A stretch of DNA of 35,471 nucleotides, taken from positions 1-35,471 of the forward strand of contig JBNKUM010000106.1 in NCBI GenBank assembly GCA_050298595.1, read 5' to 3'. Numbering within the stretch: the stretch's first letter is position 1; every line of letters begins with the position of its first letter. The DNA comes from Gammaproteobacteria bacterium. GTDB taxonomy: Bacteria; Pseudomonadota; Gammaproteobacteria; GCA-001735895. Made by a program: the position numbers and the translations under genes. Shown here piece by piece: positions 1 through 35,471 of this stretch. The notes beneath the pieces were generated by a model that saw nothing but the letters and a program-made list of their open reading frames with translations, made no database searches and had not been told where the DNA came from.

Positions 1-141
1 AGTTCGCTCCGCCAAATACTCACCCGTTCAGACTCCTTCGTCGCTTAGCTGCGGCTTCCGTGTTTGCTATTGCCCTTTGCCTCCCGGTCTTGCTTGCGAC
101 GCCGCGAGAGCATCAGGTGCGAGGCACTGACGCTTCGCTTA
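1..141. repeat. Terminal direct repeat, copy 1 (circular-assembly overlap)
   Basis: Bases 1-141 are identical to 35331-35471, indicating a circular molecule of 35,330 bp. Confidence 0.97.
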
Positions 142-166
142 ACGATTTACAGATGAGGGTATATAG

Positions 167-763
167 ATGGCTATTGAAAAAATGAGTGCAGCTTTTGAAA
201 AGGTACAGAATTATAGGGATGCTATGAATAAAGGCCGGTTGAAAATCATGGCGAAAGATTTATCTTGTGTAGTTTATTTTTACACAAACCTTCGTGGTGA
301 GCCTTGTTCTATCGGTTATCGCGGCAGGGCCAAAAAACCCTCTTTTAATTACCGCTACCAATCCGAAGCAAAAAGGGCTGAGAGAACAAATGAATGGATT
401 TTGGCGCAATCTGAAAGAAACGAGGCCAGTCGTAAACCTGCGCCACGCCTACTTGCGGTAGATGATGTACTACGTGCGTCCTGGGGGTACGATCAGACTA
501 ATATCGATTACTACAAAATTACAAAACTGATCGGCAAATCAATGGTTGAGGTTATTGAAATCGGGCAGATTTCAGAAAATAACGGTGGTATGAGCGGTGA
601 CTGTGTGCCGGATCCTAGTGCAGTGCTTGGCAAACCAATGCGCAGAAGAGCCACAGGTAACAGCGTTAGAATTGATAGCGTTCGCTACGCTAGCAAAGTC
701 GAGCCGAAAACAATAGCGGGTTGTGTATTGTATAAACCAGACCATTGGACGGCTTATCATTAA
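167..763 (+). CDS. Hypothetical plasmid protein with SWGYDQTNIDYY motif
   Basis: 198-aa ORF with GAGGG RBS; basic and aromatic-rich; lies directly downstream of the structured non-coding region. Confidence 0.75.
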   Translation: MAIEKMSAAFEKVQNYRDAMNKGRLKIMAKDLSCVVYFYTNLRGEPCSIGYRGRAKKPSFNYRYQSEAKRAERTNEWILAQSERNEASRKPAPRLLAVDDVLRASWGYDQTNIDYYKITKLIGKSMVEVIEIGQISENNGGMSGDCVPDPSAVLGKPMRRRATGNSVRIDSVRYASKVEPKTIAGCVLYKPDHWTAYH

Positions 764-770
764 GCCTATT

Positions 771-916
771 TGGGTAGCAATTTAGTATCAGGTGTTTGAT
801 GCCTTGAGCTTTATTGCTACCACTCGTTTGCCAGGATCCTCGCTTCAGCAGCTGGATATGCTACCAATACAAACACCTGGTACGCTTTACCAGGTGATCG
901 TACGGTAGCAATCGAT
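771..916. repeat. Intergenic cluster of GGTAGCA boxes and inverted repeats
   Basis: GGTAGCAA at 773 and 904, inverted copies at 814 and 859. CAGGTGTTTG (789) pairs with CAAACACCTG (870). Hairpin CACCTGGTA-5nt-TACCAGGTG at 874-896. Lies between convergent genes. Confidence 0.7.
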
Positions 917-921
917 AGGAA

Positions 922-1113
922 CTAGTACATTTCTTTTAGATCCCTTAAATATTCCACTCGTAAAGCAGAGCCTTTAGCGGCGCATTTACTGCAAACCAGT
1001 TTGTCAGTGGCTCGGCGTTTTTCGTGGGGTAATAATATTTCAGAAGTGTGACCGCAATTTGTGCAAGTAACTTTTATCGGTGAGCCTTTTTTTTCTTCAT
1101 TGCGTGATTTCAT
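922..1113 (-). CDS. Small zinc-ribbon protein
   Basis: CTNC...CSKC (two CxxC pairs) in a 63-aa ORF. Confidence 0.65.
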   Translation of the reverse strand: MKSRNEEKKGSPIKVTCTNCGHTSEILLPHEKRRATDKLVCSKCAAKGSALRVEYLRDLKEMY

Positions 1114-1159
1114 TTAAAAGTCTCGTACTATTACGGGCGGTGGCCCTGGATTGGTTTCT

Positions 1160-1384
1160 CTATGGATAGTCATCGACACCCAGCAAAGACAGGACTTCCA
1201 AAAACCACGCCGCTTTATAATTCCCTTTAGATAACCTGTTATTAATTTGGGACTGGGTTACTTTACTTCCATTTTCGTTGAGCATTAATGCCAGTTCTGG
1301 CGCTTTGATACCTTTTGCGGCCATCGCTGTTTTTATGATCCTGCTCGCTTTTTGGCCCCAGTCTATGCTTTCTTGGTTAGTCAA
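1160..1384 (-). CDS. XRE-like HTH repressor (DUF6471-like)
   Basis: Pattern W..KASRIIK..M...GI...ELA..L...G......INNRLSKG.Y.A.WFL..L..LG resembles DUF6471 proteins; TTG start; divergent promoter with operators upstream. Confidence 0.75.
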   Translation of the reverse strand: MTNQESIDWGQKASRIIKTAMAAKGIKAPELALMLNENGSKVTQSQINNRLSKGNYKAAWFLEVLSLLGVDDYP

Positions 1385-1388
1385 AATA

Positions 1389-1488
1389 TATCCTATCAGG
1401 TTATTTATTAATCCTACCAGAGTATAAATGTATCTTTTTTGCTTGTCTATTATATCCTGTGGGGATATAATTCAATCCTATGAAGATT
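1389..1488. promoter_or_regulatory. Divergent sigma70 promoters with four 15-bp imperfect palindromic operators
   Basis: Rightward TTGTCT(1443)-17-TATAAT(1466). Leftward TAGACA(1449)-17-TATACT(1426). Operators of type WATCCT-N3-AGGATW at 1389, 1410, 1453 and 1474. Confidence 0.8.
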
Positions 1489-1504
1489 ATCATATCTGGA
1501 GATA

Positions 1505-1813
1505 ATGGAAATGGAACAAAGCAACCGTACACCACAATTTTTTATTCAGCGCCATGTAAGTCGTATTAACCAGCGACTACTTGGCCTTTCAGGTGCACAT
1601 GATTTTATCATGAATAAGATGGCTCTCTTGAATAGCACTTTGACCCTTTTAAAAAAGACGCACGGTTTTTTTGCCTGTCGTTTTAACAGCTTCTTAAAAG
1701 ACAAAATCCAGGCGTTAAAAGATCGTATTGCTAAATTGCAATTGCGTTGCCGCGCAGTGCTAGCCGAAATCGGCCAGCTGGGCGTTATGTTACAAAACCC
1801 TTTCAGAGGATGA
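1505..1813 (+). CDS. Hypothetical basic coiled-coil protein
   Basis: GGAG RBS just upstream; first gene after the strong promoter; heptad-like pattern. Confidence 0.65.
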   Translation: MEMEQSNRTPQFFIQRHVSRINQRLLGLSGAHDFIMNKMALLNSTLTLLKKTHGFFACRFNSFLKDKIQALKDRIAKLQLRCRAVLAEIGQLGVMLQNPFRG

Positions 1814-2094
1814 TTGATATGGACGATCTGGAGCACGCACTTGATGCGCTTGATATCCAACACCACAAGGACAGGCTTTCGGTTCTTAAATCTGCCCTGT
1901 ACGACTGTATATTCTCGATGAGTGAGCGTGAACGTGAAGAGATCAAAGGAATGCTCAAGCGTAATGAGCTTAGCTGTTTCGCCCAGATACAGCAGATATT
2001 GGAAAGTGAAGCTTCTTGGGTCATGGAAATGACCTCAGTCCTTAAAAAGGATCTGGTGACGAGCAATGACAAACCAGAATACAAAGGTTTGTGA
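1810..2094 (+). CDS. Hypothetical helical protein
   Basis: Part of ORF 1747-2094; start reassigned to ATG 1810 because of the ATGA overlap with the upstream stop. Confidence 0.65.
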   Translation: MIDMDDLEHALDALDIQHHKDRLSVLKSALYDCIFSMSEREREEIKGMLKRNELSCFAQIQQILESEASWVMEMTSVLKKDLVTSNDKPEYKGL

Positions 2095-2203
2095 CTGTGG
2101 TCTCGGTGATGGATTTTATCACTGCTATTGACCGGCATCCGCTATTCAGTTTTTTACATTTTATTATTCACCCCATAGAAAACCTATATTACACGGAGTA
2201 GAT

Positions 2204-2461
2204 ATGACAAACCCAACTCAAGCTAAACCTCCTGTTCTCGATCAGAGAATTATGCCTCAGCGGCAGAACAGGGCTAAAGCAAACGGACCAAGAACTACTG
2301 TCGCAAAACTTGCAATTGACGCGACCAGAGAAGTAGATGAGCTGAGGATAGCTGAGTTTAAGCTGTACGTTAAATCAGTTAAATATCAGTTCGCCACATA
2401 CGTTCTTACCGCAATAGTTATAGCTCAAACTGCGATCAATTTCTGGTATGCTTGTTTTTGA
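2204..2461 (+). CDS. Hypothetical protein with C-terminal transmembrane helix
   Basis: GGAG RBS; hydrophobic segment FATYVLTAIVIAQTAINFWYACF at the C-terminus. Confidence 0.7.
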   Translation: MTNPTQAKPPVLDQRIMPQRQNRAKANGPRTTVAKLAIDATREVDELRIAEFKLYVKSVKYQFATYVLTAIVIAQTAINFWYACF

Positions 2462-2487
2462 GCAAACATTGATTGAGGGGGTTCCAA

Positions 2488-2706
2488 ATGGATACGCGGC
2501 CTATATGTAAAAGTATAAATGGTACTATTGCTGAAACGGAATGCTGCGGTGAGGGAGACAATGCTATTTGCAATAGCTGCGACCGATTAAACACAGAGAT
2601 CTCAGTCAAACCTTTTAGCCAATATTTGATCGAACCCGATGACAACTTTTGTGATGGCTACCTGGGTAATTATAAACCCAGTCCATCCCGTCCAGATTTA
2701 GAATGA
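2488..2706 (+). CDS. Small Cys-rich hypothetical protein
   Basis: GAGGGG RBS before ATG 2488; six Cys including CC and CxxC. Confidence 0.6.
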   Translation: MDTRPICKSINGTIAETECCGEGDNAICNSCDRLNTEISVKPFSQYLIEPDDNFCDGYLGNYKPSPSRPDLE

Positions 2707-2715
2707 TTAAACAAA

Positions 2716-3255
2716 ATGAGTAGCGATACATCATATGATGATTTTGAATTCCTTGCTGTAATCGGTATTCCAAAATCAAAAAGGGTATTGTGCCAGGCGG
2801 TAGGCTGTGGTCATTCTGTCTACAAAAGAGTCCATGTTTTTAGGCTAGGTGGCAATATCAGTATCTATGGATCAGAATGTGCAAAAAAAATACTTGGTGC
2901 ACAAGAAAATGAACATACACCTCGTTATACATCTGCAACTGGTATCAATCTAAGTGAACTTGATGCTCAGATGCTGAAAGATAACACAGGCAAATTACTT
3001 GAGAAATTACGGATCAAATACTCAGAATCCTTAGCAGCTAATCAGCTCCAGGAAAGCATTCTTAATTCAAATGTTCAAGATGCTGAAAATAAAGTTGCCG
3101 AGCGCAATAATGATAATCATCAAAAGCTAAGTACTGAAGAATTACATAATCATCATATAGAGCTACTGAAAGATTTGGCGTTGCGCGGGGATCCAAGAGC
3201 CAGAAAAGATCTAGAATTTTTTTTAGCTCAAAAAAAGGATAAGAAAGAGAATTGA
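2716..3255 (+). CDS. Hypothetical protein with putative Zn-binding N-terminal domain
   Basis: CQAVGCGH...H...GSEC motif; 179 aa. Confidence 0.7.
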   Translation: MSSDTSYDDFEFLAVIGIPKSKRVLCQAVGCGHSVYKRVHVFRLGGNISIYGSECAKKILGAQENEHTPRYTSATGINLSELDAQMLKDNTGKLLEKLRIKYSESLAANQLQESILNSNVQDAENKVAERNNDNHQKLSTEELHNHHIELLKDLALRGDPRARKDLEFFLAQKKDKKEN

Positions 3256-3305
3256 TTTAACAGTTCTAGTAAGATTATTTTCAGGTATTTAAATGAGGAA
3301 AAACT

Positions 3306-3491
3306 ATGCATAAAACACCGATTGACAGAAACACGTTCATAGTAGAAACCGCACGTGATATATTCGTAACAATGTTTACTCGTCCAGATAAAGAGCAAAA
3401 TGCAGGAGTGGCCATTTATGAAGCAGAAGAACTTTGGGATCGTCTTGTGAAATCTGGGTATGTTCCAGCCAAGGGTCAGGATCAAGCCTGA
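3306..3491 (+). CDS. Small hypothetical protein
   Basis: GAGGA RBS; 61 aa; same orientation as the surrounding genes. Confidence 0.6.
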   Translation: MHKTPIDRNTFIVETARDIFVTMFTRPDKEQNAGVAIYEAEELWDRLVKSGYVPAKGQDQA

Positions 3492-3602
3492 TGGGTGGGC
3501 AATATAACAACCAATGGCCAAGTGGTCGGCATCACTGAAGATGACCTGGCAAGTCATCGTGAAAAATTTCATCGAACACAAAGAGAAAAGGAGTTGCTGC
3601 AT

Positions 3603-3857
3603 ATGAAAGTGGATGTATATACAAGTGAAACAAAAACTAATACTTCGCTTATTGTCCCAACCGGTAAAGATCTCTCGTCTTTAAAGGGTGCAGCCGCTAA
3701 GACTGCGGACGATCTAAAACCCTGGGTTCAGCAGAAACATAGACGAGATCTTTCTCGTATAGCGACAGGTGAATTATTGAATGATTTGTCGAACCAACTG
3801 CAAGAGTTTGGAGCTGGATTAATGGAAACTTCAGTCACTGTTAAAGGATTCTCTTAA
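3603..3857 (+). CDS. Hypothetical protein (weakly YcgL-like N-terminus)
   Basis: AAGGAG RBS before ATG 3603 inside ORF 3495-3857. MKVDVYTS...LIVP.G.DLS.L recalls YcgL-type domains; family call is tentative. Confidence 0.55.
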   Translation: MKVDVYTSETKTNTSLIVPTGKDLSSLKGAAAKTADDLKPWVQQKHRRDLSRIATGELLNDLSNQLQEFGAGLMETSVTVKGFS

Positions 3858-3898
3858 CAGCCAGTTTACACAAAACCCTGATTTTGTCTCCCTCCCTC

Positions 3899-3926
3899 AA
3901 AAGCGCTTTGTGTAGCGCTTTTTTTA
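3899..3926 (+). terminator. Rho-independent terminator
   Basis: AAAAGCGCT-ttgtgt-AGCGCTTTT followed by a T-run. Confidence 0.85.
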
Positions 3927-3940
3927 TGTCTATCCACCAT

Positions 3941-3992
3941 TTAACTGTTGACTTGTCGCTAGTTATGTATACACTTTAACTATAGCTAAAGT
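3941..3992 (+). promoter_or_regulatory. Sigma70 promoter with operator-like elements
   Basis: TTGACT(3948)-16-TACACT(3970). TTAACTGTTGAC is shared with the promoter at 15491-15502. Near-palindrome ACTTTAACTATAGCTAAAGT at 3973-3992. Confidence 0.65.
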
Positions 3993-4034
3993 ATCTTTTA
4001 GCCTGTTTTTTAACCTAATTTAGAGGGATTTTTG

Positions 4035-4289
4035 ATGTCTCACATGAACGCCGAACAGGTCAACGAATGGATCCAAAATTGGATGAATGATAACTCTATC
4101 GACGAGGAGGACCCTGCCGAAAGACTTGACAATGACATGTTGCGCCTGGGCGCTGTTTCTATTCTACAGTTTGCCAGAGACGCGGGACTGATTGACCTGG
4201 CCGAATACCAAAAGGGTATGAATCCCATTGTGAACCGCACTCACCCAGAATTGGGCGAATATTATTATTCCCCCGATGATGAATCATAG
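4035..4289 (+). CDS. Small acidic hypothetical protein
   Basis: RBS TAGAGGGATTTTT before ATG 4035; strongly D/E-rich. Confidence 0.7.
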   Translation: MSHMNAEQVNEWIQNWMNDNSIDEEDPAERLDNDMLRLGAVSILQFARDAGLIDLAEYQKGMNPIVNRTHPELGEYYYSPDDES

Positions 4290-4300
4290 AGGGATTTTTA

Positions 4301-5425
4301 ATGACCAACATTACCACACTAATTAACGAAGCTGACGTTCTTGAAATAGCCAGCACCACCAAACACAGCAAAACACATAAACCTCTATTGAAGTCCTTAA
4401 AAAAGCATTTTCCAAACTATGATTTCCATTTGATGGGTCGTGGTAATTCCTGGAGTTTAATAGATGGCCGACTTCTGGACTCTGGCAATGTTGAGATTGC
4501 CACCAGCTGGCGGAATTGGTTAGAGAAACAGTATCAGTTAAATGGTGAAGATCTGTCGGCCACCGTTGCCCAGGTGCAGCAATATAAATATCGTATTACT
4601 CAATACGAAGGGCATTATATTTTTGTTGCTGTGAAATCAGGAGATCTGGCCGCTGATTTTATTCAGCTCCAGATAGAGGTGATTACCTCGGAAGAAGTAA
4701 AAGCAACACTAGGCCAGAAACAACATTACCGACTGGATGATTTTAGCGATTTATTGAACTGGGTTGAAAGTCCTGATTTCTCTTTTGACCCCGTCCCTAT
4801 TGCCGGTGCCAAGTCTTACCGACAAGTGTACATGACAAATACCTCGAAGTTTTTGGCCCAGGCTGAAGAGTGTTATCGGGCTGAATTGTTACATCATGTA
4901 AACACTATGTCATTTAATGTCTCTGATCACGGCAGCATGATATCTCAGACCAGGGTTGATGATGGCAGCGGTAAATATTCAATGCTCGATTTACACCCTG
5001 ATTATTTAAAGCAAAAGCTTGGCATTACCCGACTATTCGAAGACTGGGACACGTCCAGCGCGGGACAATCTGGCTCAGTCTTCTATGAGCATTGGTTCCT
5101 AAATTTTATCGATAACCAGAAGTATCTTAAAGAGGGAGAGCTGCGCAGCATGCATGCGATCCCTGGATGGTGTACCGCCAAGAAATTACCCGCTGTAAAG
5201 ATCACAAGCAATGATACGCCCTTCTCGGTGATGGATAAGCTAACAAAGTTTGACCGGAAAATTGGACACCCTTTCGCTTGGTATTTTTTTATGCTGCATG
5301 GCAATCGCATCAGCTCAGACGTAGGTAAATACATCGCCGAATCTTTGCTTGAAGAGCGCTTGTCCCTACCCGCGCAGGACCGAGAAGTTTTATTGCGCTG
5401 GTACAAAACCCCGTACGGGTTTTAA
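4301..5425 (+). CDS. Hypothetical mobile-element protein (HPFAWYFFMLHGNRI motif)
   Basis: 374-aa ORF with the same TAGAGGGATTTTT RBS as the upstream gene; function not recognised. Confidence 0.8.
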   Translation: MTNITTLINEADVLEIASTTKHSKTHKPLLKSLKKHFPNYDFHLMGRGNSWSLIDGRLLDSGNVEIATSWRNWLEKQYQLNGEDLSATVAQVQQYKYRITQYEGHYIFVAVKSGDLAADFIQLQIEVITSEEVKATLGQKQHYRLDDFSDLLNWVESPDFSFDPVPIAGAKSYRQVYMTNTSKFLAQAEECYRAELLHHVNTMSFNVSDHGSMISQTRVDDGSGKYSMLDLHPDYLKQKLGITRLFEDWDTSSAGQSGSVFYEHWFLNFIDNQKYLKEGELRSMHAIPGWCTAKKLPAVKITSNDTPFSVMDKLTKFDRKIGHPFAWYFFMLHGNRISSDVGKYIAESLLEERLSLPAQDREVLLRWYKTPYGF

Positions 5426-5427
5426 TC

Positions 5428-5811
5428 ATGAGCCTGGTCTACTGTTGCCACTCATCAAAGTTTTACCATGCGGTGAGCTGCTGGATCGATAACAGAACAG
5501 ACGAAGATTCATTATTTGTTTTACCATCCTTCAGATCGTTTTTTTGCGCGCCAATTCCTGTTGGCCGCAATATGACACCAGTCATGTTTTTTATGCCTGG
5601 AACGCCTGTGCTGACCTTTCAGGCCTCTTATGCACTGGATCATCTAAAGCCCTGGATAAACAAAAATATCATGCTGAATCCCTTGTATGTAGAGCGGATA
5701 AAACAGGTTGGCCAACTGATGGCCGAATTAATTAGCAATGAGCGTTGGGCAGTTAGTAATGGCCTGATCGTCAGTGATTTGTTATCTGAAGAACCACGGA
5801 GGTTCGCGTAA
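5428..5811 (+). CDS. Hypothetical protein
   Basis: Fills the gap between neighbours (2-nt gap upstream, TAATG overlap downstream). Confidence 0.6.
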   Translation: MSLVYCCHSSKFYHAVSCWIDNRTDEDSLFVLPSFRSFFCAPIPVGRNMTPVMFFMPGTPVLTFQASYALDHLKPWINKNIMLNPLYVERIKQVGQLMAELISNERWAVSNGLIVSDLLSEEPRRFA

Positions 5812-6488
5812 TGTCATCAACAGCTCTTCATATAGAAAGCTATTTTCCACCGGAACGTAATCACCTGGACTGGGCTCACTTAATCAAACGCCGCAAATGG
5901 GTTTTAGAACATATTGAGGACGTACCACCCTATTTACTGCTGCCAGAGATTCACTCTATTTTATGTAACGTGATAGACCCAGATCTGCATTTTTTTATAA
6001 ATACGATTTGGCATATAGGTGCAAGGATATCTGAAGCCCTGGAGCTAACACCGCAACATTTTAGCATCGATGATCCAACAATTAGTTATGCATCGATTAG
6101 AACATATAAGAAGCGTACGGCAATAGGGGAAAAAAGGCCTGTTCGCAGTGTACCTATCTATGACCATACGTATAAAAGTGAGCTGATGAGCTACTGTTAT
6201 TCAAAAGGTATAGCTCGCAGTAGTGTTTTATTTCCATTTGTGCGCGGTACCTACAACAAGAAACTGGAACGTCTTCAGGATCGACTGGCTTCTAATGATT
6301 TGGTTTACCCAGTTAAATTAACACCTCATGTGTTCCGCCATAGCTTCGCTATTCACTGTCTGCTGAACAGAATTCACCTCAACGATATACAGAGATATCT
6401 AGGTCACAAAAACATCAGTGAGACAGAAATCTATACCAGGATATTCACAGGCGAAACAGACGTTTATATGTCTGCCGTTCAATTTTAG
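5811..6488 (+). CDS. Tyrosine recombinase (ResD/Rsd-like multimer resolvase)
   Basis: GARISEAL, HVFRHSFA and LGHKNISETEIYT catalytic motifs; P.YLL.PE N-terminal motif; no arm-binding domain. Confidence 0.92.
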   Translation: MSSTALHIESYFPPERNHLDWAHLIKRRKWVLEHIEDVPPYLLLPEIHSILCNVIDPDLHFFINTIWHIGARISEALELTPQHFSIDDPTISYASIRTYKKRTAIGEKRPVRSVPIYDHTYKSELMSYCYSKGIARSSVLFPFVRGTYNKKLERLQDRLASNDLVYPVKLTPHVFRHSFAIHCLLNRIHLNDIQRYLGHKNISETEIYTRIFTGETDVYMSAVQF

Positions 6489-6497
6489 GAGAACAAC

Positions 6498-6896
6498 ATG
6501 GCCGTTATTCATATTCGTAGAGTAGATCAAATTCGACCCACTCTTGATGAGTTCAAAAAAGACAACCCTCATATATACGCTGCTGATAGTAGAGCAATCG
6601 AGCATATGGTTCTCAACTATTCGCGCATGTCGAAAGAGTTGGCTGCTGCCAAGTTACACATAGAAAAATTGCAGCATAGGCTTGAACATTATAACGATGA
6701 CAAGGCGCGTCTTAGCGAAGCATTGCAACCCTTTTTGGTTGCCCTTGAACCTAATAGCAGGTGCTGTAAAAATTGCGCTGTCTGGGATTTCAAGTATGTG
6801 CAAAGAGGTGTAGCGGTAGGCGGATGTTTACACTTAGATAACGAAGATAACACCACTAACGAAATGCACTCATGCAAATTGCATGAGACTATTTGA
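6498..6896 (+). CDS. Hypothetical coiled-coil protein with C-terminal Cys/His cluster
   Basis: AGGAG RBS; CCKNC...GGC...CKLH. Confidence 0.7.
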   Translation: MAVIHIRRVDQIRPTLDEFKKDNPHIYAADSRAIEHMVLNYSRMSKELAAAKLHIEKLQHRLEHYNDDKARLSEALQPFLVALEPNSRCCKNCAVWDFKYVQRGVAVGGCLHLDNEDNTTNEMHSCKLHETI

Positions 6897-6920
6897 AATT
6901 ACGACATCTTGAGTAGACCC

Positions 6921-7226
6921 ATGGAAACTGAAAACAATCATAATACTGGCGTTGAATTAACCGACCTTAAAGCCGCGTATGATGCAGGTCGGGTAAGGCA
7001 CTTTACCCCGTACTGTGTGCGATATAATGAATATACACTTGATATTGAGGTGTTGACGAGCAAAGCAGACAACAGCGGGGATACTTGGAGAAAGCAATCT
7101 GTAAAAAAAGACGGCGAAACACTCTGGTGTAAATCGCTGGATGATGTTTTGTCAGTGTTGGCAAATGAAGGTCTAGCTGATGCCTATAAATTGCGATTTA
7201 ACCATGATGGAAGTATAAACTGGTAG
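6921..7226 (+). CDS. Hypothetical protein
   Basis: Last ORF of the + strand run (ORF 6909-7226; ATG at 6921). Confidence 0.6.
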   Translation: METENNHNTGVELTDLKAAYDAGRVRHFTPYCVRYNEYTLDIEVLTSKADNSGDTWRKQSVKKDGETLWCKSLDDVLSVLANEGLADAYKLRFNHDGSINW

Positions 7227-7616
7227 CAATCGATTTGCCTGGCCGGCTGAAATTCGGCTCAGCATGGTAGCAAATGTTTCGACCGTCCCCTGGTTTATGA
7301 CTCATGATTGATAGCATCCGACTTTTGAGTGTGGCCCGATCATGTTGGACTAGCAGGGGCATTTGAACAGAAACTTACGGTTTCACCCTCGCAGATTCAC
7401 CTCAAACCGTAAATTCCTGTACGGATTCACCCTACTTGGCATTCAATCTCTGGAGTTTGAAGTCCAACGGAACGAAAACGTACGCTAAGCACTTCTACTC
7501 TTCGTTGGAAGAGGTCTCTCGTTCAACAAAGTAGGTTCCATTCGGTAGCACATGTTGGTGCCGGTTTGTTAAGTGGTAACATTCTTTCCCTATTGCCCAA
7601 TAGCCTACCTACCCTA

Positions 7617-7841
7617 CTACCACCACCACCGAAGGAAATATTCTCGTCTGTCGAACCTTACTGGAGGCGATGTCACTAACCAGCTTAATATAATTAATAA
7701 AATAATTGGGACACTTAAAGTAGTTAAAGATAGAGCCACAGCCGCCATCAACAAACAAGCGCAAGCCAAAATAACCATCTTAATTATTGTCCAAATAATC
7801 AATATCCTTAAATATCCTTTGCTCCGATTAGCTAGGTTCAT
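7617..7841 (-). CDS. Small membrane protein
   Basis: GAGGT RBS; about 45-aa hydrophobic stretch. Confidence 0.6.
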   Translation of the reverse strand: MNLANRSKGYLRILIIWTIIKMVILACACLLMAAVALSLTTLSVPIILLIILSWLVTSPPVRFDRREYFLRWWW

Positions 7842-7975
7842 AATTACCTCAAGTGATTCCTTAAATCACTAACGTACACACTTTTTACAAAACACAAAAC
7901 CAGGTGGAAACCCGCAAAATTGTGAGCCTAGCGCTTCTGTCAGTACTCTGGGTAGGCCTTATAGGAATGTTGATA

Positions 7976-8584
7976 TTAAAATCCTGGTGGTAATTTTGTG
8001 TGTACCGCTGATTTAATAGGTTTCAAAGACTCGGTAATACCTAATGTTTTAGCGACAGCATAAACCATTGGTCTAAGCAGTACTCCCTGCTCAACCTCCA
8101 TTAAATTACGAAAATGTATTTTATGAAGAGTATTTGCTCTTTTACTGCGCCTATCAAAATCAAATTCACATAACTCAGGGCTGCTTTCAGCAACATAAGT
8201 ACGACAAACTAATGGGCGGGCTGTATACACCATGCATCTCCCATCTTCTAAAAATAAGCAGGGAATTCGAAGTTTATTAATTTGTCGCTCCGCAGAGATT
8301 AAATCATCTTCTGTTAATGGATTATAAACCGATGCATTAGGTGTAATATGGTTGAACTTCCTTATCCATTCTTCCCCACTTTCTTTAGCTTTGACGCGCT
8401 GCTCCATGTTTAAAGATGACAATATGTAGCGCTCTAACACCAACCCCTCCTGAGAAAATATCGATACACTTTGGTGGCAACATGCTGAACATCCCTCGGT
8501 GCATACTTTAGGGATGTTTTTCATTGCCCAGTCAACTCGTTTAAGGCAGTTTTTAGTATCTCGATAAACCTTTTCTACATTCAT
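7976..8584 (-). CDS. YkgJ/UPF0153-family cysteine-cluster protein
   Basis: CTEGCSACC and CLFLEDGRCMVYTARPLVCRTY motifs. Confidence 0.9.
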   Translation of the reverse strand: MNVEKVYRDTKNCLKRVDWAMKNIPKVCTEGCSACCHQSVSIFSQEGLVLERYILSSLNMEQRVKAKESGEEWIRKFNHITPNASVYNPLTEDDLISAERQINKLRIPCLFLEDGRCMVYTARPLVCRTYVAESSPELCEFDFDRRSKRANTLHKIHFRNLMEVEQGVLLRPMVYAVAKTLGITESLKPIKSAVHTKLPPGF

Positions 8585-8710
8585 TATTCAATAGTCCGTT
8601 TTCTATGTGTAAAAATTAAAAGATTATTTTTTTTATCTGCTAAATAATCGATAAATCTCACTTTTTCTCAACCACTTCATATCTGTCATTGAATTCTGCT
8701 ATTGGATATT

Positions 8711-11347
8711 CTAACGATACTCCACGTTCTTGATTGTCATTTCAGTGCTCGATGTTATTACTCTTTCCTTTTTGATAGGCGCAGCAGCTTCATTTTTTAT
8801 ACTAATGCCGAAGAACAACAAAGTAACTACCGCAAGGGCTGCGACAGCCATAGCACTTAAGCTGATGCCTTTATCTCCGTAGTCATATGTATTTTTATGG
8901 GTTAGCTCATAAGTCATGGATGATGCTAATATTTTCTCCAGACTCTTTTTTTCACCAGTTGTGGCCATAACCAGGGACTCTCTCATTTGTTTTGCAACTT
9001 TATCGATAAAGGGTAATGACATGGGGTGCCCTGCTTCCGTGGCGATCCGGTTACAGACGACCATAGTGGTTCTGGTGTTGCCTTCCATGAATGGGTGTAT
9101 CTGCCAAAGCTCTGTCATAAAGTCAGTTAATTTTTCAGTGAATTCTGACTGATCAAGTCCTTTGAAATTATTATGTTTGTCCAACTCATTGAACAATTTT
9201 TCAGCCCTCGGGATAATTGAATCTTCGTGCTTACCTGGAGAAGCGTATTCGACAGATTTACCACCCAGGAGAGGTTCCTTTTTTCCTATTGCCAGTTCTC
9301 TTTCATCACCGGCCCAGTCAGGGTAAACGTCCTGGAATATGTAAGCGTGCGTAGCTTTAACAGCAGCGAAATCAATCTTTCCCTCCATTGGATTATCGAT
9401 GAGTTCTTTTATCCTTAAACCAGAAAAAAAAGTTTCGCACTCTCGTAACTGCTTAGGGTCTTTTTCGTCAAACCAATTTTTGAGTACATTCGTTCCCTGA
9501 TAATTATATTTTTCAATAGTGGGGTGCACGTTTGCTTGTGTTATATTTTGCATTTTTACCTGGTCCCAGTCGTAGCCTATCGGCTTATTTGTTTCAAGCC
9601 AGTCATAATCGATTGGATTCATTTGATCAAAGGATAGAGAGGTTAAACCCACATCCTTAAGTTCAACACCGAGAAATTTTGCAATGCCTTCTGATATTTC
9701 CAATATTTCATCACTACTTAAATTCTTGGTTAAAAAGTTTTCCAGGTGTTGACCGTGTTTGTTACCTTCTGTAAATGCAATCAACTGGTAGCCTTTCTCT
9801 CTCTCTGATGGTGGAGTTTCCCAACTTCCAAACAGCTCAGTACTTAGCTCAATATGGCTCAACTTACCTATATCTATGTTCTTAGAAATATCAATATTGA
9901 CGGTTTTTCCTCCGGGCAGTTCATGCCTATAAACAGTTCGCTTATTGTACTCATGTGATAAGACATTAAGGTGTTTTACATACTGCTCAGCCTGACTCTT
10001 ACTTTTGAAAAGCGCTACATCATCTTTTATGTCGAAAGTACTGCCGATTCTAATCCCCTCAACCATGTGATATACGTCACCTTTCAAAAAATCCCCTAGA
10101 TGCTCTGCTCTCTTGGATAATTCAATTACAGGCTCTAGATCATCTCCGTATTCAGGTGGATAAAAATAGGGCCTGAGCTCCATTTCGCTAACTGTGAAGC
10201 TTTTATATTTAGCTAAATCTACATTAAAATTTGCTTCTTCTGCTTTTCCATAAAGTTTATGTCCAAAATCCTCGAGTAGTTCTTGGTGCTCAGCTAGGCT
10301 TTTATTATCAAGCCAATAATTGAACTTTTTTGCATCTTCAGTGTTGTCATTTAAAGATTTCTTGAAACCATAATCTTCTGCGCTGAATACTTTATTGAAT
10401 TTCTCTCGAGCTTTGTTATATGTTTCTTCGTCGCCATTTTCACGCAATGAATTGGCATGAATAAGCTCATTAAGCGCTTCTTCCATTTTAGCACTCATAG
10501 GCTTTATAACTGTTTCATCACTCCAAGGTAAGTATATTGTTGTTTTTTCTATTTCCAATTCCTTGTGATTTAGTATTGCTCTTAGTTCTTCACTTAATTT
10601 ATTTTCTGCGGCGAGTCGTTTCTCCCGTTCTTCCTCACTATAAATATAAGCCCAGTAATTGAAATCTTTTTCGTCTTGCGGGTCAGCAAATACAGGTTTT
10701 TTTAAATCGTCTTGTGACTCATAATCATCACCGAAAAAAGCTTTATTGAAATTATTTCTCGCAATATTGTAGACTTCTTCGTCGGCTCCATTTGCTTGCT
10801 CAACAAAGGCTTTCTTAAGCTCTGATAGTGCTATTTTCATTTCATAAGGCATAACTTTAAAATTTCTCTCCCCTTCCTTGAAATTTTTAATGTTTTCACG
10901 CCATGCCTCAAAATGCTTGTTTACGCGTAGGTTATGATCGTCCCATTCTTCTGTTCCATCACTGCCACCATCGTAATATGAAAATATTTTAACCCACTCG
11001 CCCTCCCCTATGTTTACCACAGTCGGATCCATTCCTAATCCCAACGAGATGCCTTTCTCTTTTAAAAATTCCCACCCTTCGTCATTTGCCAGAGGTGTAG
11101 CGTAAAGAGGTACTCCTCCGTATTCTCGAGTGCCAGGTAAACCGCCGTAACCAAATAATCCATATTGGATATCTCTAATTTTTTGACGTACCGGTCCTTT
11201 CCAGCCTTCAGCGGGTGTCAGGCTATTTGCAGTGATTCGCAGGGCTTCTCTGGCGAGATATTTAACCTTGTCCCTGGGTGCTCTGATAAATCGTTGGAAA
11301 GTTGAAATTTCTTCAAGCTTTACAACTGTGAGGCAATACTCTCCCAT
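8711..11347 (-). CDS. Large multidomain Fic protein (FicT/VbhT-like domain) with C-terminal TM helix
   Basis: Y.Y.GTNVLKN, H.YIFQDVY..WAG..R and HPFMEGNTRT motifs. About 610-aa unknown N-terminal part. TM segment LSAMAVAALAVVTLLFFGISI. Confidence 0.88.
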   Translation of the reverse strand: MGEYCLTVVKLEEISTFQRFIRAPRDKVKYLAREALRITANSLTPAEGWKGPVRQKIRDIQYGLFGYGGLPGTREYGGVPLYATPLANDEGWEFLKEKGISLGLGMDPTVVNIGEGEWVKIFSYYDGGSDGTEEWDDHNLRVNKHFEAWRENIKNFKEGERNFKVMPYEMKIALSELKKAFVEQANGADEEVYNIARNNFNKAFFGDDYESQDDLKKPVFADPQDEKDFNYWAYIYSEEEREKRLAAENKLSEELRAILNHKELEIEKTTIYLPWSDETVIKPMSAKMEEALNELIHANSLRENGDEETYNKAREKFNKVFSAEDYGFKKSLNDNTEDAKKFNYWLDNKSLAEHQELLEDFGHKLYGKAEEANFNVDLAKYKSFTVSEMELRPYFYPPEYGDDLEPVIELSKRAEHLGDFLKGDVYHMVEGIRIGSTFDIKDDVALFKSKSQAEQYVKHLNVLSHEYNKRTVYRHELPGGKTVNIDISKNIDIGKLSHIELSTELFGSWETPPSEREKGYQLIAFTEGNKHGQHLENFLTKNLSSDEILEISEGIAKFLGVELKDVGLTSLSFDQMNPIDYDWLETNKPIGYDWDQVKMQNITQANVHPTIEKYNYQGTNVLKNWFDEKDPKQLRECETFFSGLRIKELIDNPMEGKIDFAAVKATHAYIFQDVYPDWAGDERELAIGKKEPLLGGKSVEYASPGKHEDSIIPRAEKLFNELDKHNNFKGLDQSEFTEKLTDFMTELWQIHPFMEGNTRTTMVVCNRIATEAGHPMSLPFIDKVAKQMRESLVMATTGEKKSLEKILASSMTYELTHKNTYDYGDKGISLSAMAVAALAVVTLLFFGISIKNEAAAPIKKERVITSSTEMTIKNVEYR

Positions 11348-11358
11348 GTTGATACCTC

Positions 11359-11550
11359 TTATTTTTTGTCCTGTTTAAGCGAATAGCCATTGATATCGGC
11401 ATACTCTTTTCTAATCTCGTCATGGCTTTTTTTACCATCGGCAGCCTGACCAAATAATCGTAGTATTTTAGGTGAGATATCCATACCAGCGACTTTTATA
11501 AATGCTGTGTACTTAGATAATATTGTTTGTCTGTTGTTTGTATTTTTCAT
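11359..11550 (-). CDS. VbhA/FicA-like antitoxin
   Basis: 63 aa, immediately upstream of the Fic gene. Pattern A....AGMDISP....L......G..S.DEI aligns by eye with VbhA. Confidence 0.7.
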   Translation of the reverse strand: MKNTNNRQTILSKYTAFIKVAGMDISPKILRLFGQAADGKKSHDEIRKEYADINGYSLKQDKK

Positions 11551-11555
11551 GATAT

Positions 11556-14522
11556 CTACCTTGCGATTGTATAGGTATTTATTGAACCAGATGTTTGTCT
11601 TAAGGCTGACGCACCTATCGCAGCATACAATTTTATATCTATTGACTCGTCTAGAGTCCAGGTGATGGTTTTATCCAGGTCTTTTGGATCATAGCTGCTA
11701 AAAGTATCAATATTGGCAACTTCTGTGTCATTGTAGTCAGGCAAAAGTGGTAGTGTTATATTTTTCCGTATCTCAACGGTAACCCCCGCAGGAATGATGT
11801 AGTAACCGCCTTGATTTGTTATTTCTGCATTATTTGTAACACTGAAAACTGTTGAAGTAGAATCGCTTATAGTGTGATTTAGAGTGGTAGAATTGAGGTT
11901 ATTCCTCGGAAATCCTGATTCATAAATATTTTCATATGTTGTGTATTTCTCCATATTCCTGTGGACAACCCATTCGTCTAATAAGGCTGGGTTTTGTATG
12001 AAGTAAGTGTGTACAGAAACACATGCATAATGAGAATCAAACCGATAATCTGCAAATGTTGTTTCTTGGGTGCCGCCTTCAGACCACGACCAAGAAGGAT
12101 CTGAATATCCAGACCCTTCATGACAAATCATATCACTATTATCTGCCCAGTCTGTATCTGGTTGAACAGGAACTACATCTTGATACACATTCGTGAAATC
12201 AGATGTAATGACTGGAGCTTCAATTACATCCCAATCGGAACCATTCCATTTATCAATTGAGTTTATGTCGATCCATGATGATGTGGAGTTATACGCATTA
12301 ATATAACGTGCTCTCCAATGCTCAGTTGATATCGTAGCCATTCTGTTTACTCTTATCGCAGTTTCATAAACCTGCTCAATTGAGTGATTATCGGTAGTGC
12401 TGAAATCCATATAGATTGGGTTGTCAGATCCATTGGAGATAGTTGCCACAGAAGAAACCGAATTACCAAATATAGTTGATCGACTAGTGAATGGCTTATT
12501 AATAACACTAGCCCCGTCAGAACTGCCAGTTGCAGTGACATTGTAGAGAAGAACATCAAACTGCATTTTGTACGATATTAATGTTGAGTGACCAACATTA
12601 TCAGTTACTTTCACAGTCACTACATGATTATCCGTGGTAGAAGTAATAAACCAGTCTGAACCTAAATATTCTGTAGTGATAGGCAAAATATAGTAACCAT
12701 CTAATGATCCAGGAATTGAGCTTTTAAAACCGGTATTTAAGCTTGTCCAATCAACAACCAATTCATCATTTTTTTCATATTTATATTCAACCTTCAAATC
12801 CTCGAACTGAGAATATACATTTGCCCCAACAACATCACCGGCTGAAAACTCTAAGTATACAAAGTTCAGACTTTGTAAGTTTCTATCTGCTGATGCTCCG
12901 TTTAGTGAAACACGGTCAGAACGCACACAAAGCGGAACTGAACTATCTGTAACAAAATTCTCATAATTACATAAGGCGTACTGACCTTGATATGTGGTGT
13001 GTAATATAGACCTTGTTCTTGGTGTTACGGAGGGAGGTAGGAGGTCGACTCCGACTTGATAACTTTGTGTAGTAGAGTTTGTCAGCTCGTCAACAGCAAC
13101 GACACCAAATGAATTTTGACCGCTAGTTAATGTTATATTCGCTTCCCATGTACCATCTGGATTAATCGTAGCGGCTTCACCATCAACAGTGATTGACTGT
13201 ATGTCAGAACCTGAACTAATCCAAGTTCCTGTAGCGGTGTAATCAGTACTACCCACTACAGCAGCTGAGGTCATATTAATTGCAGGGCCTGTATTCGATA
13301 TGTTGTAAGTTGCTAAAAGAGTTGTTTCGTTGCCGATCAGATCAACCGCGACTACTTTTACGACATGGCTACCGTCTGTGTAATTTGATGTATTCAGGTT
13401 TAGCGTTGTTCCAGTGGGGCCGTTCGTGGTCACTAAGCCGTTATCCACATAAAAAGAAATCGTTTTTACTCCAACCGGATCATCTATTGAGAAAGGGATA
13501 TCAGTTGTACCACCGATATAACTATTTTCTGCCAGTTGCAATCCAACAGCAGGCCCCTCATTATCAACAGGTTGCCCTGGTTCTCCAGCCCAGATGCTGT
13601 CTGTATTCGTTGAGAGTGCGTTAGCAAATACTAAAAGCTTTTCAATATCCAGACCTGTCTTATTTTCATCAGATTTAGCGAAGCTTAGTATCCTCTGCGC
13701 CAGTATATTGCGGTACATGATTGGGGTGATCGGGTAGGTACCAAAAGCTAGTGAGCCAATGGTTGTACTGTCTATATACCCATTTCCGTTAAGCATCCCA
13801 TCAGCTTTGATATCGTTGCATGCTACTCTTGACCACTGCATCGATGTAAGAAACGTCTCGCTATGAGGATCTAGCCCGTTGGCTCCTGAGACATCAGCCA
13901 TCGATGTCGAAATACCTGCGGTCAGAAATCCATATTTAAGTCCTGGTGTTAACTCTATATTTGCACTGTTGATATCAGTCACATCAATAGGTTTTGTCTG
14001 GATGATTTCAACACCTGCAATTGACGCTATTTTTGAATTAGCGAGATTTAAAGCATCAGGTACGCTCTCCCCTTCTGCCACTAAATATTCAGCATAGCAT
14101 CGGGCCAAATTAGTGAATGGTGTAACCTGGAGTGTCAGGGTCTCGCCTGATTGATAGTTGGTGATAGCGCTGATATTTTGGCCTGCTGATAAGCCAATGC
14201 TTTTGCCGCTAGCTTCTTCGGTGTATGCGCCACTGTCACCGGCGACTATCATAATGGGTTTGTCTTCTGAAACGAGTTCAAGCGCGTAGTTGCCATCACC
14301 GTCTGTTTCTGTTTGACCCAGTAGAGCTCCTTTTTTGCCAGTTGACCAATCGTATATCTTAATCTGTGCATTGCGCAGGGGTGCATCGTGAGCAACACCT
14401 GAGAAAGATCCGGCTGGTCGTGTCGGTGGTAAGTCGCTCCCTCCCCCGCTGTTGCCACTGCCGCCACAACCTGTTAAACCCGTTAATAATAGTACCGCTG
14501 AAACTCCTATTATCCTTTTCAT
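11556..14522 (-). CDS. Large outer-membrane lipoprotein with Ig-like domains (putative adhesin)
   Basis: Lipobox LTGC (Cys19) followed by a Gly/Ser tether. Ig-like signatures such as LNTSNYTDGSHVVKVVAVDLIGN and ATINPDGTWEANITLTSGQNSFGVVAVD. T/S/N/D-rich. Confidence 0.85.
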   Translation of the reverse strand: MKRIIGVSAVLLLTGLTGCGGSGNSGGGSDLPPTRPAGSFSGVAHDAPLRNAQIKIYDWSTGKKGALLGQTETDGDGNYALELVSEDKPIMIVAGDSGAYTEEASGKSIGLSAGQNISAITNYQSGETLTLQVTPFTNLARCYAEYLVAEGESVPDALNLANSKIASIAGVEIIQTKPIDVTDINSANIELTPGLKYGFLTAGISTSMADVSGANGLDPHSETFLTSMQWSRVACNDIKADGMLNGNGYIDSTTIGSLAFGTYPITPIMYRNILAQRILSFAKSDENKTGLDIEKLLVFANALSTNTDSIWAGEPGQPVDNEGPAVGLQLAENSYIGGTTDIPFSIDDPVGVKTISFYVDNGLVTTNGPTGTTLNLNTSNYTDGSHVVKVVAVDLIGNETTLLATYNISNTGPAINMTSAAVVGSTDYTATGTWISSGSDIQSITVDGEAATINPDGTWEANITLTSGQNSFGVVAVDELTNSTTQSYQVGVDLLPPSVTPRTRSILHTTYQGQYALCNYENFVTDSSVPLCVRSDRVSLNGASADRNLQSLNFVYLEFSAGDVVGANVYSQFEDLKVEYKYEKNDELVVDWTSLNTGFKSSIPGSLDGYYILPITTEYLGSDWFITSTTDNHVVTVKVTDNVGHSTLISYKMQFDVLLYNVTATGSSDGASVINKPFTSRSTIFGNSVSSVATISNGSDNPIYMDFSTTDNHSIEQVYETAIRVNRMATISTEHWRARYINAYNSTSSWIDINSIDKWNGSDWDVIEAPVITSDFTNVYQDVVPVQPDTDWADNSDMICHEGSGYSDPSWSWSEGGTQETTFADYRFDSHYACVSVHTYFIQNPALLDEWVVHRNMEKYTTYENIYESGFPRNNLNSTTLNHTISDSTSTVFSVTNNAEITNQGGYYIIPAGVTVEIRKNITLPLLPDYNDTEVANIDTFSSYDPKDLDKTITWTLDESIDIKLYAAIGASALRQTSGSINTYTIAR

Positions 14523-14534
14523 TTTTTTCTCCCG

Positions 14535-15101
14535 TTAAAAATTTAAACTAAATCCGATGTCTACGCCTTCAAGCGTGTCTGATAGTGGTAATTGATATCC
14601 AATACTGAAACCTATTCCCATATCCCTGTTAATTTCCCATGTGTTCGTTAGCCTCGCAGCAAGGGCAAAATTTGTTCCGCTTTGGTCGGGGAATTGCTGT
14701 GCCAGGAACCCGTCTTTATCAATGGTATGGCGTTTTGAAAACTCATCCATGTTGATGACGAGACCAACCCCTGCCCAGGGTTTAAAGTCTCTTCCCCATT
14801 TTAACCGACTCTCGTAATAAGTCGCTAGCGAAATAGTTTTAACTTGTTGACCTATTTTGGATGTGCTGGCATCAAGTTCAAAATCATAATAAGTACCTTC
14901 AGATATTATCTGTGTGTCCCTGGATGTTTTGTACTTCACTGTGGCACTTAATAACTGGAGTACAGATGATGTTTCTGTTGATCCATCCGGATCGTTCACC
15001 TGGAAGGTTACGAATTTTGGGGTCCATGCATAGCTGATGCTGTCCTCTGCTATCGCGTTTGATGAGATTACTATTAAAACTGCAAATATTCCTTTTTTCA
15101 T
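14535..15101 (-). CDS. Small outer-membrane beta-barrel protein
   Basis: Signal peptide ending AIA; alternating amphipathic strands; KPWAGVGL; C-terminal GFSLNF beta-signal; size fits about 8 strands. Confidence 0.85.
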   Translation of the reverse strand: MKKGIFAVLIVISSNAIAEDSISYAWTPKFVTFQVNDPDGSTETSSVLQLLSATVKYKTSRDTQIISEGTYYDFELDASTSKIGQQVKTISLATYYESRLKWGRDFKPWAGVGLVINMDEFSKRHTIDKDGFLAQQFPDQSGTNFALAARLTNTWEINRDMGIGFSIGYQLPLSDTLEGVDIGFSLNF

Positions 15102-15104
15102 TAC

Positions 15105-15428
15105 TTACTTACCTGATATTTTGCTAACTAAAATTCGTTCGTTTTCCTCGGCTTCTTTCACCTGGTCTTTACTGACAATCAGTTCTATTACAGTTAAGTT
15201 GTTCTTTTCTAATATTGCGCTCAACCTGGATTCCACTGTGTTTATCACCCGAGAAAGACTTTGCTTGTGTGACCCTTCAGATTTAAGGACTTCAGTACGA
15301 GGTATATTTTCCACAAGTACCTTGTATGCGATCATAAGGTTTTTTTTGCTTAGCCTTGATCCTTTGGTAGCTAAATCAAATTGTGTTTTATTCATTTTGA
15401 ATTCTGCGTCTTCTTCGTTGTGGCGCAT
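15105..15428 (-). CDS. KorA/TrfB(ArdK)-like transcriptional repressor
   Basis: QF..A...S......IA..VLV...P.......G..KQSLSR.I matches the KorA HTH layout. Alternative start at 15395. Confidence 0.75.
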   Translation of the reverse strand: MRHNEEDAEFKMNKTQFDLATKGSRLSKKNLMIAYKVLVENIPRTEVLKSEGSHKQSLSRVINTVESRLSAILEKNNLTVIELIVSKDQVKEAEENERILVSKISGK

Positions 15429-15467
15429 TGTATCGGTCTAATCCTGTATTGTTAATCAATCCTCTCT

Positions 15468-15511
15468 AATATAGCTTCAGGTGGTTACTTGTCAACAGTT
15501 AAAGCTATATT
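15468..15511 (-). promoter_or_regulatory. Promoter of the KorA-like operon, bracketed by an inverted repeat
   Basis: Minus strand TTGACA-16-TATATT. AATATAGCTT...AAGCTATATT arms flank the promoter. Confidence 0.75.
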
Positions 15512-15699
15512 TATGAATAAATTCATGGATTTGAGAATATTCCGGGAGTTCTTCAGCGAACCGATAACATTTTCTTCCTATTGTCCTTCGGGCTATTTAG
15601 TAATGCAGTTTTAAGTTATTCGTTAAATATGCGGCTTGGAGCCGCGCATCAGATCATCAAATGCGGTTTTATCTTGTCGAGGTTTCGATGAGCCGAGTA

Positions 15700-15817
15700 T
15701 TACAGGGATGTATTAATTTATACAGGGATGTATTCCTTATGTGAGCGCAGCGAGCTGTAAGGCATGGATGCCGCGCTAGGGTGTGAGCTTGCGAACGGGT
15801 GCCTACAGGGATGTAGG
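15700..15817. repeat. Three copies of TACAGGGATGTA
   Basis: At 15701, 15721 and 15804; each is TACA-GGGA-TGTA (dyad). Confidence 0.85.
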
Positions 15818-15869
15818 AGGCCGGAGTTGTTTTCCGTGCAAATTTTTCGGTTTTTGGCATGGAATTCGC

Positions 15870-16252
15870 TCTTTATGGTTAAAGAGGTTAAAAAGGGTTA
15901 GCTAAAATAGATTCTAAATTAAGTCCTTTTATTTCAATATGTTAACTTCGATTAATTATCCACAGGTAGTTAAATCTACGACATTCGGTTGTTAAGAATA
16001 CGATAATTTTTACAGTTCGGTACGACACTAGTAGTTAAGAATACGACACTAAGTTGCTAAGAATACGACACTAAGTTGTTAAGAATACGACACTGAATCT
16101 ATATTTATCCACAGACTGGAGTCTCAAAGTTAAGTCTATGAAATAGCTCCAGTGTTCCCCATTACGCAATTGAGTAACAGGTTGGCATTCAGGTAGTTAA
16201 AAATACGACACTTCAATATTTCCTGGATGACAGGTAGTTAAGAATACGACAA
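15870..16252. other. Iteron-type replication origin (oriV)
   Basis: GTWGTTAAGAATACGACAC-like iterons at 15966, 15988, ~16010, 16031, 16053, 16075 (~22-bp period) plus two at ~16193 and ~16234. Perfect DnaA boxes TTATCCACA at 15956 and 16105. AT-rich GGTTA repeats at 15877-15905. Confidence 0.92.
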
Positions 16253-16257
16253 CCCTG

Positions 16258-17082
16258 TCACAGGGGTATCACATCTTTGCCGTTTGCTCTCGATACCCTG
16301 ACTAGATTTTCTTTTATTTCAAAATCGAGTAGAAACCCTGTGTCTACCAGCTCCTTTAGGTATTTTGGTAGGGCTTGTTTAAATGACTTTTGTTCGCTTT
16401 TGATATTACAAAGCTGGTAAAGCTTGGTAACAGTTACAGGGAAAGGGGTCCTATGGCTTGCTACCCATCCGTGCAGTCTTTTGGCAATGGGGCTCAATTT
16501 CACCCTCCTTTCCCATTCTAGCTGTGTATAGTGCACATCACCGTAAAGAGCATTCATTTCTGGTTCTACCCATACTTTCCATTTGTTTTCAGTTCCTGTC
16601 ATATCTCTATATTCAAACTTTCGTATTAGAGATACTGTGCTTGCATGGCCAAGTCTTTTAGAGCTGACGGTGACCGTTGTAGCCTGCATCCTGGATAAAC
16701 ATTCTCTAAGCCTCTCATAGTGAGCTTGGGATGGCCGATTTTTTCCTTTAGCCCAACCCAGTTCCTTAATCATGCTATAAGGCGTGAATTCTATTCGGTT
16801 GCCAAGTTGCTGGTTCCTGGCTATATGCATGACTTGCAGCCATACATCTTCATCATAGGTCCTTAGTTCTTCACCTCGATATGTGATTTCACCATCACCC
16901 AGGACAAACAAAACAGCATCTTTGAATATTTCGCGTTCCCCTCGAATACGTGCGGTGAACAGGCTGGATCGTATAACTTCGTTGGGTGTCCCACGAAACT
17001 TTTCATCCCAGAGCGGTAGCTGTTTTGGTGCTTTAGCTGCTCGCTCTTCTATCTTTTTTAAGGTGTCTTCTAAATCCTTCAT
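16258..17082 (-). CDS. trfA: Replication initiator, TrfA family
   Basis: QLPLW clamp-binding motif; RGTPN..IRSSLFTA, ITYRGEEL...DEDVW, L.RMQAT and SLIRKF motifs; adjacent iterons. Confidence 0.9.
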   Translation of the reverse strand: MKDLEDTLKKIEERAAKAPKQLPLWDEKFRGTPNEVIRSSLFTARIRGEREIFKDAVLFVLGDGEITYRGEELRTYDEDVWLQVMHIARNQQLGNRIEFTPYSMIKELGWAKGKNRPSQAHYERLRECLSRMQATTVTVSSKRLGHASTVSLIRKFEYRDMTGTENKWKVWVEPEMNALYGDVHYTQLEWERRVKLSPIAKRLHGWVASHRTPFPVTVTKLYQLCNIKSEQKSFKQALPKYLKELVDTGFLLDFEIKENLVRVSRANGKDVIPL

Positions 17083-17363
17083 TCTTCCTTACCTTGTACA
17101 TAAATTTTTTTGGATGCCAAGGACTCGATTAAGGCCCTGACTTCGTTTTCCATAAAAGTCGTGCCTCCATCAGGGTCGAGGTTATTATTGAACACTTCAC
17201 TAATAATCATTATTTGATTAAAGCAATTGGTAAACCCTACAAAGAAGTTTTCTCCCGCAGCTATGCATTTGTACTTGCCTGTTTCAGCTATCAATGTGCC
17301 TTCGCTTAAATAATCTTCTCTGTTGTTAACCAGTTTGAATTCAATTTTACATCCTTGGAGCAT
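17079..17363 (-). CDS. Hypothetical protein coupled to trfA
   Basis: ORF 17079-17390; likely ATG at 17363 with GAGGA RBS; 4-nt overlap with the trfA start. Confidence 0.65.
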   Translation of the reverse strand: MLQGCKIEFKLVNNREDYLSEGTLIAETGKYKCIAAGENFFVGFTNCFNQIMIISEVFNNNLDPDGGTTFMENEVRALIESLASKKIYVQGKEE

Positions 17364-17393
17364 TTTTCTATCCTCAGCTATGCCTTGCAATGC

Positions 17394-17648
17394 TTAGTAA
17401 TGGTATCTGCACATCACTATAACGATTGTGTTTTCTTCTTGTTTGTAAACAAGTCGGTGTTCCCGATCTATGCGCCTCGACCAATAGCCTGTCCAATCAT
17501 GTTTCAAAGGCTCGGGGTCTCCTAGTCCTGAGAATGGCGTTCTTTTTATGTCTTTTATCAGGTCGTTGATACGCTTAAGCTTCCTCTTGTCTTTGGCTTG
17601 CCAATACAAATAATCGTCCCAAGCATTTTCTGCCCATGACAATATCAT
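17394..17648 (-). CDS. yoeB: YoeB/Txe toxin
   Basis: AWDDYLYWQ..D, G.G.PEPLKH, WSRRIDREHRLVY and CRYHY motifs. Confidence 0.97.
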   Translation of the reverse strand: MILSWAENAWDDYLYWQAKDKRKLKRINDLIKDIKRTPFSGLGDPEPLKHDWTGYWSRRIDREHRLVYKQEENTIVIVMCRYHY

Positions 17649-17899
17649 TCTTCAATAAGACTCTTTTTAAGTGTTTTTCCAGCCCTTATTTCTTTTATCG
17701 CCTGGTTTATTCTTTCTGCATTCTTTGGGCTGGCCATTAAATAGGCTGTCTCCTCGTATGCATGGAAGTCTTCCAGGCTGATAAGTACAGCTGGTTTACC
17801 GTTCTGCCTGGTGATTAGCACAGGCTTGTGGTTTTCATTTACCTGGTCCAGAGTGCTGGCCAAGTTAGATCTTAATGCTGAATAGGATATTGCGTCCAT
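17645..17899 (-). CDS. yefM: YefM/Axe antitoxin
   Basis: ISYS..R.NLA, PVLITRQNG, EETAYL..SP.NA motifs; 4-nt overlap with yoeB. Confidence 0.97.
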   Translation of the reverse strand: MDAISYSALRSNLASTLDQVNENHKPVLITRQNGKPAVLISLEDFHAYEETAYLMASPKNAERINQAIKEIRAGKTLKKSLIEE

Positions 17900-17917
17900 T
17901 GTTCTGGCCTCGTTAGA

Positions 17918-17957
17918 TTGTACTTATAATTGTACAACCGATTATCGTATGAAGCAA
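17918..17957 (-). promoter_or_regulatory. yefM-yoeB promoter/operator
   Basis: Minus strand TTGCTT-17-TACAAT. TGTAC(A/T) cores at 17919 and 17931, 12 bp apart, as in yefM operators. Confidence 0.8.
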
Positions 17958-18086
17958 TTTACGTCCTGTGCTGGCATCAACTAAGAGTCCTCTCAGTAAT
18001 TGCTACAAATTTGCGGTAAGAGATCTGACTTGTCTTCTCTCCTGCGTCAAATATATGTTCCACTGAGCAGCAAGCTTTCGTTACTG

Positions 18087-19025
18087 CTACAGATATGCGG
18101 TTTGCTGTGTTAGCTGATTATTCCAGTCAAATCCATCAGTCTCTGGCAACTCAGTTCTGACAGCTTTGCTTTCTTCCCCTATTGCCCCCTTGAATTTTTC
18201 AATAAGTTCTAATCCTGGTGCATCATTATTAAACGCTAGCACTGTCTCACCTTCAAAGTTTTTGTGTATGCTGATGATGAGTTTTAGAGCATCTTCAGAC
18301 CAGGATCCGCTCATGCTTGCGTACCTGGTTTTCTCGTCTTTGTATATGGCGTAGTGCGACAAGGCTTCGATTCCTGACTCAACGATGACGAGCCTTTCAT
18401 CAGATTTAAAGCAGTTGCTTATCCAGACGGTTTTTGTGCCTCCCTGGGTAAACCCTGTGTAGCCTTTGTTTTTTTTCTCAAACCCACAAAGTCCATCGTC
18501 ATCGTAATGCGGGAATACGGCATTTCTATATTTATCTGTATAGATCCTGCCTTTAAATCTGGCTGACAGGTAGACACTCTCAGGGATGTGCCGCTCTGCT
18601 GTCAAATACCTGTGAGCGCCGGTAATTTCTTCCTGCTTACTGAATTCTAGTAATATTGCTTGTCTATTTTTTTCAGTCGGCTCAATTTCTTTTTGGTAGT
18701 AGGTTGGAGCAGGTGGGGAAGGGCGTGTGCCACTCTCTCCAATCCAGGGGCGTAACTCCTTGCGGATCCGCCCAATGTTTCTCTCGTGACGGTTTTGAAT
18801 AAAATCAATGATAGTACCGTTGTCTTTTTCATCACGAAATGAGTAATAGACATAATGCATGTTTGTATTACGTGCAATTGCCAGCTTGTCGGCACCGTTC
18901 CTCATGACAATTGATCGCCTGGATGATTCCTGACGATCAATTACAAAACCAACACTGGCGGCGTACTCAGTCAGATTAATTTCACTTTTGAAACGATCAA
19001 TTTCTTCTGTACGTTCGAGAACCAT
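18087..19025 (-). CDS. Primase-like Toprim protein (DUF3991 + Toprim type)
   Basis: D.GTIIDF.Q, RYL..ER.I, D...NAVFPH, LVIVESGIEALS motifs. The DxD position reads FNNDAPG. Confidence 0.8.
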   Translation of the reverse strand: MVLERTEEIDRFKSEINLTEYAASVGFVIDRQESSRRSIVMRNGADKLAIARNTNMHYVYYSFRDEKDNGTIIDFIQNRHERNIGRIRKELRPWIGESGTRPSPPAPTYYQKEIEPTEKNRQAILLEFSKQEEITGAHRYLTAERHIPESVYLSARFKGRIYTDKYRNAVFPHYDDDGLCGFEKKNKGYTGFTQGGTKTVWISNCFKSDERLVIVESGIEALSHYAIYKDEKTRYASMSGSWSEDALKLIISIHKNFEGETVLAFNNDAPGLELIEKFKGAIGEESKAVRTELPETDGFDWNNQLTQQTAYL

Positions 19026-19027
19026 GC

Positions 19028-19339
19028 TTATTCCCTCAGTACTCCCACCACTGTAGCGCCTTGAGTGATGGAAAAGCCTACTTCAGCAATCTGCACTTTT
19101 TTCTTGTTGTACAAAGGCTCGATGTGTCCCACTTGCAGCGGAATGATGTGTGTCACGTCATATCCTTCTTCGTCCATTTCGTTGAGTATAGAATGCAGGG
19201 TGTCGGTGAAGTCCTGTAGATCTACAGCACCGTTATTGACTGCCGTTTTCGTTTTTTTGATAATCAAACCTTCTTGATAATCAAAGCTTTCGAGTTCAGA
19301 CCGGAAATATGCAGTCCTGTACTTAGGTTTGTCACTCAT
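19028..19339 (-). CDS. Hypothetical protein
   Basis: 103 aa; operon-like overlap with the upstream gene; AGGAG RBS. Confidence 0.7.
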   Translation of the reverse strand: MSDKPKYRTAYFRSELESFDYQEGLIIKKTKTAVNNGAVDLQDFTDTLHSILNEMDEEGYDVTHIIPLQVGHIEPLYNKKKVQIAEVGFSITQGATVVGVLRE

Positions 19340-19613
19340 TTTTTGTAGCTCCTTTATAGAATTTAATTACTTCTCTTTTACTGATCAGCTCACCCCATTC
19401 ATGGATGACATATACCGATCCCTCTTTAGTTAAAATCATCCCTGGTATCTGACCAGAGGTGATTTTTCCCAAAATATCAACGACTGTAGTCCTTGGTAAG
19501 CCAACGCAGGCGGCAATAGATAAGGCTGTGGCTGGTTTAGTCTGCAATAGCGCGCCCAGTACAAGCCAAACTTTCCTCATATCACCACGACTGAAGCTGC
19601 CAATGGCATTCAT
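19332..19613 (-). CDS. Winged-helix DNA-binding protein
   Basis: T..SIA..VGLPRTTV..IL helix-turn-helix followed by a beta-wing (KEGSVYVI..WG). Confidence 0.7.
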   Translation of the reverse strand: MNAIGSFSRGDMRKVWLVLGALLQTKPATALSIAACVGLPRTTVVDILGKITSGQIPGMILTKEGSVYVIHEWGELISKREVIKFYKGATKNE

Positions 19614-20566
19614 TCGTTACGTGCCATTATGTTATTTAACTTAGCCAATAGATTAGACATGGCACCACTTAATCCCTGATCAATATTTTCTAATTGATCC
19701 AACTTGTTCGCGAATGATTCTACTTGTTTCACAGTAAGGGCAGGGGTTGGTTTTTTCGTTCTCACCGCTTCTTTCCCTCCATCCGCATCGGATGGTTTAT
19801 CAGCTGCGCCGGTTACATTATCCGGTAATGCTTTAGCATCAATTCTGCCCTTGGCATACTTCCTGAGTTCTTCCGTAGCTTTACGCATGCTACCAGTAAC
19901 CTTATTGGTTTTGACGCGCTGAATAAATTCAGCTACTCGTTTTCCTCTGGCTTTATTATCAACAGACTCGATCGCTACCGACAGGTTGTAGAGGCTCTTA
20001 TAATCTTTGATTATTTCTTGCTCCAGAATGTTTTTAACATCGCTATTAATTGACGCTGTTTCATAGATTTTTAACTTGTTACGGATCTCGTCAATATTCC
20101 TGCCAGTTTGCTCACAAAAGCCGAGTATCGGACTTTCGAAGTTTTTGTACTCGGTTTCTAAAACATCGTGCAGCCCCGCAATCTCATCCATGAGTGTTGT
20201 ATCTTCCCTGTCCATATTTTCAATCAGTGCGATTGTTTTGATATAGGGCAGGGCGCTAGAAGGCCAAACCTTAGCCCTTCTTAGGCTTGACTCATTCAGA
20301 TAATCCCGACAAGCAAGTACACGGCATTGTCCGAAAGCTAAATCATAGTTCCCATCGGGTCGTTCTATTAATCCTGGTTCCTGCAATAATCCATTATTTG
20401 CAATAGATGCCCCCAGGCTTCGCAAATAATCTTCACTTTTGTTATGCCGGTAATTGTTTATGAATATTTTTTTAAAAGGAATATTTGGGACATAGGTGGT
20501 TTGTATGTCTGCCAGAGGGCTTGCTTGCCTGCGCAACTCCTCACTTATGGGTTGACCTATTGGCAT
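19610..20566 (-). CDS. parB: ParB-family partition protein
   Basis: L.ASI...GLLQ.P, GQCRVLA (GxxRxxA) and ALIEN..RED motifs; follows parA. Confidence 0.88.
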   Translation of the reverse strand: MPIGQPISEELRRQASPLADIQTTYVPNIPFKKIFINNYRHNKSEDYLRSLGASIANNGLLQEPGLIERPDGNYDLAFGQCRVLACRDYLNESSLRRAKVWPSSALPYIKTIALIENMDREDTTLMDEIAGLHDVLETEYKNFESPILGFCEQTGRNIDEIRNKLKIYETASINSDVKNILEQEIIKDYKSLYNLSVAIESVDNKARGKRVAEFIQRVKTNKVTGSMRKATEELRKYAKGRIDAKALPDNVTGAADKPSDADGGKEAVRTKKPTPALTVKQVESFANKLDQLENIDQGLSGAMSNLLAKLNNIMARNE

Positions 20567-21340
20567 TTATTTACCCTCAATAATCATTAGTATTTCTTCC
20601 ATAACCTTCGTTGTTTCGATGGTTGCTTTTTTATCAGTTTGATCATCAAACACTGTAGTGCCATTCCGATAGCAATTATCATAAGCTTGCCTGTTTAGCA
20701 CAGTAGTGTTGAGTACCATCATATTCTGTGCCTCGAACCTTTGACGATAGGTAGCCTCATTCCGAGTGTTATCCTGCCTCGCTTGATTCAACAACACCAT
20801 GCAATTTTTCTGTTTCTCAGCATCGATCAGATCCCTGATCATAGCTTCCGCTATCATGGTGTCCTGATCTGCTACCGATGCAGGGATGATCACATAATCA
20901 GCAATACGGATAGCTGCACTATTACGTGCTACTACCTGATTGCCTGGACCTATAAGTTCATCTAGTTTTGTAAGCATATCTTTCTTAAGCACAGCAGGGA
21001 AATCAGGAGAACCGGCTAGCTGTCTAACGTATATAACAAGCTCTCTTAATCGACTATCAGACTCTAGCCCAGGTGACCCATCAATGACAATGTAATCAAG
21101 GCTTGCTGCAAACTCCAGATCACGCCGCGCTATTGGATAATTAATCGGTAGCACAGTTGGGCTATTCTCTGGGTCAGAAGATCGTGAGCGCCAGTAATTA
21201 GCGGAGCCTTGAGGATCGTTATCTATCAGCACCACTTTTTTCTTTTGCAACATCAGGTAACGTGCAAGGTTAAAAGATGTATTCGTTTTGCCGCTTCCGC
21301 CCTTTTCGGACAACACGGCGATCACTATTGGGTTACTCAT
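20567..21340 (-). CDS. parA: ParA-family partition ATPase
   Basis: KGGSGKT deviant Walker A; LIDNDPQGS; IVIDGSP. Confidence 0.93.
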   Translation of the reverse strand: MSNPIVIAVLSEKGGSGKTNTSFNLARYLMLQKKKVVLIDNDPQGSANYWRSRSSDPENSPTVLPINYPIARRDLEFAASLDYIVIDGSPGLESDSRLRELVIYVRQLAGSPDFPAVLKKDMLTKLDELIGPGNQVVARNSAAIRIADYVIIPASVADQDTMIAEAMIRDLIDAEKQKNCMVLLNQARQDNTRNEATYRQRFEAQNMMVLNTTVLNRQAYDNCYRNGTTVFDDQTDKKATIETTKVMEEILMIIEGK

Positions 21341-21360
21341 TTGTAGCTCCTAAATTTTCC

Positions 21361-21560
21361 AAAACTTATATATATGTTTTATGATATTTCTTTCCTATCG
21401 CCCCGTCCTTTAAAAATTCTAGACAGCAGCACATGGGGCGGAGTGTATGACGGTTTAGCCGTCACAGCAAGCATTTTATTAAAGGCTTGTCGGTTTTGTG
21501 ATTTTATTTATTTTTTAGAATCCTCGTCTCTCAACTTTACAAAAACTTATATATAAGTTT
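21361..21560. promoter_or_regulatory. Two AAACTTATATATAAGTTT-type palindromes upstream of parA
   Basis: Perfect 18-bp palindrome at 21543-21560 and an imperfect copy at 21361-21380. Confidence 0.6.
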
Positions 21561-21644
21561 CCGTCAGTTTTTATCCCTATTGCCCCGCCGCTTGCGGCTC
21601 AGTGTTTGGTGTAACCTCTCTATGTTCGGCTAGCATTCTCTCTC

Positions 21645-21776
21645 CAAAGTCTGCGACTTTGAAGCCTTTTAAGGCTTCACACCTGATGCAACTAGGTTGC
21701 AAAAGATAAATTATTGTATTATAAAGTATTTTATATATGCTAATTAGCACCTCTTTATAGATGCTAATTAGCACCT
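21645..21776 (-). other. Origin of transfer (MOBF-type oriT); predicted nic between 21679 and 21678
   Basis: Minus strand TGCAAC-CTA-GTTGCA-TCAGGTGT^GA resembles F/IncN nic sites (hairpin plus TGCGTnnGGTGT). Adjacent hairpins at 21645 and 21661. ATGCTAATTAGCACCT occurs at 21737 and 21761. Confidence 0.8.
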
Positions 21777-21810
21777 TTTTATAATTTATTGATTTATAAG
21801 GATATTATAG

Positions 21811-22110
21811 ATGAAGAAAAAAACCTCTGTACTTTTAGAATCCAACCACCGTAAAGCCATCTCTAAGATCATGTCGGATAAGGGCTGCAAAGAATCCGAG
21901 GCTATCCGCCACCTTCTTGACCGCGGTGTAGACTACAATAATTTAGTTAACATAATGGAAGTAACTGAGCTAAAAATATTTTACTACCTTCGGCAGATAG
22001 CTCTTTTGCGCGGGGCTGATTTTGTGAATAAGATAGAATCTGATTTCACAGAAGTTCAGGAAGATATGCTTAAATCTTTGAGGGAGGGAATTTCTCATGT
22101 CGGCAAGTAA
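21811..22110 (+). CDS. Relaxosome accessory protein (ribbon-helix-helix, TrwA-like position)
   Basis: KKTSVLL...SEAIRHLL..G RHH pattern; lies between oriT and the coupling protein. Confidence 0.7.
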   Translation: MKKKTSVLLESNHRKAISKIMSDKGCKESEAIRHLLDRGVDYNNLVNIMEVTELKIFYYLRQIALLRGADFVNKIESDFTEVQEDMLKSLREGISHVGK

Positions 22111-23926
22111 AGAACTGAATACCGGCGCTAAAAAAATCAGTAGCGACGTGCAACAAAATATCCGTTCTTTTTTCCTTAAACTTCGTATCTTTGTTTTTTC
22201 ATTTCTGATTTCATTTATTGTTTCGATTTATCTCATAGTACCGCGCTCTGAGATCGATAACCTGGGCTACTGGATTAAAGCCTATTTTACTATCACGGTT
22301 TTGCATTCTGAGTCAGACACTATTAATTATAAATCTGATGATGGTAAAAAAATGTTGCTATCTGTTGGCACAATCATAAATAAACCTTCCGTTTTAGCAT
22401 CGCTTAATCAACTAAAATGGCATGTTTTTTATAGCCTCATAATAAGCATTTTTACAGCGATTTTACTAACCTACACCGTGATAGTAGTCTTACGTAAATA
22501 TGGCAAGGAATCCTCTTCAGCATCGAAGCGTTTGCGAGGTGCGGAACTGGTGTCAGAAGGTGAGTTGATCAAACGCATAAACAGCGCAGGTATTGCGGGT
22601 GATTTGAGGGTTGGTAATGTACCGTTGCCAGTCGGAGCAGAAACCCAGCACATCTATATATCAGGTGCGACAGGTTGCGGTAAAGGTAATGCGATAAAAG
22701 GCGTTATCGATGTTATAGCCAGTCGAGGCCAGCGCTTCATAATTTACGATAAATCAGGCGAATATGTGTCCAAATATTACCGCGAGGATAAAGATGTAAT
22801 CCTAAACCCATTTGACTCAAGGATGCCTTTTTGGTCTCCCTGGAACGAATGCGAAACATCTTTTGACTACGAAATGATGGCGGCTTCTTTTGTTCCCGAC
22901 ATCCCCAATCAAAAAGACGAACACTGGGTAGACGGCCCGCGTGAAGTACTGTCTGATTTACTGCTCACACTTGCACAGCAAGACATGTGTAACATTGATG
23001 ATTTATTGGCGCTTTCCAGGGATAAAAACGAATTGCATGATTTCCTTGTAGGTAAATCAGGCGCTAGTCAACTCGACCCTGAATCGCCTGAGCATGCCAG
23101 CTCCATGATCTCTATTTTATCACCCAAATTACGGCCCATGCAGTATTTGAGAAATATTGAAAGCGACGAATATTTTTCGCTACGTGAATGGGTGAGAACA
23201 GACAGTGACCGCAGAGTTTTTATAACCTGCTCTCAACGTCAAAAAAGAACTCTTCAGCCACTCATGACGGCATGGATTGATATTGTTATTTCTGAAATTC
23301 TAAGTCTTCCTGAAGACAGAGACCGCAGGCTTTTTACTATTACGGACGAACTGGCTTCTCTTGATCCCGTTAACAGTATTTACGATGGGCTAAATGAAGG
23401 TCGTAAATTTGGCCTTTGCAATATCATTTCGGTAACGTCTGAAGAAGCATTAAAAGAAAAGTATGGTGACAAAAAAGCCAAGACCATGATAGGAATGTGC
23501 GCTACAAAAGTTTGCTACCGATGCGACGAGCCAGACAACGCAAAATGGCTCGCGGATCTGTTCGGTGAGGAAGATGTGCAGGACTCAAAACAGAGCGTCA
23601 CCTTATCTGATCGTAACGACTCTACTAACCTGCATGATCAGCGCAGCAAACGCCATATATTGCTCCCTACTGAGTTCATGGATCTGCCCGACATGACTGC
23701 CATCCTAAAGCTTGGTAAATCCCTGCCGATTGGCAAAGTATCTGTGCCTTACAAACCTCGCCCTGACATCGCTGCGCCAATGATATTGAAGAATTATGAC
23801 CCGTTGAAATATAGTACAAGCCGCAGCGAGGGTGCTCAGCAGGATGATGACCCTCAAGACTATGATAGCTATGAATATATGATACCGGACAGTGCTGAAG
23901 AGCAAGAAGAGGATCTGGTGCTTTAG
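22097..23926 (+). CDS. Type IV coupling protein (TrwB/TraD family)
   Basis: Two N-terminal TM helices; RGAEL, E.QH..I.GATGCGK, IIYDKSGEY, ILNPFD.R, DELASL and EGRKFG motifs. Confidence 0.93.
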   Translation: MSASKELNTGAKKISSDVQQNIRSFFLKLRIFVFSFLISFIVSIYLIVPRSEIDNLGYWIKAYFTITVLHSESDTINYKSDDGKKMLLSVGTIINKPSVLASLNQLKWHVFYSLIISIFTAILLTYTVIVVLRKYGKESSSASKRLRGAELVSEGELIKRINSAGIAGDLRVGNVPLPVGAETQHIYISGATGCGKGNAIKGVIDVIASRGQRFIIYDKSGEYVSKYYREDKDVILNPFDSRMPFWSPWNECETSFDYEMMAASFVPDIPNQKDEHWVDGPREVLSDLLLTLAQQDMCNIDDLLALSRDKNELHDFLVGKSGASQLDPESPEHASSMISILSPKLRPMQYLRNIESDEYFSLREWVRTDSDRRVFITCSQRQKRTLQPLMTAWIDIVISEILSLPEDRDRRLFTITDELASLDPVNSIYDGLNEGRKFGLCNIISVTSEEALKEKYGDKKAKTMIGMCATKVCYRCDEPDNAKWLADLFGEEDVQDSKQSVTLSDRNDSTNLHDQRSKRHILLPTEFMDLPDMTAILKLGKSLPIGKVSVPYKPRPDIAAPMILKNYDPLKYSTSRSEGAQQDDDPQDYDSYEYMIPDSAEEQEEDLVL

Positions 23927-23927
23927 C

Positions 23928-26591
23928 ATGCTATCAATACATAAAATCGAAAGTGCTGAAAATGCCAAACATTACTTTGGAAAGGATAATTACTATACCA
24001 AAGACGGAGCACTTGAAAATAGCTACTGGTACGGCAAAGGCGCTGACAAGCTGGAGCTTAAGGGTTACGTCCACCCAGACAATTTTTTTGAACTTCTTTC
24101 TGGCGAAACTAAGGACATGCGTCTTGGTCGTTTTGTTGACGGCGAAAGAGTGCATACGCCCGGTTGGGATTGTACTTTCAGCGCCCCCAAGAGCGTCAGT
24201 ATACTTTCTGAAGCTTTTGGTATGGAAGAGATTAGAAAGGCACACACTGACTCAGTAAAAAATGCTCTGGATTTCATTCAGGCACAATGTTCAGTCACTC
24301 GGCGAAAAGTTGATGGGTTAATGACCGCAGAAACCACAGGCAACCTGTGCATAGCGGCCTTCACTCATGACACCTCAAGAGAGCTAGATCCACAATTACA
24401 TACTCACTGCATAGTCGCTAACGCAACCCATACAGATGATGGCTGGCGTTCGCTCGACTCACGGAATCTATTCCAACTGAAAATGACCGCAGGGCGGTTC
24501 TACAGGAACGAGCTAGCGCGTCGATTGAACAAGCTGGGTTACACGGTTGAAATTACCGGTAAGAACGGCTTATTCGAAATAGCCGGTTTTGATAAAACGC
24601 TGTTGGATCAATTTTCAACTCGTCGTATTCAGATAGAGCAGTATTTAGTAGATAATAACCTGCCTAACACGCCTTCCAATTGTGAACTGGCTGCATTAAA
24701 CACTCGCGTGGCCAAAAAGGATGTAGACCGATCAAAACTACATGATACCTGGAAAAAAAAGCTGGGTGCCCTCGATCTAGAAGCAGGCGATTTTCAAACA
24801 CCCGGTGTCATACTTTCGCCTTCTGCTAAAACTATAGTCAGACGCGCAGTCAGACTTTTGTCAGAACACGACATGGCATTTAGTACAGATCAAATTTTAA
24901 ACCTGTGCTGCGAAACTAATCTTGGTAACACATCAAGCAGGTCTATTTTAAAGGAGATCGACAGGCTTAAAACTATAGGTCATTTATTGGATGCTGATAA
25001 TGACCTGGTTACAACAAAGCAGGGGGTGGATCTAGAAAGGCAAATCATTCGCAATTTACACAATAGCTTTGGTGTGCTCTCACCTTTAGCTGATGCAGCT
25101 AAGATTGGTCGACTACTCAAGGGTTCCTGGCTTAATGAAGACCAGCTGGGCGCAATTAAGCATTGCCTGAGTAGTGAGCACCGCTTCATAGGGATACAGG
25201 GCAATGCAGGGACAGGTAAAACATCGGCACTTTCTGAGCTTGTCAAAATACTGAAAAGGTATGGTAAGAACGTCTTAGCTGTAGCACCGACTCATACTGC
25301 GGTCGGTGAATTGAAAAAATCACTCGATTGTCCCACTCAAACGCTGGACACTTTCTTGCACAGCAAAAAAGATTCTTCCAAAGAATCACCTGTCTGGATC
25401 GTTGATGAGGCCTCCTTTATGTCAGCCAAAAAAATGGATCGGCTACAGCGTCAGGCCATCAGCGCAAATGCAAGGGTTATTCTTGTTGGTGACTTCAGAC
25501 AGCTCGAATCCATAGAAGCGGGCAGGGTATTCAAAATGCTACAGGATGCAGGCATGGAAACTGCTGTAATAAGCAGGAACATGCGACAAAAGGATGAAGC
25601 GCTTTTTGATTCAGTGACTCACATGGTAAAAGATCAGTTCGACAAAGCCCTGGATAGAATTTCATCTAGCATTACTGAAATCGATAGCTCTGAAGGCAGA
25701 ATCAGCGCGATGGTAAACGACTGGCTTTCCCTGGATAAACCCGAGCGTGACAAAACGCAGATGTTAGCCCCATCGAATGTTGAAAGGATAGCTGCTAACA
25801 ATCTGGCTCATCATTTACTCATTGAAACCGGAGACCTAAAGAAACGATCTGTGAAGATCCAAACTTACGAAAACAAACCCATCAGCAGTATTCAGTCGAG
25901 ACAAACCACCAGCTACGTTCCGGGTGATGTCCTAAGGTTCGCCAGGGACTACAAGGCTACCAGCAAAAAAGCGCAGAATAGTATCTCTAAGGACGAATAT
26001 TATAGCGTGGTGGCGATAGATAATAAAACGAACACACTTCATCTGCGATCTAACGACGATGGCCGGAGCTTCACATTAAACCCAAACAAACGCGGCGGCA
26101 ATAGGGTGGGTGGTATATCTACTTTCAAAATATCGACACTTGAGGTCAACATAGGCGAATCACTAAGGTGGACTGACAATAAAAACAACCTCGGTATAAA
26201 GCGTAACCACACGCTCACAGTCGAAGATATTGTTAACGATAAGCTCATTGTCACGGATGAAGCTGATAATAAAAGAGTGTTAAATCTCAACGCAGCTCAG
26301 CACAGACACTTTACCTATAACTATGTAAATACAGTCTATCAGTCCCAGGGAAAGACTTGTGACAACGTGCTGTCACTTGCTGACTCAAGTCAACTTAACC
26401 TCATCAATCGCAAATCATTTTACGTCACGGTTAGCCGCGCTCGACACTCCGCAAAAATATATACGGACAATAGGGAGAGGTTATCGGATGCCATCGGCTC
26501 ACGATTCGGACATAATACCGTCGCCTTAAAGCAGGAACACGTCAAGTCGTTGGCTGAAAATAGAATTAGAGTAAATTCTCACTTGCTTTAA
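23928..26591 (+). CDS. MOBF relaxase-helicase (TrwC/TraI type)
   Basis: MLSI start at 23928; Y...DNYY, D.TFSAPKSVS, HDTSRELDPQLHTH; helicase motifs G.AGTGKT, VDEAS, GD..QL, QG.T and YV.VSRAR. Confidence 0.96.
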   Translation: MLSIHKIESAENAKHYFGKDNYYTKDGALENSYWYGKGADKLELKGYVHPDNFFELLSGETKDMRLGRFVDGERVHTPGWDCTFSAPKSVSILSEAFGMEEIRKAHTDSVKNALDFIQAQCSVTRRKVDGLMTAETTGNLCIAAFTHDTSRELDPQLHTHCIVANATHTDDGWRSLDSRNLFQLKMTAGRFYRNELARRLNKLGYTVEITGKNGLFEIAGFDKTLLDQFSTRRIQIEQYLVDNNLPNTPSNCELAALNTRVAKKDVDRSKLHDTWKKKLGALDLEAGDFQTPGVILSPSAKTIVRRAVRLLSEHDMAFSTDQILNLCCETNLGNTSSRSILKEIDRLKTIGHLLDADNDLVTTKQGVDLERQIIRNLHNSFGVLSPLADAAKIGRLLKGSWLNEDQLGAIKHCLSSEHRFIGIQGNAGTGKTSALSELVKILKRYGKNVLAVAPTHTAVGELKKSLDCPTQTLDTFLHSKKDSSKESPVWIVDEASFMSAKKMDRLQRQAISANARVILVGDFRQLESIEAGRVFKMLQDAGMETAVISRNMRQKDEALFDSVTHMVKDQFDKALDRISSSITEIDSSEGRISAMVNDWLSLDKPERDKTQMLAPSNVERIAANNLAHHLLIETGDLKKRSVKIQTYENKPISSIQSRQTTSYVPGDVLRFARDYKATSKKAQNSISKDEYYSVVAIDNKTNTLHLRSNDDGRSFTLNPNKRGGNRVGGISTFKISTLEVNIGESLRWTDNKNNLGIKRNHTLTVEDIVNDKLIVTDEADNKRVLNLNAAQHRHFTYNYVNTVYQSQGKTCDNVLSLADSSQLNLINRKSFYVTVSRARHSAKIYTDNRERLSDAIGSRFGHNTVALKQEHVKSLAENRIRVNSHLL

Positions 26592-26649
26592 GTGATTACT
26601 TGTCTATACTTTCGCATATTCGCTCTTTCGCATACGGAGATACAAAACG

Positions 26650-27000
26650 ATGTTCATCAAACTTTCAAAAAACTATTTTTTCTTTTCTTTTTTCTTCCTT
26701 GCCATTCTTTTCCTGGTGGCTTTTTCTGTCTCAGCCGATGAGACATTACCTGGTTATCTGGGGCAAAGTAAGTCAGCAGAGGCTTCACTGGGTGGAATAG
26801 GTAAAAAGGTGGTCGAGTGGATTTTATATCTGGCAGTTGTGCTTTCTTCAATTGCATCAGCTGCGGGGCTGGCAATGATAAATGGTTTAATCGGCAATAA
26901 AGAAAAAGGCATGGACATGATTAAAACAGGATTGTCAGTGATGGCTATCTCTGGTGTTGCACTGGGCATATTTGCATTTTTCGCTGGTCTTGGCCATTAA
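26650..27000 (+). CDS. VirB2-like pilin
   Basis: GGAG RBS; signal peptide plus two hydrophobic helices separated by a short charged loop; first gene of the mating-pair cluster. Confidence 0.65.
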   Translation: MFIKLSKNYFFFSFFFLAILFLVAFSVSADETLPGYLGQSKSAEASLGGIGKKVVEWILYLAVVLSSIASAAGLAMINGLIGNKEKGMDMIKTGLSVMAISGVALGIFAFFAGLGH

Positions 27001-27003
27001 TCA

Positions 27004-27282
27004 ATGATCGATTCTTTCAACGCCCGGATAAAGCCTCCCATGATCGGGGGCTTCCATGCTTATTTTGTCTACAGCCTGATTTTTGGCCTCATCAAATTTT
27101 GGCTTGGTATTTTACTGATGAGAGAGGGTATTCCAATCGGCTTGTTTCTTTTCCTCGGGTCGCTCGCTCTTTTGAGTTTCGGTATTTATGTTCTAAGAAA
27201 CGCATCTGACTGGCTGATGCTCGCAGCCTTCAGATCCTCGTCTGATGAATCTAAAGCAAGGATTAACCTTATAGAGAATTAA
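27004..27282 (+). CDS. VirB3-like membrane protein
   Basis: KPPMIGG motif; two TM helices; sits between the pilin and VirB4. Confidence 0.7.
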   Translation: MIDSFNARIKPPMIGGFHAYFVYSLIFGLIKFWLGILLMREGIPIGLFLFLGSLALLSFGIYVLRNASDWLMLAAFRSSSDESKARINLIEN

Positions 27283-27283
27283 A

Positions 27284-29629
27284 ATGTTATACCATGAATA
27301 TTACACATGGCAGTGTTGCACCGATGACTACGTTATCGGACATTCCGACGGAACTTGCTCGCTAGCTTTCACCTGGACCGGATTAGACCATAAGTTATTC
27401 AACGAAGCGGACTATGATGGAACCATCAAAAATAGACTTAATCTGCTAAACCGTTTATCAAATACAGGCTTAACTGTCGAAAACCATTGGTTTAGATCCC
27501 ATGATGAAAGCATGATCGATGCTTATTTAGCAAAAAACAAAGATATCGTTCGCGGCCATGATTTAGCGATTAAAGTACGCGAAGAAATGGCTGAACACTA
27601 TCGCCCACTCGCCATGAACAACCGGGTGATAACAATATTTACTCTCTCACCTGGATCTGCAAGCAGAAAGCTTTCATCCATTTTCCAGTCTAAGACAAAT
27701 AAAAAAGTTAGTCTTTGGGAAACGCTTTCTTTGCAACTCCATATTTTAGTGGGTGAATTTAAAAATGATTTTCCAGGCATGAAGCTTTTAAACAAAGACG
27801 AGGCTTTCAGTCTGTTAAGTAATTCTTACAGTCTAAACAAAAGCACCACCTCTTACGATTCGCGCTATGACATGAGCGAGCAGCTTGTTATTAATAAGCC
27901 AGAGCTTTCTGGTCAATGCCTTTTTCATAATGGCAAATACATAAAGTATGCTCTGATTCAAAAATACCCAACACTTACTTATGACTGGATGCTAAATTTC
28001 AGTAGCCAAAACTGTGATACTCATATTTCCCAAGTATTGCGCGGTGTTGATAGACAAAAAGCCCTGCGCAAATCTACCGAGCAATCCGATACCGACGAGC
28101 GTACAACGGGAGGAAAAGATACAGAGCTTCTTGTCAAGGATCTGGATGATGCACAGAGTTATAGAAGTTATATCGCTCAATATAATCTCTCAGTATTCAG
28201 TAATGCATTTATCATTTCTTTTATCTCTGATGACAAAGACACTGCGCTAGAGCATTGCTCAAATTTTACTAAGGTTATCGGCGACGAAGGCGGTCTGGCC
28301 AGAGTCGAGCCTGAACTTCAGATGCACTTGCATAGAGTTTCACAACCAGGTCTCGGTCATCACTCTCAGTTCAGGCGTGAAGACCATTCTGCATCAATTG
28401 CCTGCATGCTCCCCTGGACTGTCTTTTCATCGGGAAATCCAAATCCTGAATCTATTCGCTTATCTTCCGATTACCAGGTTATCGGTTATAGTCCAACTCA
28501 GCTCCAGGTAGGTCATGAAATTAACTTTGGTAAGACAGGAGGTGGCAAGGATACCCACGGCGGGACAGAGGTTGCTGAAACGTATCCTCTGGGTTTCGAT
28601 TATTACATTTTAGAGTTCGGCGACTCATACAAATGGGTGGTGCAGGGCTACGGTGGTACTTACTCAACCATCGACCCTGACAGCGTCATCATCAATCCCT
28701 TGCCAGACTATACCGATGCCAGGGGTGGTGTGTTGCCGTCTCAAATATCATCCGGCACTGCTCAAGGTCTGGCTATCATACTACTTGATGATGCAAGGGA
28801 TCTTACTAGGGCGGAGGAATCGGCAACTGAGAGAGCGCTGGGTATACTCTACAGCAACCCAGACCCATCTAAAGCAGCGCCAACCCTCCCTGATCTACTC
28901 GACTCTTTCAGACGTGCTGAATATATCAATAGTTCACAAAGTGATGCAGCAGCAATCATGTCAAATAACCTTGAAAATTTTCTCGACGGTAGCAGCGGCA
29001 GGGCTTTCAAAGGTCAGGATAATTTATCACTTAGCGATGGCATAACAGGCATTGACTTGGTCAAGGTTGATAAAAAAATGCTCAAGTTTTATCTAACTTT
29101 TATATGTTTGCGATTCGCTCAGAAGGCTTTTTTTAATTTAGAGCAACACACAAAAATCATTCTCAATGAATTGCATGTGGCCATTGATGTTGCGCCTGAA
29201 GTCGTAAAACATTTAATACGAACAATTAACCGAATGGGTCGAAAGGAGGGTAGTTTCATCATGCTAACTACTCAGGGCATGAACGAGATACATGCCATTG
29301 ATTCGGAGATTGTCACATCTTCACCCATCAGAACTTTGCAAGTCCGTACGGACAGCTGGCAGGACATTGGCACCTTATTGGATATGCCGTCTAAAGCGAT
29401 TGATATCTGGTCACAATACAATCAGGACACGGATAACATGAATTTTCGCCAGTGTATGCGGAAGCTTTACGGACAGTGGTTTGACCTCTATATGACGTTC
29501 CCGCCGTTTTTACTGGATATCACATCAACCAGCCGCAATGACAGATTGCTTAAACACAAAGTTGAAAGGGATCACACAGATATTTTTAGTCGCATAAATG
29601 AATTAAGAAAATTAAGGAGTCAGCAATGA
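27284..29629 (+). CDS. VirB4-family ATPase
   Basis: 781 aa; DGT.S....W.G.D N-terminus; G.TGGGK, E.G.SY, INP, PTL.DL and R.GRK.G.....TQ motifs. Confidence 0.88.
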   Translation: MLYHEYYTWQCCTDDYVIGHSDGTCSLAFTWTGLDHKLFNEADYDGTIKNRLNLLNRLSNTGLTVENHWFRSHDESMIDAYLAKNKDIVRGHDLAIKVREEMAEHYRPLAMNNRVITIFTLSPGSASRKLSSIFQSKTNKKVSLWETLSLQLHILVGEFKNDFPGMKLLNKDEAFSLLSNSYSLNKSTTSYDSRYDMSEQLVINKPELSGQCLFHNGKYIKYALIQKYPTLTYDWMLNFSSQNCDTHISQVLRGVDRQKALRKSTEQSDTDERTTGGKDTELLVKDLDDAQSYRSYIAQYNLSVFSNAFIISFISDDKDTALEHCSNFTKVIGDEGGLARVEPELQMHLHRVSQPGLGHHSQFRREDHSASIACMLPWTVFSSGNPNPESIRLSSDYQVIGYSPTQLQVGHEINFGKTGGGKDTHGGTEVAETYPLGFDYYILEFGDSYKWVVQGYGGTYSTIDPDSVIINPLPDYTDARGGVLPSQISSGTAQGLAIILLDDARDLTRAEESATERALGILYSNPDPSKAAPTLPDLLDSFRRAEYINSSQSDAAAIMSNNLENFLDGSSGRAFKGQDNLSLSDGITGIDLVKVDKKMLKFYLTFICLRFAQKAFFNLEQHTKIILNELHVAIDVAPEVVKHLIRTINRMGRKEGSFIMLTTQGMNEIHAIDSEIVTSSPIRTLQVRTDSWQDIGTLLDMPSKAIDIWSQYNQDTDNMNFRQCMRKLYGQWFDLYMTFPPFLLDITSTSRNDRLLKHKVERDHTDIFSRINELRKLRSQQ

Positions 29630-30279
29630 AAAAGGTATTATTTTTACTACTCGTAACAACCAGCTTTAATGCATCATCACAAGCCACAGATGCGGGTTCC
29701 ACGATGAAACTCTCCGCCATACTTGCGCAACTGAAAGAAGAATACAAAGGCATTATGGATCAGTTGGAGGAAGCCAAAGCAGCCAGCGAAACAATGACGG
29801 AGATTAACAAGATATCTGGTGAAATCTATGAGGAATATAAATTTATTAATGATTTCAGTATTGACAATGAAATCCGCATGATAACCAATGACATCAAAGG
29901 TTTATCAGGTCTTGGCGGTTGGAGTGAGACCGACGACGAAGGAAAATTCAGGTTACTCAGAGCTGAAATTGACCGCCGCTTTGAAGATAATCCAGAGAAG
30001 AAAAAAGACTTACTTAACCAGGTCAGTGAAATGGAGCGGCTGGAGGCCCTGAAACAAAAGAAACTTGAAGAAGCCGCGCAAGCTGGTAATGGATCGATGA
30101 ACGACAAAAATCTCAACTCATCTATTGCCTCTTCCAACGCTCTTTTGTCTGCTATTGCATTATCCGAAGAACAACAAAAAATTCAGGATCAAATGAAAAA
30201 GGAGGGATCGGCCCAGGATGCTAAAGCTTACGAGGATAGCTTTATTGAATTCCTCGATAAAAGCAAAACAAACAAATAG
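29626..30279 (+). CDS. VirB5-like secreted helical protein
   Basis: Signal peptide; coiled-coil content; position between VirB4 and VirB6. Confidence 0.6.
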   Translation: MKKVLFLLLVTTSFNASSQATDAGSTMKLSAILAQLKEEYKGIMDQLEEAKAASETMTEINKISGEIYEEYKFINDFSIDNEIRMITNDIKGLSGLGGWSETDDEGKFRLLRAEIDRRFEDNPEKKKDLLNQVSEMERLEALKQKKLEEAAQAGNGSMNDKNLNSSIASSNALLSAIALSEEQQKIQDQMKKEGSAQDAKAYEDSFIEFLDKSKTNK

Positions 30280-30288
30280 GAGACTAAA

Positions 30289-31359
30289 ATGGATTCTAAC
30301 CCTTTTGGATTTGACATTAATAATTTTACTGGCGTTCTAAACCCTTTCCCTATTTATGATGCTGTTGGCACTGCCGCCGGTATCTGGTCAGTCATATTAC
30401 CTTTCATGCTGTCCCTGGTATTTACAATCAGATACTTTTCTGAGTCTGCCCGGAATTTAACAGGAAACGCTCGATTTGCTGAAGCTGGCGGGGAGCTCTT
30501 GAATGAAACTGTAATTGCGTTTGCTTACTCCTTCGGTGGTTTTCTGATATTAAAGTTTCTGATTGCATTATCAGGTTACTTTTATACATTCGGCTCATTT
30601 TCTGTTATCGCTAAGGACTTCGGACAATTAATTGCAGACCTGAAAGCTAGGCAAAGTGGTTATGACACTGATTTCGTTACAAACTTCCTTGATATTTTGT
30701 CATCGGCAACCATGCCTTTTACCTATTTGTTTTTCCTGATTACGTCCTCTTTATTTGTGCTAATTCATTCTCTCACCAGATTTATTTACGCATTATATTT
30801 CTCAATCATCTATCTCTGGGGGTTTGTTGCAATCCCTACTGGTGCATTGGGATCCATGTCCCTGAAGCAGGGGTGGATAAAGTCATTTATGATTTTAGGT
30901 ATATGGCCCATTCTTGAAGCAACTTTATATTTTTTCATGAAATTTGTGATTGCTGACGTATCCAAAAAAGCGTTGTCCGCTTACGCAGGCGCAGACGTTG
31001 CTCAATTCTCTGCGTTGCACGGTCTTATGGGTTCTGTATGCCTGGTCTTGATAATTATTACATTGGCAGCCCCTTATATGGCAATCCGTATTGGATCAAA
31101 TCAGGAGTCGCTATCTGGACTGATGACACCTGCTGTTGCTACAGCAGCTTTTGTGTATCAACTAACCACTAACAAAACGAAACAAATGGGTGGTTCCATG
31201 CTCCCTAATCCTAAGGGTGACCGGAACAGAGATAAGGTAATGGGCGGGTTACAAAATTTTAATTCAGGCGCAATTCCCGCTGTCGGCAGGGCGGTTTCGA
31301 GTGGCGCGCGTGGACTAGGGAATGCTGTTTCTAATGCCCTAAAAAAATCTTCTAATTAA
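30289..31359 (+). CDS. VirB6-like polytopic membrane protein
   Basis: At least five TM helices; Gly/Ala-rich basic tail. Confidence 0.75.
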   Translation: MDSNPFGFDINNFTGVLNPFPIYDAVGTAAGIWSVILPFMLSLVFTIRYFSESARNLTGNARFAEAGGELLNETVIAFAYSFGGFLILKFLIALSGYFYTFGSFSVIAKDFGQLIADLKARQSGYDTDFVTNFLDILSSATMPFTYLFFLITSSLFVLIHSLTRFIYALYFSIIYLWGFVAIPTGALGSMSLKQGWIKSFMILGIWPILEATLYFFMKFVIADVSKKALSAYAGADVAQFSALHGLMGSVCLVLIIITLAAPYMAIRIGSNQESLSGLMTPAVATAAFVYQLTTNKTKQMGGSMLPNPKGDRNRDKVMGGLQNFNSGAIPAVGRAVSSGARGLGNAVSNALKKSSN

Positions 31360-31377
31360 TAATCCAGGTCTTTAAAC

Positions 31378-32004
31378 ATGACTGATACAATCGCATTAGC
31401 TGAACCAGAATCCATCCATGTCAAACCGGAAGTATCACCACAGGCGCGGCGTGAGCGTTTGCTTGAACGCCGCGTTAACTGGCTATTGATTTTTGTCGGT
31501 ATCCAATTCCTCGGTATCATCCTGCTTTCTTTTACTTTTGTGTACCGCCCTCAAACTCCAATTGTCATCGATAGAGAAACGGGCCAAATTGTCGGTGACT
31601 ACCGGACATCAACATTCCGCACTCAAGAAGAAATGATTAACGGCGGCTATCGGTTTGTTGACCATTTACTATCACTGAATAGTTCGACTTTTAGGAGAGA
31701 TCAGTTTATAGCCATGACCATGATGTCAGACTCACTCCGTTCAAAGCGGGTCGAGTGGCTTGAAAAAACTAATTTGATACCTAAGGTTGAGAGCGCTAAT
31801 TCAACTTCGCATCTCGAATACGAAAAACCTGTTGTTATTTTCGCTAAAGGCGACATGCTGCGAGTTGAGTTCAAAGGTAAAATAATCCTGACTAACCTGA
31901 AAAAGCCGGGATCTCCTTTTCACATAATTGTCGATCTTGTCAATACAATAATCACCAAGGAAAACACTTCTGGCGTTAAAGTGGAGGCTTACAATGACTT
32001 CTAG
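31378..32004 (+). CDS. VirB8-like protein
   Basis: Single TM helix, P.VID..TG motif, and C-terminal T.EN.SG..V motif typical of VirB8/TraE-like folds. Confidence 0.75.
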   Translation: MTDTIALAEPESIHVKPEVSPQARRERLLERRVNWLLIFVGIQFLGIILLSFTFVYRPQTPIVIDRETGQIVGDYRTSTFRTQEEMINGGYRFVDHLLSLNSSTFRRDQFIAMTMMSDSLRSKRVEWLEKTNLIPKVESANSTSHLEYEKPVVIFAKGDMLRVEFKGKIILTNLKKPGSPFHIIVDLVNTIITKENTSGVKVEAYNDF

Positions 32005-32911
32005 ATACCTACTTACCTTTTTGTTCTTTGCTCTGTTTACAGTCCCCTCGCTGGCGGTGACTAGCACAGATCCTCTCAGTCCAAAGACTCGGACCATAGA
32101 AATAAAACCCGTCACTGAAGCTGTCATTGATGTATTGCCCGGACGCGCAGTGCAATTTATTTTTCCCTGGGTTTTAGACGATGATGATGAAAACCTTCCT
32201 TTTATGTACACGCTGTCTAACGATGTTTATTTCAATAAGCCGATAGTCAAGAAAGGTCAGAACGTACTTGCTGTAACTTACAAGACTATTACTAAAAAAA
32301 TGGACGGAGAAGTTACTGACCTGTTGATTAGCTCCCACGGCTACCATTTTTCTTTCACTCTTAAAGCTAACTTCAAACCTAGTAAGCATTATTCCACTAT
32401 CGTGCTGAAGCTCTCTGATTCAGAGCGACTGGCTCTGATCGATAATGAATACAAAAAGGTGCGCGAACAACTGATAGCTGAAAAAGCAAGACTTGAATCC
32501 GAAATCAATGACAGGGCCAGTCTTCAGGCGCTGGCCCTGGTAGGTGGACTTTCGTTAAAAGATCCTGACAGCACAGGAGTTAAAGAAGAAAAGGCGGTTA
32601 CCTTGCCTAACGGCGATAAGGTAGTTGGATACGTTGATGGTTACGACAACTTTGGTTCATTCACTAATTTCAGAGTCGAGCTTGACAACGACAGTAAGTC
32701 TCCTGTGTACATCAAGGACGTTCTCCTCGGCAGTAAGGACAACTCAGGGAATAAAAAACTCTTTCCTTCAGCTTTTCTTTTCCCTCCCAAACTGAAACCG
32801 GGTGAAGTTGTGAAAGGAACTGTTTCCACACTTAATTTTATTGAGAACGATGACGGCGACAACTTCGTGTTGTTCTCAACAGACCAGGGCGACATAGAGG
32901 TTGATTTCTAA
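31994..32911 (+). CDS. VirB9-like core-complex protein
   Basis: Signal peptide; beta-rich N- and C-domains joined by a coiled coil; I.V.PG....F.FP and L.PGE motifs. Confidence 0.65.
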   Translation: MTSRYLLTFLFFALFTVPSLAVTSTDPLSPKTRTIEIKPVTEAVIDVLPGRAVQFIFPWVLDDDDENLPFMYTLSNDVYFNKPIVKKGQNVLAVTYKTITKKMDGEVTDLLISSHGYHFSFTLKANFKPSKHYSTIVLKLSDSERLALIDNEYKKVREQLIAEKARLESEINDRASLQALALVGGLSLKDPDSTGVKEEKAVTLPNGDKVVGYVDGYDNFGSFTNFRVELDNDSKSPVYIKDVLLGSKDNSGNKKLFPSAFLFPPKLKPGEVVKGTVSTLNFIENDDGDNFVLFSTDQGDIEVDF

Positions 32912-34071
32912 TGAAATATTTTCCAGCCATGCTTATTCTGCTGCCTGCTATCGCACACAGCCAAACTACCATCACCCGCGATGAATTTGAAAACCGCATT
33001 AACAGAGCCGCAGCCGATCAAAATTACCGTGATGGCTTGTTAAGGAGCGACGAACTGGACACTCTTTTATTTGCCCCTTCATCTGCATCAGAGGGTAAAA
33101 AAAACATTAACAGCAAGGACCCTGCTAAAGGCCCTAATGGCGGGATTGGAGGATCTAGCGAATCTGGATCTAACGACACAGGTAATGGCGCTGGTCAACC
33201 ACATCAGCCGCCAGGCACCGGCAGTGAGGGAGGGTCGCCTGATCCAGGTTCCAGTTCCAACAACGCCAATGCCTCTGCGGGTCTTACTCCTAGCCCTGAA
33301 GCCAAGGCGGCAGGAGAAAAAGAGGTGGAGGCCAAATCACAGGAAGAAGCTAAGGCAGCAACTGAAAAAAAAGCAGTGGAGGCTAAAGCCGCTGCTGCTC
33401 GCGCTAAGAACAAGTCTTCTATTTTAGGGACAAATTCAGAATCACACACTTCATCAAGTGAGAAAAACACTGGCGATTATTATTTCCCGTCTGGTATGTC
33501 GGTGGAAAAAAAATCAACCATTAGTCCTGTTGCTTTTACTTTTGATGAAAACAGAACCGTATTTGGTATCTCTTTAGGCACTTCCATTCCTGTACGCCTG
33601 CGCCGCACTTCCACAAATGTCCAACCAGGCTATATTGAGCTTGTCGTTACCGCTGACGTTGCTGGCCGTAAAAAAACATTACCTGCTGATTCGATTCTTT
33701 TTGCTATTTCCAGCGTCGTTAAGGGGTCTTCACGCCTTTATCTGAACAGCGTCAAGGGCGTTACCCCAGGCGGGGAGGAATTTGTTCTAAAAGGCCATAT
33801 AAGCGATCACTTTAATACTGCTGGTCTTTCAGGTGTGATTAAGTCCGACGGTCGCGCTGTTTCTCGTTCGCTCTCGCAAGGTGGGCTGGCATTAAGCCGG
33901 TCCCTTGCGTCAGAAATTGGCGGTGATGCTCTTGCCACTGGTGCCAATGCTGTGGCTAGCCAGCTTATCCAAGAAGGTTCTGAAAAAACATCAGCTAATC
34001 TAGACCGAGCTGCCTTTATAGTTTCTGCTAATCCACAACAAGGCGTGCTAACTGTGGAGGAAACATTTTGA
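32911..34071 (+). CDS. VirB10/TrbI-like protein
   Basis: Low-complexity linker followed by I..GT.IP..L, LP..S.L, RLYL and D....AGL.G motifs plus a Gly/Ala-rich helical hairpin. Confidence 0.75.
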   Translation: MKYFPAMLILLPAIAHSQTTITRDEFENRINRAAADQNYRDGLLRSDELDTLLFAPSSASEGKKNINSKDPAKGPNGGIGGSSESGSNDTGNGAGQPHQPPGTGSEGGSPDPGSSSNNANASAGLTPSPEAKAAGEKEVEAKSQEEAKAATEKKAVEAKAAAARAKNKSSILGTNSESHTSSSEKNTGDYYFPSGMSVEKKSTISPVAFTFDENRTVFGISLGTSIPVRLRRTSTNVQPGYIELVVTADVAGRKKTLPADSILFAISSVVKGSSRLYLNSVKGVTPGGEEFVLKGHISDHFNTAGLSGVIKSDGRAVSRSLSQGGLALSRSLASEIGGDALATGANAVASQLIQEGSEKTSANLDRAAFIVSANPQQGVLTVEETF

Positions 34072-34412
34072 ACGCTGATCAATTTTCTCGCCTTGAGCCT
34101 TTTTTATATCGACTCGGTGATAAGTCTATCATCGTGGTTTACTTGCTAACATTTCTGAAGCCGAGCGAAATCAAAGAAATTGACTGCGGATGGCTTGCCT
34201 CACACCGCTCGGGCATTCCTTTTCTTGATTCAACAATTGACAACTTTCTATTACAGATCGATGAGAGTAGGGGCCGGTGTTTTTCATTTCGTGGCGGCCG
34301 GCCTTATTCGTTCAAAGATATTGAGAAAATTCTTGTTAGATCCTTTTCTTCTAGTGACATCGAATATGTGAATATAGCCAGCTTTAAATCTTATATTGTG
34401 GCGGGGCAATAG
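34068..34412 (+). CDS. Hypothetical protein resembling a degenerate tyrosine-recombinase fragment
   Basis: TTGA overlap with the virB10-like gene; LLTFLKPSEI and FSFRGGRPYS segments. Confidence 0.6.
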   Translation: MNADQFSRLEPFLYRLGDKSIIVVYLLTFLKPSEIKEIDCGWLASHRSGIPFLDSTIDNFLLQIDESRGRCFSFRGGRPYSFKDIEKILVRSFSSSDIEYVNIASFKSYIVAGQ

Positions 34413-34503
34413 GGGAATATTATGTCTCTCCTCTTGCCTCACTTTGTGCTCTGTTTCCCTTTCCCCACTCTGCGAATGATGTTTTTGTTTGGCTGCAACT
34501 GGT

Positions 34504-34614
34504 TTAGCATCTTAAGAAAAATGTAATTAGAACGGCAAGTACGACAGTACTGCACAGCAGAATCATTATCATCAATGAATCTTTGACCGCTAAATACAAG
34601 TTTCTCAGTTTCAT
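34504..34614 (-). CDS. Small single-TM peptide
   Basis: GAGGT RBS before ATG 34614 within ORF 34504-34749; hydrophobic 36-aa product. Confidence 0.45.
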   Translation of the reverse strand: MKLRNLYLAVKDSLMIMILLCSTVVLAVLITFFLRC

Positions 34615-34823
34615 GGTTACCTCAATTAATTTAGCTTGAAGTGACCAATGTACACGATTTTTTAATAATGCAAGTTCAGGTGGAAATGCGATTATTTCTT
34701 CCCTATAGCCCTTCCCTGGGTTCAGTAATTGATAACTAATGAATCTCACTGCTTGGTGCAGACATATATAAATCTTATAAAAATCTGGCAGACATAATTT
34801 CTTGGGCCTGCCAGACCTGATAG

Positions 34824-35009
34824 TTAGTTATCTACCCAATACCAACCCATAAACCACATATTACTGAGAATTTCATAGTCAATAAAACTGACTTCTGACT
34901 CATTATTGATCGTGATCATATGACCATGAATGCCTGATGCATTGACGGCCTCCTTTCCAACATTAATTTTATCAGCGCCGTTGGTGAGCACTTTCTTGAT
35001 TTTTAACAT
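34824..35009 (-). CDS. Small hypothetical protein
   Basis: AGAGGT RBS; 61 aa. Confidence 0.55.
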   Translation of the reverse strand: MLKIKKVLTNGADKINVGKEAVNASGIHGHMITINNESEVSFIDYEILSNMWFMGWYWVDN

Positions 35010-35074
35010 TTTTTACCTCTTGTTATGACACAGTTTTTTAAGGTGTCATTAGTATTTATATTATTTATTCAATC

Positions 35075-35471
35075 ACTAGGTGCGCGATCCCTTCGGGCGT
35101 TCATCTACAGGTTCCGCATTCGCTGCATCACTCCACTGCGTTCCGTGACAGGCCTTTCGAATCACTATCGTCTGCGCGCTCTGCTTGCTCCTTCCCTGGC
35201 GCAGGAATTGACTGTTTCGCTTTCGCTGCACAGACAATAAACCTCCTGCTATTGCGCGTACTCGTCCATGAGAACGCGCTTAAACCCGCTTATTAGATAG
35301 GCTAAGGGCTCTGCCCTGGCGCAAGTCTATAGTTCGCTCCGCCAAATACTCACCCGTTCAGACTCCTTCGTCGCTTAGCTGCGGCTTCCGTGTTTGCTAT
35401 TGCCCTTTGCCTCCCGGTCTTGCTTGCGACGCCGCGAGAGCATCAGGTGCGAGGCACTGACGCTTCGCTTA
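35075..35471. other. GC-rich, highly structured non-coding element (continues through the junction to ~166)
   Basis: Multiple nested inverted repeats and mini-hairpin loops; abrupt GC rise at ~35078. Confidence 0.65.
35331..35471. repeat. Terminal direct repeat, copy 2
   Basis: Identical to 1-141. Confidence 0.97.

Follow-up and report, generated by a model that had tools for sequence, protein, structure and literature searches.

Among the closest described systems is VbhT/VbhA of Bartonella (class I FicTA; PDB 3shg, 3zc7), in which the gene of VbhA, a small three-helix partner, lies directly upstream of the FIC gene on a conjugative plasmid. The same arrangement was found in the window, defined as the whole stretch of 35,471 nucleotides analysed here. 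The canonical AMPylating signature is HxFx(D/E)GNGRxxR, and the inhibitory motif of class I FicTA antitoxins is (S/T)xxxE(G/N), of which the S/T and the Glu are both described as touching the second Arg of the Fic motif (PMC8401265; PMC5033356). VbhT and VbhA carry GNGRxxR and SxxxEG, whereas the pair in the window carries GNTRxxM and FxxxAG, and VbhT has a C-terminal BID secretion domain where the window protein has a C-terminal FIC domain followed by a membrane helix. A degenerate motif is also found in another class I pair, EcFicT/EcFicA of E. coli (PDB 5jff), but there the situation is the converse: the first Arg is the one lost, and the second Arg remains paired with the retained Ser and Glu of the antitoxin (PMC5033356). 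For canonical Fic proteins, the Asn/Asp three residues ahead of the catalytic His (His-3) is described as poised for ribose binding, a Phe of the flap contacts adenine, and a side chain at the second Gly of the motif would interfere with phosphate binding (PMC8401265).

The motif class of the window, in which Thr takes the place of the second Gly and the last Arg is missing, was published in 2015 by Khater and Mohanty as the group Hxxx[D|E]GNTRxx[!R] (clade F3), with 'a modified inhibitory helix' (PMC4454073). The main text of that paper gives the motif group without a partner motif, a reaction or a gene context, and the window copy differs from the group in being a long fusion with a tail anchor. 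The motif of the window is thus that of an already described subclass, GNTRxx[not R], and is not a private decay of the window locus. Fic2 of Campylobacter fetus (HPFREGNTRTIA) is of the same motif class and is a His-dependent bacterial toxin neutralised by protein partners, being toxic in E. coli with toxicity abolished by H184A (PMC5651007). It is likened to the window protein by motif class, and differs in that its cis antitoxin is another Fic protein (Fic1) and in being encoded by the chromosome, within a pathogenicity island. In Doc/Phd of phage P1, as in the window, the second Gly is replaced by a bulky residue and there is no second Arg; in Doc the Lys at the second Gly imposes an inverted ATP, giving a kinase (PMC4177925). 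Unlike the window protein, Doc has the motif HxFx(D/N)(A/G)NKR and a six-helix core. Phd is not known to be related to VbhA.

Two minus-strand ORFs of the window are considered here (Table 1). The 63-aa ORF is directly upstream of the 878-aa FIC gene with a gap of 11 nt, and a GAGG (Shine-Dalgarno) is present at 11355-11358, 7 nt ahead of the ATG of the 878-aa ORF. The pair is situated within a KorA-led operon of a conjugative-plasmid backbone, and its two genes are likely to constitute, within this operon, a module of FicTA type (VbhTA-like) belonging to the 'GNTRxx[not R]' Fic subclass. Such a module would most likely combine a hydrophobic-plug partner with a non-AMPylating FIC reaction, as the comparisons and the complex model described below suggest. 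No near-identical DNA was found in PLSDB, where tblastn matched only the FIC part of the 878-aa protein, at no more than 38% identity.

Table 1. Positions in the window of the two genes and of the features discussed.
Feature	Positions	Strand	Basis
63-aa VbhA-family (FicA-like) partner gene	11359..11550	-	ORF list, hhalign, hmmsearch, MAFFT
AFIKVAG, residues 16-22 of the 63-aa protein, rewritten inhibitory motif	11485..11505	-	
878-aa ORF: orphan N-terminal region, class I-like FIC domain, C-terminal transmembrane helix	8711..11347	-	
N-terminal about 600 residues, without detectable relative or family, with internal repeat	9548..11347	-	
FIC domain, VbhT-like, residues about 612-822	8882..9514	-	Pfam, NCBIfam, PDB
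W748, three residues ahead of the catalytic His	9104..9106	-	Trp in 91% of GNTR group, Asn in 100% of canonical group
FIC signature HPFMEGNTRTTM, residues 751-762 (H751...M762)	9062..9097	-	
R789, subclass-specific near-invariant Arg at the modelled partner interface	8981..8983	-	
C-terminal hydrophobic helix, predicted tail anchor, residues about 828-850	8798..8866	-	Kyte-Doolittle

The FIC domain was recognised directly. Pfam Fic (PF02661, Fic/DOC superfamily) matched residues 658-768 of the 878-aa protein (E 1.9e-12, 48.3 bits, cut-off 24), the only other Pfam match at E <= 1 being a weak IMEF_Flp, and the best PDB match of the domain was VbhT 3shg (E 3.5e-15). The NCBIfam VbhT model (NF045983) matched residues 612-822 at E 2.1e-23. 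Assignment as a VbhT equivalog was rejected, the score being 83.1 bits against a cut-off of 800 and no BID family occurring among the Pfam matches. Doc was rejected as well, since the motif is GNTR and not NKR and TIGR01550 reached only E 0.0034 and 17.5 bits against a cut-off of 38.65. Intramolecular inhibition of the class II/III kind was considered too, but a motif scan found no [ST]xxxE[GN], its motif, in any of the 878 residues, and a scan of residues 561-878 found no hydrophobic-xxx-[DE][GNAS] pattern.

Aligned to the motif of solved VbhT (HPFREGNGRTLR), the window motif HPFMEGNTRTTM keeps H751, F753, E755, G756, N757 and R759, which is the core HxFx(D/E)GNxR of the Fic/DOC superfamily. 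The full canonical signature is not present, as the second Gly is replaced by T758 and the second Arg by M762; the fourth motif residue (R0) is M754. Position 9062, where the initial annotation placed the start of its feature, is the final base of this motif. The canonical His-3 Asn/Asp and the adenine-contacting flap Phe are both replaced as well, by W748 and by Y701, the latter at a position that is Phe in 97% of the canonical group.

The 63-aa protein was more elusive. It gave no match in Pfam or NCBIfam, was not reached by the Pfam VbhA model (PF18495) even at E <= 1, had no PDB match by phmmer at E <= 10, remained unaligned in BLASTP with B. grahamii VbhA and with a B. cereus FicA-like ORF, and matched itself only in a word-indexed search of 5.8 billion clustered proteins. 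A match was obtained with profile A2, built from 24 partners of related Fic genes, both by hhalign (probability 79.9%, E 1.4e-5, residues 7-50) and by hmmsearch (E 1.1e-5, in a set of 20). Profile A2 in turn represents the VbhA family, as PF18495 matched 18 of its 24 members and the profile matches PDB VbhA at 1.7e-6 and a Bep antitoxin at 4.4e-6. In the MAFFT family alignment the 63-aa protein is in register and keeps the sole invariant column (G39) and the nearly invariant A14. The homology thus depends on an intermediate profile and on a moderate hhalign probability.

Both hhalign and hmmsearch, and also MAFFT, place F17 in the S/T column, A21 in the Glu column and G22 in the G/N column, so that the (S/T)xxxE(G/N) columns read F, A and G. 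The VbhA counterpart of AFIKVAG is ASQRLEG, as checked on B. grahamii VbhA and PDB VbhA, and residues 1-23, including helix 1, hold no Asp or Glu. On these profile matches the 63-aa protein is a divergent VbhA-family protein with the helix-1 motif F-x-x-x-A-G. The initial annotation had described both motifs in the same letters and had called the small protein VbhA-like; its reading that the antitoxin Glu and the second Fic Arg, the two partners of the canonical salt bridge, are both absent while the catalytic His is present was borne out. Of the two computational checks that it proposed, HMM alignment matched the Fic domain, with the likeness to VbhA appearing only through profile A2, and modelling of the complex separated the pair from all controls, as given below.

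The motif changes extend far beyond the window. Among the 150 best cluster representatives of the window Fic domain, 98 carry H.F.[DE]GN[TS]R..[not R] and 37 carry GNGRxxR. No relative above 55% identity was found, and in the tree the window groups with P0008, P0011 and P0012, all lacking the second Arg, with a local support of 96%. Specificity positions were compared between 100 GNTR-type and 38 canonical sequences, and the column of R789 is Arg in 93% of the former and 0% of the latter; counted by locus, this Arg is present in 79 of the 81 GNTR loci and in none of the 14 others, and Trp occupies His-3 in 78 of 81 GNTR-type loci. The subclass package consists of Thr at the second Gly, a non-Arg last residue, Trp at His-3, Tyr in the flap, a flap insertion and Arg at the R789 column, and all of these are found in the window, together with the kept His, Glu, Gly-Asn and first Arg and a hydrophobic residue at the second Arg position. 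The best PDB match of the subclass profile is again VbhT (2.1e-46). Because Asn has become Trp, the flap Phe has become Tyr and a near-invariant R789 has been gained across the subclass, the active site is, on this comparison, remodelled and not eroded. The window copy departs from its own subclass in R0, which is Met where 98% have Arg, in an N-terminal DPY that reads EKY, and in the partner Ala at the usual Asp, and these departures could reflect relaxed selection.

Covariation with the partner motif was followed in 80 loci, the best 80 of at least 595, and since many of these are near-copies from Lachnospiraceae the loci counted do not represent independent events. A GN[TS]Rxx[not R] ORF was present in 74 of the 80, and 54 of these 74 had an upstream ORF matching A2 (E <= 1e-3), 30 of the 54 being independent of the building of the profile. 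In the 54 partners the S/T column is M (24), I (16), L (11) or V (3) and never S or T, and the Glu column is D (48), E (5) or N (1), giving the motif hydrophobic-x-x-x-D-(G/A). The sharper covariation in these alignments is therefore at the S/T position, hydrophobic in 54 of 54, and not at the Glu position. F17 and the Gly of the window partner fit this motif, but its Ala stands where 48 of 54 have Asp, and by these counts the Phe...Ala-Gly of the window is a minority form.

In 19 plasmid loci, GNGRxxR genes had Glu in the partner in 10 of 10 cases (6 by HMM, 4 by eye), while the partners of GN[TS]R genes read D, D, A and E, with one ambiguous and two of another type. Ala at the Asp column recurs in L035/L037/L042 and in L089, and Gly in L068, L079 and L083, all in independent lineages; L090 reads Ala or Glu depending on register. 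The A2 alignment is unreliable for the upstream ORFs, of roughly 95-106 aa, of the alphaproteobacterial GNTR loci L002, L030, L048, L070, L072, L077 and L085, and these ORFs were assigned to no class. Six GNTR-type pairs keep the Glu, and its change is not obligatory, because it is kept in 5 of the 54 genome partners and in plasmid locus L093 next to Fic genes lacking the second Arg. The matched loss of Glu and second Arg claimed in the initial annotation thus stands as a matched change that reaches far beyond the window, but it is a subclass signature rather than specific to this pair, the Glu is usually replaced by Asp rather than absent, and the sharper change is at the S/T position.

In the predicted complex the 63-aa protein docked over the active-site loop with a score of 0.93, the best of 3 controls scoring 0.00. 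In calibration, 116 of 157 solved complexes and 2 of 215 mismatched pairs attained this mark, figures that are only roughly valid here, where own alignments were used. The runs share at least 90% of contacts and the pLDDT of the partner is at least 86. Modelled contacts are those of F17 with M762, R759 and T758, of V20 with M762, T758 and R789, and of A21 with T758. The high score may stem from likeness to the solved VbhTA, BiaA-Bep and EcFicTA complexes and not from binding by the window copy. Since the near-invariant R789 lies at the modelled interface, the salt-bridge pair may have been relocated in the subclass rather than abolished.

According to the model, the 63-aa protein would pack on helix alpha-1 of the FIC domain so that its first helix ends above the active-site loop, with F17 and V20 resting on M762 and T758, and A21 on T758. 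The partner may in this way cap the active site as a hydrophobic plug that dispenses with the Glu-Arg salt bridge of canonical pairs. The partner Asp of most family members may pair with R789 or R759, and the window copy would be without even that contact. The enzyme itself would be a His-dependent transferase holding its co-substrate unlike the ATP of AMPylases, as the canonical beta/gamma-phosphate site is expected to be lost through the side chain at the second Gly together with the absence of the second Arg, and both ribose contacts are altered. Ordinary AMPylation becomes improbable because of the lost beta/gamma-phosphate site and the change of both ribose contacts, and the reaction is probably a different one. 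The leading guess, by analogy with Doc, is an inverted or a different phosphodiester donor. The suggestion of a different co-substrate or reaction in the initial annotation fits the remodelling of the pocket and the published work on a side chain at the second Gly (PMC8401265, PMC4177925). A literature search found no reaction assigned to the GNTR subclass. By analogy with Fic2, the FIC product may be growth-inhibiting to bacteria.

It was considered unlikely that the FIC protein is an ordinary AMPylase, using ATP to AMPylate a target with R789 or another residue in place of the second Arg and inhibited by the partner via another contact. The His, the Mg-binding Glu, the Gly-Asn and the first Arg are all retained, R789 is a conserved new Arg close to the pocket and the fold family is VbhT-like; against this, phosphate is described as unable to bind in the canonical way when the second Gly position carries a side chain (PMC8401265), the replacements of the ribose-contacting Asn by Trp and of the flap Phe by Tyr are subclass-wide, and the authors of the Fic2 study considered adenylylation unlikely (PMC5651007). 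The lack of acidic residues in partner helix 1 and of [ST]xxxE[GN] in the 878-aa protein also speaks against it. A decayed pair, in which the FIC copy has lost catalysis and survives as a remnant or scaffold, the 63-aa protein being only a folding partner or a relic, was likewise given a low probability. Its precedent is BepC, whose FIC domain acts by binding and in which enzymatic activity was not found (PMC8401265), and it would account for M754 at R0, for EKY, for the Ala in the partner and for the fusion to a relative-less 600-residue orphan region. Yet neither ORF is disrupted, their coupling is tight and includes a Shine-Dalgarno sequence, all subclass-defining active-site residues are present, Ala or Gly recurs at the Asp column in independent lineages, and the interface model is confident.

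Very improbable is a 63-aa ORF that is no functional partner, being a chance ORF or serving the upstream lipoprotein gene. Its lack of any direct database match, with itself alone among the clustered proteins, would fit such an ORF, but the profile matches fall in the right register, the order of upstream partner and Fic gene is shared by the 54 related loci and the plasmid loci, and the complex score stands well apart from the controls. The preferred reading remains that of a hydrophobic-plug partner and a FIC domain with a reaction other than AMPylation. A broader reading is offered tentatively and is rather doubtful: the GNTR FIC proteins might be a widespread, conserved non-AMPylation reaction class, for instance of Doc-like inverted-donor phosphotransfer, with a pocket rebuilt by Thr, Trp, Tyr and the relocated Arg R789. 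Their antitoxins would then have co-evolved from (S/T)xxxE to hydrophobic-xxx-Asp, exchanging the Glu-Arg lock for a plug and an Asp-Arg pair, and the window copy, with its partner Ala, its tail anchor and its long orphan N-terminal region, would be a membrane-tethered plasmid toxin restrained by sterics alone. About two in three of the 150 nearest cluster representatives belong to the GNTR subclass, which is also common in the plasmid and gut-bacterial loci examined, and the paired motif changes together with the subclass Arg give concrete hypotheses on the ligand of the enzyme and on how the partner blocks it.

For the window itself the gain is modest, two hypothetical genes of a conjugative plasmid having become a probable toxin-partner pair. 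The window also shows an unusual membrane-anchored FIC fusion. The N-terminal 600 residues of the 878-aa protein had zero homologs in searches for full-length and 'shorter' homologs, matched neither a Pfam nor a PHROGs family and gave no usable match in an Atlas search, and the AlphaFold2 single-sequence model of the region was unusable (mean pLDDT 35.8). Pairwise comparison of segments revealed an internal repeat, residues 166-232 against 284-345, with 45% identity (E 7e-14), which self-BLAST of the whole protein left undetected. At the other end, the highest Kyte-Doolittle 19-residue windows begin at residues 827-832, and the predicted tail anchor would position the FIC domain on the inner side of the membrane. 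A hydrophobic stretch likewise ends P0008, a protein of 254 aa that is the nearest relative (55% identity).

The 63-aa and 878-aa ORFs are co-directional with a gap of 11 bases, and GAGG is found 7 nt 5′ of the ATG of the latter (coordinates in the table below). The FIC domain lies near the C-terminus of the 878-aa protein, the best solved relative of which is VbhT (3shg, E 3.5e-15; HPFREGNGRTLR aligned to HPFMEGNTRTTM), and the small protein contains ...KYTAFIKVAGMDISP.... The letters that the initial annotation had read, the FIC motif in the one ORF and AFIKVAG (residues 16-22) in the other, are present as it gave them. The pair is very probably FicTA-like and of the GNTR subclass, the Fic domains with GN[T/S]Rxx[not R] where canonical ones have GNGRxxR.

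Features of the Fic gene pair and its surroundings in the window
Feature	Position	Strand	Remark
Tyrosine-recombinase-like ORF	5811-6488		short
Terminator-like site	7914-7901		weak; 3′ of CxxCxxCC ORF
CxxCxxCC domain protein, 202 aa	7976-8584	minus	putative zinc- or iron-chelating; just downstream of Fic gene
878-aa ORF	8711-11347	minus	ORF listing
Pfam Fic	residues 658-768	minus	E 1.9e-12
NCBIfam VbhT model	residues 612-822	minus	E 2.1e-23; 83 bits, cut-off 800
FIC motif, residues 751-762	9062-9097	minus	878-aa ORF
M754 (R0)	9086-9088	minus	Arg in 98% of subclass
E612 of DPY element (EKY)	9512-9514	minus	N-terminal element; Asp replaced by Glu
Internal repeat, residues 166-232 and 284-345	10643-10852 and 10304-10507	minus	45% identity, E 7e-14
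63-aa ORF	11359-11550	minus	ORF listing
988-aa protein, Ig-like domains (Big_7, Glucodextran_B)	11556-14522	minus	directly upstream of small ORF
KorA-like gene	15105-15428	minus	first in string holding Fic pair
Promoter-like site	15495-15468		11/12 matches, best found
Conjugative-plasmid backbone	15105-35471
TrwB-type coupling protein	22097-23926		backbone gene
TrwC relaxase-helicase	23892-26591		overlaps TrwB-type gene

The second Arg is indeed lost from the motif, as first noted, but this is the signature of a subclass and not private decay. With residues 590-835 as the query, HMMER found 3265 matches at E ≤ 0.001 among 1.84 billion cluster representatives; of the best 150, 98 had H.F.[DE]GN[TS]R..[not R] and 37 had GNGRxxR. 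The nearest relative among these 150, P0008 (254 aa, HPFREGNTRVTM), is 55% identical, and in a FastTree phylogeny of 148 rows the window clustered with it and the library proteins P0011 and P0012 (local support 96%); the state of the second Arg (present or absent) changed 9 times on this tree, the motif columns being included, against a shuffled mean of 35. Already published are the motif class, as Hxxx[D|E]GNTRxx[!R] among five Fic/Doc groups (Khater and Mohanty 2015, PMC4454073), its 'modified inhibitory helix', stated there on unpublished simulations, and the toxicity of one member, C. fetus Fic2 (HPFREGNTRTIA), for which growth arrest of E. coli with disturbed ribosome profiles, loss of toxicity in H184A and neutralisation by Fic1 and Fti3 are reported (Sprenger et al. 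2017, PMC5651007). The window contributes a new member with an odd architecture; in the literature searched, which included few subscription-journal papers, no report was found of the hydrophobic-xxx-Asp partner motif, of the Arg specific to the subclass or of the changes to Trp and Tyr.

When 100 GNTR-type domains (99 library proteins and the window) and 38 canonical domains (B. grahamii VbhT and 37 library proteins) were compared column by column, the window had the entire subclass package: T758 at the second Gly (T in 98% of GNTR-type, G in 100% of canonical domains), W748 at His minus 3 (W 91%, N 100%), Y701 at the flap end (Y 96%, F 97%), E691 in the flap (E 89% against 5%), L694 as a flap insertion (L 91%, gap 95%) and R789 (R 93% against 0%). 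Of the 81 GNTR-type genes in the fetched loci, 79 had Arg at the R789 column, 78 had the Trp and 79 the Tyr; none of the 14 other genes had this Arg. According to Schirmer et al. (PMC8401265), the canonical Asn/Asp at His-3 is poised for ribose binding, the flap Phe contacts adenine, ribose is bound by a Ser/Thr about 39 residues after the His, and a side chain of any kind in place of the second Gly interferes with phosphate binding; R789 lies 38 residues C-terminal to H751. In Doc, Lys at the second Gly leads to inverted ATP and a kinase (PMC4177925). From the residue package, the printed roles of its positions and the Doc example we infer an active site conserved and functional but holding its donor differently than AMPylases do, and on these columns the subclass pocket is remodelled rather than eroded. 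We lean towards a reaction differing from canonical AMPylation, with Doc-like phosphotransfer specifically an improbable form of it.

To collect partner genes, an alignment of 36 GNTR-type domains was run against 185,579 species genomes. At least 595 loci were confirmed, and the best 80 were taken, every one at ≤39% identity. The FIC ORF was located in 77 of the 80, in three of which another, canonical Fic gene of the flank was picked, and GN[TS]Rxx[not R] was present in 74. An upstream ORF of ≥35 aa was absent in two of these 74, in both of which the match lies no more than about 100 bases from where the locus begins, and in nearly all others the small ORF ends a few bases from the FIC start, typically with an overlap of 4 or 8 nt. 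From 24 of these small ORFs a profile was aligned, of which 18 members matched Pfam VbhA (PF18495, best E 4.4e-15); against the PDB it found VbhA (1.7e-6) and two Bep antitoxins (4.4e-6 and 6e-4), and its consensus Asp aligns onto the inhibitory Glu of VbhA. Fifty-four upstream ORFs, 30 of them outside the building set, matched the profile at E ≤ 1e-3. In the columns of the inhibitory motif (S/T)xxxE(G/N) they carry M 24, I 16, L 11, V 3 and Ser/Thr 0, then D 48, E 5, N 1, and finally G 43, A 8, S 2, N 1.

Nineteen plasmid loci were taken as an independent look. The partner Glu was present in 10/10 GNGRxxR genes (6 placed by HMM, 4 by eye), and the GN[TS]R partners had Asp in L084 and L099 (near-copies), Ala in L089 and Glu in L093, the register being ambiguous in L090 and the partner of L002 and L085 a different, 95-aa type. 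L097, with GNGRxxT and the second Arg alone lost, has a partner with Met at the S/T column and Glu kept. By the column counts in genome and plasmid loci the tightest covariation is between the second Arg of the enzyme and the Ser/Thr of the partner, each turning hydrophobic, which fits the printed contacts of FicA Ser/Thr and Glu each to the second Arg (PMC8401265, PMC5033356).

Longer partners with a ribbon-helix-helix-like N-terminus score below the profile threshold; by eye such fused partners read STAGNG (L035, L037, L042), STGG (L068, L083) or ALGG (L079). Their N-terminal segment of about 50 residues resembles, by eye, RelB/DinJ-type antitoxins and occurs in several loci from Bacillota, Mollicutes and archaeal MAGs (L013, L035-L037, L042, L046, L054, L059, L068, L069, L079, L083), and a helix-turn-helix-like segment is fused in L058 and L080; such fusions suggest autoregulating antitoxins. 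The 95-106-aa upstream ORFs of the alphaproteobacterial GNTR-type loci L002, L030, L077, L048, L070, L072 and L085 gave no reliable alignment to the VbhA-like profile and may represent a separate family of partners. The Fic genes of such alphaproteobacterial loci are often found directly 3′ of a TraA relaxase (L002).

Queried directly against Pfam, NCBIfam, the PDB and a word-indexed set, and by BLASTP to two FicA proteins, the window's small ORF gave no homologue. Its proposed likeness to VbhA was borne out with the partner profile, by hhalign (probability 79.9%, E 1.4e-5, residues 7-50) and hmmsearch (E 1.1e-5, 20 sequences searched), and MAFFT placed it in register, gapless through the motif; of the family's conserved residues it keeps the invariant Gly (G39) and the nearly invariant Ala (A14). 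All three methods assign F17 to the S/T, A21 to the Glu and G22 to the G/N column, and the inhibitory Glu is absent as claimed. Ordinary inhibition through another Glu was looked for: residues 1-23 of the small protein lack Asp and Glu and [ST]xxxE[GN] is found nowhere in the 878 aa of the Fic protein, so no such Glu is in sight.

Modelled from alignments of FIC residues 590-835 and of the small ORF, the complex docked over the active-site loop with a score of 0.93 against 0.00 for the best of three controls, a mark reached by 116/157 solved complexes and 2/215 mismatched pairs, counts that apply only roughly to a model built, as here, from custom alignments. Runs shared at least 90% of contacts with partner pLDDT ≥86. 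In the low-error modelled contacts small-protein residues 8-26 rest on helix alpha-1 (625-651), G756, T758, R759, M762 and 778-792, with F17 against M762, R759 and T758, V20 against M762, T758 and R789, and A21 against T758. Given the solved like complexes (VbhTA, BiaA-Bep, EcFicTA), the model speaks for likeness of the pair to them, and it supports the binding that the initial annotation assumed, short of proving it; we consider it likely that the partner binds as modelled. The partner would cap the active site through hydrophobic contacts; the window's copy lacks both the canonical Glu-Arg pair and the Asp that is usual in the subclass. The enzyme would be a His-dependent transferase with a reaction other than AMPylation, and by analogy with Fic2 the product may inhibit bacterial growth.

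The DPY Asp pairs with R0, the fourth FIC-motif residue, in EcFicT and VbhT (PMC5033356), and Met at R0 with Glu in the DPY element is a possible second matched change particular to the window's copy. Taken together with Ala at the partner's Glu column, where 48/54 partners have Asp, these residues could also reflect relaxed constraint. The C-terminal helix (about 828-850) may anchor the domain to the membrane, and the C-terminus of P0008 is likewise a hydrophobic stretch. For the first 600 residues, homologue, family and structure-atlas searches and AlphaFold2 gave no relative, no family and no usable model, and a word-indexed search with the 878-aa protein did not return its own sequence. 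Both copies of the internal repeat in this region (about 65 residues) end in FNYW. The sole match of the full-length search was P0001 (1351 aa, E 3e-5), with a GNTR-type motif HPFAEGNTRTTA and, before it, the N-terminal stretch …AIGLQAVDGLKPS…, which resembles a cis-fused VbhA-like helix, also with Asp; among the Pfam domains precomputed for P0001 are helicase and restriction-enzyme ones.

The Fic pair belongs to a string of minus-strand genes, in the order KorA-like, 188-aa, 988-aa Ig-like, 63-aa, 878-aa and CxxCxxCC ORFs, and the best promoter-like site is just 5′ of the KorA-like gene. The adjoining backbone comprises TrfA, KorA, KorB-like, ParA-like, TrwB-type, TrwC, VirB4-like and TrbI/VirB10-like genes, and a DUF3991/Toprim protein is also encoded there. 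A PHROGs search with the 988-aa protein gave zero relatives. Its N-terminus is lipoprotein-like (…LTGLTGCGG…) and its stop precedes the ATG of the small ORF by 5 nt; a role as an adhesin, at the surface or in mating, is possible.

Follow-up and report, generated by a model that had tools for sequence, protein, structure and literature searches.

The IncP-type repressor KorA (TrfB) controls kil and accessory operons of its plasmids. Barrel-assisted exposure of lipoproteins is represented by RcsF, which is threaded through OmpA, OmpC or OmpF, and by the Slam-dependent surface lipoproteins. For Fic proteins, the canonical AMPylation consensus is HxFx(D/E)GNGRxxR, and antitoxins of the VbhA family are characterized by an inhibitory motif, (S/T)xxxE(G/N). 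Known exclusion proteins are small. Exclusion genes are often found within transfer operons or at their end, and both TraT and Sfx are located in the outer membrane (accessible parts of PMC11733297 and PMC11493245). VbhT passes to recipients in conjugation using a transfer signal that is a copy of the BID domain of its relaxase, and toxins were recruited to conjugation repeatedly (accessible part of PMC5675462). Finally, RSP of IncHI plasmids is an Ig-like protein exported by the plasmid's own T4SS; it is needed for conjugation in liquid and binds flagella (accessible part of PMC6764697).

The window, i.e. the whole stretch of 35,471 nucleotides that was analysed, is an entire contig of a Gammaproteobacteria bacterium. 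Since 141 identical bases are common to both ends, the contig is a circle with a length of about 35,330 bp. It is a TrfA/MOBF conjugative plasmid of about 35.3 kb, whose recognisable backbone genes encode TrfA, KorA, KorB, ParA, a TrwB-type coupling protein (T4CP), a TrwC relaxase, a VirB4-like protein and a weakly matching TrbI. The GC content is 0.36-0.40 at positions 8001-11000, compared with 0.40-0.47 over most of the plasmid. The features of the locus are the following:

15468..15511, minus strand: promoter-like site with a 21-nt inverted repeat, candidate KorA operator (sequence scan)
15105..15428, minus strand: KorA/TrfB-like repressor, 107 aa (Pfam PF16509, KORA)
14535..15101, minus strand: small outer-membrane beta-barrel, 188 aa, with signal peptide and C-terminal Phe (AF2 and Foldseek)
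11556..14522, minus strand: predicted outer-membrane lipoprotein, 988 aa, with lipobox LTGC and Cys19, Gly/Ser linker at 20-37, beta-sandwich at 38-125, helical domain at 135-305, Ig-like domains at 325-410 and 414-495 and more beta domains up to 988 (lipobox, Pfam, AF2, Foldseek)
11359..11550, minus strand: orphan 63-aa ORF, candidate Fic partner or inhibitor (position and size)
8711..11347, minus strand: mosaic Fic protein, 878 aa, with orphan module A at 1-148, a repeat-like middle, orphan module B at 466-568, a VbhT-like Fic domain at about 612-822 with motif HPFMEGNTR at 751, and a C-terminal transmembrane helix at about 828-852 (Pfam, NCBIfam, PDB search, motif, hydropathy)
7976..8584, minus strand: CxxCxxCC (YkgJ-like) ORF, 202 aa (Pfam PF03692, E 4.4e-7)

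Our reading of this unit, held at a probability of about 0.65, is that it is composite: a conserved barrel-lipoprotein contact module, behind which the 63-aa ORF and the Fic gene form an independent, plasmid-specific cargo.

The five co-oriented ORFs from the KorA-like gene to the Fic gene are separated by 3, 12, 5 and 11 nt, and the coordinates reproduce exactly the layout given in an earlier note on this DNA, including its estimate that the unit takes up about a fifth of the plasmid. Read-sized contigs from a second study span the KorA/barrel, lipoprotein/63-aa and 63-aa/Fic junctions with 0 differences; thus, the arrangement is not an assembly chimera. The single promoter that had been proposed is matched by a strong promoter-like site: the top-scoring sigma-70-like sequence in 7800-16300 is found immediately 5' of the korA-like gene, on the minus strand at 15495-15468 (TTGACA-16-TATATT, 11/12). 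No terminator-like site was found between the five genes on the minus strand; the only one inside the unit, at 8850-8824, falls within the Fic coding sequence, and the number of terminator-like sites found was 4 against 5.8 expected. Shine-Dalgarno-like sequences precede the lipoprotein gene (GGGAG) and the Fic gene (AAGAGG). Judged from these sequence features, the five genes are probably co-transcribed as one compact unit. The CxxCxxCC ORF has the same orientation and starts 126 nt past the Fic gene, with a weak promoter-like site ahead of it at 8671-8644; it is possibly a sixth gene of the unit.

The first gene product matches the KORA family (PF16509) over residues 12-91 with an E value of 4.4e-8 and 33.7 bits, above the gathering cut-off of 26.7, as expected from its previous designation as a KorA-like repressor. 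The arms of the 21-nt inverted repeat, at 15468-15488 and 15491-15511, bracket the -35 and -10 hexamers. With up to one mismatch, the arm has 9 matches in the window, where 4.5 are expected; exact matches are limited to the two arms themselves, and no further exact copy is present elsewhere in the plasmid. The KorA-like protein probably represses its own promoter, with the palindrome as candidate operator.

The second protein is a barrel by its fold rather than by its sequence, since the Pfam OMP_b-brl model gives only a sub-threshold score (E 0.013, 16.2 bits against a cut-off of 28.7). The AF2 model (pLDDT 87.4, pTM 0.76) has strands all through residues 21-187, and Foldseek matches it best to the transmembrane domain of OmpA and to Ail, NspA, OmpX and OmpW (E 1.5e-6 to 1e-4, probability 1.00); the sequence ends with ...SLNF. 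The third protein begins with ...LLLTGLTGC19-GGS, a lipobox with Cys after a signal peptide and no Asp at +2, in accordance with the rule for outer-membrane lipoproteins; Cys19 is near-invariant in an alignment of 11 lipoprotein sequences. The protein is accordingly classed as an outer-membrane lipoprotein, with lipidation predicted from its sequence. Pfam recognises Big_7 and Glucodextran_B domains, everything else being sub-threshold, and the AF2 model has a pLDDT of 82.3, falling under 50 in linker residues 20-37. Foldseek relates it to tandem-Ig adhesins and surface glycan-binding lipoproteins. Both the outer-membrane barrel and the giant Ig-like lipoprotein of the earlier note are confirmed at the level of sequence and predicted fold. 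The helical base is the best conserved part of the lipoprotein (0.66), and residues 661-870 are the least conserved (0.32-0.37). Among the 30 ESM Atlas clusters nearest to lipoprotein residues 36-320, no common Pfam family was found.

The partnership of the two proteins, also proposed previously, is supported by gene position: barrel and lipoprotein genes are adjacent in all 29 non-self loci that hold both. A tblastn search of 15 loci with all window proteins gave 13 non-self loci with the barrel directly 5' of a lipoprotein homologue, in agreement with the barrel HMM; the pair follows VirB4...TrbI homologues in 9 of the 13 and KorA in two (L005, L007). By an independent route, the barrel HMM was run against 400 sampled genomes of Gammaproteobacteria and matched 17 of the 399 others; a lipoprotein homologue was located directly 3' of the barrel in 18 of 20 fetched regions, 16 of them new and 3 behind T4SS genes. 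The HMM matches every locus with a full lipoprotein homologue. A KorA homologue directly precedes the barrel gene in L005 and L007, and one lies 3' of the lipoprotein gene in L006 and L008.

Structure prediction for lipoprotein residues 20-320 with barrel residues 19-188 gave a score of 0.49 (0.49, 0.50 and 0.49 in separate runs) against 0.00 for the best control, with partner pLDDT of at least 89 and the runs agreeing on 75% or more of the contacts. Of 157 solved complexes, 116 attained the mark used, as did 2 of 215 mismatched pairs; scores up to 0.60 include only 18 of the 157 solved complexes and both passing mismatches, and these counts hold only roughly because own alignments were used. 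The complex score for the two proteins falls in a weak band; it weakly supports a predicted binding of the lipoprotein base to the barrel.

In 12 of the 29 loci, from Gammaproteobacteria, Nitrospirota and Bacteroidota records, the pair consists of the last genes of a divergent T4SS operon, directly after VirB4..VirB10, and this position ties it to conjugation. Together with the constant adjacency, it makes a role in contact or adhesion reasonable; to this extent the contact adhesin of the earlier note stands, as a proposal drawn from architecture and gene position. The barrel would sit in the outer membrane and hold the lipoprotein, or help to expose it, via the conserved N-terminal base, while the variable distal domains would bind the surface of another cell during mating. 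The lipoprotein could, however, face the periplasm instead of the outside. The pair may in this way serve mating-pair stabilisation, surface exclusion being less likely. Conversely, in 11 of the 29 loci the pair lies among housekeeping-type genes in a chromosomal-looking setting, with no T4SS genes within at least 7 kb upstream (5.5 kb in L014); it is thus neither confined to plasmids nor an obligate part of conjugation. A more ambitious claim, which we regard as tentative and rather doubtful, is that a dedicated OmpX-sized barrel and a lipoprotein adhesin of about 1000 aa form an undescribed two-partner display, in which the barrel would hold and expose the adhesin by its conserved base; a little-characterised conjugative T4SS lineage in at least three phyla would use it as mating adhesin, and the chromosomal copies would work with a GspA/ExeA-like ATPase.

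The same gene positions could be read in other ways. The pair might be a structural component of the outer-membrane complex of the T4SS, in which the lipoprotein replaces an undetected VirB7: in 12 loci from three groups of records it immediately follows the VirB10 homologue, none of the T4SS ORFs can be assigned to a VirB7 or VirB9 family, and Legionella Dot/Icm-associated porins are among the fold matches of the barrel, at ranks 10 and 25 and with low TM scores. However, the pair is located away from the T4SS genes in the window, L005 and L007, the 11 loci described above have none nearby, and the distal half of the lipoprotein is poorly conserved, unlike a core-complex component; this reading is improbable. 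Alternatively, the pair might be a general envelope module, periplasmic or envelope-spanning and unrelated to cell contact, which plasmids carry as an accessory trait. The occurrence of the barrel in 17 of the 399 other gammaproteobacterial genomes sampled would fit such a module, as would the 747-845-aa ATPase directly upstream of the pair in 4 chromosomal loci, whose first 270 residues belong to the XrtA/PEP-CTERM-associated (GspA/ExeA-like) ATPase family (E 4e-98 to 6e-79), and the weak fold matches of the lipoprotein to bacterial alpha-2-macroglobulins. Yet no thioester or enzyme motif was seen, and both branches from the deepest split in the lipoprotein tree include pairs at the end of T4SS operons, which is hard to reconcile with chance cargo; we give this explanation little credence.

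A third possibility is an exclusion or shielding device that, like TraT or Sfx, would act on the surface of plasmid-bearing cells and block unproductive mating, phages or other attacks. The position at the end of T4SS operons matches the usual place of exclusion genes (accessible parts of PMC11733297 and PMC11493245), the variable distal part of the lipoprotein would suit specificity groups, and the chromosomal copies would fit a protective role that needs no T4SS. This is unlikely, since neither TraT nor any other exclusion family was matched in Pfam or NCBIfam, known exclusion proteins are small, and the 988-aa Ig-like string resembles adhesins by fold. More generally, neither protein of the pair matched TraN, TraT or known families of conjugative adhesins or exclusion proteins in these two databases.

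The Fic protein, in the last position of the unit, is not compact: its Fic domain is preceded by a 600-aa extension with the two orphan modules and followed by a hydrophobic helix, and it has no signal peptide. No full-length relatives of the 878-aa protein were found. The Fic domain matches PF02661 (E 1.9e-12), its best solved relatives are VbhT (PDB 3shg, E 3.5e-15) and the Bep effectors, and VbhT is also the best NCBIfam model (E 2.1e-23, residues 612-822), with 83 bits against an equivalog cut-off of 800. The motif HPFMEGNTRTTM at residue 751 aligns with HPFREGNGRTLR of VbhT, with Gly8 replaced by Thr and Arg12 by Met, the places of the second Gly and the final Arg in the AMPylation consensus. 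HPFxEGNTRTT is common to the only two long relatives (P0013 and P0014), so it marks a Fic subfamily and is not the result of decay. The Fic protein is therefore not a plain VbhT-type toxin, from which its non-canonical motif and long extension set it apart.

The VbhA-like label given to the 63-aa ORF was not confirmed. The ORF has no match in Pfam, NCBIfam or PDB; PF18495 (VbhA) does not match it even at E up to 10, with Bartonella grahamii VbhA as control at 6.2e-10, and BLASTP gave no match to the latter protein. The inhibitory motif is absent from all 63 residues, and the ORF matched none of the 400 other genomes of the class. MAFFT places its GQAADG on SQRLEG of VbhA (QAADG on QRLEG), which is faint and suggestive only, and QAADG is also aligned onto GLQAVDG, an N-terminal stretch of both long Fic relatives; in the ESM Atlas a VbhA-containing cluster ranks fourth at 0.76, as a lead only. 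Since the ORF fails every family test, its link to Fic is a matter of position, size and a five-residue resemblance. The 63-aa protein may nonetheless hold the Fic protein in check. The latter would be anchored through its C-terminal helix in the inner membrane, on the side of the cytoplasm, and would transfer a nucleotide-derived group to a host protein.

The gene neighbourhoods separate the two halves of the unit. Among all the loci compared, the 63-aa/Fic pair is found on this plasmid only: neither homologue lies beside the barrel-lipoprotein pair in any of the 23 loci whose sequence continues for 0.9 kb or more past the lipoprotein gene. The slot after the lipoprotein is variable, being occupied by DUF4852 in 4 loci, by integrases in 2 and by a Gp49/HTH toxin-antitoxin pair with KfrA in L005. 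The earlier note had linked the Fic pair to the surface pair and had named a lack of any co-occurrence as refuting this; none was seen outside the window's own copy, and the proposed functional link is not supported. Our prediction for the two genes is an independent cargo that would serve addiction or host manipulation and would have landed in the slot behind the lipoprotein gene. Tight spacing is typical of a functional unit and cargo can be co-opted, so that absence elsewhere does not prove independence here; with a single plasmid carrying the Fic pair, its covariation is uninformative. All five genes could also make one contact system, as the earlier note proposed: the lipoprotein, displayed by the barrel, would join cells, and the co-expressed Fic protein would act at or inside the partner cell as effector, exclusion or growth-control factor. 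The one promoter-like site, the gaps of 3-12 nt and the lack of terminators between the genes agree with it, as do the conjugative nature of the plasmid, the VbhT/Bep class of the Fic domain and the precedent of VbhT transfer (accessible part of PMC5675462). We hold it to be quite unlikely, because of the count of 0 in 23 related loci, because sister plasmids carry unrelated cargo in the slot, and because, unlike VbhT with its relaxase-derived BID domain, the Fic protein has no segment in common with the TrwC relaxase or with other proteins of the window; moreover, a hydrophobic C-terminal helix and the lack of a signal peptide fit retention in the inner membrane of the donor.

A conserved, undescribed contact module with plasmid-specific cargo therefore remains our preferred reading, and on this plasmid tight operon packing was no guide to a functional system. 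Little is understood of the ways in which conjugative systems other than those of the F, I and H groups locate recipients and keep hold of them, and the T4SS of this plasmid family is divergent, with only VirB4, coupling protein and relaxase recognisable. The barrel-lipoprotein pair is a testable candidate for what determines contact or host range in these environmental plasmids, and it could exemplify barrel-assisted lipoprotein display. The Fic part has lesser weight: it adds a mosaic member, predicted to be membrane-tethered, to a non-canonical HPFxEGNTR Fic subgroup.

Compared with IncP-type plasmids, the likeness lies in a KORA-family repressor that adjoins trfA and the oriV iterons and has a palindrome over its promoter; here, differently, the repressor gene itself heads an accessory operon and the palindrome differs from the RK2 operator and is unique in the plasmid. 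VbhTA (FicTA) of Bartonella pVbh shares with this locus a VbhT-related Fic domain on a conjugative plasmid, and the 63-aa ORF lies 11 nt upstream of Fic as VbhA (62 aa) is likewise upstream in pBGR3. It differs in the motif (HPFMEGNTRTTM here, HPFREGNGRTLR in VbhT), in the N-terminal extension and the membrane helix found here in place of the BID domain, in the score of 83 against the 800-bit VbhT cut-off and in the small ORF, which has no PF18495 match. RcsF and the Slam-dependent proteins are resembled in the Gly/Ser-rich linker after the Cys predicted to be lipidated, by a gene adjoining an outer-membrane barrel and by the weak predicted contact via the N-terminal 300 residues, whereas the barrel here is OmpA/OmpX-sized and of a dedicated family, neither a general porin nor a DUF560 Slam. 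TraN, TraT and Sfx of F-like and IncC plasmids are also outer-membrane proteins from transfer regions that decide cell contact, with specificity in variable parts (accessible part of PMC11493245); here, two proteins are involved, a small barrel and a 988-aa lipoprotein, without sequence or family match, and the pair also occurs without T4SS genes. RSP is, in the same way, a large plasmid-encoded Ig-like protein from a transfer region and is located at the cell surface (accessible part of PMC6764697). No homology to RSP was seen beyond the Ig-like domains, and the lipoprotein differs from it in carrying a lipobox and a Sec/lipoprotein signal and in having a barrel partner of its own.

The unit of five minus-strand genes is best read as a composite. 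In its first part KorA leads a small barrel and a giant lipoprotein, a conserved but undescribed pair that is probably a contact module; its second part is a plasmid-specific mosaic Fic protein with a putative small partner, added in a variable slot behind the pair. The features concerned are as follows.

7976-8584, minus strand: ORF with a CxxCxxCC (YkgJ-like) zinc/iron-chelating domain, 126 nt past the Fic gene
8711-11347, minus strand: Fic protein, 878 aa
11359-11550, minus strand: ORF of 63 aa
11556-14522, minus strand: lipoprotein, 988 aa
14535-15101, minus strand: barrel, 188 aa
directly ahead of the barrel gene, minus strand: KorA-like protein, 107 aa
15961-16271: iterons, at least six copies of a repeat of about 22 nt with the core GTGTCGTATTCTTAAC, between trfA and the KorA promoter
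26650-34412, plus strand: T4SS operon

The window is one entire contig (G000:C106) of a Gammaproteobacteria metagenome-assembled genome, and since the same 141 bases are present at both of its ends, it represents a circle some 35,330 bp long. By Pfam, its proteins include TrfA for replication (E 3.7e-40), partition proteins resembling KorB and ParA, a coupling protein of the TrwB type (E 2e-103), the relaxase TrwC (E 1.8e-76) and, through weak family matches only, a VirB4-like ATPase; there is also a weak match for TrbI/VirB10. The iteron array is likely oriV. The layout of the unit was confirmed: the five ORFs lie exactly where the earlier note had placed them, with computed gaps of 3, 12, 5 and 11 nt, and no terminator-like site was found between them. 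The best promoter-like site of the region, which matches the consensus at 11 of 12 positions, stands ahead of the first gene, with a 21-nt inverted repeat bracketing it; a good Shine-Dalgarno-like sequence precedes both the lipoprotein gene and the Fic gene. Short contigs (151-345 nt) of a second study span three of the four gene junctions with zero differences to the window. Judged from these sequence features, the five genes would be co-transcribed, and the CxxCxxCC ORF may be a sixth gene of the same unit. Looking for a KorA regulon through repeats of the promoter palindrome gave nine matches against 4.5 expected, the exact ones being its own two arms. Megablast of positions 8500-15700 against PLSDB plasmids returned no match. 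At 0.36-0.40, the Fic region has a slightly low GC content.

The partnership between barrel and lipoprotein proposed in the earlier note holds well beyond this plasmid. In an index of 5.8 billion proteins the lipoprotein has 11 relatives besides itself, ten of them full length, and its sole full-length match in PLSDB, at 30% identity, is on a plasmid of Candidatus Tenderia electrophaga, where a row of unannotated genes ends in a barrel homologue of 186 aa (E 6e-25) and, directly after it, the lipoprotein. When 15 loci with a lipoprotein alignment were fetched and compared by tblastn with all 32 window proteins, the barrel gene was found to stand immediately ahead of the lipoprotein gene in 13 non-self loci; this was not so in L012, with a shortened paralogue of 601 aa, and L018, with a fragment of 75 residues. 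At L012:8618-11773 this paralogue, which is without a barrel, directly follows a gene for a T6SS Tle1-like phospholipase. By a second route, a barrel HMM matched 17 of the 399 other sampled genomes of the class that were scored, and a lipoprotein homologue was directly downstream of the barrel in 18 of 20 fetched regions, two of these 18 being the same contigs as loci L011 and L014. Both routes combined give 29 non-self loci with the adjacent pair. The lipoprotein base (residues ~32-359) is found as well at the head of giant proteins longer than 2363 aa, at L003:5905-12993 on the second replicon of Vibrio campbellii and in search hits H4-H8; no barrel gene was detected near these proteins in Vibrio and Photobacterium.

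The genes upstream of the pair in the 29 loci are T4SS genes in 12, KorA in two (L005 and L007, as in the window) and housekeeping-type genes in 11 (e.g. GlmU/GlmS, ClpB/Hsp20/DegP, MCP, DbpA, YchF), the contig end being too near in four; with T4SS genes directly upstream in 12 loci, the proposed link of the pair to conjugation also stands. In nine loci of the tblastn comparison the pair comes directly after homologues of the window VirB4, of the T4SS ORFs o29626, o30289, o31378 and o31994, and of TrbI, and is thus the tail of a T4SS operon. Counterparts of the window operon are present in L002, L006, L008-L010, L013, L015-L017 and L053-L055, and its gene order is conserved across records labelled Gammaproteobacteria, Nitrospirota and Chitinophagaceae. 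The operon is very divergent: VirB4 has weak TraC-F-type and TraG P-loop matches, no Pfam or NCBIfam family was found in the eight other ORFs besides VirB4 and the weakly matched TrbI, and no VirB11-like ATPase was recognised in it. That the pair is itself a structural part of this T4SS is a less likely, rival explanation. Loci L015 and L016 are two near-identical T4SS-barrel-lipoprotein blocks on one metagenome contig of 51.7 kb, which reflect either a duplication or the assembly of a dimer.

In four chromosomal loci (L044:8332-10866; L047:8561-10918; L059:8725-11073, minus strand; L060:8656-10896) the pair is directly preceded by an ATPase of 747-845 aa, whose first 270 residues match the XrtA/PEP-CTERM-associated (GspA/ExeA-like) family (E 4e-98 to 6e-79); ATPase, barrel and lipoprotein may constitute a three-gene envelope system. 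An envelope role that does not involve contact is a second, less likely rival to the mating-pair role considered below. In L049 and L056 a DnaJ-domain protein is found instead of the GspA-like ATPase. A single genome, G034, carries four copies of the pair (L046, L053, L055, L059), two after T4SS genes, one after the GspA-like ATPase and a fourth in a different setting.

An unrooted tree (IQ-TREE, LG+G4) was built from 24 full-length lipoprotein homologues, leaving out the partial L014, L016 and L053-L055, the two-piece L060, and L012, L018, L052 and L056. The window and four sister plasmids (L005-L008) form a clade with 100/100 support; inside it KorA-led and T4SS-led arrangements alternate, and therefore the module moved more than once. 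T4SS-linked copies are found on both sides of the midpoint split, and one side contains, as nested branches, 12 of the 13 remaining copies. A single clade of plasmid-linked copies was rejected by an AU test run after a first quick tree had been seen (p 2.8e-38).

The barrel has a signal peptide and a C-terminal Phe and stays under the Pfam cut-off by sequence; its model (pLDDT 87.4) is a small closed barrel, with the OmpA transmembrane domain, Ail, NspA, OmpX and OmpW as best fold matches. The lipoprotein model (pLDDT 82.3) is organised as follows.

Cys19: lipobox, LTGC
20-37: Gly/Ser linker, disordered
38-125: beta-sandwich
135-305: six-helix domain
after the helical domain: two Ig-like domains recognised by Pfam
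distal part, to residue 988: further beta domains

Its fold matches are generic, namely a Bacteroides surface glycan-binding lipoprotein, SiiE and RTX adhesin extenders and alpha-2-macroglobulin-type domains, and Foldseek with the whole model gave generic tandem-Ig matches only (TM 0.07-0.15). No named family was found for the base, the 30 nearest ESM Atlas clusters having no common Pfam family. Across ten relatives, the helical base is the part most like the window protein (identity 0.66), and residues 661-870 are least like it (0.32-0.37). Complex prediction of lipoprotein residues 20-320 with barrel residues 19-188 scored 0.49 in three runs versus 0.00 for the best of three controls, with partner pLDDT of at least 89 and contact agreement between runs of at least 75%; these models hint that the base could bind the barrel. 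With a dedicated barrel meeting the conserved base, and with Ig-like domains strung along a distal part that varies, the pair has the layout of an anchored adhesin; from this layout and its place at the ends of transfer operons, mating-pair contact is the most likely role. That the pair is an exclusion device is a less likely rival. A multihaem or electron-transfer role, suggested by the origin of relatives in biocathode and sulfur-oxidiser genomes, was rejected, as no CxxCH was noticed on reading the 988-aa translation by eye.

The earlier note had treated the five genes as one system joining a contact adhesin to a Fic toxin-antitoxin module, and this last connection is not borne out. Among the 23 of 29 loci with at least 0.9 kb of DNA past the lipoprotein gene, tblastn found a homologue of the Fic protein or of the 63-aa ORF in none (0/23), which is the outcome that the earlier note had named as refuting its proposal. 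The barrel-lipoprotein partnership and its link to conjugation survive; the tie to the Fic pair does not. No homologue of the 63-aa ORF was found in 400 other genomes of the class, and the source genome has a single copy of each gene. Behind the lipoprotein the other loci carry the following.

L006:12855-13532, L007:12952-13557, L008:12968-13579 and L013:13022-13876, co-oriented: DUF4852 protein
L002 and L015: integrases
L005:13481-14872, minus strand, opposite: Gp49 (HigB-like) and HTH toxin-antitoxin pair, and KfrA
remaining loci: unrelated genes

Thus in L005 a different addiction module stands in place of the Fic pair. In some lineages the DUF4852 protein may belong to the module as a third component; no mention of it was found in the literature outside subscription journals. 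The CxxCxxCC ORF was rejected as an ancestral neighbour of the lipoprotein, the ORFs of about 200 aa at this position being DUF4852 (L006, L007, L008) or integrase (L015).

Homology of the 878-aa protein to Fic is confined to residues ~612-822 (PF02661, E 1.9e-12; NCBIfam VbhT, E 2.1e-23, far under the equivalog cut-off; VbhT in PDB, E 3.5e-15), and none of the 922 PLSDB records that match it covers more than one third of its length. In the alignment its motif HPFMEGNTRTTM corresponds to HPFREGNGRTLR of VbhT, from which it differs by being without the second Gly and the last Arg; only two long relatives were found, and since HPFxEGNTRTT recurs in both, the motif is the mark of a subgroup and not of decay. 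There is no signal peptide; one hydrophobic helix lies near the C-terminus (~828-852), and the protein is probably membrane-tethered. For residues 1-600, a word-index search among proteins of 482-1537 aa gave no relatives, and an exhaustive phmmer search of 1.84 billion representatives gave 18 matches, which resolve two modules (1-148 and 466-568), both with homologues among small free-standing proteins of about 100-290 aa (e.g. P0015, E 2.5e-22, and P0016, E 2.7e-16); none of the 11 module homologues scanned has a Pfam family. By eye, a duplicated segment is seen at ~168-235 and 283-345, which self-BLASTP did not report.

For the 63-aa ORF, family, PDB and BLASTP searches gave no match, although true VbhA scores 6.2e-10 against PF18495 in the same test; an ESM Atlas lead stands at 0.76. 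In alignments, its GQAADG falls on SQRLEG of VbhA and, in both HPFxEGNTR relatives, on an N-terminal GLQAVDG. These results hint, at about even odds, that the ORF is a detached counterpart of an inhibitory helix, with Asp replacing Glu.

VbhTA is the nearest named module to the Fic pair, which departs from it in three of four testable defining features. As described in PMC5675462, Bartonella VbhT reaches recipients via a BID domain copied from the relaxase; in contrast, the Fic protein here has nothing comparable, and no segment common to it and the relaxase or any other plasmid protein was found. For the pair, functional analogues are TraN, TraT and Sfx (PMC11493245; PMC11733297) and the IncHI Ig-like protein RSP (PMC6764697). 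None of these is related to the pair in sequence or has a barrel-plus-lipoprotein design, and among titles and abstract openings outside subscription journals no description of a barrel-plus-giant-lipoprotein pair in a transfer operon was found. A mechanistic analogue of the pair is the barrel-assisted exposure of lipoproteins, as for RcsF and Slam.
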